A stretch of 64,000 nt of DNA from the IMG/VR virus record IMGVR_UViG_3300009370_001603, positions 58,519-122,518 of that record. One strand, 5' to 3'. The translations under genes were made by a program, and so were the position numbers. How positions within the stretch are numbered: position 1 is the first letter of the stretch; each line of letters begins with the position of its first letter. Positions 1-64,000 of this stretch are shown here, piece by piece. This stretch comes from a virus. The notes beneath the pieces are model-generated. The model had not been told where the DNA came from, ran no database searches, and worked only from the letters and a program-made list of their open reading frames with translations.

Positions 1-3000
1 CAATAAGGTTCTTTTTTCTTCGTATATAAGCTTACGACTAACCTTGGGCCTTTATAGTGATCTTGGTAAGCGTGTTTATGTTCATTGCAAAGATGGAAGG
101 TGGTCGGTTTGCACTCTGGCCATTGAATGTCATTATCGGCTCTGTGTTCAAGGACAGTTTCGACAACCAAGGCCTTGTCTTTAAAGTTGTACCCAATAGG
201 CAGACTCTTAGTTATTCTCTTAGCTACAGAGTGGAAGTTGTCCGACGTGTCGCTTAGGTGGAACCGCAAGAAGTCATTTTCGATTTGGGTGTGATAGGAA
301 ACGCCGCTACTAATCGTCGAGGGCCAAGAGTTCAACGATAGAGAGCTTTGATTCTCATATGGAATGCCGCTATGTTTCAGGTGGAAACTAATTAAATCTT
401 TTCCAGCCCTTTTTGTCCAATGGCTAAAGGCAGAGCTAAATGCATGAGTCTTGAAGTCACCTAACGCCCAGTCTGCTTGAGTATCTTCGTTTACGTAGTC
501 CCAGAGCTTGTACGTATCGTTACTGCTAGGCTCTCCCGGCTCAAAGAACTTAACCCTATGATTTTCCAAGAACTTCTGAGCTGTGACCTGTTTGTATGTC
601 GCGTCAGCATTGGTTTCTACAATGTTGGTTCCTGAGCCATATACGCCACTATTCCAAGTAGAGATTCCAAATTCGGTCAGTAGCATATTCATTCCAACGC
701 CAGAACCGTCAGAGTGACCAACGATTAAATTTGCACTATTAGTATGCTTTGTAAACTTACTAGAAGATGCTCTAAGTGTAGTCCAAACGCCGGAGTGGAA
801 TTCATTATCAGTATATAGTTTTAGCTTCTCGCTCTCATGATCATTATATGTGAGTATAACAGACAGTGGGTATTGATATCCGCTATACTTTACAGTGTCT
901 TGAACAGAGACCAATGTTCCGTCTGTGGCTTTAGCGTAACCGCATAAGTAGCCGTCTTTATAACCAAGGGCGAAATCCATGTCTGATGGCGTAGTCCATT
1001 TAGAGAAAAGTACGCCAGAGCTAAATAAATCATAAGTTGTTCCCGACACATCTATATCTGGTGTGAATCTCGTGAAGATAGAGAATCCTCCAGAGGCGTC
1101 AATATTACCAAAATTAACGTTCTGATTATGGCCAGATATTCTTACAACGTTATCAAGAGCATCGGCAATCATACCATATAATTCATGGTCTTCAAAATTG
1201 TGTGCCGGGGAGGTGGAAGACAATGCCGTCCAGTCTGTTGTTTTGTAGCTACTGGTGTGATTAGGTGCTTTTGTACTAAATATATTCTGAGTCTTAAATC
1301 TCCACCCGACATTCTTGTAAATCTCAGGCGTGGAATTAAATAGTCCACTTACTCCACCAAAGCCTGCTCCCAGCGATCTAGATTGAACATATTTTCCATC
1401 CATGTAGTCAAAGTTATAGAAACCGGACAGAAGGGGGAATTCAAGTAAAGGATTATAAAATCCAAAGCCAAACGCATCAGTATCGTATGGACCCTGAACG
1501 GTCCCCTCTAACCCCCTCCACCTTCTAGAGTAATTAGATTTAATGCTAGAGGGGGTGCTATAGGCATGTGGAATATTAGTTATAGTTGAAAGCGGGCCAT
1601 ATCCAGAACCGGCATTTATTATGCTGTCATTACCCTGCTTTGTGGACGGGAAGATTTTACCTTCAGATCTTCCGTCTTGTATTTTATCAAAACACTCTCC
1701 ACCCTGAATCTCAAGTTGTAGCGCGGCCTGTGGGGCATATCTAACCAGTAGATGGGCGCTGGCAATAGCGGCTCCGCTGGGGAGTGGGTATATGTCTAAA
1801 TACAAATGTTCAAGCATAGAGCTGACATTGTAATTTCTGGAAAGCCCGATCTCTACATCATCTTTGTATACCTTTAGTGGTACTTCATAGTCAGCAAAAT
1901 CTGTTGTATTAACTATTGGATATCTTGTCAGGGAATAATGGTCTCCCCCTAAGTTGCCGCTTGTCTCTAAATATTTTTCCCTCTCAGATATACTTCTGGT
2001 AGATAACGCTAAATCGTCATCGTTGTCATAGTATCCAGATATAACAGGGTGAGTGCCCTCGCTGGTTATGATCTCCCCATTAATCTGGACTGATGACGGG
2101 TTCTGTAAAAATCCGCTTGGAGCTTTTGTGATATTGAGGAGTTTGTCGTCGCTCCACCCAACAATGTCTAGCACATAGTCTCGGGAATCTGCTGCCTTCT
2201 TTGCCTTTACCTTTAGTGTAATAGACTCTATGGCCAAGAAGTTATTATCAAATCCAGCTTCAACTTTTCTTTCTGTTTGAAATGCTCCGCTCGGGTGGAA
2301 CCAAATTGGGCAAGTGTTTTGATCAAACTCGCACCCAAATGCTCCCCGCCTGATCTCATTAACAGGCCCGTGGCCATAGCCAAACTTTACAATCATCTTG
2401 CCAGAATCAAAATGAGGCCCAGTACTGTGCAGCTCGGCATAATCTAAGGTAGAATCAGTCTGCAATGCCTTGACAATCTGTTCAGAACCACATGTGTCCA
2501 AGTTATTACCAAGAATGCTAGAACTACCATCGTACATTGGCTTGTTCTTATGCTGCCACACACTACTTACTGCTGGGAAAATTCCACTATTACTTGCGTC
2601 AGCTAAGGCAAAGAACGACGGTAAGATTTTCTTTTCCAGTCTTCTCCCGTTTCGCGGAGTGTCTAGAAAGAGATTAAAATAGTCCTCTCGTCTTGGTCCA
2701 GTGTATGAACTCAGCCAGTCCCCACCGCTGTTACAAATTTCTATAGCAGAGATTCTTATGCTTTTAGTTGGATTAATTAAAGACTGGCCTTGCGTTGATA
2801 GCGGAGCACCGTCCAATGCTAGGTAATCATCATCATCCGCAACGGTCGTGTGCATTACATAGTCTTCTTCAAACCCTTCGTCAAATCCGGGGTCAAACGC
2901 ATCGTCTCTCGGTGTAACCTTTACCTCGAAAGAGAGTTGATAACCAGTGATTTGATGTGTGTGCGGTTGGTCACGACGCTCCCAGTCATACTGGTCTGCA

Positions 3001-4220
3001 AACTTATTTGTAATTGGTTTTAAAGAATATGTAGCATAGTTAACAAGAGTTTTATCGTTACTATAGTCTACATCGCCAAGAATGTTTATATCTTCATACT
3101 GAACCATCGCGTTCCCGGATGGGTCGGAAAAGGTAACGTTCTTAATCGTATAAAGCGGGGCTATTTTGGATTCATAGTTAGCCATCGGGGCAGATGCTCT
3201 AATCCGCAGTCTTGTCTGATCCGGCCTAATGTGGAAATCAGTTAACTCACTCTTGTACTGGAAATTGCCCTCAGTATGGTAGCCACTGGGGTGAATAAAA
3301 GAATTGGCGTCGTCGGCCAAAAGGACGCTTTGGCTAAAGGGGGTGTGATAATCCCCGGTAAAAACACCCTCATCTATAAATGTATAAAGATTTTGTTTTT
3401 CATTGGACGGACCAACGAACTGTTGCATCCCGGAATCAAGATCTAGATCTCCGCTAGGATAAAGCTTTTCTACGCATTTATAATCACCAAAGCTCCCGGC
3501 GAACTTGTCGAGATACGTTGGCATCAACGAGGAGGAAGTTTCAGCCTTCTGTTTGATGCTATAACTAGCGGTCATAACGCCGCTTGCGATCTCCCCGATA
3601 GCTGTGAGACCCGCGAGCATCCCGACTCTTCCGGATATCTTACCGTTAATCCCTGCTATACCATCTAATTCGGACTTTACCCCACGCGCCACTATCATGA
3701 TGGGGTTAGACTGTGTTGTGTATTTTAGAGTTGCTATACAGGTATACCCAACCAATGAGTCGCAAATGTTTATTGGCGAAGGGTCGTTTACATCTTGATC
3801 TAATGAGTATTCTATGTCAAGAATATTTACCTTAACACCATTGGATAGGGTCTTCAATCCAATATATTCGTATACAATGTACTCGTAGGCCCCACTATCA
3901 TTTGTTAGTACAACGGTGTCGCCAATTAATGGGGGTGCCGCTTCAAATGTTTCGGACAGAATTACATAAATTCTATATATTGGCCCCTTTGAGTCAACTT
4001 CAAGGTTGGAACCGGGAGGGGGTGTTACGCGATAGCGGAACTCTTTGTCAACTACGCTTTTTGGAGAAGATAGCTTTCCATAGCCATAGGATCTAGAAGT
4101 TCTTAGGTTAGATGTGCCACTCATCTTAGCTTTAAAAACGCCACCTTGCGCGTCCACATTCTTAGCCGTGGCGTCTTTTACGCATAAGCACTCTAAGTTC
4201 TTGACATTTATATGCGACAT
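1..4220 (-). CDS. Large tail/virion protein with LamG (concanavalin A-like) domain; 3' end runs off the window (>=1406 aa)
   Basis: ATG at 4220 (MSHINVKNLECLC). The frame is open where I translated it (4220-3870, ~1120-650, 60-3) and is absent from the ORF track, consistent with no stop inside the window. LamG-like stretch VNFGNIDASGGFSIFTRFTP..GVLFSKW..FALGY..LKLYTD..LIVG. Lies directly downstream of the tape measure. Confidence 0.75.
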   Translation of the reverse strand, partial: MSHINVKNLECLCVKDATAKNVDAQGGVFKAKMSGTSNLRTSRSYGYGKLSSPKSVVDKEFRYRVTPPPGSNLEVDSKGPIYRIYVILSETFEAAPPLIGDTVVLTNDSGAYEYIVYEYIGLKTLSNGVKVNILDIEYSLDQDVNDPSPINICDSLVGYTCIATLKYTTQSNPIMIVARGVKSELDGIAGINGKISGRVGMLAGLTAIGEIASGVMTASYSIKQKAETSSSLMPTYLDKFAGSFGDYKCVEKLYPSGDLDLDSGMQQFVGPSNEKQNLYTFIDEGVFTGDYHTPFSQSVLLADDANSFIHPSGYHTEGNFQYKSELTDFHIRPDQTRLRIRASAPMANYESKIAPLYTIKNVTFSDPSGNAMVQYEDINILGDVDYSNDKTLVNYATYSLKPITNKFADQYDWERRDQPHTHQITGYQLSFEVKVTPRDDAFDPGFDEGFEEDYVMHTTVADDDDYLALDGAPLSTQGQSLINPTKSIRISAIEICNSGGDWLSSYTGPRREDYFNLFLDTPRNGRRLEKKILPSFFALADASNSGIFPAVSSVWQHKNKPMYDGSSSILGNNLDTCGSEQIVKALQTDSTLDYAELHSTGPHFDSGKMIVKFGYGHGPVNEIRRGAFGCEFDQNTCPIWFHPSGAFQTERKVEAGFDNNFLAIESITLKVKAKKAADSRDYVLDIVGWSDDKLLNITKAPSGFLQNPSSVQINGEIITSEGTHPVISGYYDNDDDLALSTRSISEREKYLETSGNLGGDHYSLTRYPIVNTTDFADYEVPLKVYKDDVEIGLSRNYNVSSMLEHLYLDIYPLPSGAAIASAHLLVRYAPQAALQLEIQGGECFDKIQDGRSEGKIFPSTKQGNDSIINAGSGYGPLSTITNIPHAYSTPSSIKSNYSRRWRGLEGTVQGPYDTDAFGFGFYNPLLEFPLLSGFYNFDYMDGKYVQSRSLGAGFGGVSGLFNSTPEIYKNVGWRFKTQNIFSTKAPNHTSSYKTTDWTALSSTSPAHNFEDHELYGMIADALDNVVRISGHNQNVNFGNIDASGGFSIFTRFTPDIDVSGTTYDLFSSGVLFSKWTTPSDMDFALGYKDGYLCGYAKATDGTLVSVQDTVKYSGYQYPLSVILTYNDHESEKLKLYTDNEFHSGVWTTLRASSSKFTKHTNSANLIVGHSDGSGVGMNMLLTEFGISTWNSGVYGSGTNIVETNADATYKQVTAQKFLENHRVKFFEPGEPSSNDTYKLWDYVNEDTQADWALGDFKTHAFSSAFSHWTKRAGKDLISFHLKHSGIPYENQSSLSLNSWPSTISSGVSYHTQIENDFLRFHLSDTSDNFHSVAKRITKSLPIGYNFKDKALVVETVLEHRADNDIQWPECKPTTFHLCNEHKHAYQDHYKGPRLVVSLYTKKKEPY

Positions 4221-4238
4221 TATTGTTCCTAAAATCCT

Positions 4239-7200
4239 CTACGAAGGCAACGTTGATTCAGAACGCGCGCTACCACCGCCCTCGGTGTTTTTCCATTTTG
4301 GAATTTCCTGAGCGACAGCATCTAGGGTAGCACTCATTATTTTTTCATCTATAACCTTTAATATGTTATCATTAAGAAGTCTTACGTTTACATCTACTGG
4401 CTTATTGACCGTTACACCAATTTCCATCTTACCCAGTGATGTTACAGCGTCTGAGAATCCGTCAAATATGGATCTAAGGTCGCCAACGGTTTCAACAAAT
4501 CCGCCCATCTGCTTGACCATATCTCCAAACTGATAGTATCCCACGGTGCCTCCTGAAGACATGGCGGCAGCGCCAGCTGGCCCAGCGTTCACAGTAGACC
4601 CATTACCATTCATGGCCCTCAAGAGTTGTAGGTTATTACCACGCTGCACCGCTGCTCTGTTAACGACAAACTCTCCGGGAGTCAACATGGCGGGTACAGT
4701 ATCTGTGCCTCTTGGTACGAATATACCTCTACTTGCGTATACCATTCCCCCTTTAGATAGTGGTAAACCCGCATCGGCGCGTTCTTGCTTTTTACCGGCC
4801 CGTTCCATCTCTTCTTTAAATTTAATCTCGGCTCGTTCAATCGTAAGCTCTGCGTTGGCAATTTCCATCATGGCACTATCTGCCATCATCTGGCTGACCT
4901 GACCACCGGCGGCGGCGAGCGCTTGCCCTTTATTTCTTAACGCATTTAGTTCCTCTGTAGTTCCTGTTAGTACTTGTCCAGCTCTTTCATCTAAGCCAAC
5001 GGACGAAGCAGCAATTTCACCTGCACGCTGTAGCGTTGCCGTATCTGCACCCTCTGCTTTCAACAGCTTAATCCCCTCCGCCATAGCCTGCGGACTAAAC
5101 ATTCCAGCCATTTCAGCATCGCCAGTTCTTAGGGCGGATGCTGCTCCGGCTGCGGCCTGTTGATCTAAAAAGCCACCTATGTCTCCACTGAGTAATTTAT
5201 CAATAGAAGATTGTTCTAATGAATTTCTCTTCTCGATAATCGCTATTTGATCTTTAGTCGCCTGAATTTGTGCCTGAATAAATCCAACCAAGTCTTTCAT
5301 TGACTGATTGGTTTCTTTAATCCTGTCAGCGTCTATACCTTGAGTATCCTGAAATCCACCAGTGGCCCTATCAATTTGCTGCTGGTTCATACGGCTTTGA
5401 ATATTAGATGCTACGCTTTGTATATCAGCCACGCTACCAGTTCTTAGTTGCTGAACTCCAGCGTCTTTAGCCCCAAGATTAAACTTAGCTAAGTTGGCAG
5501 AAAGCTTTTGATCTGCGGTTAATTTAGCGCCACCAAATTCTTCAAACGTTTTAGCGAACTGTAGTTGTGCATCAATAGCCTGTCTTTGTACCGCTATGTA
5601 TTGAAGTTCTGCCTGTCTTCTTATCGTTGTTAGCTTTGTTATTGTTTGCTCGTGTTTCAATAACGCCTTGGCTGCCTTTAGGGCGCCGTCCCTCATCGGT
5701 CCCAAGCCCTTAGTTATCTCAGCAATCAACGCGGAGGCATCTTTACCTCTAATGTCGCCCATCGCAGCGATTTGTCCCTGTATGGACGCTCTGATATCAG
5801 CATCTTTAACCCCGGCTAATAGGGCAGATTCTAATGATTGCTTTGCGGCGGCTTCAGTGCCCTGATTAAGATCCAAGTTACTAACGCGGCTCTGTACAGA
5901 TGCCATAAATTTATTTGCGGCATCGGCTCTAGAGAACTGACGATTTACAGCTTTACCTTGAGCTGTTGTTTCATCGCCACCAGCCGCAACTTTTATTATC
6001 CGTTGCCTTATACTCTCTAGCGCAGCAGACCCTTCACCGCCCATACCCATATTTGATGAGGCAGTCTCAACTGTGGCAATGGAATCTGCCAGTGTGGAAG
6101 AGCCGGTTTTTAGCGAATTTAAGAATTGGTCAACACCAAGATTTGCTTTATTAAATGCAGACATTACTTTGAGATTATCAAAGTTAGCCTTGGCTAAAGC
6201 TCTTTGAGCTTCTGCAACATTAAAGGCTGTTCTGGCCATTCGCTCAAGTTGATCTTTAGTATAGGCAGTCTTGTTACCCAAAGAGGCAAGGCCTTTCTGG
6301 AGATCTGCCATTGAGCCTGCCGTTGAGCCGAGCGATGTAACGAATTTCTTTTCGCCCTCTTTGAGGCTCTTCTCAACTTCCATTCGTGTTTTTTCGTCAG
6401 CTTTAACGCCACTCTTTGTCGTCTTGTCGAGTTCGGCTAGGGCATCTCTGGAAGAACTTCCAATGACCTCACCAAGCTGGCTCATGTCTGTGACTTTGCC
6501 CTCATCCAAGGCCTGAAAAGCCAGTTCATTACGGACGCGAGCGCCTTCGCCAGCTGCTCGGGCGCCCTTGTTTTGTACATCTTGGGCCATACGTTTCCGC
6601 ATCCCCTCGGGGTCTTGGAACATTTCTATCATTCCGCCTAGCGTAAACATTCGGCCCATTCCTTCGGCCACAGCGCCCGCTCTGGCGTGTTTGGCTGCCC
6701 CCGAAACATCACCCTTACCAACAGCTTGCTCAGACTTTCTTTGGGAAATCTCCGAAAGTGCGCTCGCAAGCATTTGGGCCGCCATTCCGGCCATCATCCC
6801 TACGCCACCAATCCCGGACCCCATGCTCATGGCTCGGCCACCCATCCTTCTCCCCAAGCCGGGGCCACCGGCGCCGCCGCCGCCCATGCCAGCCATCTTC
6901 ATCCGCTTCATGTCTTTAGTAACCTTCTTGACGGCCATGTCGGCGCCTAGGGTTTCTTTTTTGAGCCTGCTAGTGTTTCGAGTCAGATGTTGTGTTGTTA
7001 CGGTCGCCCTTCTCTTGGTCGAAGCCCCGAGATTTTCGGCATTGGCCTGCGCCATGATCTCCTTTTTCTGCCTCCGGGCGGCTCGGCCAGACTTAGTCAT
7101 CCAGCCAGTGAGCGCTGAGAATGTGCGGGAGAGCACAGAACTCTCTTTCCCTGCTTGTCTAGCTGTGATACTGTTTATTTGTTGAGTGCGATTCAGATTC

Positions 7201-10200
7201 CTTTGTCTGCCCTCCAGTATTCTGGTGGATTGAACAAGCCGCTTCCCTGCGGTAGTTACTTTATCAAAGAGTCCAGCCTGTTTTGTTTGAAGATTGGATA
7301 ACTTCCTTTGTGAACCCGCCAGCTTGTTGTTGGCAGAATCGCTCTTCCTCTTCGTCCTGTCTAACTTAACATCACTCGCCTTCACCTTTTCATTTGCTTG
7401 GACTAACTTGCTGGCAGTGGTTATCCTCGTTTTCGTGGCTTTATCAATCCGAGCATCACTCTTTGCGAATGCAGCCGCAAGGTCTTTATTGGCACCCTGA
7501 ACATCTTTTACTTTTTTATTAGCTTTTGTTAACTCTTTAGTCGCGCCCCTCTGGACTTGCTTTGATTTCCTTAGAGCTTTAGCTGCATCAACCGTCTTTT
7601 TCTTTTGGTCTGCGGTGGCCTTTGAATTTTTATTCCTTGCATTCTTTAGTTCGTGCTCTCTCTGTTCAAGCTTATTGATTGACGCCTCGGTTTTTTTGCG
7701 TTCATCGGACCCCTTCTCTTGGGTCATGGCCTTTTTCTCTAAGTTTTGCCTGTTCTCCTTATGCCCCGCTAGATCTTTATCTATCTTCGCATTCTTCTTC
7801 GCTTCGCTTGCTTCCGCACCTTCAAGCAAGTTCTTTTCTTTGTTGAGCTTGCCTTGGTCTTTTCTCACTTGCTCGTCCGCCGCCGTTTTGTCGAGTCCTG
7901 CTCGTGCTGATTCGCCCGATGCCGCCATACTCTCTTTGTCAGTGTTTATTTGTTGTTCTTTGAGTGATTCCCTCTCGGCGTGAGCCGATTTTTGTTCAGC
8001 CGCCGCCGCATTATCATCAGTCTGTGCGGTTATTCGCTCATTGTGCGCATCTTGATTCATTTCCCGTTCTACATCGAGATCTTTTTTCTTCTGATCGGCG
8101 TTGGCTTGCTTACCAGCGACCTCCTCTTTTTGAGTGTCAATAGCCGTCTGCCCCGCCGACTCTGCTTCTTGAGCAGCTTTAAACTCTTCTTTGGAAGCCG
8201 CCTGTTGATTCTCTGCTCTTTCAAGTTTTTTCTGCTCTTTAGCTTCTTTTGCCGCACCTTCCTTCAGCTTTGCGTCTTGTTCTGCTTCAGCTTGCGCTTT
8301 GGCTGATTGGGAAGGCTTCTGCTCTTCAGCATCCACCTTGGCGTCCTTCTTGGCTTCTCCCGCATCCTTCTTGTCTTCTGCCGCCTCCTTCTTGGTTTCG
8401 CCATCTTCCGATCCACCCTCTTCCTTCCCTTTTCCTGCTGCTATCTCCCGACCTTTCTCTATACCCTTCATCGTCAGCATGAACACCACTCCAGCCGACA
8501 TTAGTAGTTGACTGGCTTTTTCACCAGCAACGGCCATTGCGAATTGTGAGTCAGTAGCTTCTTTAGACTTATCTCCTAAGTTCTGGAGAGCGGTCGATGC
8601 CGCTCCAGCAATAATTGAGAGATTCATCAGGCCCATACCGCCGCCGCCGCCGACACCCCCGCCTCCTGCGAACTTCTGAATACCAACTGCGCCACCGGCG
8701 TTAAATCCAGTAACGCCTCTTTTGTTCATTCGGTTAAGACTCGCGTAACCAATGCGTTGGGCAGATTTTTTATTAACTACAAATTCGCCCGGAGTAAGAA
8801 GGGCGGGTACGGTGTCTCTACCAGATATGCCACCACCGCCAGCTTTCTTTTTGGGTGAGGCCAAGCCACTAGCGTAGAATTCATCGGCAATTTGATTCGC
8901 AACTTTGGTCCTAAAGTTAGCCTTGCTCGCTTCTTTATAGCTAGTCTTGGCGTCAACCCAAGATCCGGGGAGGCCAGAGAAGTTATCAGCTAGGGCGCCG
9001 CCAATACCGCCGGGGAAATCAAATGGAGAGCTAACTTGATCTGCTCTAAATTTACCCTTACCATCTAAAACAGAAACCGCCGCCTCAAACGCATTGCCCA
9101 TTGGTGCTCCGCGTTTTGCCATGTGGCCAATAAACTCTTGCTTAGAAGCGTCGTCTAATTTTTGAGCACCTATACCAAGGTCTGCACCAAGTGCCGCCGT
9201 AGCATGATCTAATCCCACAGCCATTCCATCGAGAATGTTTTTCTTAAAGCTATCAGAAGTTTTCTTGTTTAATCCTTTTCTGGTGAGTGAGTATTTTCTA
9301 CCATTGAAGAATTGACTGAGGTTCTTTTGTGCTAACTTGTCTGCTTTTAATCTTCTATTGTTCTTAACGTTTGCTTGACTAATATTTCCAAGATCTACCT
9401 TGCTCTTCTCTGGCTCGTCTGGATCTAAGATGGCGGCACCGACCCTTGTGGTGCCAACAATACCGCCAGCAGCAAATTTCCCAATTCTGAGTCTACCCTT
9501 TTTATCGAGGGCTTTAGCTAGTACCTTGTCTTTGCCTGCTGCTTTTTTCGACGCGGCAGTTAACTGAACAGGTGTTATGTCTTGGTATAGCCACGCTTGA
9601 CCTAAATCAAATTTATTGGCCGCGTCAGTTAGTCTAGCTTCGGTCAGCTTGGGCACAACTTTTCTGTCGATACTACTCATGGGGCTGAGAGCCGCCCCGA
9701 TCATCTTATCGCCAATGTTCTTTTCTAGATCTCTTGCTGATTGTTTCTCATAACTCTTGATTTCTACCAGTTTGTTGCCATCCATAGCATCCATTCTTGA
9801 GCTACCACCGGCGGTTTTTGCTATACCGAGGGAATTCAGCAAACCTTCAAATGCTAAACCTCTTGCTTGGTGTTTCCTATTAGCGGCTAGCTTTTGGTAT
9901 TTATTGAATTTCGCCGTCAGGCCTTTGTCTGCCTCTATTCTCTTTTTGTACTGATTAAGATTAATGCCTCTTTTCTGTAGGTCTAGCGAGAATGAATCGT
10001 CTTCATTGAATCTGGTGGCTCCGGAACCTCTGACTGGGGCCGTGTTGAATTTCTTGCCTTTACCTTTATAGAAGGTTTCATCTTCATATTTTACATAGCC
10101 CTTTGAAGAGGGAAAACTAGAAACCTGTCCACCAGCAGCATATTTGTTCATGCCTGCAAGCCGTCCAGCACCAAGCTTTCTAACGCTACTCTTGCGTATT

Positions 10201-11648
10201 ACAAACTCTCCCGGCTGAAGCATTGCGGGAACAGTGTCACGATTACCTGTGCCGGGAACCATGCCACCCCTAGCCATTGCCATAACCCTTCCACCCTCAG
10301 CTTTGGCGGAAAGACCTTTGAGTGCTCCTGCGGCCCCCTTGCCGAACGAAGACATGGCGCCAGCAAACTTAAATGCGGCAAAAGCACCAATTAGGGGTAT
10401 CAATGGTTTTAGAGCTTCGCCAACTTTGATTAATGCACTAGCTAAGTTCAGCGCGGTTTTAACCATCACCTGAAAAGAGGTGGTTTCAGTAAGACCACGA
10501 ACCAAGGCAAGAAATTCTTCTTTGGTCTTTTGTATTTGTACGGCTAAGGCCTGCTGTGCAGTAGCGGCATCTTTATCAAGACTTGAAGCTCCAGCTATAG
10601 CTGCCTGTCTAGCCCTCTCTGCCAATTCAAATTCTTGCAGTAAGGGAATGACCTTACCAATCTGTCGGAAGCCACCAAGCTGTTCAGCGATCTGAATAAA
10701 CTTTACATCGCCCGCTGGCACATCTCCAAGTGCCTTGCTCAATCTCTTTACGGCCTCCATCGGGCCTACAAAGTTACCCTGCATATCAGTAAGGCTAATA
10801 CCTAACTCTTTTAGGTACTGAAGGGTAGTTGGTCTCTGAATACGTGTAAGAATGGTACGTAAACCAGTAGCAATAGACTCTGCGCTTTCACGAGTCGTTG
10901 CACGAATAGATGTGAACAAACCTAAGAATTCATTCAGGTCGCCACCAGCGGCTTTAAAGACACCACCAGTACGGCGAATAGCGCCAATAAGGTCTCCGGA
11001 CTCAACGGCAAACTGTCCAGCAACAGCATTAATGGCACCAAGCTGCTCTTTTAGTTTACCAACACCTTGGCCAAACTGGGCTAAAATGGCAACAGCGCCT
11101 TCAGCCGTCTTGTTGATATCCTCAAATGTAGGAGCAAGGGTGGTCTTAGCCAGAGCTTCTAACGCAACTTTCAGATCAGTAGCTTGAATACCAGCTTGAG
11201 CTAGAATTCTAGTAGCATTCAGTAACTCTTTAGAAGAAGTACCTAGAGATACAGAGAGATTGGTAATCTCCTTACTAAGCCCTTTAAGATCTTTTACGCT
11301 CTTGCCGGTAACCTGCGAGATTTTTACAAGTTCTCGCTGAAAGTCAATCGCTTCATCAACGGCGCCCGCGATAGTGTTAGTAAAAAGACTAACGGCCCTA
11401 CTGGCAACAGTAAAGGCGGCAAACCTCTTTAGGGCTAACCCAAAAGATCTACCCATATCTTGAGCGGCACCCGCCGCTTCCTTGGTAGCGGTAGTGACCT
11501 GCTTGATTTGCTTAGTTGCTTTTGAGGCACCGGTAACCTTAACAGGTACAGACAAACCCTTGAGCTGTGACCTCATTTGGTTCACAACTTGGCTGGTGTT
11601 GGTCGGTGCCTGTAGTTTTAACTGTGCAGTCAGTACAAATTTAGACAT
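4239..11648 (-). CDS. Tail tape measure protein (TP901-family N-terminal core) with inserted domains
   Basis: 2469 aa, Ala/Gly/Lys-rich and helical. TP901-like core (AIDFQRELVKISQVTG..ILAQAG..TRESAESIATGLRTILTRI). Three DTVPA(M/L)LxPGEFV motifs. Lies downstream of tail tube and chaperone-like genes. Confidence 0.93.
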   Translation of the reverse strand: MSKFVLTAQLKLQAPTNTSQVVNQMRSQLKGLSVPVKVTGASKATKQIKQVTTATKEAAGAAQDMGRSFGLALKRFAAFTVASRAVSLFTNTIAGAVDEAIDFQRELVKISQVTGKSVKDLKGLSKEITNLSVSLGTSSKELLNATRILAQAGIQATDLKVALEALAKTTLAPTFEDINKTAEGAVAILAQFGQGVGKLKEQLGAINAVAGQFAVESGDLIGAIRRTGGVFKAAGGDLNEFLGLFTSIRATTRESAESIATGLRTILTRIQRPTTLQYLKELGISLTDMQGNFVGPMEAVKRLSKALGDVPAGDVKFIQIAEQLGGFRQIGKVIPLLQEFELAERARQAAIAGASSLDKDAATAQQALAVQIQKTKEEFLALVRGLTETTSFQVMVKTALNLASALIKVGEALKPLIPLIGAFAAFKFAGAMSSFGKGAAGALKGLSAKAEGGRVMAMARGGMVPGTGNRDTVPAMLQPGEFVIRKSSVRKLGAGRLAGMNKYAAGGQVSSFPSSKGYVKYEDETFYKGKGKKFNTAPVRGSGATRFNEDDSFSLDLQKRGINLNQYKKRIEADKGLTAKFNKYQKLAANRKHQARGLAFEGLLNSLGIAKTAGGSSRMDAMDGNKLVEIKSYEKQSARDLEKNIGDKMIGAALSPMSSIDRKVVPKLTEARLTDAANKFDLGQAWLYQDITPVQLTAASKKAAGKDKVLAKALDKKGRLRIGKFAAGGIVGTTRVGAAILDPDEPEKSKVDLGNISQANVKNNRRLKADKLAQKNLSQFFNGRKYSLTRKGLNKKTSDSFKKNILDGMAVGLDHATAALGADLGIGAQKLDDASKQEFIGHMAKRGAPMGNAFEAAVSVLDGKGKFRADQVSSPFDFPGGIGGALADNFSGLPGSWVDAKTSYKEASKANFRTKVANQIADEFYASGLASPKKKAGGGGISGRDTVPALLTPGEFVVNKKSAQRIGYASLNRMNKRGVTGFNAGGAVGIQKFAGGGGVGGGGGMGLMNLSIIAGAASTALQNLGDKSKEATDSQFAMAVAGEKASQLLMSAGVVFMLTMKGIEKGREIAAGKGKEEGGSEDGETKKEAAEDKKDAGEAKKDAKVDAEEQKPSQSAKAQAEAEQDAKLKEGAAKEAKEQKKLERAENQQAASKEEFKAAQEAESAGQTAIDTQKEEVAGKQANADQKKKDLDVEREMNQDAHNERITAQTDDNAAAAEQKSAHAERESLKEQQINTDKESMAASGESARAGLDKTAADEQVRKDQGKLNKEKNLLEGAEASEAKKNAKIDKDLAGHKENRQNLEKKAMTQEKGSDERKKTEASINKLEQREHELKNARNKNSKATADQKKKTVDAAKALRKSKQVQRGATKELTKANKKVKDVQGANKDLAAAFAKSDARIDKATKTRITTASKLVQANEKVKASDVKLDRTKRKSDSANNKLAGSQRKLSNLQTKQAGLFDKVTTAGKRLVQSTRILEGRQRNLNRTQQINSITARQAGKESSVLSRTFSALTGWMTKSGRAARRQKKEIMAQANAENLGASTKRRATVTTQHLTRNTSRLKKETLGADMAVKKVTKDMKRMKMAGMGGGGAGGPGLGRRMGGRAMSMGSGIGGVGMMAGMAAQMLASALSEISQRKSEQAVGKGDVSGAAKHARAGAVAEGMGRMFTLGGMIEMFQDPEGMRKRMAQDVQNKGARAAGEGARVRNELAFQALDEGKVTDMSQLGEVIGSSSRDALAELDKTTKSGVKADEKTRMEVEKSLKEGEKKFVTSLGSTAGSMADLQKGLASLGNKTAYTKDQLERMARTAFNVAEAQRALAKANFDNLKVMSAFNKANLGVDQFLNSLKTGSSTLADSIATVETASSNMGMGGEGSAALESIRQRIIKVAAGGDETTAQGKAVNRQFSRADAANKFMASVQSRVSNLDLNQGTEAAAKQSLESALLAGVKDADIRASIQGQIAAMGDIRGKDASALIAEITKGLGPMRDGALKAAKALLKHEQTITKLTTIRRQAELQYIAVQRQAIDAQLQFAKTFEEFGGAKLTADQKLSANLAKFNLGAKDAGVQQLRTGSVADIQSVASNIQSRMNQQQIDRATGGFQDTQGIDADRIKETNQSMKDLVGFIQAQIQATKDQIAIIEKRNSLEQSSIDKLLSGDIGGFLDQQAAAGAASALRTGDAEMAGMFSPQAMAEGIKLLKAEGADTATLQRAGEIAASSVGLDERAGQVLTGTTEELNALRNKGQALAAAGGQVSQMMADSAMMEIANAELTIERAEIKFKEEMERAGKKQERADAGLPLSKGGMVYASRGIFVPRGTDTVPAMLTPGEFVVNRAAVQRGNNLQLLRAMNGNGSTVNAGPAGAAAMSSGGTVGYYQFGDMVKQMGGFVETVGDLRSIFDGFSDAVTSLGKMEIGVTVNKPVDVNVRLLNDNILKVIDEKIMSATLDAVAQEIPKWKNTEGGGSARSESTLPS

Positions 11649-11683
11649 TTGATCTCTCTAAAATAGGCGACTACACTCTCCCC

Positions 11684-12568
11684 TTAGCTCTCCGTAATTT
11701 CAGTTGTTTCAGCCACTTCGGCTGCTTCAGTTGCTTTCTCTTTGGTGACCTTCGCTTTTCTGGTAGCCCTTTTCTTTTTGGGCGGAGCAAGGTCATTTAC
11801 GTAATCAACCACTTCGTAATTCCCATTCTCATCTAATGGGTTACCGTCAATGTCAATCCTGTTGCCATCTTCATCCAGATAGTGCCCAAGATCATTGATT
11901 ACGTTTCCGGTGGCGTCAACTCTTTGGCCATCGTGGTTGACGAGGTTTCCCTCTTCGTCCGCCAGCTCAAACATCCTTAACCACTTGTTTTCTGGTAGCT
12001 TCTTCTCAAAGTCTGAGTCCAGATTGTAGAGTATATTTCCTAACATGGAGGCGGCAGCAAAAGCAATCTGATCTGAGCTTTTGGTGTTGTAGTCTTCCAC
12101 GTTATTATACACTCTTTTATCGGAATCTTTGTAAAATGTGCAGTTAGCTACGAAGTAGTCGAATCTAGCGTTATCAGATAGTGCCTCAGCGGTATTTTCC
12201 TCTAAAGCAAGCCTTTCTGATATCAACTCTCTAAGCTCTGCCCTTAACTCACGCATACCTACAGCCAGCTTCTTGCCATCAGAAACTTTAGGTTTTTTAC
12301 CGTCTGACCCCCTATAAAGGGTTTTTTCCATTTTTGATATCTCGTCACCAATATCTGACTCCTTGTCACTCTTTGACTTATCCCAAATTCCACGTTCCTC
12401 CATTAGTGACTTTAGCTCTTTTTTGGTGATAATCCCCTCTCTGATACACTTATTCCAGACTCTCGCCCTGTGCATGTCGGCATTGGAAATATCTTCATTT
12501 GACGGCTTTTTAACGTACACGGTTATCTTTTTGCCATCTACTGTTACTTCTTTTTCTTCTCGACTCAT
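11684..12568 (-). CDS. Putative tail assembly chaperone
   Basis: Immediately upstream of tape measure. Acidic C-terminal D-x-x-G-N repeats (DEEGN, DATGN, DEDGN, DIDGN, DENGN). Strong AAGGAGG RBS. Function is positional inference. Confidence 0.5.
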   Translation of the reverse strand: MSREEKEVTVDGKKITVYVKKPSNEDISNADMHRARVWNKCIREGIITKKELKSLMEERGIWDKSKSDKESDIGDEISKMEKTLYRGSDGKKPKVSDGKKLAVGMRELRAELRELISERLALEENTAEALSDNARFDYFVANCTFYKDSDKRVYNNVEDYNTKSSDQIAFAAASMLGNILYNLDSDFEKKLPENKWLRMFELADEEGNLVNHDGQRVDATGNVINDLGHYLDEDGNRIDIDGNPLDENGNYEVVDYVNDLAPPKKKRATRKAKVTKEKATEAAEVAETTEITES

Positions 12569-12571
12569 ATC

Positions 12572-12931
12572 CTAGTCCTCCTTAGTTTGTACTGGTATGT
12601 CTACAGAATATCTTAACCATTTAATGTCGTACTGGTTCAGCTCTGCGTCTATGTTTCTAGCTTGGGTATTTCCCTTGTCTAGTATCTCAGAGCGAACCTT
12701 TTGAAAAGTATCGAACATTATCTTTTGCTCCGGGGATAACTCCTCCCCATCCTTCCCCGTCCATAAAAAACAAAAATGCTCTTCTATTGAACTTAGGGCG
12801 CCAATCATAGTAGTCTCGACTTTTTTCCTGAGTATTTTGGAAAGTCTAAACTTTGAATCGTGCTTATATTTCTCATCTCTTTGCGACTTATACTCCTTCT
12901 GCTCCCTTATTAATTTGTCAAATTCATCCAT
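12572..12931 (-). CDS. Hypothetical protein (tail assembly region)
   Basis: 119-aa ORF with AGGAG RBS, tightly packed in the tail operon. Confidence 0.7.
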   Translation of the reverse strand: MDEFDKLIREQKEYKSQRDEKYKHDSKFRLSKILRKKVETTMIGALSSIEEHFCFLWTGKDGEELSPEQKIMFDTFQKVRSEILDKGNTQARNIDAELNQYDIKWLRYSVDIPVQTKED

Positions 12932-12937
12932 CTTAAT

Positions 12938-13984
12938 CTATCTCCTAAATTTATTTTTGTATTGTTCATTAGACATCTGTCTTAGTTCCAGCTGTTTATC
13001 TTGAAGGTACTGGTCCTGAATTTCTCCTCCCGCAGCCTTGACTTGGGCTATCCTCTGCTTTTTGAGTATTTGCATGTGCAGCGAGTTTGCATCATTGATT
13101 CTTTCTGCTTCTTCTGCGCTATCCGTAAAAATGTAAACTTCTTCTGAGTTTGTTATTTTCTCGTTATTTGTCATGTTCGCAACCTCCGACTGAAGCTTCT
13201 CTTTTTCCTGTTTCTTCCTTTGAATAATAAACCATCCGTCTAGCAAATCGTCATCATCTATGACTTCATCTCCGGGACACTCCATTGATTCTTGGGCATT
13301 ATCATACATTCTAGACCAGATACAAATATTCCTCTGGTCAAAAGATAGCTCTTGTTTTGAAGAGTTTTGGAACAAATCTTGGCCGGTCTCATCCTTCATT
13401 AACCAGATTGACCTCCAAGGTTCATTTCTCGCTAACTCCCGTATTTCTCCCTCTTTAAAGTAACTAGTAGTTAATAGTGAAAAGATCCTATTGGCATCTA
13501 TCGTGGAAAAATCGCAAAGTTCATTGCCTAGATAGGTGCATCTTTTAACATGCTCCAAACACCTCTTTATAAAAGCAATTCCCTCGCATGTATTCTCATA
13601 GTGCGAATCTCTTTTGGCCGACTCTTCTTTTAACGCCTTCTCAGTAGCCCTTAAGTAGGCTCTGGCGGTTTCCCTGACGTTATGTTTGTATCTATTTTCA
13701 AACATCTGGATTTTTAATTTGTCTATATTATCTTCCAGATCCTTTATCTTTTTGTCGCCCTCCTCTGTCCATAGTTCTTTTTCATACATCCATTCTAGCA
13801 TCTCGTCCTGAGTCATCAGGTCTTGCTGATAAGCCTCATTGTATGCATCCATAAACGTTTGATTTATATAAAACTCATCTTCTATATTTGGTGTGACTAC
13901 TTTGAGCTTAATATTGTCATAGTCAATGATATAAATGCCAGACCTTAGTCTAGAAACAAAATACTCCCGCTCATGGTGCTTCAT
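12938..13984 (-). CDS. Hypothetical protein, possible tail assembly chaperone
   Basis: 348 aa, charged and helical. First gene after the tail tube. Confidence 0.55.
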   Translation of the reverse strand: MKHHEREYFVSRLRSGIYIIDYDNIKLKVVTPNIEDEFYINQTFMDAYNEAYQQDLMTQDEMLEWMYEKELWTEEGDKKIKDLEDNIDKLKIQMFENRYKHNVRETARAYLRATEKALKEESAKRDSHYENTCEGIAFIKRCLEHVKRCTYLGNELCDFSTIDANRIFSLLTTSYFKEGEIRELARNEPWRSIWLMKDETGQDLFQNSSKQELSFDQRNICIWSRMYDNAQESMECPGDEVIDDDDLLDGWFIIQRKKQEKEKLQSEVANMTNNEKITNSEEVYIFTDSAEEAERINDANSLHMQILKKQRIAQVKAAGGEIQDQYLQDKQLELRQMSNEQYKNKFRR

Positions 13985-14131
13985 TACAAAACCTCACGGC
14001 GGGAGTATGTGTATATCATAGTATATATTCCTTTCCTTTTACCTTATAACATTACTTGCCTTTCCTAAATCTTAGCTATCGCAAGTTATAAAGTCAGTCC
14101 ACAGTAGCCATATTCCTACTGCAAAGTCAAA

Positions 14132-15322
14132 TTAATCTTGATAGAAGACGCCAGTTGCGAATGTTGCAACCGCATCCGCACCATTCAGCTCTTTCAGTAC
14201 TTCAAATCCAATATATCCATTAGCTCCCAGATCCTGAACATCAAGCTCGTTGAAGTTGGTGTAACTGTAGGTACACGTAGCGTTACCACCAGTTGCGTCA
14301 CCCCCTCCATAGCTCACGCTGGAGAGTCTGTTCTTACGGCCCAAGTCCCAAGCGTAACCAGCTCTAGTGCAGACGAAGATATCTTCATCTGAAGTATTAT
14401 TACCAGAAGCTATGGTGCCGTCTAACGCAGAGTCTCCAAACTCATAAGCATTTACAAAGTCACCAGACGTGGTAATAGCTTCAATCTCACAGGTTACTTC
14501 AATCGGGAACGTAGCAGGACGTGTATAAGGCGTCTTTCTACCCAGTTCCAAAATGTCTTCACGAGAGAAGTCCGTGCTAACTGAGAAGCTTTGAACGTGA
14601 ATTCTGGGGCTATTTGCTCCCGGATCAAACGCATTGGCGTATCCGCTACCAACAACACCCATGATACTATTTGGGAAAATGCATCCGGACATTAGAACGT
14701 CCTCACGTTGCTGTACACCACCAGATGCGGTAATCGAACCATCAACAGCACCAGAAGTAAGGGCAGCCGGGCTATCTTGCCCGTCAAAGGCATCAACTGC
14801 CGTAGCTGTAAGCTTTTGACTAGAAGTTAACCACTGCTTATTGTTACCAACCAAGGTGACAGATTCTGTCATGCTACCATCAGTCGGGATGGTGTACGAA
14901 ACAGAACTAATGAAAAGGCCAGAGCAGTAAACTTCAGCTTCAGCTGAGGCATTACCCGCACTAACATTATTTTTATCGTCTGGGAAGATACCAAGTCTAA
15001 GGTCACACTGAGACTTAGATCGACCAACAAGGCCAGAGCCGCCCGGAGTGCCGTCTAGACCGCCAACGCTGGCCAAGTGATATATAAGTGGATATCCATC
15101 AAGAACTTTCTCTAACGTCACCTCGACATCTGGAGTACCTTCGATGTTTTCGTAAATTTCAATCTGGCCAAGTTCAAAAGCTTGTTCCAAGTTGAAGGTT
15201 GTATTCATGCCAACACTTTGTAGACCATGGACCATCTCCGCAGCGGTGATATCTCCACCATCTTGGAAGGGCTGTATGCCTACTGCCTGTGTTGCATAAA
15301 ATATTCTTTTATTATCTGACAT
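14132..15322 (-). CDS. Major tail tube protein
   Basis: 396 aa, beta-rich with internal duplication (GLQSVGMNTTFNLEQAFELGQ / HVQSFSVSTDFSREDILELGR). Has its own late motif and GAGGAG RBS. Lies between terminator-like gene and tape measure. Confidence 0.75.
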   Translation of the reverse strand: MSDNKRIFYATQAVGIQPFQDGGDITAAEMVHGLQSVGMNTTFNLEQAFELGQIEIYENIEGTPDVEVTLEKVLDGYPLIYHLASVGGLDGTPGGSGLVGRSKSQCDLRLGIFPDDKNNVSAGNASAEAEVYCSGLFISSVSYTIPTDGSMTESVTLVGNNKQWLTSSQKLTATAVDAFDGQDSPAALTSGAVDGSITASGGVQQREDVLMSGCIFPNSIMGVVGSGYANAFDPGANSPRIHVQSFSVSTDFSREDILELGRKTPYTRPATFPIEVTCEIEAITTSGDFVNAYEFGDSALDGTIASGNNTSDEDIFVCTRAGYAWDLGRKNRLSSVSYGGGDATGGNATCTYSYTNFNELDVQDLGANGYIGFEVLKELNGADAVATFATGVFYQD

Positions 15323-15361
15323 TTTTTCTCTCCTCTAATGGAAAAAAGATTTTCTACTAAT

Positions 15362-15370
15362 TTATACACG
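15362..15370 (-). promoter_or_regulatory. Late promoter motif (CGTGTATAA)
   Basis: Intergenic, about 40 bp upstream of the tail tube ATG; one of 7 intergenic copies. Confidence 0.6.
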
Positions 15371-15376
15371 AAAAAG

Positions 15377-16363
15377 TTAAATATTTGATTTTATTACGTC
15401 TGTAGTCACTCTGACTACCCCTCCAAAAATATTGGAGTCTATCATCTGCATTTGCTGTACAGAAGCCTTTGTTATCCTCATTTTTCCGCCATAATACTGT
15501 TCAACTAGATCTGGATATCTCAAAGCGCTTGGGACTGGCGTTCCCTTGTAGTCTATAGGGAACTTACCAGCCGAATTTATGCTATTGCTATCGAAAAAAG
15601 AGATATTCTTATCATTTTGTAATGAAACTATATCTATTAGCTTATTTCTAGTTACTTCATCCTCAGCTATACAATGGAAAATCACATCTGTGAAGACCCA
15701 TTGTCCACCACCCAATTGATAGCCCTGAAATGTCCTGAGAGGCACTACCTCTACTGCTATCATCGGCAATTGAACCTTAGCTTCCTGCGGCACATTTACA
15801 TCACCCTTTTCGTTAGTAAGGAAATTTGAGGCCACCGCTAGGCTTTTGGCCTGTAATTCCTGTATCCAAGGCAAATTATTAGCATAAATAACATTTATAT
15901 ACTTATAACTATGCTCTGCTTGGACTTTTGACCCCGTAGGGATCGCACTATCGAACACAATCCTTCCATTAAAGTAATCAACGTAGTGGGAATAGTCACC
16001 AGTAGTATCTGATGCGTAGAAGGTATCATCTACCCACACACCCGAAATTCCGGGGATCTCATGATTGCTCCCAGTGATTGGGTCATCTAATCCCGCAACC
16101 CCTGAGACACCACTTTGCCAAATCCAGTTTTTCCTAAACCCTTCCCACGCTTGACCGGCTACAAAATTGTCATTTTTTGACAGCCTTAATCTGCTGTAAT
16201 CCTGCGAACTTGGGGATGATTCCCCTAGTGTACTGTTAAAATAGTTGCCCTTCTCAAGTAAAGACCAATCAAAATACTCTATTAGATTATCCTGTATATC
16301 ATTACTTAAAGTAGACTGATGTACAGAGGTAAAGCCCTTCAACGGTGAATAATAATCAGACAT
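15377..16363 (-). CDS. Putative tail terminator/completion protein
   Basis: C-terminal QLPMIAVEV..YQLGG..VIFHCIAEDEVTRNKLIDIV resembles terminator folds. Directly upstream of the tail tube. Confidence 0.55.
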   Translation of the reverse strand: MSDYYSPLKGFTSVHQSTLSNDIQDNLIEYFDWSLLEKGNYFNSTLGESSPSSQDYSRLRLSKNDNFVAGQAWEGFRKNWIWQSGVSGVAGLDDPITGSNHEIPGISGVWVDDTFYASDTTGDYSHYVDYFNGRIVFDSAIPTGSKVQAEHSYKYINVIYANNLPWIQELQAKSLAVASNFLTNEKGDVNVPQEAKVQLPMIAVEVVPLRTFQGYQLGGGQWVFTDVIFHCIAEDEVTRNKLIDIVSLQNDKNISFFDSNSINSAGKFPIDYKGTPVPSALRYPDLVEQYYGGKMRITKASVQQMQMIDSNIFGGVVRVTTDVIKSNI

Positions 16364-16366
16364 ACC

Positions 16367-17014
16367 TTATACCAATAATTGAGTTAGAACATTGGAAACT
16401 TCTTTCTCTTTTCCTGCAAACGCCCTAGTTATAAAGTTATTTCCAGCAGTACCTGCATGTTCGGGGGGAACCCTAAAAGAGCCACCAATTTTCATAGTTC
16501 CACCTCCGGAACGACCTTTATTGGAAGGCTGGTAAAAGAACCCCTTTACTATAATTGTATCACCCTTTGTTATCAACCAATCTAACCAGTGCAAGTCCTC
16601 ACCAAACGCAGTGATCTGGTGGCCTTCTCCTAGGCCAATCAAATTGCTTAGTGATTTTTCTTGAAAATTAAAAACAATCTCTCCGGAAAAGTTGGAAGAA
16701 AGTCTACTAATCCTTATTTCTGAAGCGTCTGCTACAGAATCTACTATTGCGCTAACGGCGGCGTGGGCGGCTCCCGGCGGTAGTCCAAATAGCGCATTTA
16801 AACTTTCTGGAACCCCTTGAGCCAAAAGGCTACTGACTTCTGGCGACTGCCGTAACCACCCTTTGATTGCCTCCTTCAATCTCCTTGTTACTTTTGCACG
16901 ATTTTTTATTATGGTTTTGCTTATTTGTTCGCTTAATATCTTATTTATCTTTTTAGATATTTCAGCATTTGAGTCGTTAAGCGTAATTGAGATGGTCACA
17001 CGCTTCTCTCCCAA
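16367..17014 (-). CDS. Putative neck/tail completion protein
   Basis: Neck-region position; C-terminal AGTAGNNFITRA is reminiscent of HK97 gp10-like proteins. Start codon uncertain. Confidence 0.45.
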   Translation of the reverse strand: MGEKRVTISITLNDSNAEISKKINKILSEQISKTIIKNRAKVTRRLKEAIKGWLRQSPEVSSLLAQGVPESLNALFGLPPGAAHAAVSAIVDSVADASEIRISRLSSNFSGEIVFNFQEKSLSNLIGLGEGHQITAFGEDLHWLDWLITKGDTIIVKGFFYQPSNKGRSGGGTMKIGGSFRVPPEHAGTAGNNFITRAFAGKEKEVSNVLTQLLV

Positions 17015-17478
17015 AAACAGCCAAAGTATCTATTCTGTTTTAGTCCCATGGGAAATGGTTCGCCTGACATTTTGAATCTCATTTCCTTATAGTCTTTAAT
17101 ATCTTTGTGGACGATTAATTCTTTTGCACGCACAATCTTCGGCAAATCTGTAGCGTAAAATATAGTCTGGATGGCATTGTCGGGAACCACTATTTCCCCT
17201 CCAACCTTGACCCAGCTTTTACTGTCCCAGTAAACCTTTAATTTTAGGTCTTCAGTTTTTTCAACTTCTTTAAAGACTTTATTCTGTCTTTTATACTGGT
17301 CCTGTGGTCTTCTGTGGGCATTCACCGAATTATTGCTTGGAATATTATTATAGCTGTTAGAAATCTCCTCTACCTTTTCAATATATACCAATTGACATGT
17401 GACTCCAAATATGTTAAATGTGGAATCAACTACATCGTAGTACTTATCGAAAACGCTTTGGGGTATGGTTACAGGCAT
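16996..17478 (-). CDS. Putative head closure (stopper) protein
   Basis: 160 aa, beta-rich, in the canonical position before neck/terminator genes. Confidence 0.5.
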   Translation of the reverse strand: MPVTIPQSVFDKYYDVVDSTFNIFGVTCQLVYIEKVEEISNSYNNIPSNNSVNAHRRPQDQYKRQNKVFKEVEKTEDLKLKVYWDSKSWVKVGGEIVVPDNAIQTIFYATDLPKIVRAKELIVHKDIKDYKEMRFKMSGEPFPMGLKQNRYFGCFWERSV

Positions 17479-17675
17479 TAGCTTGGACCACCGCCATAGT
17501 GCTCATCAAAACGTGTGTTCAGGCGAGAATAGTGTGTTCCAGAAGCAACGAATTGGTTTACTTCTGGATCTATTCGTCTATTCGCCGTATCACCATTTTC
17601 TTGAACTGAAACGACTATTGAGCCGTTCTTTATGTCGGTAGAAGCCTTCGCTTTTCTTACTATCTCGTCAGGCAT
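17478..17675 (-). CDS. Small hypothetical protein
   Basis: 65 aa, GGAG RBS, TAATG coupling to the next gene. Confidence 0.65.
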   Translation of the reverse strand: MPDEIVRKAKASTDIKNGSIVVSVQENGDTANRRIDPEVNQFVASGTHYSRLNTRFDEHYGGGPS

Positions 17676-17728
17676 TTTTCTCTCCGTTTTATTAAAAAAT
17701 TAATAACTATTATTTGCTTCGACTAGGG

Positions 17729-20700
17729 TTACCACGCATTGAATGTATCAACCATTTTTCGCCACTGTCCGTTTAAGTAAGTAGCGAGATTATAATTACT
17801 TCCACTCTTTACTATACAAACCGTACCTTCTACTCGTGAAATCTCATATTTAGCAATAGTGCTGCTCGAATGCGTATACAACTGTCTAGTAGCACCGGTG
17901 CCGGTGGTATTTAAAGCTATGGGGAGCTGTAGGAAACCTTCAGCATTAACAATCGTGTTTGCAAAGTCATACTCATCGGTGGATGCCTGTATTTGGTCGG
18001 CAACCTGATAAGAGCTATACATCGTTGTCTTCAGGCCTGTTTTATCAGTTGAATGGTTTGCCAGTTTTAAAAGGTGGGCACTGAACTCTGCGGCAGTGGT
18101 CGGTTTTTTCCCGATCTGCGTTACCGCATTTGTATTGTGCTGGAAGAAACCCTTTCCGATAGCAACGACGTAATCTTCAGGTGAGGTACTAACCCACGAC
18201 GTGTTGTTCGTAGGTGTGTCGTTGTTAAGCACAATCGCACGATTTAATACCTGACCGCCACCAGCGTTGTAGCCGATGAGAGTATTATAAGCACCACATC
18301 CCGATATTCCAGCCTGATAGCCTATCATGATATTATTGCTGTGGACTGTGCTTGAAATTCTACCGTTGTACTGCTTACCGGCCTCGACCCCAATACTAAT
18401 TTGACGGGCAATCCCGCTAGAATAAGACCCTGCTTCCATGCCAATGCCAATATGCCTATTATATGATGAAGTCGAATCCTTGCCTTGAGCATGTCTCCCG
18501 GCATAGGGGCCGACGTATGTCGAATAATGCTGCCTATTCGCTTCCTCACCAGCTTTGTAGCCAATGACTGTAGCTTTTTCAGTTGTGGCCAGTAAGTATC
18601 CAGCCATGTGGCCCAGCATAGACGTTTCTTTATTACCGGAGGAATAAGCTCCAGCTCCATATCCTAGAAGCTGATTGTTAGATGCATTGTAGCTGTCTTT
18701 TCCTGCAAAGTAGCCAATCGCCACGTCGTTCCAGCTTCCATCCAGAGTGTCGGCCATACCGCTCGCGTTCTGCAATGCCTGCCTTCCGATTCCTACACAC
18801 CTATTCAGACCACTGGCTTGCTGGCCCGCAGTTTGGCCAATGAAAACGTTACCCTGTGTAAGTGATCCACGCTGATGACCCATATAGCCTTGCATAGACT
18901 CCCTGCCGATAGCTATATTTTCACTCATCCCATGGCTAGATTCACCAGCCTTGTAGCCCAACATAATATTATGCTTGTCTAGTACAGCAGATCGACCAGC
19001 ATAGTAGCCTATCGCAACGCTGTGTACCAGCGAGGAATCGAAAGTATACTGATAGGTTGTCCACCCTGACGACGATACGCCAGCTCCATAGCCAATATTA
19101 ACACCCCTGATCCCAGAGGAACCCATACCGGCTTCGTATCCTAGGTTGACAGAGCCGCCCATCCATGCGGAATCTTTCAAACTCCTTGTTCCTATAGCAA
19201 CCGCGTCCGTGTTCCCACTAGAGCTATAACCCGCGAGCGCACCAATGAAATTACCCTGTGTCGCCTTAAAGGAGTACGCACCAGCAGAATGACCGATGAA
19301 GTTAACAATGCCGCTACTTGGTACAGACCCCCCCATGCCAGATTGGGCAACGGCTTGGTATCCAGCTTCACGACCAATGATATTTGAGGATGCAAAACCA
19401 TGCGCTCCGGAACCAGCATAGTCACCGATAAAGTTGGTGTGGTTTGCACCTAAGACTTCTGCGGCAGCATATCTACCCATAGCATTACTATTGTTAATGC
19501 CGCTGCCATATAGTCCTGCTCGATTACCAATCATGTTGGTGTTAGAGCAGCCACTTGCGACACGTCCAGCATGGATACCTATAAAGTTAGAATTATCACA
19601 GCCGCTCGACTGTAAGCCAGCATCTCTCCCTATAAAGTTAGAGCTTTCAGAGTCGGCGTTGATATATGCTCCGGCGCGAGAGCCAACGGCCACAACGTAA
19701 CTATTACCACTAGAAGATGTTCCGGCGTTCGTTCCTATAAAGATACTTTGAATATTACCGCTAGAACTTTGGGCAGCTCCGCTACCAACCGCAATGGACG
19801 CATGACTTCCTCCGAGGGCATTGTGACCCGCAAGCCTTCCGATTGCCATTGCTCCGGAACCAATTGCTCCACTTACGGGACTAACGTCATCCGCCGTTCT
19901 AACTAAGCCGTCACTAAATGTAAGGGCGCTCGTATCAATACTACCCGCCGCAAAGCCAGAAACGGCTGCAATAGCTGTTTTTGATATTCCAGAAACGGCT
20001 GCTCCAGACGAATCTATCTCATACTGTAGATTGCCCGAAGCGAGGCCTGCACTAAAAATTAGGTGGTTACTTGAGGCTGTGTATTGGGTGGTAATACCAC
20101 TTATGCCAGAAATGTTAACGCCTTCTGAGCTACTAATATTGTCAAAATCTGTTAGGCCATCACTTAGTTTCCAGTGTCCATAACCGCCGCCTAAGCCGCC
20201 AATTTTATCGTTCACATACCCAGAGACTAAATTGACACCGACTTGTAATATACCAGAAGTTGCTTTATCGTGACCAAAAGCGAACCCAGAAACCGCAGTG
20301 ATTGCTGTGTTTGCTAAACCAGAGACTGCCGCGCCACTAGCATTTACAACCGCCTCAAGGCCGGAGGCGGAAAATTTCATTACATTTGAGCTTGAGTTGT
20401 ACCCAACGGTTACGTGGTCTACGCCGGAGAAATTAACTGTATTTGTAGAGGCTATAGCATCTGTACCACCCCCAACTCCAACTACCCAGTTGGCATAGTC
20501 AACAGCAGATCCAATTCTTCCATCAAGATATCCAGATAGTCCATTAGCAGTTACAGCAAATAGGTTGACATCGGAATGATATAATACTTCACACCCGCTA
20601 GCCCCGCTTATAAACACAGTATCTGCTGAGGATATAGTTTCGGGGGGATTCGTCGTGCCGTCACTAACCTTGAAAGAGTAATCTGTCGTATTGTCAATAC

Positions 20701-22630
20701 CATATTGAAGAATACCTGATAACTCAGAGGGGTCAAATATTATTCCCCCAGAAGGTGTAGTCGCTATGCCGCTTATGCCAACTGCAAGACCTCTTAGCCC
20801 ACTGAACGCAACCTCGGTGCCTTGGTGTATTTGGTGCGTGGTGTAGGCAAGTGTTGGATTAACATAGCCGGAAGAAATTGCTCCAACCTTAAACATGTTG
20901 CCAATCTGAAAAACTCTTCCGTCGTCAAGCGTTAGACCGCTTCCGCCCACATAAGCACCACTAACTACAGAGCTATCATTAAATATAAGGCCGCTAGTTG
21001 TAATGCCCAGCTTTTCATTATTAGATGTTGCGGCAGCCCATGTGTTCGAACCGCTTTTCCAAGTCCATTTTTTATCGCCAGTGTCTATAGCCCCATCGCC
21101 AGAGGATCTTATTACAACGCCTCCGTCATCAACAAGGTGGTCTACGCTGGAGGAAGAGTCATTGCCACTAGTAGAGGCTAGCTCCAACTGTTTGTCTTGA
21201 ATCGTAACATTCGTACTGTCATTATAGGTAGTGGTACCTTTAACAAAAAGATCACCACTGATTGTCACATCATTGCCAAAATAGGAATCTGTTCTGGCAA
21301 ATACGCCCCCGCTAGAATGTACATTGCTACCGTACGCAGTGTAAATATCTCCAGACGTAATAATATCGCCACTAACGCCAATGTTGCCGCCTCTAACGTC
21401 CAGTGAAAATATAGGGTCGTTCGCCCCAATGCCTACTCTGTTACTAGATTTTAAGAAAACAAACTTATCATCGTATGTGATAATGCCGCTTTCTTTATAG
21501 AGGGCTACGGAGCCAGCAGTAAGGGTGTCTGGATCTTCATCCATCGCCTTGTCTTGGACAACATATCGCGTGGAAAGATCGGGGATATCTTCTAGTTGTA
21601 AGTACCTAAAGGTTGGAACATCTGGGCTACAGCCAACCGCTTCGCATCCGCTCGGCGGACCGGAAAAAATCGTACCCTTCTCTTGTGGTAGGAAGCAAAA
21701 TCTTTCATCTACCACTCCGCTTAAAAAGAATACGGCATTTGTGCCGGTCGTACCATCTAACTCATTTCTAAAAAATGGCTCTAGCTGTGTGCCACCAGAG
21801 GCGGTTTTGGTTGCATCCTGCGGTAAGGCTTGGCCGCCAGAAAAGAGAACGCCAGAACCTCCATCAATAAAGCCAGAAGCCCTAACTTGAGAATAAGATC
21901 TAATACCCCCAATATCTATGGCATATTTAGGATCTGTTTGTGAGATACCAAGTCTAGCTCCAGAAACAGACCATAATATATTATCATCATAATTTAAAAG
22001 CTGTTCACTACCCCAAACCGCTAAACCGCTATTTTGTGGTTCCTTGAAGCCGCTTATGCCATAACCAGTAAATACTGAATATTTTCCGGGATAAGTTACG
22101 TAAACTTCTTTGATTCCAAAGTCTGGAAAATTAAACGGCTGCCCAGAGGCTACATAATCAACACCGCTAAGTCCGGCGTGAGAGGGTTCCGCATGGCCCG
22201 CATGGTTATTGGGCATGTAGAAGGTATTGCCATGATAGCCAGAGAAGGTATGTGTGTGAGCGCTGGTAGCTCCAGCGACTGCTAGTGCAGCAGACTTAGT
22301 TAAATACAGTGGGTGAAAATAACCTTGTTGCCCTCTTGTTGGGCCACTAGCGCTATCTCCATTTAAGTAGTAAGGGCCAGAATCTAAGGCAGAACTTCTT
22401 AATGGGAACCTTGTTAGCTCATTATCTGAGCCACTTTGTCTATATTCACCGGAACCCATCTCGTAATAGGTTCCATCGGTAGCAGCATAATAGACAACAT
22501 CTCCGTACTTGTAGAAATCACCAAAAGGGCTAAATCCAGCAAGCTCTCCGTCGAGAACAAACGGGTCTTGCCCCTTGGTGTGGGAAAGTTCTTTGATTCT
22601 GTCTGATAATACTACTATGTTGGAGTGCAT
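17729..22630 (-). CDS. Long fibre/adhesin with YadA-head-like (N-x-x-I-G-x-x-A-G) repeats
   Basis: 1633 aa with dozens of 14-aa-type repeats (SNFIGRDAG, TNMIGNRAG). N-terminal DRIKE module. RLGISQTDP/RVGIGANDP fibre motifs. Confidence 0.75.
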   Translation of the reverse strand: MHSNIVVLSDRIKELSHTKGQDPFVLDGELAGFSPFGDFYKYGDVVYYAATDGTYYEMGSGEYRQSGSDNELTRFPLRSSALDSGPYYLNGDSASGPTRGQQGYFHPLYLTKSAALAVAGATSAHTHTFSGYHGNTFYMPNNHAGHAEPSHAGLSGVDYVASGQPFNFPDFGIKEVYVTYPGKYSVFTGYGISGFKEPQNSGLAVWGSEQLLNYDDNILWSVSGARLGISQTDPKYAIDIGGIRSYSQVRASGFIDGGSGVLFSGGQALPQDATKTASGGTQLEPFFRNELDGTTGTNAVFFLSGVVDERFCFLPQEKGTIFSGPPSGCEAVGCSPDVPTFRYLQLEDIPDLSTRYVVQDKAMDEDPDTLTAGSVALYKESGIITYDDKFVFLKSSNRVGIGANDPIFSLDVRGGNIGVSGDIITSGDIYTAYGSNVHSSGGVFARTDSYFGNDVTISGDLFVKGTTTYNDSTNVTIQDKQLELASTSGNDSSSSVDHLVDDGGVVIRSSGDGAIDTGDKKWTWKSGSNTWAAATSNNEKLGITTSGLIFNDSSVVSGAYVGGSGLTLDDGRVFQIGNMFKVGAISSGYVNPTLAYTTHQIHQGTEVAFSGLRGLAVGISGIATTPSGGIIFDPSELSGILQYGIDNTTDYSFKVSDGTTNPPETISSADTVFISGASGCEVLYHSDVNLFAVTANGLSGYLDGRIGSAVDYANWVVGVGGGTDAIASTNTVNFSGVDHVTVGYNSSSNVMKFSASGLEAVVNASGAAVSGLANTAITAVSGFAFGHDKATSGILQVGVNLVSGYVNDKIGGLGGGYGHWKLSDGLTDFDNISSSEGVNISGISGITTQYTASSNHLIFSAGLASGNLQYEIDSSGAAVSGISKTAIAAVSGFAAGSIDTSALTFSDGLVRTADDVSPVSGAIGSGAMAIGRLAGHNALGGSHASIAVGSGAAQSSSGNIQSIFIGTNAGTSSSGNSYVVAVGSRAGAYINADSESSNFIGRDAGLQSSGCDNSNFIGIHAGRVASGCSNTNMIGNRAGLYGSGINNSNAMGRYAAAEVLGANHTNFIGDYAGSGAHGFASSNIIGREAGYQAVAQSGMGGSVPSSGIVNFIGHSAGAYSFKATQGNFIGALAGYSSSGNTDAVAIGTRSLKDSAWMGGSVNLGYEAGMGSSGIRGVNIGYGAGVSSSGWTTYQYTFDSSLVHSVAIGYYAGRSAVLDKHNIMLGYKAGESSHGMSENIAIGRESMQGYMGHQRGSLTQGNVFIGQTAGQQASGLNRCVGIGRQALQNASGMADTLDGSWNDVAIGYFAGKDSYNASNNQLLGYGAGAYSSGNKETSMLGHMAGYLLATTEKATVIGYKAGEEANRQHYSTYVGPYAGRHAQGKDSTSSYNRHIGIGMEAGSYSSGIARQISIGVEAGKQYNGRISSTVHSNNIMIGYQAGISGCGAYNTLIGYNAGGGQVLNRAIVLNNDTPTNNTSWVSTSPEDYVVAIGKGFFQHNTNAVTQIGKKPTTAAEFSAHLLKLANHSTDKTGLKTTMYSSYQVADQIQASTDEYDFANTIVNAEGFLQLPIALNTTGTGATRQLYTHSSSTIAKYEISRVEGTVCIVKSGSNYNLATYLNGQWRKMVDTFNAW

Positions 22631-22649
22631 TTTAAACCCTTATTGAAAA

Positions 22650-23651
22650 TTAACCGTTTTCACTATAGCTAGCAGAGCGTGTCATTTCTGGTACGATTCC
22701 GGAAGTCTCTCCCGGCTCATAACCGTATGCCACAAAATCACATATCTCAGAATCTACATAGTCACCAGTTTCAGTCCTGATAACATAAGTGCAAGTTCTT
22801 GGATTATTTACATCATCAGGTCCATCATTGCCACGTCGCATTACGGTACCAACAGTGTTTACTACCATGTCTTCTTTACTTCCAGAAGCCACAGTACCAT
22901 GACTATGGCCAATGGCCACATAATCATTGTCATTAAACAGTCCGGACGGGAAAGTAATCTTTAGCTTTCCGGGGGCCAATCTTTCTATACCGCTAATATT
23001 GTGCCAAGATCTTATGTAGGGCAGGTTAAGGTTGCCATCTAGATTGCCACTAGCATTAAAGTTGCACCAAGCCTTTGCTCCAACCTTGCCGTTTGGTATG
23101 CTGGAGTTGTCTCCAAATCTTAGTGTTCCAGAGGTATAAATCTCTTGATCATGGCCATTTACGGGAACAAACTTGAAACCAACTGAGTCATAGCCAGAAG
23201 CATTGATCCAGTTATCATGCCTAACCGGCATGTTGCCGTTCAATACGTTGTTTGACTGGTCAACTCCGTCTATATGGTAGTATTGTGTGTGGACGTGGCC
23301 GACAGCTAAGTTGGTTAATTGGTTATGATTAATAGCCCAAGGTCCGGGGTAAGGAACCAGTTGCAGGACACTGGTATCACCGTTTGGCGCGTTTGGAAAT
23401 TGAATTCCAGAGTGCATAATAAGCTTGCCATCAACATCGTTTACCGTTCTGCCGGTAGCCGCGATAGTGACATTGTGGAAAAATGGGAACTCAACCTCTG
23501 TGTCGCCACTGGCAACTATTCTATTTATGGAAAACGCTGTGTCTTCCATGTTGTGACGGACATCTTCTGCTGAAATTAACCCAGCATTATTGTCAGCCAT
23601 ATCTAAAGTAATACTGGCAATTAAATCGCCAGAGCTTTTCATTGTAGGCAT
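22650..23651 (-). CDS. Virion structural protein (fibre-like)
   Basis: N-terminus DNNAGLISAEDVR parallels 40103..41737 (DNATQQISPEDLR). AKAWCNFNASG..HNISGIERLAPG is a typical tail-fibre C-terminal domain pattern. Confidence 0.6.
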   Translation of the reverse strand: MPTMKSSGDLIASITLDMADNNAGLISAEDVRHNMEDTAFSINRIVASGDTEVEFPFFHNVTIAATGRTVNDVDGKLIMHSGIQFPNAPNGDTSVLQLVPYPGPWAINHNQLTNLAVGHVHTQYYHIDGVDQSNNVLNGNMPVRHDNWINASGYDSVGFKFVPVNGHDQEIYTSGTLRFGDNSSIPNGKVGAKAWCNFNASGNLDGNLNLPYIRSWHNISGIERLAPGKLKITFPSGLFNDNDYVAIGHSHGTVASGSKEDMVVNTVGTVMRRGNDGPDDVNNPRTCTYVIRTETGDYVDSEICDFVAYGYEPGETSGIVPEMTRSASYSENG

Positions 23652-23663
23652 TTAAAATCTCCT

Positions 23664-24182
23664 TTAGTAATCAAAATATCCACCTGACCTATGACCCGCA
23701 TTGCTTCTTGAAATAGCATCGGAGCCGGGGCTATAGGGACCAAGTATTGACTGTCCGACAACACCATTGCCAGCTCTATATTCTAATAGTGAATGTTCGT
23801 ATTTATCACATAAATCTTTGTATAAAACAATTAATGTTTGCGTAACGCCTCGTAGGTCAATAGCGGAGGGGCCATCTTTAATTGATATGGCGTTTCCGGA
23901 CTCTTTTCTTATCTCACTACCAATTATTATACACGCAGCACGTAAACAACTCAAAGTTATAAAGGGGTCATCCTTCGTTGCTGTATCTGTCGGATCTGGT
24001 GATAGGGTTATGGCCTCCACGTTGATAGTGTAATCATTACCAAAATCTACGTTCATGGTCATAAGTTGGGCCGCGACCAAAAGCGTAGTTTCTATTCTCT
24101 GAGTAGAAAAAGTGTATGCGGAAGAGTCAACATCATTAACGAGATGTCTAACAATTGTGGACATTTGACCTTGCCAAGACAT
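23664..24182 (-). CDS. Putative head-tail adaptor
   Basis: 172 aa helical, starting IVRHLVND..YTFS..I, an adaptor-like pattern; position between capsid and neck genes. Confidence 0.55.
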   Translation of the reverse strand: MSWQGQMSTIVRHLVNDVDSSAYTFSTQRIETTLLVAAQLMTMNVDFGNDYTINVEAITLSPDPTDTATKDDPFITLSCLRAACIIIGSEIRKESGNAISIKDGPSAIDLRGVTQTLIVLYKDLCDKYEHSLLEYRAGNGVVGQSILGPYSPGSDAISRSNAGHRSGGYFDY

Positions 24183-24189
24183 AAATCAC

Positions 24190-24504
24190 CTATATATTGC
24201 TATGGACTTTAAAACTATAAATATCTGTGTAGTACGTACCGCTTGGGACGACCACTTTAGCTTGGAGTTTATATAATCCAGCTTCGTCCAAGTCTCCGGC
24301 AACCGTATCGTAATACATTACGCCAGAAATTCCATAGTCCTGAAGCGTTGCGTTTCTGTTTATTACTGTGTCGCTCGGCTTCTTAAAGCTGACCTGATGA
24401 ATGGACCCCCCGCTAACACCAGAAATGTTTACGAGGCTACCGTCATCTTTAACCGTAATTAAAAATCTTGTCCCCACATCGTCTTGGTGAATTTCACTAG
24501 CCAT
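24190..24504 (-). CDS. BppU N-terminal-like/Ig-like small virion protein
   Basis: EIHQDDVG.RF.ITVKD..VNISG..FKKPS..GVMYY..GDLDEAGLYKLQAKV matches the BppU-N pattern. Confidence 0.6.
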   Translation of the reverse strand: MASEIHQDDVGTRFLITVKDDGSLVNISGVSGGSIHQVSFKKPSDTVINRNATLQDYGISGVMYYDTVAGDLDEAGLYKLQAKVVVPSGTYYTDIYSFKVHSNI

Positions 24505-24508
24505 CTTT

Positions 24509-24631
24509 TTACCTTATCAAAGTAATTGGTAGACTTGTCTGAATGTTTAACCCCAAATCAAAGAGAACCCCTTCAATATTGAGGGTTGTCTCTGTAGATT
24601 TCTGTATGTTTAAACTTACTTCTACTATCAT
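24509..24631 (-). CDS. 40-aa ORF (MIVEVSLNIQKST...), possibly 3' half of a frameshifted gene
   Basis: Hand-translated; ATGA overlap with 24628..24765; fills the operon gap. Confidence 0.5.
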   Translation of the reverse strand: MIVEVSLNIQKSTETTLNIEGVLFDLGLNIQTSLPITLIR

Positions 24632-24765
24632 TTTTGAATACTTAAGCTGACGTTAATTGTATTTTGCACTGATAGCACTAGCGAAATAACCTCACCATTG
24701 CTTTTGAACAACATCTGTTCAGAAGAGCAAATTGGAAGTTCGCTAAGTGTTTCAGATCCAAACAT
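24628..24765 (-). CDS. 45-aa ORF (MFGSETLSELPIC...)
   Basis: Hand-translated; TAATG coupling to the upstream gene. Confidence 0.55.
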   Translation of the reverse strand: MFGSETLSELPICSSEQMLFKSNGEVISLVLSVQNTINVSLSIQK

Positions 24766-25121
24766 TATACTGCGGGGTCGCTAATTTCTACTGAAGTGTC
24801 CAGAGCTTCGACAGCCTGTGACCTTGCCAATCCAACTTCATAGGATTGTACGTGTTCAGACAAAAACTGTCTAACTATTCTGTGTACAAACTGCCCCTGA
24901 TCTTCCGGGTTGTCTATCATCTCCTGTTGGTCGGGATCTGGTATGGTGCTAGGGTTCTCTGGGGACTCAGGCTCTGCTGGGTCGAAATCTGGATTCGCAA
25001 CGGTCGCGGACGCATCATAGTCTGGATTGACAACCTGATCTACACGACCATAATTGGCGCAAATGGCGTCAAAGACCCTTGCCACGTCTTCGTCTGCGAT
25101 TGCTAGTTCAAAAACTGCCAT
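24765..25121 (-). CDS. Hypothetical acidic protein with NPD(Y/F)D repeats
   Basis: 118 aa, AGGAG RBS, preceded by a late motif. Confidence 0.7.
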   Translation of the reverse strand: MAVFELAIADEDVARVFDAICANYGRVDQVVNPDYDASATVANPDFDPAEPESPENPSTIPDPDQQEMIDNPEDQGQFVHRIVRQFLSEHVQSYEVGLARSQAVEALDTSVEISDPAV

Positions 25122-25157
25122 TATTATATCTCCTAATAAAACTAGAGTGATTTACAT

Positions 25158-25166
25158 ATTATACAC
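25158..25166 (-). promoter_or_regulatory. Late promoter motif GTGTATAAT
   Basis: Intergenic, 36 bp upstream of ATG 25121. Confidence 0.6.
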
Positions 25167-25189
25167 GGTTTTAGCAAATATATAGTGTT

Positions 25190-25723
25190 TTACCTATTGG
25201 TGTTGAGGTGGGGTAACTCACATCTTGGTATCTGACATTTATCACATATTTCGTGCCATCTATCGTTTAATTCTTCAAATTTGTAGACTTCCACACCAAG
25301 ATCTTCACCGTAATCCCCTTCTGTGAAAAACTGAGTGGTGTAAGGAGTCCAAGTGTCTCTTATGTTGTCTATGTAATCGTCTCGTCCAATAAATTCTTTC
25401 ATTTCTTCTGCGGTATTGGGGTTTTTATGAAAATCTGTACTTCTCAGGTGCTCTACCCATTTTATGGCGCTTTTAATTCTATCTTCCACGGATCTGTGAA
25501 TAGTGAATCTATAAATGTCTTTCCATTCTCTTATGTAGCCTTTAAGATTAACCCCTCTTTGATGTATCTCAACTCTATCGTATTGTTTTATCCAGCCGGG
25601 AATAGTGCTGGCGACAACCGGTATATTGTGTCTCAGGCAAACATTACTAATGGCGGATTTTACTGAGTGACCACCAGTTCTTGGTATGTGAATAAAGGCG
25701 GCTCTCTTGGGTAGGTATAACAT
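25190..25723 (-). CDS. Sulfotransferase family 2-like protein
   Basis: FIHIPRTGGHS (5'-PSB-like), FTIHR..DRIKS (3'-PB-like), YKFEEL, LPHLN. Paralog of the adjacent gene; start chosen by alignment (MLYLPKRA). Confidence 0.8.
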   Translation of the reverse strand: MLYLPKRAAFIHIPRTGGHSVKSAISNVCLRHNIPVVASTIPGWIKQYDRVEIHQRGVNLKGYIREWKDIYRFTIHRSVEDRIKSAIKWVEHLRSTDFHKNPNTAEEMKEFIGRDDYIDNIRDTWTPYTTQFFTEGDYGEDLGVEVYKFEELNDRWHEICDKCQIPRCELPHLNTNR

Positions 25724-25725
25724 GT

Positions 25726-26259
25726 CTAAAAACTTTCGCACAATTTAGGTAGGGTGCATCTTGGGATTTGGCACTTATCACATATCATGTCCCATTGGAT
25801 ATTTAATTCATCAAAGTTGTATAGCTCAACCCCAAGATCCTCGCCGTGCTTTCCTTTTGTAAAAAATTCCGTTGTGTGGTCATTCCAGTTTTCTAAAATC
25901 CACTCTCTGTAGTCATCTCTGCACACCACTTCTTTAATTTCTTCATGAATATTTGGATGTGTACAGCTCCCCTTGTCTCTAACGTTTTCTATGAGTCTAA
26001 ACATGCTTTCAAATCTATCTTTTTGTGGTCTGTGAACTGCAAATCGGTAAATATCGTCCCATTCTTTTATGTATGGTTTTAAATTATAAGCCGTCTGATG
26101 ACCTTGGATCATTTCAAATTCTTTTATAAAGTTAGGAGTTGTGCTAATTAGGCACGCTATCCCATGTCCTACGCAACTACTCGCTATAGCATTTTTGATC
26201 GAATTGCCGCCAGTTCTTGGTATGTGTATAAACACCGCCCGTTTTGGCAGATATATCAT
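25726..26259 (-). CDS. Sulfotransferase family 2-like protein (tandem paralog)
   Basis: FIHIPRTGGNS, FAVHRP.KDRFES; ATGA overlap with the methyltransferase stop. Confidence 0.8.
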   Translation of the reverse strand: MIYLPKRAVFIHIPRTGGNSIKNAIASSCVGHGIACLISTTPNFIKEFEMIQGHQTAYNLKPYIKEWDDIYRFAVHRPQKDRFESMFRLIENVRDKGSCTHPNIHEEIKEVVCRDDYREWILENWNDHTTEFFTKGKHGEDLGVELYNFDELNIQWDMICDKCQIPRCTLPKLCESF

Positions 26260-26816
26260 AAAACTTCGCACATGTAACTTGGGAACTTTTCTATCGTAAT
26301 TCCTATCATCTTCATGTCGCCACTTTGAATCCTTTCGTTAACAGCTCTGATAACACCAGCTCGCCAAACTTGACAGTTGGTAACATAGTCATGTCCCATT
26401 ATTAAACCGCCCTTTCTGACTTTCCGTAGTGCACTTTCAATTTCCATCGCAACCGGCTTGTAATCATGGCAGGCATCTATATAGACCCAATCTAAGCAGT
26501 CATCTTCTAGGCTGGATAAAAAGGTGGCTCCCCACTGTCTAACGATCTCTACCTTTCCATTTTTAATTTCTCTTGAAAATAGTGAGCTAACTAAATCTCG
26601 GTGGTCGTCCTCCCATAATTCAGGTTCTGCAATGAGGCCTAAATTTGGATGACGCTCTCTCCAGACATCGCAAAGGTACATCTTTATAGGTTTTGTTATG
26701 TGCCATAAATTTATAGCACCCGCCCCTTTGCAGACTCCAATTTCTGCCCCTACTCCGTCTTTCGGTACATCTAAAAACATTTCTTGAGATGTCTCGTATT
26801 CTATAATTCTTTCCAT
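26256..26816 (-). CDS. Class I SAM-dependent methyltransferase (Methyltransf_24-like)
   Basis: GAEIGVCKG, DWVYIDACHDY, KVRKGGLIMGHDY. Confidence 0.85.
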   Translation of the reverse strand: MERIIEYETSQEMFLDVPKDGVGAEIGVCKGAGAINLWHITKPIKMYLCDVWRERHPNLGLIAEPELWEDDHRDLVSSLFSREIKNGKVEIVRQWGATFLSSLEDDCLDWVYIDACHDYKPVAMEIESALRKVRKGGLIMGHDYVTNCQVWRAGVIRAVNERIQSGDMKMIGITIEKFPSYMCEVL

Positions 26817-27886
26817 TATGCAAATTTTCCTTCATCTGGACAAATAATCGTTGTTTCAAAGGCTTTTTCTCTCATGACCCTAGCTTCTGATGGTTCACTC
26901 TCAATATAATAACACGGTGGGAATCTGCTGACGACTTTAGCCTTAAAGCTTGCAGCCTCGTTGATATGGTCCGCATCTCTTTCTTTCTCTCTCTCGGTGG
27001 GGAACATAATTAGATTCTCATATGCCACGTCGTATTTCTTTAGCCATGCCTTGGTGATGTCTTTATATTTTTCAAGCCTTGCTGTTATGATACCCTTGCA
27101 CTTGTATGTCGTTGGCAATCTGTGATACAGGGGTTCCACATTTGTTATATAATCAATATATTTTTCTTCGTCTAGTGTGCATTCGTAGGGTACGTTGGGG
27201 CATAGTATTCCATCAAAGTCCAAGAAGGAATTTTCCACATACGAACTATTAAAGAAATTCCACTCTAGTAGGTGTGGAGGATCTAGGATCTCACCATAAA
27301 CATCTACGTCGCTGGGTCGGCTTGAATGAACGTAAACTACGCCATATACAACGTCATCTCTTTTACCGACAATTTCTCTTGTATTCTTTATTGCGATGCC
27401 ACCATAAAGCGTGTCATCAAGAATAAGTATTTTTCCATCGCCCTCTTCATAATTCTGCATCCTGAACCCACCGAATTTGCTTAGTGCAGAAAGCGGTGAT
27501 ATGTTACCTTCTTTGTCGAAAGAGTATATAGGAACATTCAACCACATCGCCACTATACTAGCGGGAAATACTCCTGACCTAGGAATTCCGGCTACACCCT
27601 TTAGGTTTAAACGTCCTAATTTGGGTAATAGCTTGGTCTTAATTACATGCATCATATTGTTGATGGTAATAAATTTTCCGCACAACCTGTATGACTGTCT
27701 GTCATGTTTTTTATCAACCTGTTCTTTGTACCAAATCCTTTCCTCTGGTGTGGCATCTTGACACCATTGCCAGTTGGGTGGGATAGCCGACATATTCTGT
27801 GAATAAAAACTGCAAAACCCCGGCTTTGAACATTCACACTTGTTCATAACCTGCTTTGCGTCAAACCTTAATTTTTTCTTTTCCAT
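26816..27886 (-). CDS. Phosphoribosyltransferase-HAD phosphatase fusion with Cys-rich N-terminus
   Basis: GIPRSG and ILILDDTLYGG (PRPP-binding loop). FLDFDGILC (HAD motif I), ITAR, YIESE. N-terminal CECSKPGFC. Confidence 0.75.
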   Translation of the reverse strand: MEKKKLRFDAKQVMNKCECSKPGFCSFYSQNMSAIPPNWQWCQDATPEERIWYKEQVDKKHDRQSYRLCGKFITINNMMHVIKTKLLPKLGRLNLKGVAGIPRSGVFPASIVAMWLNVPIYSFDKEGNISPLSALSKFGGFRMQNYEEGDGKILILDDTLYGGIAIKNTREIVGKRDDVVYGVVYVHSSRPSDVDVYGEILDPPHLLEWNFFNSSYVENSFLDFDGILCPNVPYECTLDEEKYIDYITNVEPLYHRLPTTYKCKGIITARLEKYKDITKAWLKKYDVAYENLIMFPTEREKERDADHINEAASFKAKVVSRFPPCYYIESEPSEARVMREKAFETTIICPDEGKFA

Positions 27887-27889
27887 GTA

Positions 27890-28405
27890 TTACTCCACAA
27901 ACGCCATAAACGCACCACCCAAATCTCTAGTGAAGGTGTGGGGTGCCTTGCCGGGAGATCCTGAGCTACCCTCTCCATCTGGTAGGTCGCAAGGGGAATC
28001 GTCTCCACTACTAGCACTGTCCGTTATATATTTCACCCAGAGGGTTGTGTTGTTAACTCGTTTCACAACTTTGTAGGTATATATGGACTCCCAATTTTCA
28101 GCGTCTAAATCATACGGCTCCCCCAGTGCCACCTCCATTTTATAAGCAGTAACCCAATCGCCAACCATCACCGTTGCGTTGTTGGCGGCACTGTAGACCA
28201 CTTGGTAGATTGGGCCATTTGAATCGGTCTCATCGACTGATCCACCATGAATAGCTGAAGCGTCTTCTTGCCAGTCACCAAGCCCCTCTTCGGATTGATC
28301 AGCACTGGCAGAGCAGGAAGATATAGCTAAATCGGTAGCTACCGTTATCCTCTGCCTTCCGGTTGCTGAATATATAGGATCGTGTGGTACGGGATAATTT
28401 GGCAT
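27890..28405 (-). CDS. Hypothetical virion-associated protein
   Basis: 171 aa, TAATG coupling to the long fibre gene. Confidence 0.65.
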   Translation of the reverse strand: MPNYPVPHDPIYSATGRQRITVATDLAISSCSASADQSEEGLGDWQEDASAIHGGSVDETDSNGPIYQVVYSAANNATVMVGDWVTAYKMEVALGEPYDLDAENWESIYTYKVVKRVNNTTLWVKYITDSASSGDDSPCDLPDGEGSSGSPGKAPHTFTRDLGGAFMAFVE

Positions 28406-31400
28406 TAGTCTGGTAAGTCCTGACCTATAATAAATCCATCAAATGCAGTACCGGCAGCGTTCGTGCAAAGAAATCCATAAACGTCTGTATGCCCAGTGTT
28501 GGTTGTCATGGTAGGAATTGTGTTTCCAGCCCATCTGACGGTTGCACCACCACCGGTAGTATTGTAGTCAACATCAGTCCAAGCTACTGTAGCTGCTGTT
28601 TCGCCATCGGCTACTTGTGTAATTCTCAAAATAAACTTTTGACCTCTTGTTCCATTTGTGAACTCAATCTTTGTTACATTTGTGTTATCAGTTAATACCA
28701 CATTGAAAAGATTGCTTTGCTTCAAATCAAGACTGATAGTAGCACCCGAATCATCATTGGACTCATTCAATGCTTTTGGAGAATCGTTGGCGTGATGGAA
28801 CTCATTCACGATATTCCCAACTAGCGTAAGTCTGTCGTGGCTTTCATCCCACAATAAGTATTTGCCCGAAGTAGCGCCGAACAATTTCACGTCATGCCCT
28901 GTGTCATCAACACCAACTGTAAGGCTGCCAGCCAAGGTTAACCCAGCACTTGCTAGCGTCATCAAGTCAGTGTCGCTCGTATGGCCGATTGTAGTGCCAT
29001 TTATGCTAACGTTATCGACTGTTAGTGCAGTAAGAGTACCTAGCCCAGTAATATTTGATTGGTTTGCAACAGATACTAGCCCTGCATTTGTTAAAGCTGC
29101 CGTACTACCCATAGTGAGCGTGCCTGCTATGGTTGTGGTCGATGCGGCACCAGCCCCAAGTGTTACATCAACTTCACCGTCAGCGTCAGCTTGCCCAGCA
29201 AGTACCAATCCCGCCGTTAAATTGGCATCGTTTTCTGCTACATAAAATCTAAGCGATGCAGCCTCAGAAGTATGTGCTGAGTCTGTAATAATTGCGTCTA
29301 TATACGCTAATCTTTCGTGTGTATTTTCAGCAGCATCAGTACCATAGAAAGATATTAATCCCATGACATCACTATCGTCACCAGACGCACTATCTTTATT
29401 AAATCTTAATTCGCCAGCAGTCGCCCCAGCGTGTGTATTTGTAATATGAAATATGGGCTTACTAGCAGAAGAGGATGTTAAGGTTAATTCGTCCGAGGCG
29501 TAGGTAAAGTTAGCTTCAGAGGCAAACGTATTATCACTAGTAACCCATGTAATAATTCCATTGTCAGTATCGCCAGCAACAGATCTTGAACTACCCCCAC
29601 CAGCAGAGGCCCATGATATATCAGTACCGTCAGACGTTAAAACATAAGTATTACTTCCAATAGCTAAAGCGGCAGGGTCTCCACTCGAATCTCCGATAAT
29701 TATACTGCCTCTAGTAAGGCCCGCCATCTTAGCAAGGGTTACTTGATCATCAGCTATATGGGCGGTATCAATCGACCCATCTACGTAGTGTTCTGAATTT
29801 ATAACATCGTCTTGTATGTTATCTCCATCAACACAATCTGCCGCTAAGTGAACGTGATCGATAGAACCATCTTTGTAGTGAACACTATCAATGCCATCTT
29901 CTAAGAGAGTTAATATTTCTCCAGCGGTCTGGTCTGCTGTAGCACCATCTTCTACATTAATCATAGTGCGCAAACTAGCAGGACTAATCTCTTCAATTAC
30001 TCCGGCACCCGCTGAATCTCTACCTAAGATTTTATCTGTAGCACTGACATTTTGTATCTTAGCATAGCTGATGGCGTCATCTGCCACCATGTCTGTAGCA
30101 ACCTGTACTTCTCCAATAGCTCCAGCACTGGCCGCTCCTAAAACTCTATTAGCAGTACCGGTGTGCTGCATTTTAGCATAAGTAACAGCGTCATCGGCTA
30201 TCATGGCGGTAGCAACCTGTACTTCTCCGATAGTACCAGCGGTAGCAGCACCTAATAATCTATTGTCAGCGCTAGTGTCTTGCATCTTGGCGTAGGTTAC
30301 AGCGTCGTTGGCTATGGTACTTGTAATTGAGATGCCTGCCGAACCATCGAAGTTTGCTGTGCCTGTTACGTCTCCAGCTAGCGCTATAGCTCTTGCAGTG
30401 GTAAGGGTAGCTGCGCTACCAGTAGTATTTTGGTTAAGTGTGCCAATTGTAATATTTATCTCTGTATCTGGGGTTTCTGCAACACCAAAGTCGGACGAGA
30501 AGTCTAGGGTAACTATATCTGAACCGCCAACGGCAGAGCCATTAGACTTGACGCTAGTCATGCTGCCGCCGCCCCCTCCGCCTCCGGCATTCTCTACCCA
30601 AGTAAATTTACCGGTAGCAATATCGTAAGATGGGACATAGTTGTCCGTGGGAGTATTTGTGGCTAAAAGATTAGCTCCACTAACTGCGGCTTGGAATGCT
30701 TTTCCGTGAAGTTCTATTCCGGAACCCGCCGAGAAATTTCCACTCGCACTGTTTGTTGTAATCTCATTAAGCAGGAAATCGCCGGAAGCATTTATTGCAT
30801 TAACGTTCACGGTTCCGCTGGCTGAATTAGCTCTAATCTCTGTTAAGTTAGCAGCTCCAGAAGCTGAGTTAGCCCTGATTTCGGTGAGGTTGAAGTTGCC
30901 ACTCGCTGAGTTAGCTCTGATCTCGGTAAGGTTGGCAGCTCCAGAAGCTGAATTGGTTTGGATTTCCCCAAGCCAGAACACGCCCGAGTTATTAATTGCG
31001 CTGGCATTTGTTACTCCGCTGGCTGAGTTGGCTCTAATCTCTGTTAAGTTAGCAGCCCCAGAAGCTGAGTTAGCTCTGATCTCGGTAAGGTTGAAGTTGC
31101 CACTGGCCGAATTGGCTCTGACTTCTGTGAGATTTGAACTTCCACTAGCAGAATTAGTCTGTATCTCCCCGAGTAGGAAATCCCCAGAGGCGTTTACAAG
31201 ATTGGTGTTAGAAACCCCGCTGGCACTATTGGCTCGTATTTCAGTTGTGTTTGCAGTTATGAGACTAGTAAGTGTGGTGGAGATGTTTGCATCATCATTA
31301 ATTGCAGCAGCTAGTTCGTTGAGAGTATCTAGGGCTGCGGGGGCACTATCAATAAGATTGGCCACCTTCATGTTTGCATAGCCTTGAGCATATCCTGAGA

Positions 31401-33174
31401 TGGAGGCTCCACTAGCTGAATTGACAGTTATTTCTCCAAGAAGGAAATCGCCCGAAGAATGAACTAGATTTGTATTAGTAACGCCGCTGGCTGAGTTAGC
31501 CCTTATTTCGGTAAGATTTGAGTTTCCACTAGCCGAATTGGATCTTATCTCGGTGAGGAAATAATCCCCAGAAGAATAAGGTAGGCCACCGCCGCCCGCT
31601 GATGCTACACCAGAAATAACCAGTCCACTAGCTGAATTGGCCCTAACCTCATCTAATAGCATATTCCCCGAAGAATTTATAGATAAAGTGTTATTATTTA
31701 TATTAGTATTTCTTGTTATCCCACTATCTGAATTAGCTATAATTTTAGTGAGAAGTGAATTACCGGAAGCATGAATGAGATTAGTATTTGATGTAATATT
31801 AGTAGAATTTGTATTTCCACTGGCAGAGTTAACTACTATTTCACCAAGTAAGAAATCGCCCGACGCATGGACAAGGCTTGTATTCGCCGTTATGTTCGTC
31901 GCATTGGTATTTCCACTCGCAGAGTTTGCGCGAATTTCGTCAAGATTATATGTAATTTTACCGCCACTGGCTACTGGCAGGGCGCTACCGGTTGAAGCGG
32001 CTATACCGGAAACGACTAGTAGGTCTGATGCGTTAGTGGTCCCACTAGCTGAATTTGACCTAATTTCATCTAAGAAATAATCTCCCGAAGCGTGTGTAAG
32101 AGCATCTATGCCAACCGCTGTTAGTCCAGAAACAAGTAATATGTCTGCTGTATTTTTTGTTATCTGGGGCTGTAGGGCACCACTAACAGCTGTAGCTGAG
32201 TGGTCTTGGTTGTCTGTATAGTATTTTGCCCAACCGCTGACAGCAACCCCACTCGTAGTGTTGTTTTCAATATTTGTCAGTACATTATGGCCCGAAGCAA
32301 ATAAAGACCCCGTAGCTGTAATTGTGCGAGCGGAAAGATCTCCATCCTTATCTATCTTGGCAAGAACAATGTCGGAACTATTAGTCCATTCTTGTAAATT
32401 TGCTGATTGGGCAGATGCACCCTTGACTCTAAAAGCAGGTTGGGAAGTAGTATAAGATGTAGCAAGAAAGCCAGTATCGCTATTTGACTCAAAAACAGTA
32501 TTGCCTTTGTGGGCTACATTAAAGCCCCCACCATGGGTTAAATTAATGCTGGTTAGAGAATTTGAGTACAAGCCAATGTTGCCATCTCCAGCGTAAACGT
32601 AAGCGTAGGTCGGCGGATCTCCGGAGTTATTAGGAGAATCTTTAAGGCCTAGCTTCCAGTCTGGCGATACGGTACCATCATGATACAGCGATATAGTCTC
32701 ATCATTAGAGTCATCTACATAAGCATGGAAGAAATTACCGGCACTGTCACGCTTAAGTGTTAACAGACCACTAACGCCCAGATCCCCACGCACATCTAGT
32801 GTGTTGGAAACCTCTAGGCCAGAAGCAATCGTTAGGCCAACAGATATATTTGCTTGACCGTCCTCATCTAGAAAAACAGCTTTACTCGCGGGATACGAAC
32901 AAAACACATAAGAGACACCACTAAGATCGATCTTAGAGCCACTATTAGAGCTTGACAGAACAGTATCTCTAGAGAGGGTATTGCCCACCTCAGTATATGT
33001 ACCTATACCAATCTCGAAGTTTGTCCCGTTTTCAATAACGTAATATGTGGTATTGCCGTTACCTATTCCGGCAGAGAAAGAGACAAAACCACCAAACGCA
33101 CCGGCGAGCGTGACGCTCCCAGTGCCGCTTGTGATTGATGTTTCTTTTACCCTATCTGTTAGAATCAGACCCAT
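28405..33174 (-). CDS. Long fibre protein with coiled-coil NSASG repeats
   Basis: 1589 aa. N-terminal DRVKETS.TSGTG module, APAALDTLNELAAAINDD fibre motif, ADDAVTYAKMQ repeats, C-terminal beta domain (ISLDLKQSNLF..VRWAG..TDVYGF). Confidence 0.8.
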   Translation of the reverse strand: MGLILTDRVKETSITSGTGSVTLAGAFGGFVSFSAGIGNGNTTYYVIENGTNFEIGIGTYTEVGNTLSRDTVLSSSNSGSKIDLSGVSYVFCSYPASKAVFLDEDGQANISVGLTIASGLEVSNTLDVRGDLGVSGLLTLKRDSAGNFFHAYVDDSNDETISLYHDGTVSPDWKLGLKDSPNNSGDPPTYAYVYAGDGNIGLYSNSLTSINLTHGGGFNVAHKGNTVFESNSDTGFLATSYTTSQPAFRVKGASAQSANLQEWTNSSDIVLAKIDKDGDLSARTITATGSLFASGHNVLTNIENNTTSGVAVSGWAKYYTDNQDHSATAVSGALQPQITKNTADILLVSGLTAVGIDALTHASGDYFLDEIRSNSASGTTNASDLLVVSGIAASTGSALPVASGGKITYNLDEIRANSASGNTNATNITANTSLVHASGDFLLGEIVVNSASGNTNSTNITSNTNLIHASGNSLLTKIIANSDSGITRNTNINNNTLSINSSGNMLLDEVRANSASGLVISGVASAGGGGLPYSSGDYFLTEIRSNSASGNSNLTEIRANSASGVTNTNLVHSSGDFLLGEITVNSASGASISGYAQGYANMKVANLIDSAPAALDTLNELAAAINDDANISTTLTSLITANTTEIRANSASGVSNTNLVNASGDFLLGEIQTNSASGSSNLTEVRANSASGNFNLTEIRANSASGAANLTEIRANSASGVTNASAINNSGVFWLGEIQTNSASGAANLTEIRANSASGNFNLTEIRANSASGAANLTEIRANSASGTVNVNAINASGDFLLNEITTNSASGNFSAGSGIELHGKAFQAAVSGANLLATNTPTDNYVPSYDIATGKFTWVENAGGGGGGGSMTSVKSNGSAVGGSDIVTLDFSSDFGVAETPDTEINITIGTLNQNTTGSAATLTTARAIALAGDVTGTANFDGSAGISITSTIANDAVTYAKMQDTSADNRLLGAATAGTIGEVQVATAMIADDAVTYAKMQHTGTANRVLGAASAGAIGEVQVATDMVADDAISYAKIQNVSATDKILGRDSAGAGVIEEISPASLRTMINVEDGATADQTAGEILTLLEDGIDSVHYKDGSIDHVHLAADCVDGDNIQDDVINSEHYVDGSIDTAHIADDQVTLAKMAGLTRGSIIIGDSSGDPAALAIGSNTYVLTSDGTDISWASAGGGSSRSVAGDTDNGIITWVTSDNTFASEANFTYASDELTLTSSSASKPIFHITNTHAGATAGELRFNKDSASGDDSDVMGLISFYGTDAAENTHERLAYIDAIITDSAHTSEAASLRFYVAENDANLTAGLVLAGQADADGEVDVTLGAGAASTTTIAGTLTMGSTAALTNAGLVSVANQSNITGLGTLTALTVDNVSINGTTIGHTSDTDLMTLASAGLTLAGSLTVGVDDTGHDVKLFGATSGKYLLWDESHDRLTLVGNIVNEFHHANDSPKALNESNDDSGATISLDLKQSNLFNVVLTDNTNVTKIEFTNGTRGQKFILRITQVADGETAATVAWTDVDYNTTGGGATVRWAGNTIPTMTTNTGHTDVYGFLCTNAAGTAFDGFIIGQDLPD
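30735..32065 (-). repeat. Coding repeat: about 17 copies of EI(R/Q/T)xNSASG, partly as 14-aa/42-bp tandem units
   Basis: NLTEIRANSASG units counted by eye in the translation; near-identical DNA units at ~30815-31150. Confidence 0.85.
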
Positions 33175-33180
33175 TTTGTA

Positions 33181-34350
33181 TTACCCCAAAGAAAGCTTCG
33201 TTGATTTTTTCTTTTTACAGCATTTCTTGCTTTCACCTTGCTTCAATAACTCTATCTGCTTTTCTAGTAGCTCTATTTTAGATTCTAAATCTCCCCCGCT
33301 TTCATCTGGATCGTCACCCATTGTATCTGTTTCCTCTAATAGCTTTTGCCAAGTGCTCTCCGAAAAACTCAGTTCATCTACAAAGTGCTTCTTCAGATCA
33401 GACAAGTCAAGGCCGATCTCTTTAAATTCTAGTATATAATTCTTAAGTTTATCCTCTGTGCTGAGGGCGTACTTCACACCGTCTGGCCTATCAAATCTAT
33501 GCAACCATTTCAAGAATGGCAAACACATCGTCTTTCTTCCTGCCTGCCTGTATTTCTCATGAATGTAGCACTCTTCTCCACCGAAGCCCGTTGTGTTCGG
33601 ATTAAATTTAAGCCAAGAATTTTTCCTAGTTAAAAACAATCCAAGGCCTTGTGCAAATATTTCAAAGGGTTTTTCTTTTGGGTCAAACCCGCACCTATTA
33701 TAGCCCTCTTGTTTTAGCTTGTTATCATGACTGTTGTATTGAAGGTCTGGGAATTCTCTAGAGCAATACCCACATTCTTTGATTCTCTCCTGCGTTCCTA
33801 GTGAAACAAAGCTGCATTTCTTATCAACATTCATCACTGAGAAGTAAAAAGAATCACAAACACACTTCCACGCAAAACCCCAGCGGCCCCACATGCCTCC
33901 TCCCCACTCATCGTTAAAATGCGTGGAGATGTTGTTCATCGCGTCGTAAACCAATGGACCTGTGAATAAATCCTCAGATTTCTCGTTATAACTAATAAAG
34001 GCTAAAAGTTGGTCTATGACCTTAACCGTGGGACAAAGTAGTACGTGACAGTCCATAACTAATACGAAATTAGTTCTAGCTTCCTCTATTATCTTGTTTC
34101 TTGTGCAAGAGGTTCCCTGATTTTCATCTAAATCTATAACTTTTACTAGTCCGTTTGAACCATTGGCAAATCTTTTGACTGAATTTGCGTGTGGGCATGA
34201 GGAGTTATTCTCTACTATCAAGAATTCTATCTGGGATAGTAAATCTCTTCTTCCGTTATATACAAGTTCTTTAATAATATCCTGAATAGTGAAGTAAACA
34301 CCATTAAAATCAGAATAGTGTGCCATTCCTATAGTTAACATCTTCTCCAT
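33181..34350 (-). CDS. GT-A fold (family 2-like) glycosyltransferase with Cys-rich insertion
   Basis: LTIGM..FLIVENN..RNKIIEEARTNFVLVMDCH (DxH), GLGLF..W..F..GFGGEE.Y; insertion CVC..C..CGYC. Confidence 0.8.
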   Translation of the reverse strand: MEKMLTIGMAHYSDFNGVYFTIQDIIKELVYNGRRDLLSQIEFLIVENNSSCPHANSVKRFANGSNGLVKVIDLDENQGTSCTRNKIIEEARTNFVLVMDCHVLLCPTVKVIDQLLAFISYNEKSEDLFTGPLVYDAMNNISTHFNDEWGGGMWGRWGFAWKCVCDSFYFSVMNVDKKCSFVSLGTQERIKECGYCSREFPDLQYNSHDNKLKQEGYNRCGFDPKEKPFEIFAQGLGLFLTRKNSWLKFNPNTTGFGGEECYIHEKYRQAGRKTMCLPFLKWLHRFDRPDGVKYALSTEDKLKNYILEFKEIGLDLSDLKKHFVDELSFSESTWQKLLEETDTMGDDPDESGGDLESKIELLEKQIELLKQGESKKCCKKKKSTKLSLG

Positions 34351-34385
34351 GTTTTTCTCCTAAAAGTATCCTAAAGTTACGTTGT

Positions 34386-34394
34386 ATTATACAC
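34386..34394 (-). promoter_or_regulatory. Late promoter motif GTGTATAAT
   Basis: Intergenic, upstream of the glycosyltransferase ATG 34350. Confidence 0.6.
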
Positions 34395-34424
34395 TATTTT
34401 GGTATTAAATACCCTGAGCGTTGA

Positions 34425-37400
34425 TTAAGAATATCCTCCACCGGGGTCGCCTTCATCGCCACCGTCATCTCCGCCGGAGTCGGGAGCGTCACCGGTATCC
34501 TCATCTCCACCGTCATCTCCGCCGGGGTCGGGAGCGCCACCGGTATCAGCATCGTCGTCGTCGCCGCCACCGGGATCGGGAGCTTCACCCGTATCGTCGT
34601 CGTCATCGCCACCGTCACCTCCGCCGCCACCGCCTTGTACGCAGGGTTTTGTTGCAGTATGAATGACGGCGTGGGCGTGGTGTGATGGGTCTGTGTTTTC
34701 AGGTGGATCGTCGCATTCACAGCCGTCTGCGCAATCGCTTGATAATAGTGTCCACCCACCACCTGACGCGTCGTGTTCCCATGTACATTGACCGCAGGTA
34801 ATACAGCAGGGGCAGTCCGTTTTTGTTACTGGAACTTCAAATTCCCACACTGGCGGTTTAAAGCATAAATTGGTCGCGTCAGGATTCTGAGCTTGCAGCC
34901 GAGAGTACTTACCCTGACAAGTCTCAAGCCATCCCATCCACCGATCTGCCGAACTCTTTGGCTTTTGTGAATTGCAAGTAAAACTATACTTCCAAGTATC
35001 ACCATCAAAATCGCTGCCATCAGGATTTTTCTTGCCGCCACATGTAAACCTCTGCTGAGATGTTACGTAATAATATGTCCCGTTCTGACCGCCATCAAGC
35101 AGGTAACGTGCTGCCGACTCGGCAGTCATTGTCGCTTTCGGGTACAAGGAGACATCGTCTCCGGTGTAACTTGTCTCCTCGAAGCCGCATGTATTATTAT
35201 CATCACTTCCAATAACCTTGAGTTTGGCGACTACTGAGAAACTACTCGGACATGAACAGTCGTTACAAGGCATCCAGCCATCAACTGTCGAGGCATTTGA
35301 CTCGGGCGAGTAGCGTTCACAGTTATGATTGTCTTCACTCCATTTTGATTCACACCCATCTTTGCCGTGGTTCCATTTCTCACTATCGTTACAATAGCCA
35401 AGGCAATCGGCTTCCTTTATGTTGTCTTCACACTCCCAGTCGCCCATAATTCTTAACCAATAATTTTCTTCAGTTTTGTGCTCATCGCCAAAAGGTGAAC
35501 CGTCTGACCAAGTTGTCGGCCAACTCCAATGCCTTCTACAACACGATCCGTCACCGCAGCCAACCTGCTTCCACTCGGAGCCGGTAATGTAATCTGGAGC
35601 AATCTTCCCACAGTACCCCTCTGGCCAATCTTCTTCCCCACGCCCAGCGGATGGAAAAAACGCTCCGCCATCAACAACCCAAGGTTGATCAGATACTAAA
35701 GAATCGTCGATGATACGATCTGGACACGGGCATTTGCACCCATTATTCTCAGGTTCATCTGGATGTCTCATTGGCCACCCCGGCTTGTCATTTTCCCAAT
35801 CGGTATTGCCCGCGCAAATATTAGCCCACTGTGTCTCCCATCCGGAGCCATATGCTGTTGCAAACTCTTCCTCAGTTGGTAATTTCCAGTACCATACTCC
35901 ATCAACCAGTTTTTTGACCCAATAACACGATCCGCAGGAAGGACCATCTTCGGGGGGGTCATCCCCACCTCCGGTGCCCGTGCCCTCTGTGCAAACCAGT
36001 CCATGCATCTCAGCTACATCATCGCAACCGGCGGAACAGGTTTGACCACCATCCCAGTAGCCATCCTTATCATCGCATTCTGCTTCGGTAAACATGCTAC
36101 AGGTGAGACCGTACTCTCCGCAATAGCAGCATCGCCCCAGCGGGCCGGGGGGGCTAGTTGTAGTTGTGCCGCCGGGGGGGCTAGTTGTAGTTGTGCCGCC
36201 GGGGGTCGGCTCCGGGTCCGGGTCCGGGTCCGGGCCACCGCCACCGCCGGGACATCCTCCGGGCGGCTGTCTAGTATATCCATCAGGACATGAAACGCAG
36301 CAGTTATCTAGGCCTTCGATAATTCCCCCGTCAGTTCCATCAGGCTTACAGCATGACACTCCACCACAGCCTGCATTGTCAGGACAATCGCCATCATCCT
36401 CGCAATCTGTGCCACCTGCCGCCTGACAGGGCGTACACGGACTAAAAAACTCTGGACAGCAGCAGCAACAGCCAACTGGATCGTTACAGAAAATCTCTAC
36501 CTTAGTACCGTCATCATTACAACATTCTAGCTTTTGTCCCTCTGATGAAATTGTTATGCACGGACCCATGTTGGGACATCCGGGCTGAGGGTTAAGCGCG
36601 CAGCCAAGGTCACCGCGAAGGTCTGGATCAAGACATTCTGGGCACTCAGGATCTGGGGGTTCAGTGGTATTACAGCAGAGGCAATCATCGGATATATCGT
36701 CGCAGGGCGCAGGAAGTTGAAAAGTAATTCCATCGATTATTTCATCGCAATTTCCAGCCTCCCCGTGTCCGAAACCTTTCAAGCCATAACAGGTTTCCCC
36801 CTCATAATTCCATCTGAGCCACGCTGTTTCGGGCATCTGCGACTGACAAACTACTGTGGCTCTCCAGTCGTCACCACAGTCAAACGTACCCTCATCACTA
36901 TATGTGATTGGGTCTGAACAGAGATCACCCCCAAGGCCGACGCCATTAAAGGTGTCAGTTTCATCCATTACGCAGTCTTCACAGTCGGTTTTTACCCGAA
37001 TGGGAATACTTAGTGTGGGTGGGCAGCAGCATTTTACGCAGGCTAAAGACCCTGCGTCTTCACACGTTTTACTCAGGGCGGTTCCGCCAAGGTCTTCGCA
37101 TTGAGTCCTTGTTAGATTGACACACGTATGCACATCATCCTCACCGGGAAGGCAGCATCCAAGCTCTGGGTCGGGCGGATCAGTAGTGGGGGGTTGGGTA
37201 GTAGGGGGGGCGGTAGTAACGGGAGGCTGGGTAGTAGGCTCAGGGGTAGTGGTAATGCAGGTTATCTGAGCACATGTTTTATCTCGGTAGAATCGAGAAC
37301 ACGGTTTTACTAGGCAGTCCCCTTCGCTGATGACGCTATCACAATTCGAGGGAGGGCACCCCTCTGTACCATAACAGCAGGCTCCGGTAGGCGGTGGTGG

Positions 37401-37436
37401 CGGCGTGACGCCATCACATTGACAACACTGTGTCAT
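34425..37436 (-). CDS. Cys-rich, Pro/Thr-linker protein with acidic Gly/Asp C-terminal repeats
   Basis: 1003 aa. GACC/GCC/GRCC/GSCC modules, PTT linkers, CG.C.W modules, C-terminal DTG.APD.GG repeats; no signal peptide. Confidence 0.8.
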   Translation of the reverse strand: MTQCCQCDGVTPPPPPTGACCYGTEGCPPSNCDSVISEGDCLVKPCSRFYRDKTCAQITCITTTPEPTTQPPVTTAPPTTQPPTTDPPDPELGCCLPGEDDVHTCVNLTRTQCEDLGGTALSKTCEDAGSLACVKCCCPPTLSIPIRVKTDCEDCVMDETDTFNGVGLGGDLCSDPITYSDEGTFDCGDDWRATVVCQSQMPETAWLRWNYEGETCYGLKGFGHGEAGNCDEIIDGITFQLPAPCDDISDDCLCCNTTEPPDPECPECLDPDLRGDLGCALNPQPGCPNMGPCITISSEGQKLECCNDDGTKVEIFCNDPVGCCCCCPEFFSPCTPCQAAGGTDCEDDGDCPDNAGCGGVSCCKPDGTDGGIIEGLDNCCVSCPDGYTRQPPGGCPGGGGGPDPDPDPEPTPGGTTTTSPPGGTTTTSPPGPLGRCCYCGEYGLTCSMFTEAECDDKDGYWDGGQTCSAGCDDVAEMHGLVCTEGTGTGGGDDPPEDGPSCGSCYWVKKLVDGVWYWKLPTEEEFATAYGSGWETQWANICAGNTDWENDKPGWPMRHPDEPENNGCKCPCPDRIIDDSLVSDQPWVVDGGAFFPSAGRGEEDWPEGYCGKIAPDYITGSEWKQVGCGDGSCCRRHWSWPTTWSDGSPFGDEHKTEENYWLRIMGDWECEDNIKEADCLGYCNDSEKWNHGKDGCESKWSEDNHNCERYSPESNASTVDGWMPCNDCSCPSSFSVVAKLKVIGSDDNNTCGFEETSYTGDDVSLYPKATMTAESAARYLLDGGQNGTYYYVTSQQRFTCGGKKNPDGSDFDGDTWKYSFTCNSQKPKSSADRWMGWLETCQGKYSRLQAQNPDATNLCFKPPVWEFEVPVTKTDCPCCITCGQCTWEHDASGGGWTLLSSDCADGCECDDPPENTDPSHHAHAVIHTATKPCVQGGGGGGDGGDDDDDTGEAPDPGGGDDDDADTGGAPDPGGDDGGDEDTGDAPDSGGDDGGDEGDPGGGYS

Positions 37437-37454
37437 TACAAACTCCTAGTATAA

Positions 37455-40082
37455 TTAAGATCCGTCGCCGGAGCAACTCACAAAAACAGGTCTATTTTCT
37501 CCATTTACTCTTGCTGTTACAACAAACGCTGCTCCACCATCGGCGCCGGGACCATGAATATCTAGTTTCGAGTCTCTATTCGTTACCCACACTAAGCCAT
37601 CCGTGCCGTATCCTTGCTGATACGTTTGAGTTCTCATTAGTCCGCTAGTTGGGGAACCATAACTAGATGGTGCGTAAATATAATCTACCATAAAACCTTC
37701 GTAATGGCCAAACCAAGTGTCCATCCCCTGCTCGTCTCTTCGTATATAGTCTCCAGAATTCTGGACTCTAGCAACGGTTACATCATTATCAAACCAAGTT
37801 TGTACATTTTCAGTATCGCTATGTCCGGTAAGGTCAACATCTCTTCTGACCTCAAGGGGCGCTTGTGGGGAGAGTCTAGCATCTCCTATGGAGATCATCC
37901 TTCTACCATGATTTCCAGCTATAACATTTTGTATATTTATTCTAGCATTTACGTCTCCACTAGCGTATAATAGCCTTTGATTATTATTTAGACCTGTAAC
38001 AATTTCTATATTGTTATTTCCGCCAAGTGAATCGTGACCCGGAGTGTCAATCCCATTCAGGGCATTCTCGCCTATGCCTATACAGTTTCTATTGCCTGAG
38101 CTATTTAAGCCAGCACTCGACCCTATGAAGATAGAATCGGAAGACTGGTCTGCATTCTTTCCTGCGCTAGTACCAATCGCAATTGTATTTTCTAAATCAT
38201 CACAGTCGTAGCCCGCCTGATGCCCAATGAAGATCGGTGATGTGGAGGTTGCTAAACTAGTATTTGCAGTAGTACTATACGCTCCGGCTTGCGTGCCCAA
38301 AAATACGCCGTTCTTCCAGCCGGTAGATTCAACTCCCACCTCACATCCGATAAATACCGTACCAGAATTATTGACAACATCAATTCTTGATTCAGATTCT
38401 ATATCAGACCATACAAGGTTGCAATTCTCAGAAACGCTTGCGTAACCGCTGGAAACATAGGAAGCAAGGGCTTCTATACTAATCTTCCCAACCATCCTAT
38501 TGCTTCCCTCAGCAACTTCTAGAGGAAGATAGCTAGTCCCAGCATCTATACTGGAAGTAAGAGAAGAAGCTAGAGAAAGTTCACTGAAGTCTAATACGAG
38601 AAAGGTAGTATTTGCAGTGGTTCTTTTGTCGATGCCCGATGTTGCTGCTATTTGAAGATCTTCGGCAGAATCTAAAACCGTTCCGTTTGAAAACCTTATA
38701 GCGCCCAATAGTTTAATGTCACCGCTAACGGCAACGTAAGGCGTATCGTACTCAGGTAGAACAAAGCTCGGACTTGTGTTTGGAACTTCGCCACTTGGAA
38801 CAAAATCCACAAGAGTTTGGTTGTCATCAAACCTATTAGCAAACCTAAGAGATGCCATCCCTCTATGCTGTAAAGCCGAAACGGTATCCTTAAACTTGAG
38901 CACACCCACATTAACAAGGCCAAGATCAGTTGACTCTGCGGAATCAGTGAAAATCACTTGATTAGACTCACTGTCCACAGAGAAAAAGGCTCTATCATCA
39001 GCTGTCGCCACCACAGATAGGGATCTACTGTTTGTACCGCCAAGGCCCGCTTTTATCACTGGGTGCTCACCGTGACCAATTAATAAGGTATATTCATCTA
39101 ACTGTAGGTCTTGAGCTAGTGAGGTTCCTATAAGTATATTGTGTGAGAATATACTTCCCTGTTGCAGGGGTGACGCAATGGTTGGTGTTAGGTTTCTAGA
39201 ACCTAATATGGTCATAAATGAAGCATTGTTGTTAGTAAGGTTGCTATGACCCACTATGGTGTTCTCTGCCCCGCTGTCTACACCGCTACCGGCATAACAT
39301 CCAACCAGAGTGTTGTCATCACCCGTACTTAACCTATAACCGGCAGCAAAGCCATATACAGTATCGCAGGATAACGCAGCGTTGTCATTACAGCCAAAAG
39401 AAGATAAGGGGGCGTACAAGCCACCAAACGTATTGTTGCCGTCGGTCTTTAGGAAGCCGCTGGGGTGTGAAAGATTAAACTCTTTTCCAGCGTCGTCTAA
39501 GAAGAATAGGCTTTGCCGCTCAGAACAGCCAACGTCAGGTTTGACATATATTTTCCCAAATGAAGACGTGTTAGTGGGAGTACTAGCCTGCTCTTTTAGG
39601 GCTATCGTTCCACTATTGGTAGTACCGCCATGCCAGATTGTGAGCGGTGAATTTGGGGTGAATTTTCTTGAGGATTGAAATTTAGTAGTACCAATGCCCA
39701 CGAAGTTGTTGCTCGTGACGGACATAAATCCAGATTCTACGCCGCCGCAACCACTGGGTCTTATTGAAGAAAAATCTATGTAGCTATCTGTGGGTGAATA
39801 TGATATCTGAAGACCTGAAGCTTTAGCGTTTCCATTAGAGAGTAACTCAAGACTACTCTTTTCTAAGTCCAAGCTAGAAAACCTGATATTAGATTCCCCA
39901 GAGGACTGAACATTGAAAACTGTTTCTGGTAATATCGGATGGGCGTTTTCCGCGTGGGGCATATTGGTAACACCCACCAATCCGGATGGATGAGATCCAA
40001 TAAAACCATTCCTCATAACGGTCAGAGCTTCAAGTATGCCAGTCTGCCCATCATGTATGTGTAGTGAAAATCTGTCTTTCAT
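37455..40082 (-). CDS. Fibre-like protein with YadA-head-like repeats
   Basis: 875 aa; NTLVGCYAG, SIFIGSSAG, FVGIGT motifs. Confidence 0.7.
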   Translation of the reverse strand: MKDRFSLHIHDGQTGILEALTVMRNGFIGSHPSGLVGVTNMPHAENAHPILPETVFNVQSSGESNIRFSSLDLEKSSLELLSNGNAKASGLQISYSPTDSYIDFSSIRPSGCGGVESGFMSVTSNNFVGIGTTKFQSSRKFTPNSPLTIWHGGTTNSGTIALKEQASTPTNTSSFGKIYVKPDVGCSERQSLFFLDDAGKEFNLSHPSGFLKTDGNNTFGGLYAPLSSFGCNDNAALSCDTVYGFAAGYRLSTGDDNTLVGCYAGSGVDSGAENTIVGHSNLTNNNASFMTILGSRNLTPTIASPLQQGSIFSHNILIGTSLAQDLQLDEYTLLIGHGEHPVIKAGLGGTNSRSLSVVATADDRAFFSVDSESNQVIFTDSAESTDLGLVNVGVLKFKDTVSALQHRGMASLRFANRFDDNQTLVDFVPSGEVPNTSPSFVLPEYDTPYVAVSGDIKLLGAIRFSNGTVLDSAEDLQIAATSGIDKRTTANTTFLVLDFSELSLASSLTSSIDAGTSYLPLEVAEGSNRMVGKISIEALASYVSSGYASVSENCNLVWSDIESESRIDVVNNSGTVFIGCEVGVESTGWKNGVFLGTQAGAYSTTANTSLATSTSPIFIGHQAGYDCDDLENTIAIGTSAGKNADQSSDSIFIGSSAGLNSSGNRNCIGIGENALNGIDTPGHDSLGGNNNIEIVTGLNNNQRLLYASGDVNARINIQNVIAGNHGRRMISIGDARLSPQAPLEVRRDVDLTGHSDTENVQTWFDNDVTVARVQNSGDYIRRDEQGMDTWFGHYEGFMVDYIYAPSSYGSPTSGLMRTQTYQQGYGTDGLVWVTNRDSKLDIHGPGADGGAAFVVTARVNGENRPVFVSCSGDGS

Positions 40083-40102
40083 CTAATGTGCCTTTTTAGT
40101 TA

Positions 40103-41737
40103 TTATCCCGGTAATGGAAAACTAGCCATAGAGTTGTTACTGTCACAATTAACTGCCTCTGTATCCATCTCATCGTGATAGACCCAGCTAAAACCTCGTA
40201 AAGTATTACAGCTTTTTACTCTAGACGCAAATTGATTAGAAATTTGTACACCAGAGTCCACGCTCCCGAAGAGAACGGATAGGTCGTGCCCACTGGGGTT
40301 TCCATCAATAAGGTAATCGCCCGAAGGGGACAAGAAATCAACATCTTTACTGCAATAGCCGCTGTCTATGATTCCTAACGGACCAAAACCTAAATTATTT
40401 CCTGAGTCTAGGAAGTTAGTTCTTATACCAATGCCAAAACATCCGCTTTGAGTTACTAAGGATAGCCTATCTCTTGGTCCTAAAACCCTCTCAGTTTGTA
40501 CATGTCTACCTGAATCTACTTCTATAGAAACGTTTGACTGCCATCTAGCTCTGGAATAATGATCGTCTACCTCTAGTGCGCAAGAATTAATTGTTTGATC
40601 TGGAAATCTAAATAGGAATTTATAGTCTCTTTGATAATCGGCCCCGCTAGAGTGTATCTCAAATCCACCACCATCTATGGCCTCGTCACTTAAAAAACCA
40701 CATATGCCATCGTTGTGGAAGCCCAAATCTTCTGGATCACAGAAACCGCTGGTGGCTAAATGTAGTGTCTTGCAGTCATAGAGGCATTCATTGATATGGT
40801 TGTAATTAACATCATTTGCGTGAAGCTGTCCGCTAATAACAACGTCGTTAAACCACCCATCCCATCTTAAGTGTTTATGGCCTAAAGAGTATAATGCATC
40901 TTCTTGGGGTACAACATGACCTTTAATGGTCATTATGCCGTGATCACCAGAGGGGCTATCTGTGGCAACCCCAACCTTGCCTCCAGAGAAATATACAACC
41001 TCGTTCACAGAATTCCAAGCGTAATCAGATATACCAATATTTCCATCACCACTGATCAGTGGGGTTATATCTCCAGATACTTGGAGGGTGCCGCCATCTG
41101 TGTGCGTGGAATTTACAGCGACACCAAGTCTTAGATTGTCTAATTCGCCGTATAAAAGCGGTCTTTTGCCAGAGTTGGCAACGATGTCACAGGTAGCGTC
41201 AGAGTCAAAGCCCGGATAGACACCTAAGTAAAATTTATTGTCAGTATTTGAATCAACAAAGTGGCCAGCACCGTGGCCTATTGCTATATTAAAATCTCCA
41301 TTTTTGTTTGACAGTAAAGAGAAGTTACCTAAGCCTATGTTCCCAGAGCCATTTACATTGCCACCCAAGGCATTAAGGCCGACAGCGACATTGTGGGTAC
41401 CCTGTAGATTGCACCCTAAAGCATAAGACCCAAGGGCGGTGTTTCCGCTACTTGCATAGTTGGCCCCTAAAGAATAATAGCCATAAGCCGTATTGTCAAT
41501 ACTGAGCCTATTTGCTAGGTGTATTTTACCTAGAGCAAGATCTCCCCCTTTAGTCGTCCTGAAATCAGGAGTGGCGAAATTGGAGGTTGCAATTTTCTTT
41601 CCATCCAGAAAGAGATGGACAGAATCTATCAGGTCAATCAGGCTTTCCCTGAGATCTTCTGGGGAAATCTGCTGAGTTGCATTGTCTGGTAATAGACCCT
41701 GTATTTTTGAGATGTACTCAGACTTTGATAGAATCAT
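40103..41737 (-). CDS. Fibre-like protein with YadA-head-like repeats
   Basis: 544 aa; NTAYG, NTALGSYAL, NVAVGLNAL, NIAIGHGAG. Confidence 0.7.
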   Translation of the reverse strand: MILSKSEYISKIQGLLPDNATQQISPEDLRESLIDLIDSVHLFLDGKKIATSNFATPDFRTTKGGDLALGKIHLANRLSIDNTAYGYYSLGANYASSGNTALGSYALGCNLQGTHNVAVGLNALGGNVNGSGNIGLGNFSLLSNKNGDFNIAIGHGAGHFVDSNTDNKFYLGVYPGFDSDATCDIVANSGKRPLLYGELDNLRLGVAVNSTHTDGGTLQVSGDITPLISGDGNIGISDYAWNSVNEVVYFSGGKVGVATDSPSGDHGIMTIKGHVVPQEDALYSLGHKHLRWDGWFNDVVISGQLHANDVNYNHINECLYDCKTLHLATSGFCDPEDLGFHNDGICGFLSDEAIDGGGFEIHSSGADYQRDYKFLFRFPDQTINSCALEVDDHYSRARWQSNVSIEVDSGRHVQTERVLGPRDRLSLVTQSGCFGIGIRTNFLDSGNNLGFGPLGIIDSGYCSKDVDFLSPSGDYLIDGNPSGHDLSVLFGSVDSGVQISNQFASRVKSCNTLRGFSWVYHDEMDTEAVNCDSNNSMASFPLPG

Positions 41738-41756
41738 TTATACAGCCTTTATTGAT

Positions 41757-42275
41757 TTATTTAAAGCTAATTTGCAAAGTTGAAACATCAAACTTCACGG
41801 TATCACCAGCATATATTACTCGCGGGTTATCTAGAGCGGCGTGCATTAATAGGTTTCCAGTTCCATATTCTCCAGAATCGACAATAGCAATTCCAGAAAC
41901 CCATCCCCAGTCCACTAACGCGGCAGAACCCTCACCAGCGTCAAACAAAAAGGAATCAGTATTTTTTATTAGCCCACTTCCAGCCGCGTGGTCATCTGCG
42001 TGGTAGGTCCATTTTCCATTTCCAGCCGTTGCTGGTACACCAAGGTCTAGCCGTCTGTAACCAGTATCGTTACCATTTGCATCCCCAGAGGGAAGTTCTG
42101 GTAGTAAGGTTGCATCATAAGTTCCACCCTTTTGGTAGTGCGAAACTCCAGTATTTGCATCGCTTGGAACACCGCTAGTTAGCGCGATAGCTACATTTAG
42201 CGGTTTCGAGAAGGTTTCACCCCTGAAAATGTGGTGTAATAGTCCAGATTCAAGATAATCTGATAAAGCTGCCAT
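41757..42275 (-). CDS. Small virion structural protein
   Basis: MAALSDYLE..LL.H.FRG..IAL..F..A..DWGWVSGIAIVDS..GNLL..AL..I..GD..F is a common phage structural family pattern. Follows the capsid gene and has its own late motif. Confidence 0.65.
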   Translation of the reverse strand: MAALSDYLESGLLHHIFRGETFSKPLNVAIALTSGVPSDANTGVSHYQKGGTYDATLLPELPSGDANGNDTGYRRLDLGVPATAGNGKWTYHADDHAAGSGLIKNTDSFLFDAGEGSAALVDWGWVSGIAIVDSGEYGTGNLLMHAALDNPRVIYAGDTVKFDVSTLQISFK

Positions 42276-42325
42276 AGTTTAACTCCTAGTATTAGTCCTT
42301 AAATTGAGGTTTTAAATTATATAGT

Positions 42326-42334
42326 ATTATACAC
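42326..42334 (-). promoter_or_regulatory. Late promoter motif GTGTATAAT
   Basis: Directly after the capsid terminator, upstream of 42275. Confidence 0.6.
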
Positions 42335-42373
42335 AAAAAAGAGCCACTCCCAAGAAAATGGAAGTGACTCTTT
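42335..42373 (-). terminator. Rho-independent terminator after major capsid gene
   Basis: Minus strand: AAAGAGTCACTTCC-ATTTTCTT-GGGAGTGGCTC followed by TTTTTT. Confidence 0.8.
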
Positions 42374-42402
42374 AGAGGTAACGGTGACTATGCTAACTCG
42401 TG

Positions 42403-43416
42403 TTAGAACGAACCAAGGATAACTCGTCTGTTATCCAGTACGCCAAATCCAAGTTCAGCAAAACCGTAGTAACCAGCTCGTTGCTGACGATGAAGCGTAG
42501 GATCTTCAAAAATCTCTACATTTTGCTTCATTGGCATGATAAAGCTGTCATTTGCAGCCTGATCGATACCAACAACAAGCTCAAGGTCAGCGGATTGAAC
42601 AGAACCGCCAAGGCCGTCTGACGCTGAGAAGAAAGTCTGGTATTCTTGACCTTCTCCAAGTTCATCGAGATCATGCAAATTCACACCAAAGATTCGTGTG
42701 ATTGGAGCACCGCCTTCAGAAGCGGTGTAGATTTCTCGACGGGTTACTTCGTCAATCTGATCAAGACCCCAGTTACGGACATCTTCAAGAGCCTCTGGTG
42801 AGACGTAAAGATCAGTAAGACGACCGCGATTAGCCGATCCAGTGTTACCGCCCGCATTTCGTCGCATAACAGTCTGCATCAGGGAAACTAATCGCTTGCT
42901 AAACATTCCAGCCGTGGCATCGCCATCGTAGACCAGAATGTTACGATCAACGCCAGCAGCAAGAATAGTATGCCAACCGTCGTCATTCATCTTCTTGACG
43001 AAACCGGCTTCTAGAACCTGCATTGCGCGACCAACAATATCCCAACGAGCCTCACGAGCATAACGAAGCAAGTAATCAATACTCGAAGTGATGCTGTAGG
43101 TTGGGATCATGACATAATCGCTCTCTACCGCTCGTTCCGGTACGCGACCATGACCCGGATTGGTATAAGCTACGTGCTCACCCTCAAGTCCGGGAGAAAT
43201 CAAGTCAAGTGGATACTCCGTAGAGGCTCCCGGCTCAACATTGATAGTTTCAAAAATATCACCAAGGATATTTCCGACAAGAACGCCTTTTCGCAAAGGA
43301 AGTTCTAATGCTTTAGCGAATTCACGCTGTGCGGCGTATGCGACATTTTGATCGCTATCGCCCGATTTTTTAAGCAACGAAATAAATTCATCGCTTGGTC
43401 TTTCTGTAAGTGACAT
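42403..43416 (-). CDS. Major capsid protein (HK97-fold, inferred)
   Basis: 337 aa from MSLTERPS with AAGGAG RBS (the track's upstream extension is unlikely). Follows portal, protease and decoration genes; ends in a terminator. Confidence 0.85.
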   Translation of the reverse strand: MSLTERPSDEFISLLKKSGDSDQNVAYAAQREFAKALELPLRKGVLVGNILGDIFETINVEPGASTEYPLDLISPGLEGEHVAYTNPGHGRVPERAVESDYVMIPTYSITSSIDYLLRYAREARWDIVGRAMQVLEAGFVKKMNDDGWHTILAAGVDRNILVYDGDATAGMFSKRLVSLMQTVMRRNAGGNTGSANRGRLTDLYVSPEALEDVRNWGLDQIDEVTRREIYTASEGGAPITRIFGVNLHDLDELGEGQEYQTFFSASDGLGGSVQSADLELVVGIDQAANDSFIMPMKQNVEIFEDPTLHRQQRAGYYGFAELGFGVLDNRRVILGSF

Positions 43417-43441
43417 ATTATTATCTCCTTTATTTGGGCGA

Positions 43442-43945
43442 TTAAGCGTTATGGGGAAGGTTGACGTATACTTTAGCATACCCATCTGCGTCTTTACGGG
43501 ACATAAAACGTCCGATGCAGAGAGCGCCTGAAGCACCCGTAAACAGGGTTGCATTAGTTATTGCGCCTGCGGTTGCATCCCCGACGCCTTCACCTACGGC
43601 ATAGGCTTTTTCGCCAGCCTTCGGTGTGCCTTCGAGGTTGTTCGTAACAACCCAGCCTTTAGTAAGTACTGTAACCTTGCCACCCTTTTGTACCTCGTCC
43701 TTGTATTGGTTGAGGTGGGTTCTGGTCAAGTCTTTATCGACAACATCGTTCAGAAGGATGCCGACTGGGATATCAAGTTTGGTCGCCGCTTTATAAGTGA
43801 CAAGGTTTTCGCCCTGATCCATTGCTGCACCAGAAGCTTGACCCTGATCTGCTAAAACAACAACGCCACCACGAGTGACCGCACCAGCATTGTAGAAAAA
43901 GCTGATATCTGTTGATTCTTCATATCTATCTGCTTTAAGAGCCAT
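43442..43945 (-). CDS. Capsid decoration/cement protein
   Basis: 167 aa, PVGILLND..KVTVLTKGWV..G...Y..IGRF; directly upstream of the capsid gene. Confidence 0.7.
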   Translation of the reverse strand: MALKADRYEESTDISFFYNAGAVTRGGVVVLADQGQASGAAMDQGENLVTYKAATKLDIPVGILLNDVVDKDLTRTHLNQYKDEVQKGGKVTVLTKGWVVTNNLEGTPKAGEKAYAVGEGVGDATAGAITNATLFTGASGALCIGRFMSRKDADGYAKVYVNLPHNA

Positions 43946-43965
43946 GATTATAATCTCCTGTTAAA

Positions 43966-45414
43966 TTACTTGTTAAGTACGTGATTTTCTAACCAGCTAG
44001 AAACACTAGCTCTGGTTGCTTCCATTTCATCTTCAACTTCGGCTTCGACCAAAGTGGCTTCCGACGTTTCGACTTCTTCGAAAGCTTCCTGAGTAATTTC
44101 AGCTTCAGCTTCCTCTTCAGTTTCAGTTTCAGCTTCTTCTGCTTTAACATCATCTTCCTTCTTTTCGTCCTTTTTGTCGTCCTTCTTTTTCTTATCGAAC
44201 CATTTTGCAACAATGGCGTTGAACGCTTCGTCGCTAAGGGCCGCATAAAGTTCGAGGGACTCTTCAGCTTCTTCGTCTTCAAAGCCAGCCTCAACAAGTG
44301 AAGTCTTTCTTTGTTCCGCTTTCTCTTTCAGTCTCATGTCTTCCATTTCTTTCATGGAAACAGCGAGTTCTTCTTGAGATTGAGCCAGAGCATCTTCAAG
44401 TTCAGCAACGCGAGCCTGTGTGCTCTTAATGCTTTCTTCTAATTCTGCAATACTTGCATCCTTATCTTGAATTGTGCCTTCAAATGCCTCAATCGTAGAG
44501 GCAAATTCATTATCTTTAGCTTCTTCGATTTTTGCTTTAATAGCTTCATTTTCTGCTTTCGAGGCAGTGAGTTCTGCACGAACTTCTTCCAACTGCTTCT
44601 CCAAAAGATTATCAGCCATGGTAAAATCTCCTATATTAAAATTAGAGTTGTGATCTACGTCAAACGCGACAGATTTTAAAATTATACTTCTTGGGTTCGC
44701 GGGTTTGGCCACCAAGCCTTTACCTGAAAAAGAAATATTCTTTAAGGCTCTACCCACTTTGTAACCTTCATATTCTCCATTTCCTCCATAAGATCTTAGG
44801 TGTTTAGTCAGAAATGCTGACTCCTCGTCTCTAGCTAAAATCTTGGCACTTCCTTCTTTGTCAATCAAAGCGTAATCAAAACCAGCAAATAGGCATTCCA
44901 TAGAAACGTACCATTTGCCATCTTTGATTTCAGCTATAATTTTACTCATTCTTTCTTGATTCTCTAGGCCGGTCCAGCTGTTGTATAAAACAGCCTGAGT
45001 TACAATGTCGAACTCGTCCGGCATCTGAGCATCGTCAGCTACGGTCTTCCCGTCTTTACTTAAAACATAGCTCCCGGTAATATGGCCGATGATATCATTT
45101 TCATCGTGCATAAAGTTAAATTGTTTATCTTCGGGAGTGTCTCTAGCTTCCCAAGTCGCCTTGGAGAGGAATACATCATCATTCTTATTCCACCCAGTGG
45201 AAACCAGTACGGATTCTAAGTAGTATAGATCTATCTGGTCTTTATTCTCCGCTAGGATTTTATCAAGTATTTCTTTGTCTGATATGACATCCTTCGCAGC
45301 ATTTACGTCGCCCTGATGAAGCGTTGCTTCCGCACAATAGGCGACACTAGCGGTACTTTTGACAAGATCGCCAACTCCATCGTCTATTTCTTTTTGATAT
45401 ATTTTTATAGTCAT
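43966..45414 (-). CDS. Prohead protease-scaffold fusion
   Basis: N-terminal NKNDDVF..FNFMH..IIGH..VSMEC..FSGKGLVAKPANPRS protease-like domain; C-terminal acidic coiled coil. Confidence 0.8.
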   Translation of the reverse strand: MTIKIYQKEIDDGVGDLVKSTASVAYCAEATLHQGDVNAAKDVISDKEILDKILAENKDQIDLYYLESVLVSTGWNKNDDVFLSKATWEARDTPEDKQFNFMHDENDIIGHITGSYVLSKDGKTVADDAQMPDEFDIVTQAVLYNSWTGLENQERMSKIIAEIKDGKWYVSMECLFAGFDYALIDKEGSAKILARDEESAFLTKHLRSYGGNGEYEGYKVGRALKNISFSGKGLVAKPANPRSIILKSVAFDVDHNSNFNIGDFTMADNLLEKQLEEVRAELTASKAENEAIKAKIEEAKDNEFASTIEAFEGTIQDKDASIAELEESIKSTQARVAELEDALAQSQEELAVSMKEMEDMRLKEKAEQRKTSLVEAGFEDEEAEESLELYAALSDEAFNAIVAKWFDKKKKDDKKDEKKEDDVKAEEAETETEEEAEAEITQEAFEEVETSEATLVEAEVEDEMEATRASVSSWLENHVLNK

Positions 45415-45430
45415 TTTAAAACCTCAAGAC

Positions 45431-45439
45431 ATTATACAC
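45431..45439 (-). promoter_or_regulatory. Late promoter motif GTGTATAAT
   Basis: Intergenic, 16 bp upstream of the protease ATG. Confidence 0.6.
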
Positions 45440-45470
45440 AAAAACTGAAAAAAAGTTAAAAAAACACTAT

Positions 45471-47498
45471 TTAACTTAAGTAAAAATCAACATAAATACT
45501 GATTATATGCTTTTTGTACGTTTCTACCGTCATCTTCTCTACGGAAACATTTTTAGATGCAAGAATCTTTCTAAAGTCCGATGGTGTGGGTTTGTTGCTA
45601 GCTAGTACCTTGTGTATGGCGGGCATGTTCACCTCTTGCATTGGTTCTAGATTCGTTAGAACTGAAAGTTTCAGGTCTTCTAGCTCCTTAAACTCCGCCT
45701 TGGTTAGCTGTCTCATGTTGTCCTTGCCCTTTACGCCAAGGTAGGCATCCGATATTTCAGCAACCTTGTCTAGGGCATCAGAAGTCCAAATAAACATTTC
45801 TGCAACTCCCGGTTTTGACTTCGGCGTATCCACCCTCTTCTTTCTAGGGCCATCGTCCTGCTTGAATGGGGGCCTCCCATTGTCCTTTTTCGGGTTTGGT
45901 TGGTCCGACCGTTTAGATTCTTCGTTTTTCTTATTGATGTCGCCCTGCTTGTCAATCTTCTCCATCTCTTTTTCATGGTTGGCATTGTGAAATGGACTTG
46001 CTTTTGGGGGGATCTTTTCAGAATCTCTATCTTTATCCTCTCTTTGTAGTCTGACTTTTTCGACGGCTGGGATCTCTTTGAACCTCTCCAGAACCGTCTC
46101 GTGGGAAATGATATCTCTATCTGCTAACTGAATTAGCAAATTTTTCTCTGAAGCTTCATCCGAAAGGCTCATCTGGTCGTATACGATATGAGCTGATTTC
46201 CTGAAGCCCATGGACTTTCTTATGTGCTCAAGTTCAACTTGCCAAAACTTAGTTAATTGATCTCTCCCGTACTGTAGTCTTTCGACCAATGTCTTCAGGG
46301 ATATAAAATTATTCGTAAACCCTCCGCTTTGACCAGCGATACCCGTTAAGGTTGGTGGAACGCCAAGGCCAGCATAGATACTGTTTAAAACAGATTGGTA
46401 TTTCTCTGAACCCAAGAATTTGTATACCTGACTATTGGACTCAGTGTAGCTCAACTCTGGACCCCAGACAAGTTCCATCGTTCCCCCTCCAACATTACTA
46501 GCAAGTATGTTTCTGAGTTTATTGATTACGGCCTTATTGGGGAGTATTTTATGGTCTAAGCTACCAATTGTCCAAAGTCTAATGTTTGATATGGCCCCGT
46601 CTAGAGCGGACAGGTCGGCTAGCTTCATCTTCTCTAGCATTATAATATCGTCTAGGATAGCATAGGTTAACGGATACGCCCACTGCTGCCAGTCGTCTTT
46701 TTTGTAGTAAAAGACAGATAGCCTTTCTTCATCTAGGTCTATCTTTCTTTTCCCAGTCTTAATTGCATTTTTAACGCTAGGGGGCAAAGTATCCATGATT
46801 TTAGCGGGGACGGTTCCGCCGTTTTTGAAATTATCGAAGAATGAGTTTGCTGTTAGCTCATAGTTTTTTCTGCCCAAGAAAAGGCTTATGTTGCCATCTT
46901 TCACATCAATGTTCAATGGGTTAAAAAAATTGTATCTCCAAGGAATCACATTTTGTTGAGTTATTGGTAAGTCAAGTCTTATGTCATGAGCCATTGACCT
47001 CATGTATTTTTTTATTTCGGGTGTTATCGCAGCGTTGCTTCTATAGGTAAATACCTGCCCCGTTTTGTATAGATTGTTAAGGAATCTTTCCGACCGCTCT
47101 TTTCCCCCCACCTTTTTGAACCATTGCTTGTAGAATTTTTCTACACTTTTGCTTTCATGTACAATATCTATCCCTTGACAGCCAAAATCACCCATTAAAT
47201 CTATTACATTTCTGACAATGCCTACTTTTTCATAGGCGTCCATACACATCTTGATGGCCCTCTTCTGTTTTTTGGGCGTGGCCTCGTTTGGTCTGAATGC
47301 GTAATAGTCGTTTGCTCCATATCCGGGCCTGACAGATCTATTTGACTCAATATCTAAAAAGTCTCTGTGATACCCCTTTGAGATGCCATCATAAGAGTCC
47401 AACGATTCAGAAAAACTCTCAAAAGCACGAGTTTTACTTGTTTGGTCCGTTTCGTTCCATGTTATGAATGAATCTTCTTTACGATCTTCTTTTGCCAT
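45471..47498 (-). CDS. Portal protein
   Basis: 675 aa between TerL and protease; VRNVIDLMGDF, IYAGLGVPPTL, LADRDIISHET are portal-like helical motifs. Confidence 0.85.
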   Translation of the reverse strand: MAKEDRKEDSFITWNETDQTSKTRAFESFSESLDSYDGISKGYHRDFLDIESNRSVRPGYGANDYYAFRPNEATPKKQKRAIKMCMDAYEKVGIVRNVIDLMGDFGCQGIDIVHESKSVEKFYKQWFKKVGGKERSERFLNNLYKTGQVFTYRSNAAITPEIKKYMRSMAHDIRLDLPITQQNVIPWRYNFFNPLNIDVKDGNISLFLGRKNYELTANSFFDNFKNGGTVPAKIMDTLPPSVKNAIKTGKRKIDLDEERLSVFYYKKDDWQQWAYPLTYAILDDIIMLEKMKLADLSALDGAISNIRLWTIGSLDHKILPNKAVINKLRNILASNVGGGTMELVWGPELSYTESNSQVYKFLGSEKYQSVLNSIYAGLGVPPTLTGIAGQSGGFTNNFISLKTLVERLQYGRDQLTKFWQVELEHIRKSMGFRKSAHIVYDQMSLSDEASEKNLLIQLADRDIISHETVLERFKEIPAVEKVRLQREDKDRDSEKIPPKASPFHNANHEKEMEKIDKQGDINKKNEESKRSDQPNPKKDNGRPPFKQDDGPRKKRVDTPKSKPGVAEMFIWTSDALDKVAEISDAYLGVKGKDNMRQLTKAEFKELEDLKLSVLTNLEPMQEVNMPAIHKVLASNKPTPSDFRKILASKNVSVEKMTVETYKKHIISIYVDFYLS

Positions 47499-47547
47499 TT
47501 TTTAACCCAGTCTTAAAGTAATTGGAATGTAATTGAAATGCTTTTAG

Positions 47548-47556
47548 ATTATACAC
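47548..47556 (-). promoter_or_regulatory. Late promoter motif GTGTATAAT
   Basis: Between the TerL stop and the portal ATG. Confidence 0.6.
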
Positions 47557-47559
47557 CAA

Positions 47560-49536
47560 TCAGTATAAATTTTCCATATTATCGGTGAACCAATTCGGCC
47601 CAGAATACATGTTGCCTTTATTGTCAGTCTTTTCTACCGTTGCGAATCCACCATAGAATTTGTATTCTTCGGGTGTGGGTATCCTAGACAGAGTTCTGGC
47701 TGCCATATTTGCCATTAATAGTGCAGAATAACGGTCTTTCCTAAGCTTGCCCTTTTTGCCTGTTCCAATTACAGTCTCTGGAGTATCCCACTTATCTCTA
47801 CCTGTAGGAGTTTGGGTTATCTGTATCATTGTAAGTTCATCCTTAAGGTCTTCAATTTCCATAACGCACTGCTCCAGTGTGTCGAAATTTCTACCTTTTA
47901 GGCCGTCTTCAGCATTAGCAATGCCCAGACTGATCGTGTCGAACATTGGAAATAAGAGAACTTTATCCTCAAAGTCTTTTCTCATCCCGTGGTTGGCTTC
48001 AGCGAGCCAATCGTACTTTGAAAACTGACACATTTCTAGTATATGAAGTCCTCTTTCGTCGTCCGTGTCCTTTGGTTTGTCGTCATCTATCGTTGGCCAT
48101 ATTGCAAGTTCATCTGGCTGTATTTTATCCTTATCGTGAAGAGATTCCATTACGGCTATACCACCACCTCCGGCGTCCATAGATATATGTATGCATGGGA
48201 ATATTCTCATTAAATCTCTAATTTTTCTGGCGCAATAAGAATAGAAATCAGTTTCTGAAGAGAACCCGCTTTTTACCTTTTCTTTGTGTTGCTCTCGATT
48301 GGTAGTCCAGCAGTGTACTATTTTACGATGATCTAGACCAACTTCTAGAACTACAATGCTAAAATTATCGACCTCTGAAGCTGGATCGACGCCATATATA
48401 TACTTTTTGTTGGAATCCCCACGTAGCTGGGCTTGAAAGCACACCTCTTTGTCCTCAGAGTCTTTTAGCCTTCCGTCGTCACTCGTTACGCAGCTTTCTA
48501 TTAAGGTACGCTTGAAGAAGCCGTGAGAATCGCGTGTAAAGCACGCTCCGTATTCCATCTGATAAATTCCAGCATGAACCGTAGCTTTTGATCTGGCGAC
48601 CTGTGAGGCGTCCATGAAGCCCTCTGGCAAAAGTTCGTAGGGGACTCTTATAATTGAATAATCTTCCCAATTAAAATCTCGCGGTGGATCTTCCCCGAAA
48701 ATTTCTTTTAGCCTCCCGGCTTTCCCTTGGCTTTGTATGATAGACTTCCATTTTTTCCAGTATTCAGCGAAATGATTGAAGTCATAATAGGCGGTGCCGG
48801 ATATAATTATTTGGTTGTCAATTTTCCTTAGTGTGTCCTCATTGTTCGAAATCATCTCTATACCAAGCTCGGCGGCCTTTTTTTCAGACGCTATTCTTTT
48901 AACATTTTCAATTGGGTCGGAGCTAACGGCGGCAAAACCTGCAACAACCGTTTCGAAAATTTCTCTCGGGATACTTCCGAATTCATCACCGATAATATCA
49001 TTTGCGCGTTGACCACGAATTTTCTGACCGTCACCTAGGGGTAGGCAGGTAACGCGAGACTTGTTAATTCGCATTACACATCTATCCACGTCTCTGCGTG
49101 GGCCACTGCTAGCATCGCACATGCTTCTCAAGATTGGGGCGTTGTTCCAGATGGTCTCCATATACTCAAACAATACCTTAGATTGACGAAAGGCAGCTCC
49201 AACAACCACCACTTTTCTTTCTGGCATTATCAACGCTCTCATCATTGCATATAAAGATAGTATAAAAGATTTCCCAAAACCACGACTCGCTATAAGCATT
49301 GGGAACTTGCGATTCCACATCTCATATAGAAATAGAGCTTGAGACGGTAAGAGGGTAATATTAAATATATGCTTGCATAGAAAAGAGAAGTACTCTGGTC
49401 TAGTCATGAGCCAAAGTATCTTGTAATGTGCGTTGTCTTCGCTAAACTTTATAATATCAAACGGATTTGAAAGATCAGACTCTTTTATTCCGTCAATATT
49501 TAACCAAGCGTCATTTAGTTTTTTTAGTTTGCTCAT
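47560..49536 (-). CDS. terL: Terminase large subunit
   Basis: Walker A ASRGFGKS, Walker B IIGDE, motif III ISGTA, RNase H-like YGVDPA and KDRYSA. Confidence 0.93.
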   Translation of the reverse strand: MSKLKKLNDAWLNIDGIKESDLSNPFDIIKFSEDNAHYKILWLMTRPEYFSFLCKHIFNITLLPSQALFLYEMWNRKFPMLIASRGFGKSFILSLYAMMRALIMPERKVVVVGAAFRQSKVLFEYMETIWNNAPILRSMCDASSGPRRDVDRCVMRINKSRVTCLPLGDGQKIRGQRANDIIGDEFGSIPREIFETVVAGFAAVSSDPIENVKRIASEKKAAELGIEMISNNEDTLRKIDNQIIISGTAYYDFNHFAEYWKKWKSIIQSQGKAGRLKEIFGEDPPRDFNWEDYSIIRVPYELLPEGFMDASQVARSKATVHAGIYQMEYGACFTRDSHGFFKRTLIESCVTSDDGRLKDSEDKEVCFQAQLRGDSNKKYIYGVDPASEVDNFSIVVLEVGLDHRKIVHCWTTNREQHKEKVKSGFSSETDFYSYCARKIRDLMRIFPCIHISMDAGGGGIAVMESLHDKDKIQPDELAIWPTIDDDKPKDTDDERGLHILEMCQFSKYDWLAEANHGMRKDFEDKVLLFPMFDTISLGIANAEDGLKGRNFDTLEQCVMEIEDLKDELTMIQITQTPTGRDKWDTPETVIGTGKKGKLRKDRYSALLMANMAARTLSRIPTPEEYKFYGGFATVEKTDNKGNMYSGPNWFTDNMENLY

Positions 49537-49985
49537 ATTTTTGTTTTGAATATATAATCAGTCCAAAGGAAAACCACCCCAAAGTTTTTTGATGGTCTTC
49601 TATGATGTTTAAGGTGATGGTCTTTAGCTTTATGGTAATATTCTGTTTTGGTTATCCAGTGATCCTTGATGTCGTGAATCGCCCTATGCATATGTGTCCA
49701 TACATACGAGTGATAATAAAATATAGCCAAAAGGCAAAGCGTTGACGTTAAGCCAAAATAAGTAGATGCTAATATTAAAGGTGAACCAAGTGTAAGGTGT
49801 ATGTAAAAAGGTAAGTCTATATTTAGATCGTGTCGGTTGTCGCGGTGGTGGTAGATAGCGTGGTGTTTCCAGATCCACTCTGGGATTATTACCAGTTTTT
49901 TGTGCATCGTATATCTGTGTATAAGGTATTCTGCGAATGCCATTACAAAATACCATATTGTTAACCAAGCTAAAATCTCATACAT
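49533..49985 (-). CDS. Fatty acid hydroxylase/sterol desaturase family membrane di-metal enzyme
   Basis: His boxes EYLIHRYTMH, HHAIYHH, HMHRAIH, HHLKHH, then NFGV..W.D; hydrophobic segments. Confidence 0.85.
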   Translation of the reverse strand: MYEILAWLTIWYFVMAFAEYLIHRYTMHKKLVIIPEWIWKHHAIYHHRDNRHDLNIDLPFYIHLTLGSPLILASTYFGLTSTLCLLAIFYYHSYVWTHMHRAIHDIKDHWITKTEYYHKAKDHHLKHHRRPSKNFGVVFLWTDYIFKTKI

Positions 49986-49994
49986 GCTTACCCT

Positions 49995-50666
49995 TTATTT
50001 TAGATCACTTATATTTTGACATTTCCTAGTATTTAATACGCAGTCGGCAAGGCCATAATATACGGCCTCGTTGGCGTCCAGATACCAATCTCCATCCTTT
50101 AATTTCCTCTTTAGGTAGTTCCTTACTTTTTCCTCTGTTGCGTTCGTGTAATGTTCTTTGAAGTGCTTACCTTTAACGCAGACATCCGTATAGATATCGA
50201 GCATCTTGTCGGTCATTTTCTTTTCAAAGACAGCTCCCTTTTGTACATCAAGATAATTGCCGCTATACTCACTAGCGCCAAAGTGACACATAAAGTAGGC
50301 GTTTGGAGTCATGACTCTATTGTCCGCAGATTGAAGTATTACACTACTCATTGATTCCGCTTGCCCATAGGCAATGATTGTCACGTAAGACTGACAAAGC
50401 AATATAGCATCGTATATGGCCATTCCATCACCCCAATTACCACCAACACTATGCATATGTATAATAATTGGATCTTGACTAATTGAATCAAGAATTCTGA
50501 TGTTTTTATACAGATTGGTTGACATCCTATAGTCTACTCCGGGATCTTCGTCGGTATTACCTACATAGCCGTGTAAATAAATCTCTCTGTTTGTAACATC
50601 TAGCCCGTGACCATGGGTGTCAGATATGGTGTCTACGCTAATTTGCATCATCGCCTCCTGAGTCAT
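49995..50666 (-). CDS. ClpP-like protease
   Basis: REIYL, IIIHMHSVGG, AIYDAI, GQAESMSSVILQ (catalytic Ser), FMCH, DWYLDANEAVYYGLAD. Confidence 0.88.
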   Translation of the reverse strand: MTQEAMMQISVDTISDTHGHGLDVTNREIYLHGYVGNTDEDPGVDYRMSTNLYKNIRILDSISQDPIIIHMHSVGGNWGDGMAIYDAILLCQSYVTIIAYGQAESMSSVILQSADNRVMTPNAYFMCHFGASEYSGNYLDVQKGAVFEKKMTDKMLDIYTDVCVKGKHFKEHYTNATEEKVRNYLKRKLKDGDWYLDANEAVYYGLADCVLNTRKCQNISDLK

Positions 50667-51150
50667 ATAGCTCGTTTACTCTTTTTAAGATACTGAGAAC
50701 AGCCCACTTGGCATGTTTCTTGCAATCGCAAAACATTACGTGTATATCGTCACGCATTTGAAATTCCATTATTCGTCTAAGCATGAATTTGTTTGTTACT
50801 TTTAGTTTCCCCCAGTCTTCTTCTGGTATTCCAGACCGTTCGGGGAAATCCATCAAGTCAGACAAAGAAAACTCTAAGACCAAGAATCTATGGGGAAAGG
50901 ATTTCATTCTTTCTATTTCGTTTGTAAATCTAACCATGTCGTGACCAATATTGTTAGCAAATTCGACAACGCTGGCCTTTCTCTCGATACACACCTTATC
51001 CTCTAGTCCCTCTAGGCTATAATCTCCGGTATCTAACTTTCTGACTACCATGCCCTTGCATTTATGGTATCTTGAGCTGCTAGGCTCAAAGGTGTATCCC
51101 TCTTGTTCTCTAGTATCTTTTATTATTGTAAACGGTTGTATTTTAGGCAT
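50638..51150 (-). CDS. ERCC4/XPF-like nuclease
   Basis: IIKDTREQ, LDTGDYS, VCIERKA, RF.NEIERM. Confidence 0.88.
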   Translation of the reverse strand: MPKIQPFTIIKDTREQEGYTFEPSSSRYHKCKGMVVRKLDTGDYSLEGLEDKVCIERKASVVEFANNIGHDMVRFTNEIERMKSFPHRFLVLEFSLSDLMDFPERSGIPEEDWGKLKVTNKFMLRRIMEFQMRDDIHVMFCDCKKHAKWAVLSILKRVNELYDSGGDDAN

Positions 51151-51409
51151 TTTTTCGACTCACTATTTGGCGGAATAAAGATTCATAAAAGGTTTCGTTT
51201 CTGTTTACTTCTTTGTGACATCTGGCGCAAAGTGTTATACCATTTTCTGTCTCAAATCGTAAAGAAGACGCTGAAGACCACTTTCTTATGTGGTGTACTT
51301 GTAGATATTTCTTATGTTTGCATTGTGGCATCTGACATTTATAACCATCTCTTGCTAAGACCTTCTTTCTCCACTCTTTATATACTGGATCTTCGTAATT
51401 TCTTTTCAC
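51143..51409 (-). CDS. HNH endonuclease
   Basis: WRKKVLARDGYKCQ..C..LQVHHI..NGITLCARCH. Confidence 0.9.
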   Translation of the reverse strand: MKRNYEDPVYKEWRKKVLARDGYKCQMPQCKHKKYLQVHHIRKWSSASSLRFETENGITLCARCHKEVNRNETFYESLFRQIVSRKNA

Positions 51410-51648
51410 GGTGTAAACATTTTCTTAATTGAAACGTCGGCCAAGATATCTTTCATCTCTCCGGCCATTTCGGGTTCCTGTTGTAGTATTAATCCTGCAA
51501 GCTTGTAGTAGCACTTGTAACATGCGTCATCAGGGTTTTCAGCCTCAACAAAAATTATAGGATTGTCGCTATTAAATTCTTTTAGGGATATTTTTCTTAG
51601 TCTGGAAATTACCAGTGAAAGATCTAGGGTTATCTTGTAAAGTTTCAT
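51406..51648 (-). CDS. Hypothetical protein
   Basis: 80 aa; overlaps neighbours by 4 bp on both sides. Confidence 0.7.
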   Translation of the reverse strand: MKLYKITLDLSLVISRLRKISLKEFNSDNPIIFVEAENPDDACYKCYYKLAGLILQQEPEMAGEMKDILADVSIKKMFTP

Positions 51649-52718
51649 CTTTTGTCGTGGTCTACCATCATTTTGACCAAGTCGTCAAACGAGTTTCGTG
51701 GTTCCCAGCCTAATTTGTTGCGAGCTTTTTCGTTTTGACCTCTTAGGTAATCTACTTCTGCTGGCCTATAGAACTCTGGGTCTTGAACTACAAGCTCAGA
51801 CCAGTCTCCCACGCCAATATGTTTAAATGCCACGTCTAGGAACTCACGAATAGTATGTGTATTACCGGTGCAGATGACATAATCTTCTGGACTGTCCTGT
51901 TGAAGCATCATCCACATCGCCTCCACGTAATCTCCCGCATACCCCCAGTCACGAAATGCTTCCAAGTTTCCTAAACGTAGCTTTGGAAAAGTTTTGACCT
52001 CATTATATTCTACTCTATATAACAAATTGGGATCTGGCTCGAAGGTAATCTCGTGAACTCCGGGTGTGAGTCTTACACCCCCTTGTCTCCATTTGTGATA
52101 TTCTCCAATCCACTTTGTTATTTTTCTTGTTACAAAGGATTCTCCGCGTCTTGGACCCTCGTGATTAAATAGTATGCCAGCACTCGCGTGTAAGCCGTAG
52201 CCTTCACGGTATAATCTTGTTATGTAGTGGGCGGCGCACTTAGCTATAGCGTAAGGAGACTGGGGTAGAAACTTAGTATTTTCGTTTTGATACTTGTTTT
52301 GTTCTCTATCGATGTCGTAGCTTTTTCCAAACATCTCGCTACTACTAGCTTGATAGAATCTGACCCCTAACATTTCGCGGTCAACTATGGATTGTAAGAT
52401 ATTGAGACAACCTTTACCCGTTATATCCCAAGTCAAGGCTGGCTGCTTAAAAGACACTGCTACATGGCTTTGAGCGGCTAAATTGTAGATTTCATCTACA
52501 TCAGCGTGTTCTTTTAGAATGTTATTGATAGAATGCGCATCGGTGATGTCGCCCTGAATTAACTTGAGTCTTTTATCATCAAGAATATGTTTGATTCTCT
52601 CTGTATTATCAGTGCTAGACCTTCTGCATACACCAACAACTTGATAGTTCTTCTCTAGTAATAGGTCGGCCAGATGGCTACCGTCTTGTCCTGTTATTCC
52701 GAAAATAATAGCTTTCAT
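51645..52718 (-). CDS. gmd: GDP-mannose 4,6-dehydratase
   Basis: GITGQDGS, YNLAAQSHV, FYQASSSEMFG, SPYAIAK, ILFNHE.PRRGE.FVTRKI, RDWG, RPAEVD.L. Confidence 0.96.
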   Translation of the reverse strand: MKAIIFGITGQDGSHLADLLLEKNYQVVGVCRRSSTDNTERIKHILDDKRLKLIQGDITDAHSINNILKEHADVDEIYNLAAQSHVAVSFKQPALTWDITGKGCLNILQSIVDREMLGVRFYQASSSEMFGKSYDIDREQNKYQNENTKFLPQSPYAIAKCAAHYITRLYREGYGLHASAGILFNHEGPRRGESFVTRKITKWIGEYHKWRQGGVRLTPGVHEITFEPDPNLLYRVEYNEVKTFPKLRLGNLEAFRDWGYAGDYVEAMWMMLQQDSPEDYVICTGNTHTIREFLDVAFKHIGVGDWSELVVQDPEFYRPAEVDYLRGQNEKARNKLGWEPRNSFDDLVKMMVDHDKR

Positions 52719-52729
52719 TGTTTTCCTTG

Positions 52730-53266
52730 TTAATTTAAAAATAAAACTTTACCCTGATTGGACAGTTCCTTTATGATCTTATACTCTTCTTTTGGGTTGT
52801 GTAGTTTACCTCTTGTTTCATTATCTGCGTAGTGGTGTTTTTCTCTTTCCCACCAGTCAAAACCTGTAATAAAAACTTGACCAAACCTTTCCATCATCAT
52901 ATATATTGCTATCAGACCGGTGCTAGGCGCCCTAACGGGTATACTTCTAACAAACGCCCTGTCTGTTTTATGGCAATACTTACCCGCGAATCCGCAGGGG
53001 TATTTGTTTTCAGAAAGCTTATGGTAAATCTTGCATTTGCTCTTATCCCATTCCCAGCTATGAACAATAATTTCGTCAAAGGTCTCCATGTCTGCCATGT
53101 GTGAAGCGTTGACAGTAAACCATATGTTTGTTTTTGTACCAGTGTAGTCCTCGTAGCCATCCAGTTTGAAACTGTTGAATCTTAATACTGTGTCGAACCC
53201 ATCAATTTTGTATCCATTTTTATTATCTGTTATAGATGTTCCATTGCCCACTATAACTAGACTCAT
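52730..53266 (-). CDS. Glycosyltransferase family 29 (sialyltransferase-like) protein
   Basis: Sialylmotif-like VIVGNG..GYKIDGFDTVLRFN..GTKT, PSTG, ITGFD, HHY, H....E. Confidence 0.75.
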   Translation of the reverse strand: MSLVIVGNGTSITDNKNGYKIDGFDTVLRFNSFKLDGYEDYTGTKTNIWFTVNASHMADMETFDEIIVHSWEWDKSKCKIYHKLSENKYPCGFAGKYCHKTDRAFVRSIPVRAPSTGLIAIYMMMERFGQVFITGFDWWEREKHHYADNETRGKLHNPKEEYKIIKELSNQGKVLFLN

Positions 53267-53267
53267 A

Positions 53268-53876
53268 TTATTTTTTCTCCATCTTCAACGCTATTTCTCT
53301 ATGATGAAATCTGTCTTTACTCTTAATGACCGTAAAATGTTTATTAATGAAGCTAAAAAAATCTGACCTGCTATCTATTCCGGGATGTCCAACATGAGGA
53401 GTAGAGCTAAGATCCGTTCCTAAGAGAACCAATCCCCCTTTTTTGGAATACAGGCTAATATTCTCTAATATCTGTCTCCAGTCATAGGTGTGGTCTAATA
53501 CGTTCCAGCAGTGAACATAATCGCACTTATCGACTAAGTTTTCCACCAGTTGCTCCGCCGGTTGAGAATAGAGGAGGGGCTTATTCTCCCAGTGGGGCTT
53601 CATTCTGTCTACCTCTAGAAAATCATTTAATAGGGGGTCAAGGTGGTGAACTGTTCCTTCGTTGAACCAATCTAGACAGGGTCGAGATCCACATCCAATA
53701 TCTACCAAGATATCTTCGTTAGTAAAGTAGGATGGTGTGAGTTCCATGAATTCAATGAAGACTTTATCCCACTGATTGTTCCAAGATGCATCATTCCACC
53801 TGAAGTTTGAGTTTTGGTGGTATCTAAGCTCCCATGGTTGATGGGTATTTCGCCATTCATGTTTGGTATTCATCAT
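53268..53876 (-). CDS. Class I SAM-dependent methyltransferase
   Basis: LVDIGCG, LDPL, AEQL, DYVHCWNVLDH, KKGG. Confidence 0.85.
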   Translation of the reverse strand: MMNTKHEWRNTHQPWELRYHQNSNFRWNDASWNNQWDKVFIEFMELTPSYFTNEDILVDIGCGSRPCLDWFNEGTVHHLDPLLNDFLEVDRMKPHWENKPLLYSQPAEQLVENLVDKCDYVHCWNVLDHTYDWRQILENISLYSKKGGLVLLGTDLSSTPHVGHPGIDSRSDFFSFINKHFTVIKSKDRFHHREIALKMEKK

Positions 53877-53882
53877 TTTAGC

Positions 53883-54701
53883 TTAATCCTTCACTGTGTC
53901 CGGTGTTAGGAAGGGCTGATCTACCATTTCGTCTTGAAACTTATGAAACTCACTGAGTCTTTTCTTTTCTTTATCCATAGCCATCCTCATCTTTTCCATC
54001 TCAACCCCATAGGATTTTGTTACATCTGGGTTTGACACAAGATATGCCATCCAGCCAGAGAAACTAGTCTTGCTATCTTCAAATCTTTTAACTCTCTGCT
54101 CTCTTGTTGCTTTCATCTCTTTGAGCATCGAGTTCTTCTTGGTTTGTAGCTCTCTATAGTCTTTATTCAATGATTCCTGTGAGGCCTTCAGTGAGGCTAC
54201 CTGTCGCTCCATGTTAAATATATGGTCTAGGTCATGATCTGGCTCTAATGCTCTCTCGGTAGCGATCAGGGTGTCTAGGGCGGATATCTGCTCTATATTA
54301 TCTTTATTATGTTTAAGAGATCTGTTCATGAGTAGTTCTAGCTTAATTAAATCTACAACTTGAAGTTCTTCTGTAGGTATGACATCATCTTTGAACTGAG
54401 AAATAATCCTCGCCCAGTGGTATTGGAATAATTTTAGCTCATCTTCTGTAAATTGTTGCTTTAGCTCCACCCAATATGGCCTAAACTCTAAATCAAAGCG
54501 AGCTTTTTCTTCATCAGTTATATCACTAAGCCATACTGGGGATTTCATTTCGCCCTTGGCTATTTTTTTCTTTATGAAACCGAGAACACTGTCTGGATCT
54601 CGGTCTAGCTCGGTTGATATTTGATCTAAACCGAAATCAATGCTCTCTTTTATGAATTTCTCTTCTTCTTTAGAGATTCTGCCCTTCTTCATGGTATCCA
54701 T
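53883..54701 (-). CDS. Hypothetical protein with N-terminal HTH-like segment and coiled coil (terminase small subunit candidate)
   Basis: GRISKEEEKFI..QISTELDRDPDSV is HTH-like, followed by a long coiled coil. The TerS call is speculative. Confidence 0.45.
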   Translation of the reverse strand: MDTMKKGRISKEEEKFIKESIDFGLDQISTELDRDPDSVLGFIKKKIAKGEMKSPVWLSDITDEEKARFDLEFRPYWVELKQQFTEDELKLFQYHWARIISQFKDDVIPTEELQVVDLIKLELLMNRSLKHNKDNIEQISALDTLIATERALEPDHDLDHIFNMERQVASLKASQESLNKDYRELQTKKNSMLKEMKATREQRVKRFEDSKTSFSGWMAYLVSNPDVTKSYGVEMEKMRMAMDKEKKRLSEFHKFQDEMVDQPFLTPDTVKD

Positions 54702-55194
54702 GCTCCTCTAAAATCTCTGTAATCATATCGATAATCTCTTCTCTACGTTGTTTTGTCACATAAACATCATTAATTATCTTTAAGTAGTCCATTCGTACTT
54801 GGGCAGGAAGGTATTTATTAACTAAATCAACAATATTTTTATTGTCTATGTCATTATATGAGATAGAGTACTTCTTTTTGCTGTCAATTATTGTGCCCTC
54901 ATAGTCTAGCTGCGCTGGTTGCAAGACTTTCACCCTATCTTCATCAGATCCACTAACAAAATGATTGTCTCTAACGAAGTTTTTGAGTCTATTAGATAAA
55001 TTTACACTGAGGAAGTTTTCAAGAGGGCGATCTTCATCATATCTATGTAGGGCTTCCATACAAATAATAAAGGATTCTTGTTTTATATCATCAATAGTAT
55101 ATCCATAGAAGGTATATCTGGGTGAAATTCTATTGCAGACTAGTGTAATTGTGTCTACAACCTCTTGTTCGGTCATTCCTTTTGGTATATGCAT
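54670..55194 (-). CDS. Phage-encoded sigma-70-family factor (region 2-like)
   Basis: IDDIKQESFIICMEALHRYD..LENFLSVNLSNRLKNFVRD; start MHIPKGM with GGAG RBS. Confidence 0.7.
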   Translation of the reverse strand: MHIPKGMTEQEVVDTITLVCNRISPRYTFYGYTIDDIKQESFIICMEALHRYDEDRPLENFLSVNLSNRLKNFVRDNHFVSGSDEDRVKVLQPAQLDYEGTIIDSKKKYSISYNDIDNKNIVDLVNKYLPAQVRMDYLKIINDVYVTKQRREEIIDMITEILEEHGYHEEGQNL

Positions 55195-55195
55195 G

Positions 55196-55981
55196 TTAGT
55201 TCTCCGTTTTAATCGTCTTCCATTTTGATCCATCAAAGAATTCTAGAGAATTTGTAGATGAATTGAAAATAATAGAGCCTTTTTCTCGGTTTCTCGGTTT
55301 ACTGGGGCGAGATTTCAAGACAACGTGTCCTGTCAGGAGCTTAGATTTATCATTAAGCATTTCAAAGTGCTTTGTAGCAACTAAAATAGGGTCATTATTA
55401 TCTTTTAAAGAGTTAACAACATAATCTGGAGTAAGAATAAAGGATAGATCTTTAGAATCTATGGATTTTATCTCTCCATCAAGCCTACCCAATAGGGAAT
55501 TTTCTGATATTTCTACGGGAGAGGGCGTTAAAGGCTCTGTACTACAGATAACAGAGTGTTCTTTGTAGTATAATTCTATATAATTAGCTGGTATGTATGA
55601 ACCAACGATTAAATAAGTATCGTCTGGGAAATCTAGAGAGCCATCTTCTAAGGTAACAAGATCATCGTCTCCTTGTTGTAATGCTTCTAAAATAACGTCT
55701 CGTACAAGAAAAAAATCCTCTTTATCTCTTTCAACGTGGGCTAAACCCCTTTCAACGTGAATTACTTTCCTAGAGTTTACATCGGTGCTATCACAATTCT
55801 CTATAGTATAGAAAAATTCTACGTCAGGGTTGATTACCTGTCTTAGGCTATGCTCTTCTTGTATGTATCTAGCAAAACGGCTACCAGTATGATCGAGATC
55901 ATCTATATGTAACAGATGTACGCGGCCTTCTTTGACCACGGCTGGGCTTACTGCGAAGTTTTTATTCCGTATCTTGCGCAT
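55196..55981 (-). CDS. Hypothetical protein with C-terminal GSIIFN..LEFFDGSKW motif
   Basis: 261 aa; the C-terminal motif is common in phage fibre/structural proteins. Confidence 0.65.
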   Translation of the reverse strand: MRKIRNKNFAVSPAVVKEGRVHLLHIDDLDHTGSRFARYIQEEHSLRQVINPDVEFFYTIENCDSTDVNSRKVIHVERGLAHVERDKEDFFLVRDVILEALQQGDDDLVTLEDGSLDFPDDTYLIVGSYIPANYIELYYKEHSVICSTEPLTPSPVEISENSLLGRLDGEIKSIDSKDLSFILTPDYVVNSLKDNNDPILVATKHFEMLNDKSKLLTGHVVLKSRPSKPRNREKGSIIFNSSTNSLEFFDGSKWKTIKTEN

Positions 55982-56123
55982 TCTTTATGATTTCCTCTAT
56001 TGGTTTATCCTCTTCCTGCAACTCTGCCTCCACCTCCGCATTGAGGGCAGCGGTAGCTTTACACTCCAGTTCGGTTTCAGCCGTTACATCACAGCTTTCG
56101 TTCTTACAGCACTTCTTTGTCAT
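55962..56123 (-). CDS. 53-aa acidic protein (MTKKCCKNESCDV...)
   Basis: Hand-translated; AAGGAG RBS; first gene of the late arm. Confidence 0.6.
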   Translation of the reverse strand: MTKKCCKNESCDVTAETELECKATAALNAEVEAELQEEDKPIEEIIKNAQDTE

Positions 56124-56149
56124 GATATTCTCCTTTTCTAGGACACTAT

Positions 56150-56158
56150 ATAATACAC
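56150..56158 (-). promoter_or_regulatory. Late promoter motif variant GTGTATTAT
   Basis: 27 bp upstream of ATG 56123. Confidence 0.5.
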
Positions 56159-56219
56159 GGGTGGCACATTTTTTCCAAAAAGGAATTTGAAGTTTTTACG
56201 AAAACAGCTATAATAACAA

Positions 56220-56560
56220 AGACCAATGGTTGAAAAGTGGTCAAATTCAGCAAATATTTGTATAAATCCGTAAAATGGGGCTGTGGTATCGAGTCCAAGT
56301 CCATCTGAATAATAAGTTACTTGAGAGTTTCCAAGAACTCCAAGGCTAGGCAAAAATTGAATCTAGGCACTGTCCCACCATGACAACCTAGTCCTGTGAA
56401 GGCCCTTTAGGGCGAAGTTGCAATAATCGAATTTAAGCATTGAAGACCTAGCTGCTTATTAATCCAACCTAGTACCTGTTGTATTCTTCACAGGTATAAA
56501 TGGTCTTGGTGCGTCTATTGGGCGCTTAGAATCAAGTGGGGGCGATCTAATAATTACATA
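56220..56560 (+). ncRNA. Candidate large structured non-coding RNA
   Basis: TTGAAG-16-TATAAT at 56187-56214, no credible ORF, about 8 stems (see findings), U-tract at ~56563. Confidence 0.4.
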
Positions 56561-56701
56561 CTCTTTTTTATTAGTGAAGTTTAGCTAAGACAACCGTAGA
56601 GTGTGCGGCCAGTTGTGCATGAACCACCCCAGCCTTTTTAGCAATACAAACACAAAAAAACCGTGAAAATAAAACCCCCGCACCCTTTTGGAACAGAAAT
56701 C

Positions 56702-56760
56702 GCTGCCCGAGTCGCCGTAAGTACTTACTATCAAACGACTTACAACTATTTAGAGAAAAA
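56702..56760. repeat. Palindromic module-boundary repeat R1
   Basis: GCTGCCC-N7-CGTAAGTACTT-ACTATCA-AACGACTTACA-ACTATTTAGAGAAAAA. Confidence 0.9.
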
Positions 56761-56772
56761 TTCTATTTTATT

Positions 56773-56813
56773 TAAAGAATAAGCTTGACAAGTGCCGATA
56801 ACTATAGTATAAT
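56773..56813 (+). promoter_or_regulatory. sigma70 promoter interleaved with sigma28-like promoter
   Basis: TTGACA(56785)-17-TATAAT; TAAAGAAT-13-GCCGATAA. Confidence 0.85.
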
Positions 56814-56855
56814 AAGAACATAACAAGTTAAGTAATTCACACAAGGAAAAAACAA

Positions 56856-56969
56856 ATGAGCGAAAGAATGATTGAGACAATTAAAGTAACATTGATTATC
56901 GGTTCTGGTATCATCGGCATTATTACGACGGCAATCGCTTGTTCATGGCTATTATTATCACAAATATAA
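56856..56969 (+). CDS. 37-aa single-TM micropeptide
   Basis: MSERMIETIKVTLIIGSGIIGIITTAIACSWLLLSQI; AAGGA RBS. Confidence 0.6.
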   Translation: MSERMIETIKVTLIIGSGIIGIITTAIACSWLLLSQI

Positions 56970-56990
56970 TCACATTTATTTAATAATAAT

Positions 56991-57031
56991 TAAAGATTAC
57001 CCTTGACAAATGACGATAATAATAGTATAAT
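56991..57031 (+). promoter_or_regulatory. sigma70 promoter interleaved with sigma28-like promoter
   Basis: TTGACA(57003)-17-TATAAT; TAAAGATT-13-GACGATAA. Confidence 0.85.
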
Positions 57032-57037
57032 AAGAAC

Positions 57038-57286
57038 ATGAAAAACAACAACAACAACAACGATAAGGCAAACCAAATGAATCAACCTAATGGCTATAAA
57101 TTCCGAGTATACAAGTTCAATAAAAACACTTACGACGCTTTTGCTACTTTTGTGACGCTTCAAGATGCGGTATCGTATATGAGGCGATGGAATCCTAATC
57201 AGATGCATAACTGGTACATCCTAGACGAAGACACTAGCCGAAGATTTGAAATGAATCCTACTGGTGATGCACTCCGGCTAGTCTAA
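57038..57286 (+). CDS. Hypothetical early protein (probably leaderless)
   Basis: 82 aa; ATG follows TATAAT after 6 nt. Confidence 0.65.
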   Translation: MKNNNNNNDKANQMNQPNGYKFRVYKFNKNTYDAFATFVTLQDAVSYMRRWNPNQMHNWYILDEDTSRRFEMNPTGDALRLV

Positions 57287-57316
57287 AAAAAACTTGAGAA
57301 AATCCCCGTTTAGGGC

Positions 57317-57345
57317 TTGACAACACCGACAATTTATGGTATAAT
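57317..57345 (+). promoter_or_regulatory. sigma70 promoter with extended -10
   Basis: TTGACA-17-TATAAT with TGG before -10. Confidence 0.85.
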
Positions 57346-57382
57346 TAGGATATAAGAAATTAACACAACACAAAGGAAAATT

Positions 57383-57628
57383 ATGAGAGTTTCAGATTTA
57401 CAACCAGCGGCTTACCCGCAATCACCTTCAGTAGAGAATCCTAATTGTGATTCTCACCGATTGTTTACTAACGAGTTCAACAAAGCCAGCTTTATCGAAG
57501 CTAATGGCGACGTTGAAGTTGTTTGGAACGAACAGTATAAATACTGGGCGGTTCCCGCTTTCGCTGAACAGCGTAAGCGTTATAGTGACCTGAAACAGGC
57601 GTACTGTGACCAGTACGGTTGTGAATAG
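57383..57628 (+). CDS. Hypothetical early protein
   Basis: 81 aa; ACACAACACAAAGGA leader. Confidence 0.8.
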   Translation: MRVSDLQPAAYPQSPSVENPNCDSHRLFTNEFNKASFIEANGDVEVVWNEQYKYWAVPAFAEQRKRYSDLKQAYCDQYGCE

Positions 57629-57692
57629 GGTTTAACCCGCAAGCCTTGCCCTAGTCGCAAGCATAGCCAGCTGTGAGGCTATTCAAGATACC
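57628..57692 (+). ncRNA. Structured RNA element A1 (second copy at 60210-60270)
   Basis: Three hairpins; covarying third stem. Confidence 0.55.
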
Positions 57693-57721
57693 AGCATTTT
57701 TATTTTAACAAAGGAAAGATA

Positions 57722-58069
57722 ATGAGAAAAGCACACAATCCACGAATCACATGTAAAGACGGTTTCACTATGTCAGTACAGGCACGAGATAGCGCATACT
57801 GTACGCCAAGAGAAGATTATCCCGATACGCCATACACTAAAGTAGAATGTGGCTATCCGTCATCTACACCCAAAACAGATGGGCTAAGAGCTTACGCAGA
57901 GCTGTTCGGTACTCAGGATTACACTGAAACCGTTTACGGATACGTGCCGGTTGAGATAGTACAGGCAGAGCTTGACGCACATGGTGGTATAGTTGAAGGG
58001 TGTATGCCGTCCAACGAACCAACCAAGGAAGTACTTGCCGACATCTACTTCAATGATTACTCTGAGTGA
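57722..58069 (+). CDS. Hypothetical early protein
   Basis: 115 aa (ITCKDGFTMSVQA..YCTPR..VECGYPS..VYGYVP..HGG); AAAGGA RBS. Confidence 0.85.
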   Translation: MRKAHNPRITCKDGFTMSVQARDSAYCTPREDYPDTPYTKVECGYPSSTPKTDGLRAYAELFGTQDYTETVYGYVPVEIVQAELDAHGGIVEGCMPSNEPTKEVLADIYFNDYSE

Positions 58070-58133
58070 GCCTGTCTTAACTAACCCAGACAGCTAAGGG
58101 GCGCAGGGTGCCTGTACACAGGTAGGCCGAGGC

Positions 58134-58190
58134 GCTGCCCCGCGCGACGTAAGTCCTTTGGTAGTAACGACTTACGACGATTCAGAGAAA
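58134..58190. repeat. Palindromic module-boundary repeat R2
   Basis: GCTGCCC-N7-CGTAAGTCCTT-TGGTAGT-AACGACTTACG-ACGATTCAGAGAAA. Confidence 0.92.
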
Positions 58191-58214
58191 AACCTTCTTT
58201 TTATCTTTTTTTAT

Positions 58215-58255
58215 TAATGTTTGGGGTTGATTTATGCCGATATATATTATATAAG
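58215..58255 (+). promoter_or_regulatory. Degenerate sigma70 promoter interleaved with sigma28-like promoter
   Basis: TTGATT-17-TATAAG; TAATGTTT-13-GCCGATAT. Confidence 0.6.
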
Positions 58256-58281
58256 AGTTAATCACAACAAAGGAGATAAGT

Positions 58282-58368
58282 ATGATATATTTACTAACGG
58301 CGGCTTGCATTATCGGCATTATTGGGGCTGATACTTTTAATAAATTTATTCTAAAAAATCTAGAATAG
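58282..58368 (+). CDS. 28-aa hydrophobic micropeptide
   Basis: MIYLLTAACIIGIIGADTFNKFILKNLE; AAAGGAG RBS. Confidence 0.55.
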   Translation: MIYLLTAACIIGIIGADTFNKFILKNLE

Positions 58369-58371
58369 GGG

Positions 58372-58400
58372 TTGACAAACCTAACTTTTTATGGTATAAT
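58372..58400 (+). promoter_or_regulatory. sigma70 promoter with extended -10
   Basis: TTGACA-17-TATAAT with TGG before -10. Confidence 0.85.
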
Positions 58401-58406
58401 ACAATT

Positions 58407-58568
58407 ATGAAAAACACAACAAACAAAGTCTTTAAGCTAATCATAACCGGAAAGCTATCGCCAAATAGCAAGGCTTACAAAAAAACGATAGCGAACTCGC
58501 AAGGTATGCTGACCGGCAAGCCCGACATATATACAACAGTAACCAAGCTGGTCGACAAAAAAACTTAA
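58407..58568 (+). CDS. 53-aa basic protein (probably leaderless)
   Basis: MKNTTNKVFKLIITGKLSP...; ATG follows TATAAT after 6 nt. Confidence 0.6.
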   Translation: MKNTTNKVFKLIITGKLSPNSKAYKKTIANSQGMLTGKPDIYTTVTKLVDKKT

Positions 58569-58587
58569 AAAAATCCCAAAATAGGGC

Positions 58588-58616
58588 TTGACAAAACTAA
58601 GTTTTTATGGTATAAT
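58588..58616 (+). promoter_or_regulatory. sigma70 promoter with extended -10
   Basis: TTGACA-17-TATAAT; only a 3-codon ORF follows. Confidence 0.85.
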
Positions 58617-58621
58617 GTAAA

Positions 58622-58825
58622 CATAACGAAAGGGAAATACAATCCAATGAACAACTAAAACGGTGGCCCTGCTGGGCGATAGAGTCAAAAACCGTGACAC
58701 GAAGAACTGATGCCGAACAGTATAACACCGACACGAGAAGTCTAACTGCGTAAACAATGACACGAGAAGCCGAACTGCGTTAACAACGGCACTTGAAGCC
58801 TAACAAGTAAACAATGGCGGGGCAA
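58622..58825 (+). ncRNA. Candidate sRNA with four tandem hairpins
   Basis: Own promoter; 28-29-nt tandem units with loops ATGCCGAA, AAGTCTAA, AAGCCGAA, AAGCCTAA. Confidence 0.6.
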
Positions 58826-58842
58826 AAAACTTTGGAAAAAAC

Positions 58843-58882
58843 TAAAGATTCCACTTGACAACGCCGATAATTACTATATAAT
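58843..58882 (+). promoter_or_regulatory. sigma70 promoter interleaved with sigma28-like promoter
   Basis: TTGACA(58855)-16-TATAAT; TAAAGATT-12-GCCGATAA. Confidence 0.85.
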
Positions 58883-58919
58883 AAGAGTATTACAAGCAAC
58901 ACTTTTGAAAGGTTTTACT

Positions 58920-59204
58920 ATGAGCGAATTCAGCAAATTTGACACCCAAATCCACATCGAAGAAACCAACGAATATCAGCCAACGGCGGCTGATTTGGCA
59001 GAGCTTAACGAATGGCTCGATGAGATGGAAGGCGATATGCCTTTCCCAGAGGAAGAAGAATTCCAACTGTCTGCCCCCGAAGGATGGGACGCTATCGAGG
59101 GAGATGATTCGCTTGGCGAATTGTCAACGTTCGACGGTATTGAAATTGATTACGAGCCGGAAGACAGTTTTTATGATTACGCCGATTTAATGGAGAATTT
59201 TTAA
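58920..59204 (+). CDS. Highly acidic early protein
   Basis: MSEFSKFDTQIHIEE...; GAAAGG RBS; very D/E-rich. Confidence 0.8.
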   Translation: MSEFSKFDTQIHIEETNEYQPTAADLAELNEWLDEMEGDMPFPEEEEFQLSAPEGWDAIEGDDSLGELSTFDGIEIDYEPEDSFYDYADLMENF

Positions 59205-59299
59205 TGGTAGATTTTGAAATGTGGAATTGGATTATTGGCGTTTCCATTACGGTAACGATTTTATCTTGCCTTTATCTGGATTGGGATTTGTCTCGATGA
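59204..59299 (+). CDS. 31-aa single-TM micropeptide
   Basis: MVDFEMWNWIIGVSITVTILSCLYLDWDLSR; TAATG and ATGA coupling on both sides. Confidence 0.65.
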   Translation: MVDFEMWNWIIGVSITVTILSCLYLDWDLSR

Positions 59300-59442
59300 G
59301 CGATGAGCACTACCAACAACCCGAAGACGATGGAGCTTTGTTGTTTTGGATGCACTGCGAAGAGCTTGCCAACCAACCGGAGCAAACGGAAGAACCTGAC
59401 CCCGATGAGCCAATTGGATTCGACGACCCGCCACCCTTTTAG
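59296..59442 (+). CDS. 48-aa acidic protein ending DDPPPF
   Basis: MSDEHYQQPEDD...; ATGA overlap with the upstream peptide. Confidence 0.65.
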   Translation: MSDEHYQQPEDDGALLFWMHCEELANQPEQTEEPDPDEPIGFDDPPPF

Positions 59443-59453
59443 GGGGTCGCGGG

Positions 59454-59510
59454 GCTGCCCCGCAGGCCGTAAGTCCTTTGACAGCAACGACTTATGACTA
59501 TTTAGAGAAA
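59454..59510. repeat. Palindromic module-boundary repeat R3
   Basis: GCTGCCC-N7-CGTAAGTCCTT-TGACAGC-AACGACTTATG-ACTATTTAGAGAAA. Confidence 0.92.
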
Positions 59511-59536
59511 ACTTTCTAAAAATTCCTAAATTACTC

Positions 59537-59573
59537 TTGACAGGCTAAAGATATTGTGGTATAATGTCGATAT
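59537..59573 (+). promoter_or_regulatory. sigma70 promoter with downstream-shifted sigma28-like promoter
   Basis: TTGACA-17-TATAAT; TAAAGATA(59546)-12-GTCGATAT. Confidence 0.8.
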
Positions 59574-59594
59574 AAGTAATAAGGAAACAAAGTT

Positions 59595-59729
59595 ATGACA
59601 ATTCAAAGACTAATGACAATTTTAAGCTATGGACAAATCCCGGCAAAACCTGCTAACATTACCGCAGTACGCTGGAATGCCATGATTAAAATGGCTAAAA
59701 AAACTTTGGAAAAAGTTGAGAATAATTAA
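59595..59729 (+). CDS. 44-aa hypothetical protein
   Basis: MTIQRLMTILSYGQIP...; AAGGA RBS. Confidence 0.6.
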   Translation: MTIQRLMTILSYGQIPAKPANITAVRWNAMIKMAKKTLEKVENN

Positions 59730-59767
59730 AGATTAGGCTTGACAAATGCCGATAAATATAGTATACT
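59727..59767 (+). promoter_or_regulatory. sigma70 promoter interleaved with sigma28-like promoter
   Basis: TTGACA(59739)-17-TATACT; TAAAGATT-13-GCCGATAA. Confidence 0.85.
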
Positions 59768-59805
59768 TAAGACATAAGAAGTTAACACAACACAAAGGAA
59801 AGAAA

Positions 59806-60114
59806 ATGAAAACTACCGAAACAAACATCTTGAACGTAACATACGACACCGCCGACGGGTTGCACCGCATCTTGATTGACAAGCTGGTTGAGTACGACTA
59901 TAATGGCGATATGGCAGTAGCCAAAAAAATGTGTACTGTTATCACTCCCGATAACGTTCCAATGATATTCAACGTGTCGCCATACACACCGTTGAGCGAT
60001 ATGCATACTATGGTTAAGGTATGGATTGATTGCGGTTGCCCAATGGATTGCGACAAATATGGAATTGCCCGCAAGTGGGATAAAATAAGTCTTCACAAGT
60101 GGGTAGCGGGATAA
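59806..60114 (+). CDS. Hypothetical early protein
   Basis: 102 aa from MKTTETN; ACACAACACAAAGGA leader. Confidence 0.8.
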   Translation: MKTTETNILNVTYDTADGLHRILIDKLVEYDYNGDMAVAKKMCTVITPDNVPMIFNVSPYTPLSDMHTMVKVWIDCGCPMDCDKYGIARKWDKISLHKWVAG

Positions 60115-60120
60115 CACGAA

Positions 60121-60198
60121 GGGAACTGGAACTCACCCGCCCGTCTTGAGGCGTAGAATATCAAGCTAGTGAGTTAGGGTTAAGAGCCACTGCATCCC
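60121..60198 (+). ncRNA. Structured RNA element B1 (second copy at 62910-62952)
   Basis: GGGA-ACTGGA-stem-TAGGGTTAAGAGCCACTGC-A-TCCC. Confidence 0.55.
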
Positions 60199-60209
60199 AC
60201 GGCTACAAA

Positions 60210-60270
60210 GGGTTGAAACCCGCAAGTCTTGCCCAAGTCGCAAGCATAGTTTACGGAACTATTCAAAACC
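60210..60270 (+). ncRNA. Structured RNA element A2
   Basis: Homologous to 57628-57692 with compensatory changes. Confidence 0.55.
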
Positions 60271-60356
60271 GTTTTCATACAACGGGTGGGAGTGTCTTTC
60301 CTTATCCAAACGGATAAAGACGAGATGACATAGCCAGCCAGCGAAACCGACGCGGC

Positions 60357-60413
60357 GCTGCCCCGCAGGCCGTAAGTCCTTTGGTGGCAACGAGTTACGG
60401 CGATTTATAAAAA
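60357..60413. repeat. Palindromic module-boundary repeat R4
   Basis: GCTGCCC-N7-CGTAAGTCCTT-TGGTGGC-AACGAGTTACG-GCGATTTATAAAAA. Confidence 0.92.
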
Positions 60414-60511
60414 ACTTTATCTTTTTTTGAAAAAAGTAGTTGACAATGACCTAACGTGTCACACCTATGGGCGATAATATATATATAAGAAGTTAACACG
60501 AAAGGAAAGTT

Positions 60512-60619
60512 ATGTTTGGTTTATCAGATGAGTTTATGATGTTTGTTGTTGTCCCGGCACTACTGTTGCCGGTTGGTTGGGTTGTCACAAAAATATTAAA
60601 AATTTATGATAATAATTAA
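60512..60619 (+). CDS. 35-aa single-TM micropeptide
   Basis: MFGLSDEFMMFVVVPALLLPVGWVVTKILKIYDNN; ACACGAAAGGA leader. Confidence 0.65.
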   Translation: MFGLSDEFMMFVVVPALLLPVGWVVTKILKIYDNN

Positions 60620-60657
60620 AGTTTGGGCTTGACAACAGCCGATAAATAGTATATAAT
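60617..60657 (+). promoter_or_regulatory. sigma70 promoter interleaved with sigma28-like promoter
   Basis: TTGACA(60629)-17-TATAAT; TAAAGTTT-13-GCCGATAA. Confidence 0.88.
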
Positions 60658-60682
60658 AAGCACATAACACGAAAGGAAAATT

Positions 60683-60871
60683 ATGAGTTATTACCCGAAA
60701 GAAATCGCAAGTAAAATGAAAAAAGGTTTAGAAAATGAATTACAGCAAATCTGTGAAATCGGTAAGGTTTTACGTGAAGATGGAAATTCGAGAATCGAAG
60801 TAAACTACTACATGAACGTAGATGAGGATTTTATCTCTGACGTTCTTGGTTGTTACAATTATAAAGGTTGA
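60683..60871 (+). CDS. Hypothetical early protein
   Basis: 62 aa; ACACGAAAGGA leader. Confidence 0.8.
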   Translation: MSYYPKEIASKMKKGLENELQQICEIGKVLREDGNSRIEVNYYMNVDEDFISDVLGCYNYKG

Positions 60872-60875
60872 GAAA

Positions 60876-61085
60876 ATGAGAGAATTTGAAATTGAAGCCG
60901 CAAAGCGAAGACTCACCGGCATGGTATTGGTTCGATTCCGTGAAGGGTTGCGTTATCACGTTGGTATATCGGACATTGTGACACTGGCAAACAATCGGGT
61001 GCGAGTCGCTACCAAGAGATGCCACCAGAGAGAAATTGTGTCGATTACCAGCGACCCAGAAATATATGCAAAAAAAGTAAAATAG
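60876..61085 (+). CDS. Hypothetical basic protein
   Basis: 69 aa from MREFEIE; AAAGG RBS. Confidence 0.7.
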   Translation: MREFEIEAAKRRLTGMVLVRFREGLRYHVGISDIVTLANNRVRVATKRCHQREIVSITSDPEIYAKKVK

Positions 61086-61088
61086 GGC

Positions 61089-61117
61089 TTGACAAGTACC
61101 AATTATTATGGTACAAT
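61089..61117 (+). promoter_or_regulatory. sigma70 promoter with extended -10
   Basis: TTGACA-17-TACAAT with TGG before -10. Confidence 0.8.
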
Positions 61118-61154
61118 TAAGACATACAACACAACAACTTTGAAAGGTTAAATT

Positions 61155-61550
61155 ATGAAAACTGTTGAACAAATGCTCGCTGAACTTGAAGTCGCCGTGA
61201 ATGAGTGCATCGTCATTCCTAACGAATGGTTGCCGGAAGGATACCACGACCAAACACGGGGCGGTCGCACGCTCGCAAGGTTAAATGAAATGTGCGACGA
61301 AAAACAGGACGAAGAATCCGAACACCAAAAGGTAAAAGCGTTGAAGGCTCGCAATATCGAAAAGCTACAAAAGCAAGTAGAAGAAAAATCCTTATTTGCT
61401 TCTCACGGCGATTTTGTTGACCTTGATAGCGAACTTGATTACAGCGACAATGAAGCCGACGAAATCCAACTACATAAAAATATGATGGCGTTGGTTGGCG
61501 GTATGGTAAACAGTGGCATGATTGATGCGGAAGATTTGGAGGAAGAATAA
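61155..61550 (+). CDS. Hypothetical acidic early protein
   Basis: 131 aa; GAAAGG RBS. Confidence 0.85.
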   Translation: MKTVEQMLAELEVAVNECIVIPNEWLPEGYHDQTRGGRTLARLNEMCDEKQDEESEHQKVKALKARNIEKLQKQVEEKSLFASHGDFVDLDSELDYSDNEADEIQLHKNMMALVGGMVNSGMIDAEDLEEE

Positions 61551-61816
61551 TGTTTTCAGAAAAAGATTACGATTACGGCGATGGTCTTCTGCACAGGTGG
61601 GGAATTTGCCTAGTACGGCAAAGCACGGGTAGTGTACTCAATATGGGTTTGCCCCGCGTGTTGAATGAAATGTTAAACTTGGTTACGTTCAACGATTTGC
61701 CTACAGAAGATGTTTTTGAAGCTATTGCTAAATGGGCAAATGTCGATTTTCCATCGTGGGAACCGGCGGGACTAATGCCCCAATATCAGAATGATGGGAG
61801 TAACGCAAATGGATAA
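61550..61816 (+). CDS. Hypothetical protein
   Basis: 88 aa; TAATG coupling, GGAGG RBS. Confidence 0.8.
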   Translation: MFSEKDYDYGDGLLHRWGICLVRQSTGSVLNMGLPRVLNEMLNLVTFNDLPTEDVFEAIAKWANVDFPSWEPAGLMPQYQNDGSNANG

Positions 61817-61910
61817 GTTTGATATTTTAATGTATGCCGTATGTATTGGAACAATTGTAGCCAGTGCTGTATTTGGAACATGGGCGTTATTTATGACAAT
61901 GAGTTTATAG
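61809..61910 (+). CDS. 33-aa single-TM micropeptide
   Basis: MDKFDILMYAVCIGTIVASAVFGTWALFMTMSL; GGGAG RBS. Confidence 0.6.
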   Translation: MDKFDILMYAVCIGTIVASAVFGTWALFMTMSL

Positions 61911-61916
61911 GGGTTT

Positions 61917-62009
61917 ATGATGAATAGCAAAGAACAAAGACGAAACATTTATATTTGCCTAGCGGCAATGATTGCCGGTTTTATTTTGCAAGGGATACTT
62001 GTTCCATGA
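61917..62009 (+). CDS. 30-aa single-TM micropeptide
   Basis: MMNSKEQRRNIYICLAAMIAGFILQGILVP. Confidence 0.55.
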   Translation: MMNSKEQRRNIYICLAAMIAGFILQGILVP

Positions 62010-62084
62010 TGAGAAAACAACACGCGATAGAAATCGCACGTTATTACCAACGACTAGAAAATATTGAAAAAAGGAAAAAAGAAG

Positions 62085-62183
62085 ATGAGAGACAGAGACA
62101 GACTAAAGTCAATTTTATTCTTCGCGGTTTCCGCCGCTTGGGTTTCTTTCGCCGTAACGATAATGAGCCACTATAGCAGGTAA
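62085..62183 (+). CDS. 32-aa single-TM micropeptide (overlaps alternative basic ORF 62006..62176)
   Basis: MRDRDRLKSILFFAVSAAWVSFAVTIMSHYSR; AAAGGA RBS. Confidence 0.5.
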   Translation: MRDRDRLKSILFFAVSAAWVSFAVTIMSHYSR

Positions 62184-62190
62184 AAACGGG

Positions 62191-62248
62191 GCTGCCCGCC
62201 GCGACGTAAACCCTTACAGTTAAAGCACTTACGACTATTTTGAGAAAA
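62191..62248. repeat. Palindromic module-boundary repeat R5
   Basis: GCTGCCC-N7-CGTAAACCCTT-ACAGTTA-AAGCACTTACG-ACTATTTTGAGAAAA. Confidence 0.9.
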
Positions 62249-62260
62249 TTTCAGAAAAGT

Positions 62261-62301
62261 TAAAGTTTACCCCTTGATTTTGACGATAATAATAGTATAA
62301 T
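62261..62301 (+). promoter_or_regulatory. sigma70 promoter interleaved with sigma28-like promoter
   Basis: TTGATT-16-TATAAT; TAAAGTTT-13-GACGATAA. Confidence 0.75.
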
Positions 62302-62307
62302 GAGAGA

Positions 62308-62394
62308 GTAAGATAGGCACGCAGTTAGCCAAGCAATAAGTCCCCTCTGGTGCAAGGGCTGTCAGTCAAGCAGTAAGTCGGCGCCCTGTCTTAC
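62308..62394 (+). ncRNA. Candidate pseudo-symmetric sRNA
   Basis: Starts at predicted +1; 10-bp closing stem GTAAGATAGG/CCTGTCTTAC; internal 19-nt direct repeat; no ORF. Confidence 0.55.
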
Positions 62395-62456
62395 CTAATA
62401 CAAGCAAGTTAAGCGAATATAGCACAGCCAGCCAGCAAAAAAAATCGAAAATAAAT

Positions 62457-62497
62457 TAAAGTTTACCCCTTGACAATGCCGATATATAAGGTATAAT
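62457..62497 (+). promoter_or_regulatory. sigma70 promoter interleaved with sigma28-like promoter
   Basis: TTGACA(62470)-16-TATAAT; TAAAGTTT-13-GCCGATAT. Confidence 0.85.
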
Positions 62498-62503
62498 GAG
62501 AAC

Positions 62504-62653
62504 ATGACAGAACAACGATTTACAAGCATGGCACAACAAAGACGATTTGAGGCACAACACAATGAAATCCAAAAAGCAAGAGAAGCCAAAGCAAAGAATT
62601 TGGATGCCCAAGACGAGGGCAGTAACGATGGAGGATCGTCGGACGAAGCGTAA
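62504..62653 (+). CDS. 49-aa protein (probably leaderless)
   Basis: MTEQRFTSMAQQRRFEAQ...; ATG follows TATAAT after 6 nt. Confidence 0.5.
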   Translation: MTEQRFTSMAQQRRFEAQHNEIQKAREAKAKNLDAQDEGSNDGGSSDEA

Positions 62654-62699
62654 GCGTACACGCCAAGCACAGCGTAGTGCGTGGCAAAATTCTATTTAA
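62562..62699 (+). CDS. 45-aa very basic peptide (overlapping frame)
   Basis: MKSKKQEKPKQRIWMPKTRAVTMEDRRTKRKRTRQAQRSAWQNSI; GAGG RBS. Confidence 0.55.
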   Translation: MKSKKQEKPKQRIWMPKTRAVTMEDRRTKRKRTRQAQRSAWQNSI

Positions 62700-62714
62700 G
62701 CGAAAGGTAATGCA

Positions 62715-62867
62715 ATGAGCGTTAAATTTATCAAAGACAAAGAAACTAAAACTAAAATCCGCTACACAGCAACCGGCGATGTGTCTGGGTCAATTTATAT
62801 TGACAAGGAAAGCGAACTTGCAAAAGAATCCGAAATTATTTTGGAAATTCCTCAAGTTACCGCTTGA
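62715..62867 (+). CDS. 50-aa hypothetical protein
   Basis: MSVKFIKDKETKTKIRY...; GAAAGG RBS. Confidence 0.7.
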   Translation: MSVKFIKDKETKTKIRYTATGDVSGSIYIDKESELAKESEIILEIPQVTA

Positions 62868-62891
62868 CATTGCCGATAAATATAGTATAAT
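62852..62891 (+). promoter_or_regulatory. sigma70 promoter interleaved with sigma28-like promoter
   Basis: TTGACA(62864)-16-TATAAT; TCAAGTTA-12-GCCGATAA. Confidence 0.85.
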
Positions 62892-62909
62892 GGTAGTATA
62901 ACACGAAAA

Positions 62910-62952
62910 GGCATCTGGAGCAACGTGCTAGGGTTAAGAGCCACTGCTTGCC
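62910..62952 (+). ncRNA. Structured RNA element B2 in 5' leader of 62978
   Basis: GGCA-TCTGGA-GCAACGTGC-TAGGGTTAAGAGCCACTGC-T-TGCC. Confidence 0.55.
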
Positions 62953-62977
62953 GCACACATTTTTGAAAGGTTTTGAT

Positions 62978-63178
62978 ATGAAAATCAAACAAACAGTTGA
63001 TACCAAGTATGATAATTTGTACATTGGTTGGAACAATCTTCAGTTCACCGACATTGCCGGTAACGAGGTCAAAATTGATGTCACCGACAATCAAATTTTG
63101 GAAATAGCCGAAATCATTAACACAAAGCGTGATTCGATTTTGGAAGAACGAGCAGAAAAGGAAATCGAAGTTGAGTAA
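62978..63178 (+). CDS. Hypothetical protein
   Basis: 66 aa from MKIKQTV; GAAAGG RBS. Confidence 0.8.
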   Translation: MKIKQTVDTKYDNLYIGWNNLQFTDIAGNEVKIDVTDNQILEIAEIINTKRDSILEERAEKEIEVE

Positions 63179-63347
63179 TGCACAAAAGCCGCTTGTAGGA
63201 ATCGGCACAATTTTTCCTGCTGGAAAGGTCGTCGCCATAAAGAACGACCACGTATTGTTAGAGACTCCCAACGAGGGTGTCAAGAGTTTTACTTTTTCTC
63301 AAGTCGAAAGGTTTATCAATGTTGAACGAACTTTATCACAAGCGTAA
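63171..63347 (+). CDS. Hypothetical protein (TTG start)
   Basis: 58 aa; AAAGGA upstream of TTG. Confidence 0.6.
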   Translation: MSNAQKPLVGIGTIFPAGKVVAIKNDHVLLETPNEGVKSFTFSQVERFINVERTLSQA

Positions 63348-63522
63348 CGAACGCAAAGTTAATTTCCTTTACCCAGTAAACGGAAGCAAGAACGTCTTGC
63401 GAAATGTTGACGGGGTTAAGGTCAAGAGTTTCACCGGCCCAAGTGGTCGTGGAATCACCGTCAAAGAGAGCAATGGCTTACACAAGTCATTCTCACTGAC
63501 CAAGTGCGTGGCTTCACTCTAA
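63319..63522 (+). CDS. Hypothetical basic protein
   Basis: 67 aa from MLNELYHK; GAAAGG RBS. Confidence 0.7.
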   Translation: MLNELYHKRNERKVNFLYPVNGSKNVLRNVDGVKVKSFTGPSGRGITVKESNGLHKSFSLTKCVASL

Positions 63523-63530
63523 ACTAAGCC

Positions 63531-63650
63531 AACCTTTCGTGTTGTGTGAGAGGTTGGGGACTAGCTCGCAATCAAGTGAACTTAGTCCATAGCTCAGAGG
63601 TTGCCGCTATAAGCAGGCTTTGGACTGTCCCCCACTCTCTCTACACGAAT
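63531..63650 (+). ncRNA. Candidate structured sRNA with anti-leader 5' segment
   Basis: Long stem TTCGTGT/ACACGAA, GAGAG/CTCTC, GGGGAC/GTCCCC enclosing AGTCCA/TGGACT. Confidence 0.55.
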
Positions 63651-63663
63651 TGAATACAAAATA

Positions 63664-63728
63664 CGACCCACGCTCGGGGCCTTTCGGTTATGCCGTTTTA
63701 TCAATCGCAGCGTGTGGTTGTTTTTTTT
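63664..63728 (+). terminator. Terminator-like stem plus U-tract
   Basis: CGACCCACGCT...AGCGTGTGGTTG followed by T8; the large internal loop is atypical. Confidence 0.5.
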
Positions 63729-63751
63729 ATTTTAGGGGTTGACAAATCGGG

Positions 63752-63808
63752 GCTGCCCCGCAGGTCATAAGTCCTTTGTTTCTGGTGGTTTACGTCAATT
63801 TAGAAAAA
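63752..63808. repeat. Palindromic module-boundary repeat R6 (degenerate)
   Basis: GCTGCCC-N7-CATAAGTCCTT-TGTTTCT-GGTGGTTTACG-TCAATTTAGAAAAA. Confidence 0.85.
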
Positions 63809-63822
63809 AAACCAGAAAAAGT

Positions 63823-63863
63823 TAAAGTTACCCCATTGACTTTGACGATATATATAGTATAAT
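63823..63863 (+). promoter_or_regulatory. sigma70 promoter interleaved with sigma28-like promoter
   Basis: TTGACT-16-TATAAT; TAAAGTTA-13-GACGATAT. Confidence 0.8.
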
Positions 63864-63898
63864 CAAAGAGTAACATATTAACACGAAGGGAAGAAAAG

Positions 63899-64000
63899 AT
63901 GCCAGCACACAACGTAAACACAGCCGCACTCGACCAAGTAGTTGAAGCGGCACGACGATTTGAAGCACTAAGCGATGCCCTTAACCTAGCACCAGTTGAC
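63899..64000 (+). CDS. Hypothetical protein, truncated by window end
   Basis: MPAHNVNTAALDQVVEAARRFEALSD...; ACACGAAGGG leader. Confidence 0.65.
   Translation, partial: MPAHNVNTAALDQVVEAARRFEALSDALNLAPVD

Follow-up and report, generated by a model that had tools for sequence, protein, structure and literature searches.

Introduction

Tape measure proteins (TMPs) set the length of the tail, form the entry channel and sometimes bear a cell-wall hydrolase. They occupy the tail lumen and exit the virion before the DNA. Peptidoglycan-hydrolase motifs are found in the tape measures of mycobacteriophage TM4 and of staphylococcal phages, and several TMPs with cell-wall hydrolase domains are cited in the available part of PMC12617516 as its refs 56-60. 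Lambda gpH and T5 pb2 are both cleaved during tail assembly; the ejected gpH* builds a trans-envelope channel, and for pb2C, which holds the muralytic motif of T5, expulsion into the periplasm has been proposed (PMC12617516; bioRxiv 10.1101/2022.09.20.507954; available portions of both). Where and how gpH is processed, the protease included, is stated as open in the same portion of PMC12617516.

Another described kind of protein delivery is represented by the polyvalent proteins (Iyer et al., 2017), which are thought to be injected with the DNA, which include ADP-ribosyltransferases and nucleases, and for which processing into units has been proposed (PMC5512222). The terms "tape measure" and "tape-measure" are absent from the main text of that article, and we found no paper that names polyvalent proteins and the tape measure together in its title or abstract. 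By title, no publication among those listed dealt with TMPs with ejected nuclease, effector or restriction endonuclease-like domains, and the literature matches to motif strings of the module and domains described below were unrelated. Enzyme-bearing TMPs and polyvalent virion proteins are each known as a kind. Here we describe a giant TMP of a clade whose members may deliver enzymes to the host in advance of the DNA.

Results

Identity of the tape measure protein

The window, that is, the whole stretch of 64,000 nucleotides that was analyzed, is part of a source record of 122.5 kb with an estimated completeness of 73%. Judged by its family matches, the 2469-residue product of the long minus-strand frame (Table 1) is a tail TMP, and the phage that encodes it is a large, uncultured tailed one. 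PF10145 was matched with E 4.1e-26 and 92.5 bits against a curated cut-off of 33.2, which confirms the first-pass annotation of a tape measure with a TP901 core; the family was missed when the whole 2469-residue protein was scanned. PHROG tape-measure families match residues 16-462. The build also agrees with that of TMPs, which are very long, largely helical proteins with hydrophobic and Gly-rich segments, encoded in tail gene blocks. Besides a long stretch rich in K, E and A, the protein has hydrophobic Gly/Met-rich stretches near residues 1000-1060 and 1586-1640. The genes around the TMP gave almost no PHROG or Pfam matches, and an ORF of 1633 residues with a tail-spike PHROG match lies 6 kb upstream of the TMP in gene order.

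Table 1. Features of the tape measure protein gene; nucleotide positions refer to the window, residue numbers to the translated product, and a single residue number marks the motif position.
Feature	Residues	Nucleotides	Strand	Basis or remark
TMP gene		4239..11648	(-)	single open frame, 2469 aa; PHROG and PF10145 matches
PhageMin_Tail (TP901-type) core	126-326	10671..11273	(-)	Pfam PF10145
Module copy 1	449-513	10110..10304	(-)	GG..ARGG..DTVPAMLQPGEFV..L..MNKYAAGG; module HMM
KAEGG	449	10304-10290	(-)	
MARGG	458		(-)	
DTVPAMLQPGEFV	471-483	10238-10200	(-)	
YAAGG	503-507	10142-10128	(-)	
Domain 1, PD-(D/E)xK-like	503-729	9462..10142	(-)	candidate site E601, D620, E629, K631
RGLAFEGLL	596		(-)	
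SRMD	617		(-)	
LVEIKS	627		(-)	
FAAGG	725-729	9476-9462	(-)	
Domain 2	725-938	8835..9476	(-)	conserved E855, F876-D877, D899-A-K901
MGNAFEAAV	850		(-)	
SPFD	874		(-)	
WVDAKT	897		(-)	
Module copy 2	934-991	8676..8849	(-)	DTVPALLTPGEFV and FNAGG, then KFAGGGG; module HMM
DTVPALLTPGEFV	945-957	8816-8778	(-)	
FNAGG	982		(-)	
FAGGG	993		(-)	
Module copy 3	2298-2359	4572..4757	(-)	C-terminus 110 aa away; module HMM
Third-module motif	2316-2328	4703-4665	(-)	

A repeated module that brackets a variable slot

Translation of the frame recovered, each at its place, all of the motifs that had been quoted for it. They belong in part to a module of about 60 residues with the pattern GG-x-V..G.G..D-T-V-P-A-x-L-x-P-G-E-F-V...L..MN..[FY]AxGG, for which an HMM was made from 134 instances in relatives. 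Relatives in which the module model matched hold one to six copies of this DTVPAxL module. By tblastn the module was found in 52 phage records, where the annotations are mostly tape-measure. It also occurs in cyanophage genes annotated as lysozyme or endolysin.

A search of 1.84 billion representative proteins returned 58 matches at E<=0.001. All 42 matches of at least 1000 residues bear domain 1 and/or domain 2, and 41 of them also at least one module according to the first module model. Every relative of this size is a giant TMP, with lengths in the clade of 1.0 to 5.5 thousand residues. PF10145 scored above its cut-off in five of the seven relatives that were scanned whole (P0039, P0007, P0028, P0016 and P0032) and gave no match in P0015 and P0003 in the same whole-protein scan.

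Together with the window's own TMP, these 42 matches make up a set of 43 long proteins, across which about 20 architecture strings were distinguished. With the cleaner model set, the slot architectures included MOD-D1-D2-MOD (7 proteins), MOD-D1-MOD (5) and MOD-D2-MOD (6), and a domain 2 paralogue followed by domain 2 was seen in 6 of the 43. Other slots contain domain paralogues, an ADP-ribosyltransferase-like domain, a domain designated Y, or unassigned inserts; in P0032, residues 947-1161 matched PF03496 end to end at E 0.0025, a match that falls short of the cut-off. Domain 2 is present in 35 of the 43 proteins, each time directly before a module, and several clade members have no domain 1 or no domain 2. 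Globular inserts thus have a slot of their own, bounded by the first two module copies, and its content is variable among the relatives. This answers the question, raised with the first-pass annotation, of whether the content between the modules varies among related tape measures.

An [FY]xxGG motif lies at most 35 residues upstream of 45 of the 51 domain instances in the 43 long proteins, against a background expectation of about 11% per stretch searched. The proposed arrangement of conserved globular domains between repeated modules and [FY]AxGG linkers is borne out for both domains. Both are under purifying selection: in comparison with a 94%-identical relative, dN/dS was 0.17 (domain 1) and 0.15 (domain 2). 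The motif pattern exceeds chance, since domain residues are invariant, linkers are in excess at domain starts and dN/dS is low.

In the searches that were run, neither domain was found outside of tape measures. As for cultured phages, tblastn with both gave no match in 50,697 phage records. When a profile was used to look for domain 1 as a protein by itself (96-482 aa), one weak match over 7% of the query was returned. No prophage relative was found in 185,579 species genomes with a single peptide pattern from the domain 2 alignment, which is weak evidence of absence.

Domain 1 as a candidate nuclease

In domain 1, all 19 aligned sequences share G597, F600, E601, D620, E629 and K631 without exception, at identities of 23-41%. 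In the AlphaFold2 model (pLDDT 83.6, pTM 0.78), E601 is placed on helix 91-104, D620 before strand 119-121 and ExK on strand 124-129. The predicted order of elements is a helix with the E, a short strand after the D, a hairpin to the ExK strand, two helices and a long strand, so that alignment and model together display the residue and secondary-structure pattern of PD-(D/E)xK proteins. Helix-E, strand-start D, hairpin and E-x-K strand are shared with PD-(D/E)xK nucleases such as the SfsA C-terminal domain, Tox-REase-7 and Holliday junction resolvases. Domain 1 differs from these in its first approximately 90 residues and its C-terminal helices, which are unmatched elaborations, as well as in being found only inside tape measures and in lacking a significant family match.

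Structural comparison pointed in the same direction. Among the Foldseek rows listed for domain 1 against the PDB, 13 of 45 were of the nuclease type, all of them weak: restriction endonucleases, viral cap-snatching endonucleases or L proteins, DdmD, DrdV and CdiA-CT nuclease toxins. Against BFVD, a library of viral structures, weak nuclease-type matches made up 8 of 50 rows (Cas4/DUF83, a RecU-type factor, Holliday junction resolvases, a restriction endonuclease, a PD-(D/E)XK domain and Lassa L). None of the fold matches was significant (E<0.001), the best E being 0.31 in the PDB and 0.10 in BFVD, with TM-scores of at most 0.25. SfsA was the best PDB sequence-profile match (hmmsearch, E = 2), with FE, SRxD and E-x-KS aligned. 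The hhalign probability of the domain 1 profile was 0.7% against E. coli SfsA and rose to 4.6% when the target was a profile of low diversity, made from at most 81 SfsA sequences of enterobacteria. The nearest language-model cluster is Tox-REase-7 with an ESM score of 0.80, a value that shuffled proteins reach one third of the time. The one family hit, of residues 80-149 of the domain to PF07951, stayed under its threshold (17.1 bits, cut-off 25), appeared in a single one of the 19 members and was treated as spurious. Otherwise, no Pfam, NCBIfam or PHROG family matches domain 1 or domain 2.

Because the weak matches point consistently to the PD-(D/E)xK fold, we posit that domain 1 probably adopts it. 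The earlier assignment to this class holds in the residue order, the invariant E, D and ExK and the weak fold hits, and falls short in that Foldseek, hmmsearch, hhalign and Pfam gave no significant profile or structure match to any PD-(D/E)xK member. On this reading, domain 1 is most likely a metal-dependent nuclease with a divergent restriction-endonuclease fold. An unspecific nuclease that enters just before the phage's own DNA would be a danger to the phage, which counts against the nuclease reading; the DNA-modification families PF00303 and PF01702 had no match in the 122.5-kb record, which is itself incomplete.

Domain 2 as a conserved domain of a different kind

Domain 2 is characterized by the pattern E...FD...(D/E)AK. 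All 39 aligned sequences have E855 and D877, D899 is conserved to at least 90%, and the position of K901 is taken by arginine in 6 of the 46 aligned sequences that cover it. The AlphaFold2 model (pLDDT 92.3, pTM 0.86) puts E855 in a helix and D899-A-K901 in strand 174-177, while D877 takes part in one isolated beta bridge; the motif elements are kept apart by an insert of 20 residues that includes a helix, and the sheet is formed mostly by N-terminal strands. Foldseek found no fold match in the PDB (best E 1.2), and its listed rows include no restriction-type nuclease or nuclease toxin, with one Cas12p complex at rank 24. Domain 2 thereby served as an internal control for the nuclease enrichment among the rows of domain 1. 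Searches for domain 2 gave no match in Pfam or PDB sequences and no usable one in the ESM Atlas.

On the strength of the model, domain 2 appears to represent a new fold, not seen in the PDB, and its status as a nuclease is doubtful. The first-pass annotation of two PD-(D/E)xK domains was overstated, because domain 2 has neither a structural match nor nuclease enrichment and 6 of 46 sequences have arginine in place of its lysine. When the two domains were compared by BLASTP, no match was obtained, and an origin by recent tandem duplication is therefore ruled out. In a profile-profile comparison the three motifs do align (probability 13.8%, P 0.002); a duplicate relationship between the domains was not detectable.

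Discussion

Relation to described systems

The module aligns with residues 751-786 of the 853-residue lambda gpH (22 bits; GEFV..K.A...IG.GNL....YAxGG.V). By this alignment, the DTVPAxL module is homologous to a part of gpH that adjoins its cleaved region and lies within the cleaved C-terminal fragment. The two proteins also agree in their tape measure context, in the Gly-rich and hydrophobic stretches that adjoin the module, and in the distance of the last module copy from the C-terminus (about 100-150 residues in both). They differ in that gpH has one module copy and, in the available part of PMC12617516, no enzyme, whereas the TMP described here has three copies, with domains enclosed between them. 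The N-terminal core of the lambda protein is PF06791/PF09718, here it is PF10145. T5 pb2 provides a precedent for a TMP-borne enzyme domain that is split off by cleavage (bioRxiv 10.1101/2022.09.20.507954, available portion). There the enzyme is a C-terminal muralytic peptidase motif, while the domains found here are internal and nuclease-like or of no assigned class. Tape measures with hydrolases likewise have an enzyme domain embedded in the TMP and used at entry, but they act on the wall, whereas domain 1 looks phosphodiesterase-like, with another chemistry and fold.

With polyvalent proteins this TMP shares a very large size, association with the virion and variable enzyme domains in series (PMC5512222). 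Several unrelated effector-type domains vary between the relatives, as in that class, and delivery by the virion would follow from the identity as a TMP. Polyvalent proteins are, however, head-packaged or linked to MuF, DarB or N4 RNAP, with processing by a Zn-metallopeptidase (MPTase) (PMC5512222), whereas the protein described here belongs to the tail lumen. Pfam detected no MuF/portal link and no MPTase peptidase domain in this TMP and seven relatives.

Possible roles of the inserted domains

We propose, with a probability of about 55%, that the protein is a giant TMP with a slot that holds domain 1, the probable nuclease, and domain 2, both of which are carried to the host. The gpH-homologous module is repeated one to six times in a clade of giant TMPs, and the first two copies bracket the slot in which domains 1 and 2 reside here. 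Domain 1 would be the candidate nuclease with the site E601/D620/E629/K631, and domain 2 the clade-wide companion with its acidic/acidic/(D/E)-A-K pattern. Since TMPs fill the tail lumen and exit before the DNA, the two domains would arrive in the envelope or cytoplasm of the host as soon as infection begins. The analysis shows that the protein is a TMP, where the domains begin and end, that their residues are conserved and under purifying selection, that their folds are predicted with confidence, that the slot content varies in relatives and that the module is homologous to gpH; we infer the nuclease activity of domain 1, the delivery into the cell and any proteolytic release. If the proposal is true, swappable enzymes of an intracellular type in a TMP would constitute a second route of protein delivery beside the head-packaged polyvalent proteins, with host shut-off or counter-defence as possible uses, and two uncharacterized domain families with clear candidate active sites would be gained.

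It is conceivable, though we hold it to be rather unlikely, that the domains have a structural or handling function within the tape measure and are not effectors against the host, for example a "pilot" that grips the leading DNA end in the lumen, or a docking site for tube, terminator or chaperones, with conserved acidic and basic residues that bind metal or DNA and leave the nucleic acid of the host intact. The occurrence of domain 2 in 35 of 43 proteins, always before a module, is core-like rather than that of swappable cargo; its tolerance of arginine for lysine, the restriction of both domains to tape measures in the searches run, and the lambda DNA end that adjoins gpH* in the tube (PMC12617516, available part) fit such a role too. 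The complete E/D/ExK set of domain 1, kept in 19 of 19 sequences at 23-41% identity, is however typical of catalysis, and an enzyme-type ADP-ribosyltransferase-like domain occupies the same slot in relatives. Moreover, neither domain is required for building the tail, because several clade members do without domain 1 or domain 2. We regard it as very unlikely that the inserts act on peptidoglycan or membrane, with E and D as catalytic residues of a glycosidase or peptidase type. The enzymatic domains of TMPs described so far are cell-wall hydrolases such as T5 pb2C (PMC12617516; bioRxiv 10.1101/2022.09.20.507954; as far as the available portions go), and the cyanophage genes with the module that are annotated as lysozyme or endolysin speak for this reading. 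Yet no search with either domain returned a lysozyme, transglycosylase or peptidase family or fold, and lytic folds are abundant in the PDB and normally easy matches for confident models.

An extension of the delivery proposal, which we put forward tentatively and hold to be rather unlikely, regards the tail lumen as an effector channel. The multiplied gpH-type modules would then be cassette boundaries, possibly self-cleaving or assembly-linked cleavage signals, and interchangeable enzymes would be fired before the genome. The cargo would comprise a restriction-fold nuclease, an ADP-ribosyltransferase-like domain, a P-loop domain and new folds. If this were true, the module would explain where and why lambda gpH is cut; the link between module and gpH provides a concrete sequence element that bears on the old question of gpH processing.

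Possible processing of the tape measure protein

The first-pass annotation had also suggested a polyprotein. Cleavage of the TMP in or next to every module or [FY]AxGG linker, which would free domains 1 and 2 as effectors, seems to us unlikely. In its favor, gpH, which is homologous at residues 751-786, is cut upstream of these in a Gly-rich stretch, where the 14-kDa fragment implies a start near residues 710-725, and in T5 pb2 the cut falls precisely at the border of the channel-forming part and the enzyme domain (bioRxiv 10.1101/2022.09.20.507954, available portion). The linkers at 45 of 51 domain starts are consistent with it as well. Against it stands that the cut site and the protease of lambda are themselves described as open (PMC12617516, available part). 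PF03420, PF04586 and PF03749 had no match in the 122.5-kb record; the lack of two prohead-protease families counts against release, although the model of one of them, PF03420, matched no control genome, so that its null result is empty. In the AlphaFold model of domain 1, moreover, a beta strand takes in residues 2-6, which belong to the N-terminal linker, and the linker may therefore be part of the fold of domain 1 instead of being an exposed site.

A last point in favor of release comes from two divergent relatives, L004 and L008, whose frames (about 1,235 and 2,120 codons) are interrupted by TGA and TAG, respectively, precisely where the linker that follows module 1 has its second Gly. An alternative genetic code was considered for these stops, as TGA is read as Gly in table 25; each of the two frames has a single such codon.

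The tape measure gene and its genome

The tail tape measure protein (TMP) is matched by PF10145 (PhageMin_Tail) at residues 126-326, scoring 92.5 bits (cut-off 33.2), a Pfam match obtained only when the N-terminal 500 residues were scanned alone and missed in the full-length scan. Five tape-measure families of PHROG match residues 14-462 or more. The sequence motifs quoted from this protein in the first-pass annotation were all recovered where it had placed them. They belong to a module of about 60 residues (DTVPAxL/GEFV), to short glycine-containing linkers and to the E/D/(D/E)xK strings of domains 1 and 2; we refer to the stretch between the first two module copies as the slot.

Features of the tape measure gene and other giant open reading frames in the window
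Feature	Window position (nt)	Strand	TMP residues	Remark
TMP gene	4239..11648	(-)		single open frame, 2469 codons
Module, copy 1	10110-10304	(-)	471	start of DTVPA[ML]L
Module, copy 2	8676-8849	(-)	945	start of DTVPA[ML]L
Module, copy 3	4572-4757	(-)	2316	start of DTVPA[ML]L
Linkers			503, 725, 982, 993	[FY]xxGG
Domain 1			503-729	
Domain 2			725-938	
Sub-threshold PF07951 match	9696-9905	(-)		domain 1 residues 80-149
Other giant ORFs	3..4220	(-)		
	17729..22630	(-)		
	28405..33174	(-)		
	34425..40082	(-)		

The IMG/VR virus record comprises 122.5 kb, of which the window is the final 64 kb, and is estimated to be 73% complete. The phage belongs to a very poorly charted lineage, and the eight smaller ORFs that were scanned upstream of the TMP gene matched no PHROG or Pfam family above cut-off. 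The other giant ORFs of the window have sizes of >1406, 1633, 1589, 1003 and 875 aa. The 1633-aa ORF gave a weak match to a tail-spike PHROG, and the >1406-aa ORF, which was scanned alongside it, matched no family.

Domain 1 as a probable PD-(D/E)xK fold

The first-pass annotation had proposed two tandem PD-(D/E)xK domains in the slot. For domain 1, we consider this fold probable (about 0.7), while the odds that it is an active nuclease fall slightly short of even. Residues G597, F600, E601, D620, E629 and K631 are invariant in an alignment of 19 sequences (23-41% identity, one row at 93%). In the AlphaFold2 model built on this alignment (pLDDT 83.6, pTM 0.78), E601 is located on helix 91-104, D620 directly before strand 119-121, and E629 and K631 on the hairpin partner strand 124-129, followed by two helices and a long strand. 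The order of elements in this predicted structure is that of the canonical restriction-endonuclease core as defined in the superfamily literature.

Foldseek returned no significant match for domain 1 (best E 0.31 in PDB and 0.10 in BFVD, TM at most 0.25), Pfam holds no family for it, and its profile reached no significance against PDB sequences (best E = 2). No match being significant, it is the composition of the weak match lists that counts for the fold. Among the PDB matches listed, 13 of 45 were restriction enzymes (PvuII, OkrAI, EcoRII, Eco15I and one unnamed), arenavirus cap-snatching endonuclease or L protein, DdmD, DrdV and CdiA-CT nuclease toxins. Cas4/DUF83, a RecU-type factor, Holliday junction resolvases, restriction endonuclease, PD-(D/E)XK domain and Lassa L made up 8 of the 50 matches listed from BFVD. 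The PDB sequence match with E = 2 is SfsA, the C-terminal half of which we take to be a member of the PD-(D/E)xK superfamily; its FE, SRxD and E-x-KS motifs align residue for residue with domain 1, and hhalign between the two was not significant (0.7% and 4.6%). The nearest ESM Atlas cluster, Tox-REase-7 (0.80), was rated as a lead only. PF07951, the clostridial neurotoxin receptor-binding C-terminal domain, was dismissed as spurious (17.1 bits, cut-off 25, in one of 19 members).

Domain 2 and its relation to domain 1

The second half of the tandem proposal did not find a structural match, and we regard a PD-(D/E)xK assignment of domain 2 as unlikely. Its model is very confident (pLDDT 92.3, pTM 0.86), and Foldseek found no structural relative in PDB (best E 1.2); searches of PDB sequences, of Pfam and of the ESM Atlas were likewise empty. 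The Foldseek matches listed for it, obtained in the same way as for domain 1, included no restriction-type nuclease and no nuclease toxin, the sole nuclease being a Cas12p complex. In the model, E855 lies on a helix, D877 at a lone beta bridge and D899-A-K901 on a short strand, with a 20-residue helical insert separating the motif residues and N-terminal strands forming most of the sheet.

The candidate motif itself is well conserved. G851, E855, D877 and G881 are invariant and F876, D899 and A900 nearly so in a 39-sequence alignment; in a 48-row alignment, six of the 46 sequences that cover K901 have R in its place, and (D/E)-A-K is kept in more distant relatives (TDAK, ETEAK). A profile-profile comparison of the two domains aligns the three motifs, but at low probability (13.8%, P 0.002); they may share a distant core. 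Compared with a 94%-identical relative on a separate contig (L002/L003), domain 1 has a dN/dS of 0.17 and domain 2 one of 0.15, with dS near 0.25.

Relatives and the variable slot

An exhaustive HMMER search with residues 503-938 against 1.84 billion representatives yielded 58 proteins at E <= 0.001. All 42 matches of at least 1000 aa contain domain 1 and/or domain 2, and 41 of them at least one module copy according to the first module model; a stricter second run left two more without a module. The shorter matches look like contig fragments. PF10145 was above cut-off in five of the seven relatives scanned with Pfam (P0039, P0007, P0028, P0016 and P0032), with no match in the whole-protein scans of P0015 and P0003. 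No relatives of either domain were present among 50,697 cultured-phage records (tblastn), and no prophage copy was found in a scan of species genomes with one peptide pattern from the domain 2 alignment.

Slot contents were assigned with the cleaner model set plus extra models in 43 long proteins, that is, the window TMP and its 42 long matches. The first module is followed by domains 1 and 2 in seven, by domain 1 alone in five, by domain 2 alone in six, by a domain 2 paralogue and domain 2 in six (paralogue against domain 2, hhalign 95.6%), by a divergent domain 1 and domain 2 in three (hhalign 96%) and by domain 1 twice in two, with other inserts in the remainder. Domain 2 is nearly constant (35/43). 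Since slot contents differ among these proteins, the predicted variation of cargo between linkers is borne out, encompassing both domains, paralogues, an ADP-ribosyltransferase-like insert, a domain Y and others.

The ADP-ribosyltransferase-like insert (P0032, aa 947-1161) covers positions 20-195 of 196 of PF03496 (E 0.0025; 17.6 bits, under the cut-off of 23.4), contains an STS-type string and is 51% identical to P0039 aa 580-805. Five sequences (P0033, P0034, P0049, P0032 and locus L005 nt 3536-4045) have domain Y (~170 aa, ..VDDI..GGGAVDIDRT.KRT.GD.AY..) in the slot, either preceding or following domain 2. By eye, the insert of P0030 (aa 585-981) combines a Walker-A-like GPAGSGKT with E..D..ExK strings, and a DGDTF...RLMGFDAYE string in P0016 (aa 507-680) and P0003 (aa 141-272) recalls staphylococcal nuclease, for which whole-protein scans gave no Pfam support.

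Delivery, possible function and precedent

In lambda and T5, the TMP is established to be assembled in the tail lumen and to be first out when the tip opens (PMC12617516; bioRxiv 10.1101/2022.09.20.507954). With the TMP leaving the tail first, domains 1 and 2 would arrive in the host ahead of, or together with, the leading end of the DNA. We think that domain 1 is a metal-dependent phosphodiesterase, which might attack the DNA or RNA of the host or of a competitor, or might alternatively handle an end of nucleic acid during entry. An unspecific DNase that is free beside the phage's own DNA would put the phage at risk; two families of DNA-modification genes (PF00303, PF01702) were not found in the 122.5-kb record, itself incomplete.

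Enzyme domains in TMPs are already known. Giant polyvalent virion proteins carry ADP-ribosyltransferases and nucleases (PMC5512222), in a study whose main text makes no mention of tape measures, and a record-level literature search found no published description of nuclease-like or ADP-ribosyltransferase-like TMP inserts. Neither of the two domain families described here is curated, nor is the module, widespread as it is.

The module, its linkers and lambda gpH

The module model, built on 134 instances, has the consensus ..GG.V.KFA.GG.V...GTDTVPAMLTPGEFV..K.AV..IG.GNL..MN...FA.GG.V. It is homologous to lambda gpH (gene H of L014) at aa 751-786 (VHRGEFVFTKEATSRIGVGNLYRLMRGYATGGYVGT, 22 bits), where, as in the TMP modules, a glycine-rich stretch (FATGG..TGTGG) lies upstream. 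Pfam covers only 54-256 and 627-701 of gpH, and because its models miss aa 751-786, the module corresponds to no curated family. The 14-kDa fragment of gpH places the fragment start near residue 710-725, 25-40 residues upstream of the module. The homologous stretch belongs to the C-terminal piece that cleavage produces and follows the Gly-rich region in which gpH is cut. According to PMC12617516, cleavage site and catalyst are both not known, gpHC remains bound to the hub protein, and gpH* is ejected to form a trans-envelope channel. For T5, a preprint reports a cut in pb2 between the hydrophobic stretch and the muralytic motif and proposes expulsion of pb2C into the periplasm (bioRxiv 10.1101/2022.09.20.507954).

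By analogy with lambda and T5 only, we infer that the TMP may be processed at its modules. For 45 of the 51 strong instances of domain 1 or 2 in the 43 long proteins, an [FY]xxGG linker lies among the 35 residues that precede the domain, against a background of ~11% per window of residues. In two divergent relatives, one stop codon each interrupts the frame, precisely where the family has the second Gly of the linker that follows module 1, namely TGA in L004 (nt 3303-3305, 'KYKTG*RV') and TAG in L008 (nt 3680-3682, 'FKAG*VISG', with GTG directly after). These stops could reflect a split gene, read-through or recoding at the linker, and their exact position is one further hint of processing at the modules.

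By tblastn, the module was detected in 52 phage records, mostly in genes annotated as tape measure (hosts Gordonia, Clavibacter, Mycobacterium, Stenotrophomonas and Nitrincola). It may mark ejected virion proteins more generally. Outside annotated tape measures, it is also present in genes of pelagiphages (e.g., Pelagibacter phages HTVC103P/104P/115P) and T4-like cyanomyophages (e.g., Synechococcus phages S-SM2, Bellamy and S-SCSM1), the latter annotated as hypothetical, as 'transmembrane protein' and, in one case, as 'lysozyme/endolysin'.

Follow-up and report, generated by a model that had tools for sequence, protein, structure and literature searches.

Six co-oriented copies of a repeated element in the genome of an uncultured marine phage look like putative docking sites of a DNA-binding protein that controls nearby promoters, and not like recombination sites. 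Judged from sequence comparison, the evidence is consistent with a site in double-stranded DNA, at early promoters, for a protein that acts as a dimer or tetramer, and we give roughly an even chance to the reading that the element is the promoter-proximal half of a double-dyad DNA control element, a candidate dimeric-protein site that would modulate or insulate these promoters. From the comparisons below we infer the binding of a protein, the role of that protein and the label "early" for the block. A preliminary description of this DNA had proposed tyrosine-recombinase core sites and listed operators for a dimeric regulator among the alternatives; the latter is the reading that the evidence favors.

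Anatomy of the repeated element

The analyzed window is a stretch of 64,000 nt from IMG/VR record IMGVR_UViG_3300009370_001603 (122,518 bp). Pattern and anchor searches recovered six + strand copies with fixed internal spacing (Table 1), separated by 1432, 1320, 903, 1834, and 1561 bp; number, orientation, coordinates, spacings and the six 7-bp centers are all as first described. Each copy starts with GCTGCCC, followed by N7 and a 29-bp inverted repeat (IR, or dyad) of the pattern C-N-TAA-N4-TT-N7-AA-N4-TTA-N-G, in pseudo-palindrome form CGTAAnnnnTT-N7-AAnnnnTTACG, in which the invariant TAA and TTA are 22 bp, or about two helical turns, apart. The consensus IR with up to three mismatches recovered four of the six window sites (0.00 expected, 100 shuffles), and the more degenerate copies 5 and 6 were recovered via the GCTGCCC anchor. 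A scan of the whole 122,518-bp record, as had been proposed, revealed no seventh copy and no match to the control pattern. The inverted arms, described as conserved, are not uniformly so, with three mismatched stem positions in copy 5 and several G-T pairs in copy 6. The placement of each site just past a gene or RNA end does not extend to copy 1, which lies at a divergent junction with the - strand late arm and is preceded by no + strand gene. Orthologous copies of E1 could be aligned in four related loci (L075, L022, L060, and L015).

Table 1. Elements and neighboring signals in the 64,000-nt window. Gap, distance from IR end to -35 box.
Feature	Position	Strand	Dyad	Gap (nt)	Description
Element E1	56702..56759	+	56716-56744		GCTGCCC, N7, dyad, ATTTAGAGAAAA; IR/anchor pattern matches; first element, late/early divergent junction, conserved GAAAATAAAACCCCCGCACCC just before
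Promoter after E1	56785..56813	+		40	Consensus sigma70-type; promoter scan, 12/12
Element E2	58134..58191	+	58148-58176		0 mismatches to consensus
Promoter-like, after E2	58227..58255	+		50	TTGATT-N17-TATAAG; hand reading, absent from promoter-scan list
Element E3	59454..59511	+	59468-59496
Promoter after E3	59537..59565	+		40	Consensus; promoter scan
Element E4	60357..60414	+	60371-60399
Atypical promoter region after E4	60440..60492	+		40	TTGACA, conserved palindrome TGACCTAACGTGTCA, A/T-rich -10-like stretch
Element E5	62191..62248	+	62205-62233		Left half is AAACCC variant
Promoter after E5	62274..62301	+		40	TTGATT-N16-TATAAT; promoter scan, 10/12
Intrinsic terminator	63702..63720				Canonical; precedes E6
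Element E6	63752..63809	+	63766-63794		Most degenerate copy
Promoter after E6	63836..63863	+		41	TTGACT-N16-TATAAT; promoter scan, 11/12

Distribution among phages and bacteria

Pattern searches identified the same 29-bp dyad in at least 120 IMG/VR stretches, and relaxed copies were present in 114 of 127 examined loci (at least two in 76, at least three in 50). Five complete genomes contain 12, 17, 18, 6, and 9 sites, versus 0–1 for the control pattern, and every site of each genome is confined to one block of ~7.5–20 kb. Four of these encode a TerL 53–54% identical to that of the window and have the dyad block ~6–10 kb from TerL, as does the window. The dyad is present as well in the fifth genome, whose TerL is 25% identical, and therefore crosses phage lineages. 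The best cultured-phage matches of the window TerL are 25–28% identical, and the window phage is not T4-like.

Most relatives carry two dyads 50–53 bp apart around a GC-rich core, with start-to-start spacings of 53 (110 cases), 52 (36), 50 (24), and 51 bp (9), about five turns. On this comparison, the window copies appear to be only the promoter-proximal half of the double-dyad element. Close relatives show changes from the solo to the paired form and vice versa.

In bacterial genomes the dyad occurs inside small repeated palindromic elements and beside tRNA 3′ ends, occurrences that are easier to reconcile with an origin as a hairpin or mobile repeat than with a phage operator. Genome G012 has 31 skeleton sites (0 for the control) in multi-copy composite palindromic repeats, one Latescibacterota genome has a repeated dyad-plus-poly-C unit, composite repeats are found in others as well, and Planctomycetota are enriched for the dyad (22 of 200 sampled genomes, control 3 of 200). 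Together with the crossing of phage lineages and the interconversion of solo and paired forms, this is what would be expected if the dyad were a selfish or REP/MITE-like palindrome of little regulatory importance that had spread across the early region as well as between phages and bacteria. REP and BIME elements, including the IHF-binding RIP, are imperfect palindromes, often paired around a central motif at the 3′ ends of transcription units, and the bacterial look-alikes sit in such composite repeats. REPs, however, are scattered genome-wide in hundreds of species-specific copies, whereas the phage dyads are tied to promoters and form a single block in all five complete genomes instead of being dispersed through intergenic DNA. 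They are also polar and helically phased to promoters, their orthologous positions are retained among relatives, and neither transposase nor recombinase was found in the record or the five complete genomes. We consider a selfish repeat unlikely for the phage copies.

Phasing and polarity relative to promoters

The gaps between IR end and -35 box (E1, E3, E5, and E6 from promoter-scan coordinates, E2 and E4 counted by hand) agree with the ~40–50 bp initially reported, that of E2 being one helical turn longer than the others in the window. Across the family the gaps peak at 28–29, 39–40, and 49–50 nt, and the 10.5-bp periodicity resultant is 0.53 (122 gaps), compared to a null mean of 0.096 and a null maximum of 0.339; none of 5000 random draws reached 0.53. 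Spacer sequences are diverse in each gap class (31, 32, and 21 cases from 16, 21, and 13 loci), and descent among related phages, rather than selection, could be partly responsible for the three classes. The arms are polar with respect to the promoter as well, the asymmetric arm position being C/C in 44 and G/G in 5 of 76 promoter-oriented sites. The helical phasing points to transcription, not to recombination.

The intervals had been described as self-expressing modules. Their boundaries are indeed marked by the elements, but there are additional internal promoters, and copy 4 is followed by a -35 box that lacks a consensus -10 at the usual distance. This atypical arrangement is kept in L022, L060, L015, L106, and L034. 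The window contains 14 + strand promoters scoring at least 11/12, and elements at only six promoter regions. As only 6 of ~17 strong window promoters have the element, and these look no weaker, a need for regulation is not evident.

Sites upstream of a promoter whose effect depends on the face of the helix are well known from CRP class I promoters and from the IHF sites upstream of lambda pL and ilvPG. Like these, the dyad lies upstream of sigma70 promoters, at distances that vary in steps of full helical turns, and the dyad half (C/T)AA-N4-TTA resembles what we take to be the core of the IHF consensus, CAANNNNTTR. In contrast to CRP- and IHF-dependent promoters, those found here are already near consensus, and no phage HU/IHF gene was found: HU/IHF (PF00216), HTH_3 (PF01381), and HTH_17 (PF12728) were absent from the genomes searched, and Pfam searches with 10 early ORFs gave nothing above threshold and no binding protein. 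A gyrase-like, nucleoid-type or genome-entry factor could use such sites, placed every 0.9–1.8 kb along a heavily transcribed block, for supercoil relief, loop formation or the pacing of DNA entry, in line with their regular spacing (about 1–1.8 kb across one block, six genomes), their position at unit boundaries amid very strong co-directional promoters and the location of paired dyads on one helix face. Strict sequence conservation and phasing to the -35 box point instead to a promoter-specific partner, and the Pfam searches of early ORFs and genomes gave no candidate for an architectural protein either, which makes this role rather improbable.

Tests for an RNA hairpin

Helix covariation between the arms was found neither in the 76 promoter-oriented nor in the 543 unique dyads. 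In the former, 81.1% of arm cells pair, a value below the 82.3% of shuffled data and equaled or exceeded by 498 of 500 shuffles. There are 4 compensatory cells where 10.2 are expected, and 56 of the 76 dyads leave one stem position unpaired. In the latter, Watson–Crick pairing at variable arm positions does not exceed the shuffled expectation. These results bear on the proposal that the GC motif and dyad form hairpins in + strand early transcripts, as a terminator, an RNase III-like processing site or an antitermination site. The copies do sit between transcription units on the transcribed strand, in a region where canonical intrinsic terminators are scarce and only that before E6 adjoins an element, and copies 2 and 3 fold as predicted hairpins. 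Yet the folding z-scores of copies 1–6 (0.45, -0.41, -3.04, -0.85, -0.56, and -1.84) leave four of the six without significant folding, the unpaired stem position is conserved, and in 75 oriented dyads sense-strand A-C/C-A mismatches (13) outnumber G-U/U-G wobbles (4). Moreover, the dyad is not followed by a U-tract, the first + strand promoter lies downstream of E1, E6 is preceded by a real terminator, and Rfam returned no match at the gathering threshold or at E up to 1. An RNA element is thus quite unlikely.

Module gain and loss

In L022 and L060, the sequences found to the left of E3 and to the right of E4 in the window flank one and the same element, and the module at 59497–60356 is therefore an indel bounded by elements. 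Likewise, where G003 has a single dyad, G002 has two with an extra module between them. Orthologous element positions are kept among relatives. Between two relatives, 4 of 24 homology-block ends come within 10 nt of an IR, a modest excess over the 1.3 expected (P ~0.03), and 16 of 24 and 14 of 24 ends are more than 120 nt away.

The cassette array of the preliminary description therefore stands insofar as modules are gained, lost and relocated beside the sites, but crossover by a tyrosine recombinase in the 7-bp center of an 11-7-11 dyad is highly improbable. The geometry is right: as in dif, loxP, the attP core and pdif modules, inverted arms of ~11 bp flank a spacer of 6–8 bp. Among the bacterial look-alikes, furthermore, 13 of 133 abut tRNA 3′ ends, and two of ten neighboring ORFs tested are integrases. 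Classical tyrosine recombinases, however, require matching overlap regions, whereas all six centers differ and only 97 of 2292 same-locus pairs have identical centers. Coinciding breakpoints lie at the IR edges, not in the center as the comparison of relatives had been expected to show. Recombination between co-oriented sites would delete the intervening genes, and 10.5-bp promoter phasing plays no part in it. The reported absence of a recombinase from the window extends to the whole record, as Phage_integrase (PF00589) and Resolvase (PF00239) gave no hits there or in any of the five complete IR-bearing genomes. Joints in public contigs have short sides (20–41 nt), and metagenome joints with short sides or likeness below 95 are often other organisms or repeats.

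Comparison with known phage systems and proposed role

Stoperators are asymmetric sites of ~13 bp at which the monomeric immunity repressor of temperate phages blocks elongation genome-wide. Like the dyads, for which a single regulator is putative, they are biased in orientation, lie at gene boundaries and are recognized by one regulator. Many copies of such a short conserved site occur in the genomes of cluster A mycobacteriophages (PMC9283540). The dyad differs in its length of 29 bp, its confinement to one block and its phasing to promoters, and neither a repressor nor an integrase gene is present in the window phage. Closer in organization are the promoter-early stem-loop (PeSL) cassettes described in T4-type phages, composed of a strong sigma70-type early promoter and a palindromic element (PMC2839356, PMC4122927). 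According to these descriptions, PeSLs, like the window units, are repeated promoter-palindrome composites concentrated among small ORFan genes, and relatives differ by indels or swaps via homologous recombination between repeats. PeSL stem-loops are there described as terminator hairpins, rich in GC and variable in sequence, that lie inside or around the promoter, whereas the phage dyad is conserved in sequence, shows no helix covariation, lies 28–50 bp upstream in helical phase, is often doubled at 53 bp and is shared by different phage lineages.

We propose that the 29-bp pseudo-palindrome may be bound by a dimeric protein. The arrangement in most relatives, with a GC-rich core between two dyads at a distance of five helical turns, suggests a dimer of dimers. 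Once bound, the protein would lie on the same side of the helix at every site, upstream of some of the host-type early promoters and mostly of the first one in a multi-promoter module, and would modulate these promoters or insulate adjacent modules from each other. Timed shut-off or insulation seems likelier than activation, since the promoters are near consensus to begin with. The repeats of ~60–150 bp formed by element and promoter may double as substrates for homologous recombination, by which modules would be shuffled between related phages in the manner of PeSL cassettes.

Six Elements in the Early Region

The window makes up the final 64 kb of an IMG/VR virus record that is linear, 122,518 bp long and an estimated 73% complete, and the early region is truncated by the contig end. 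Inspection of the sequence bore out six plus-strand copies (E1 to E6) of an element in which GCTGCCC is followed by 7 nt, a 29-bp inverted repeat with 11-7-11 geometry (the dyad), 3 nt and ATTTAGAGAAAA. The spacings and the six 7-bp centers given in the preliminary description are correct, and none of the six copies departs from the 11-7-11 geometry. Allowing for three mismatches at most, the consensus repeat recovered four of the six sites, against 0.00 expected from 100 shuffles; copies 5 and 6 have more degenerate repeats. When the whole 122,518-bp record was scanned, no further copies were found outside positions 56702–63809.

Each copy had also been described as lying just after a gene or RNA end and approximately 40–50 bp before a -35 box. 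The second part holds for every copy (gaps of 40, 50, 40, 40, 40, and 41 nt), and a canonical terminator precedes copy 6. The first part fails for copy 1, which is situated at a divergent junction with the late arm and has no plus-strand gene before it. The modules between the elements have their own promoters, and the intervals contain further strong ones (14 plus-strand promoters with at least 11 of 12 matches).

Coordinates of the six elements and of other features in the window
Feature	Position (GCTGCCC anchor for E1 to E6)	Inverted-repeat start	Strand	Basis
E1	56702	56716	+	sequence
E2	58134	58148	+	sequence
E3	59454	59468	+	sequence
E4	60357	60371	+	sequence
E5	62191	62205	+	sequence
E6	63752	63766	+	sequence
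Two boxes upstream of E1	56640-56700			
Promoters alike beyond the hexamers	56770-63870			
Gene located in another module in L022	57383-57628			
40-nt non-coding stretch	57627-57666			
Element-bounded indel	59497-60356			
Second, diverged copy of the 40-nt stretch, before E4	60205-60266			
Promoter after E4	60440-60492			
35-aa ORF downstream of the E4 promoter	60512-60619			
Small basic ORF adjacent to the 67-aa ORF	63129-63347			
67-aa ORF	63319-63522			

Several other features of the region were noted. Upstream of the first element, at the late/early divergence point, a GA(A/T)AAAACCCCC(A)CCC box and a GAACCACCC box are kept in every aligned relative (loci L075, L022, L060, and L015). Many of the early promoters are alike far beyond the two hexamers (TAAAG...cccTTGACAa.gCCGATAa.tataGTATAAT), and contain an interleaved sigma28-like TAAAG/GCCGATA pair with a spacer of approximately 13 nt; the spacer of FliA (sigma28) promoters is 11 nt. 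In the promoter after E4, a TTGAC box is followed by a conserved palindrome, TGACC(T/A)(A/G)ACGTGTCA, and then by A/T-rich sequence resembling a -10 box. This promoter is also found in L022 (around 8840), L060, L015 (around 8560), L106, and L034, and appears to be orthologous and under separate regulation. The ORF downstream of it encodes a membrane-type protein of 35 aa that is 70–87% identical in three relatives.

Distribution of the Element Among Phages

A first pattern scan of IMG/VR with GCTGCCC-N7-CGTAAGT gave 110 stretches, mostly chance single matches, and the full element was present in just 13 of the loci. The repeat alone is present in at least 120 IMG/VR stretches, as judged by pattern scan. 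Relaxed copies occur at least once in 114, at least twice in 76 and at least three times in 50 of the 127 loci examined, with a maximum of 10 per locus. Most relatives carry a larger symmetric element, with a GC-rich palindromic core between two 29-bp repeats, of which the window and its nearest relatives (L022, L060, and L075) have retained only the promoter-proximal repeat and the right part of the core. The start-to-start spacing of paired repeats is 53 bp (110 cases), 52 bp (36), 50 bp (24), or 51 bp (9), about five helical turns. Counted over 132 loci, the 620 repeats comprise 361 paired and 259 solo ones.

Five complete dyad-bearing phage genomes contain 12, 17, 18, 6, and 9 sites with the skeleton C-N-TAA-N4-TT-N7-AA-N4-TTA-N-G, compared to 0–1 for a control pattern, and all 62 sites are confined to one block of approximately 7.5–20 kb per genome. 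In four of these genomes the large terminase subunit (TerL) is 53–54% identical to that of the window, and the distance between the block and TerL, approximately 6–10 kb, is like that in the window. The TerL of the fifth is just 25% identical, indicating that the element crosses phage lineages.

The cultured-phage collection yielded no match to positions 56000–64000 (megablast) or to the paired element of locus L153 (blastn). Rfam gave no matches at the gathering threshold for the whole window and none at E-values up to 1 for positions 56500–64000, and a tRNA search of the window found none. A literature string search with pieces of the motif returned primer and aptamer papers only and no description of the dyad.

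The Arms Are Conserved as Sequence

An inverted repeat ahead of a promoter could act as a hairpin or as a site on double-stranded DNA, and the two were compared by the pairing of the arms. In 76 promoter-oriented repeats, 81.1% of the stem cells are in standard pairs, compared to 82.3% when the letters of the 3' arm are shuffled, and 498 of 500 shuffles reach or exceed the observed pairing. Compensatory cells number 4 against 10.2 expected, and at one position of the stem, 56 of the 76 repeats are unpaired. Across the variable positions of 543 unique repeats, the Watson-Crick pairing observed is 0.46, 0.60, 0.62, and 0.40, with 0.52, 0.65, 0.63, and 0.45 expected. The variant half-site AAACCC stands opposite the standard AAGTCC in 177 cases and opposite itself practically never, the latter combination being absent among the eight commonest listed. 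On the sense strand of 75 oriented repeats, A-C/C-A mismatches (13) outnumber G-U/U-G wobbles (4), and the RNA-fold z-scores of window copies 1 to 6 are 0.45, -0.41, -3.04, -0.85, -0.56, and -1.84. Based on these pairing, covariation, mismatch and fold data, what is conserved in the arms is the sequence, not a helix.

The conserved positions themselves are regularly placed: in the 76 sites, TAA and TTA are invariant and 22 bp apart, and the C, TT, and AA are nearly invariant. Such conservation without covariation, with TAA and TTA at this distance, is the signature of a dyad that is read on double-stranded DNA. The dyads also lack the GC-rich stem plus U-tract of an intrinsic terminator, as no U-tract follows them, and none of eight terminator-like sites in a scan of positions 56000–64000 is at a dyad, one being upstream of E6. 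A reading of the GGGGCTGCCCC part as an N4-like hairpin promoter was dropped, since copy 1 lacks that hairpin and the loop size varies in relatives.

Polarity and Helical Phasing to Early Promoters

The repeat is polar with respect to the promoter, with an asymmetric position that is C/C in 44 and G/G in 5 of the 76 sites. The gaps between repeat and -35 box peak at 28–29, 39–40, and 49–50 nt, the distal repeat of a pair adding a peak at +52/53. At a period of 10.5 bp the resultant R of 122 gaps is 0.53 (null mean 0.096, null maximum 0.339), a value reached by 0 of 5000 random draws. The spacers within the gap classes are diverse in sequence and derive from 16, 21, and 13 loci, which argues against pure shared descent, though the sites do not count as independent of each other. 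The gaps in the window are similarly quantized, with five at 40–41 nt and one at 50 nt.

Operators for a dimeric regulator had been listed in the preliminary description as an alternative to recombination sites. Two features of such operators are found here, namely a dyad with sequence-conserved half-sites and a helical phase that is fixed relative to the promoter or another dyad. Our best reading, to which we give about an even chance, is that of a polar, helically phased double-dyad element, putatively protein-binding, upstream of a subset of early promoters. A further proposal, more speculative and on balance doubtful, is that the double dyad is the operator of an unrecognized master regulator, which would time or insulate early modules in many uncultured marine phages of 150–240 kb, with the code having moved between lineages whose TerL proteins are 25% identical.

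Search for a Binding Protein

None of 10 early ORFs matched a Pfam family above threshold; sub-threshold matches were to the H-NS N-terminal domain (17.9 bits, cut-off 24.5) and to DUF6174. HU/IHF (PF00216), HTH_3 (PF01381), and HTH_17 (PF12728) were absent from the genomes searched. As these families are not encoded in those genomes, the proposed master regulator could have a new fold, arrive with the virion or be a host factor hijacked by the phage. Among the small early proteins, the most conserved one, of 67 aa and 64–93% identical in six relatives, has a confidently predicted fold (pLDDT 88.9), modeled as an SH3/Sm-like barrel. Comparison of this model with the PDB gave nothing at E ≤ 0.001, the best matches including ribosomal barrels and, with weak resemblance only, WYL and Tudor barrels. 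The ORF for this protein and the one adjacent to it both encode small, basic products with a VKSFT motif. Genome G000 and the distant dyad-bearing phage G004 have only approximately 12 proteins in common, including GMP reductase, primase, a split PolIII alpha, a glycosyltransferase, epimerases, and TerL, and none is an evident regulator.

Recombination and Module Shuffling

The copies had been proposed to be core sites of a tyrosine recombinase. The arm geometry agrees with this (arms of approximately 11 bp, spacer of 6–8 bp); the recombinase, the spacer identity and the breakpoints do not. A search for an Xer or integrase gene (PF00589), carried out on phage genomes only and with positive controls that matched in 14 of 14 cases, found none in the 122.5-kb record and none in the five complete genomes; the Resolvase domain is likewise absent from both the record and these genomes. 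Classical tyrosine recombinases require matching overlap regions. The centers are all different in the six window copies, and among 2292 same-locus pairs they are identical in 97 and identical to the reverse complement in 22. An integron array is characterized by an IntI integrase, attC sites folding in single-stranded form with extrahelical bases and outer R boxes, and cassettes that lack promoters. It was rejected here, given the absence of PF00589, the modules with their own promoters and the lack of helix covariation; R boxes were judged by eye.

Modules are gained and lost at the elements as had been anticipated, but the breakpoints do not fall in the 7-bp center. A comparison of two of the complete genomes, G003 and G002, covered 12 homology blocks, and in each genome 4 of the 24 block ends are within 10 nt of a repeat (1.3 expected, P approximately 0.03). 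Three of these four in each genome lie 2–10 nt outside the dyad edge, and the block end that falls inside a dyad lacks a matching partner; 16 of 24 and 14 of 24 ends are more than 120 nt from any dyad. G002 carries an extra module between two repeats where G003 has a single repeat. In L022 and L060, a single element connects the E3 left flank with the special promoter that follows E4, which identifies the intervening stretch as an element-bounded indel, and one gene of the window is found in a different module in L022. A non-coding stretch of 40 nt in the window matches L022 positions 7305–7344 at 100% identity, with flanks of approximately 70–77% identity; it has a diverged second copy before E4 and may be a small structured RNA.

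The search for rearranged junctions and circles covered Logan contigs from a single study, comprising four marine DNA runs. The early region is present there in pieces of approximately 0.3–1.7 kb, with one 4.3-kb contig from run X2 covering positions 60009–64000, and unitigs break at dyads and promoters in the four public runs. Many alternative joints occur at dyad edges (e.g., 58174 to 60371, 58182 to 58643, 58183 to 62425, and 58184 to 59729), and others begin at promoters (59765–59785 to several places). As the sides of the joints are just 20–41 nt, related co-occurring strains or repeats are likelier than excised circles, for which the joints provide no evidence. An integron- or dif-like mechanism of site-specific exchange is not supported.

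Repetition of the element would also permit module shuffling via homologous recombination. For the promoter-early stem-loop (PeSL) cassettes of T4-type phages, homologous shuffling at repeated cassettes is described in two reports (PMC2839356, PMC4122927). The module differences seen here fit the same picture, and not that of site-specific exchange. As with PeSLs, the repeated unit combines a palindrome with an early promoter of the sigma70 type and lies among ORFan genes, and relatives differ by indels and swaps at the cassettes. Unlike the terminator hairpin of PeSLs, the dyad is conserved in sequence without covariation, lacks a U-tract and folds weakly. The phages also differ: PeSLs reside in T4-type myoviruses, whereas the best TerL matches of the window phage are Microcystis phage MaeS and Bacillus siphophages, at 25–28% identity.

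Bacterial Look-Alikes and the Host

In a scan covering a single genome of each species, at least 120 matches were obtained, with approximately 70 expected by chance alone in 596 Gb. Planctomycetota account for 36 of 80 among the matches listed, and some matches are contigs of phages that had been binned into MAGs. When Planctomycetota were sampled evenly, the strict repeat (three mismatches at most) was found in 22 of 200 genomes and an equally palindromic control in 3 of 200; for the CGTAA...TTACG skeleton these numbers were 11 and 2 of 61. The repeat is thus enriched in this phylum, yet rare per genome. Thirteen of 133 bacterial sites lie no more than 14 nt from the 3' end of a tRNA, and 2 of 10 neighboring ORFs tested are integrases. 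T-rich tails are present at 16 of 118 host sites and consensus promoters are likewise few; Rfam matched only tRNA in 14 Planctomycetota loci, and no shared neighbor gene was found. On phage contig L228, which has the CGTAACTCGTTGATACTCAACGAGTTACG variant (13-3-13), a paired element (approximately 13700–13810) lies 20 nt past a tRNA-like 3' end, as judged by eye, mirroring the bacterial association.

These look-alikes suggest, from sequence matches, that the phage host belongs to the Planctomycetota, and they identify no host regulon. The uncultured marine dyad-bearing phages of 150–240 kb probably have Planctomycetota hosts. The same data keep alive an origin of the dyad from a REP- or MITE-like repeat, as in some bacterial genomes it is embedded in multi-copy composite palindromes. 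Such a repeat would be expected to scatter, but the dyad is not dispersed genome-wide in the phages: 62 of 62 sites keep to a single block in each complete genome, and the window's record has no copies beyond the early region.

The bacterial genome G012 has 31 skeleton dyads (control 0) on many contigs (L367–L382), in a larger nested palindrome with the repeat layout ...cttttgccattttt [dyad] ... aaaaatggcaaaag; its locus L377 also contains the octamer GCGATCGC. Six Pirellulales-type genomes (L255, L267, L279, L320, L332, and L346) share a conserved long palindromic locus with the dyad at its apex and flanks that pair beyond it (CTCGAA...TTCGAG, CCTCTTCGT...ACGAAGAGG); Rfam gave no match for L255, L267, and L279. 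A long poly-C run comes directly after the dyad in multi-copy repeats of one Latescibacterota genome (L264, L265, L271, L272, L309, L324, and L342) and of a Thermoguttaceae genome (L240, L365, and L366). The latter has a promoter-like TTGACA...TAAACT site approximately 43 nt downstream of the dyad.

Significance for Large Uncultured Phages

In large uncultured phages, the early regions mostly defy interpretation, consisting of tiny ORFans without known regulators. A conserved and helically phased dyad, with 6–18 sites per genome and present in at least 120 viral contigs, provides a concrete handle on these regions. It marks module boundaries and can serve as bait for the regulator, by DNA pull-down or by co-occurrence of gene and motif. 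The result corrects the attractive yet unsupported integron-like reading, and to the PeSL idea of gene shuffling driven by promoter cassettes the dyad would add a second, sequence-specific layer.
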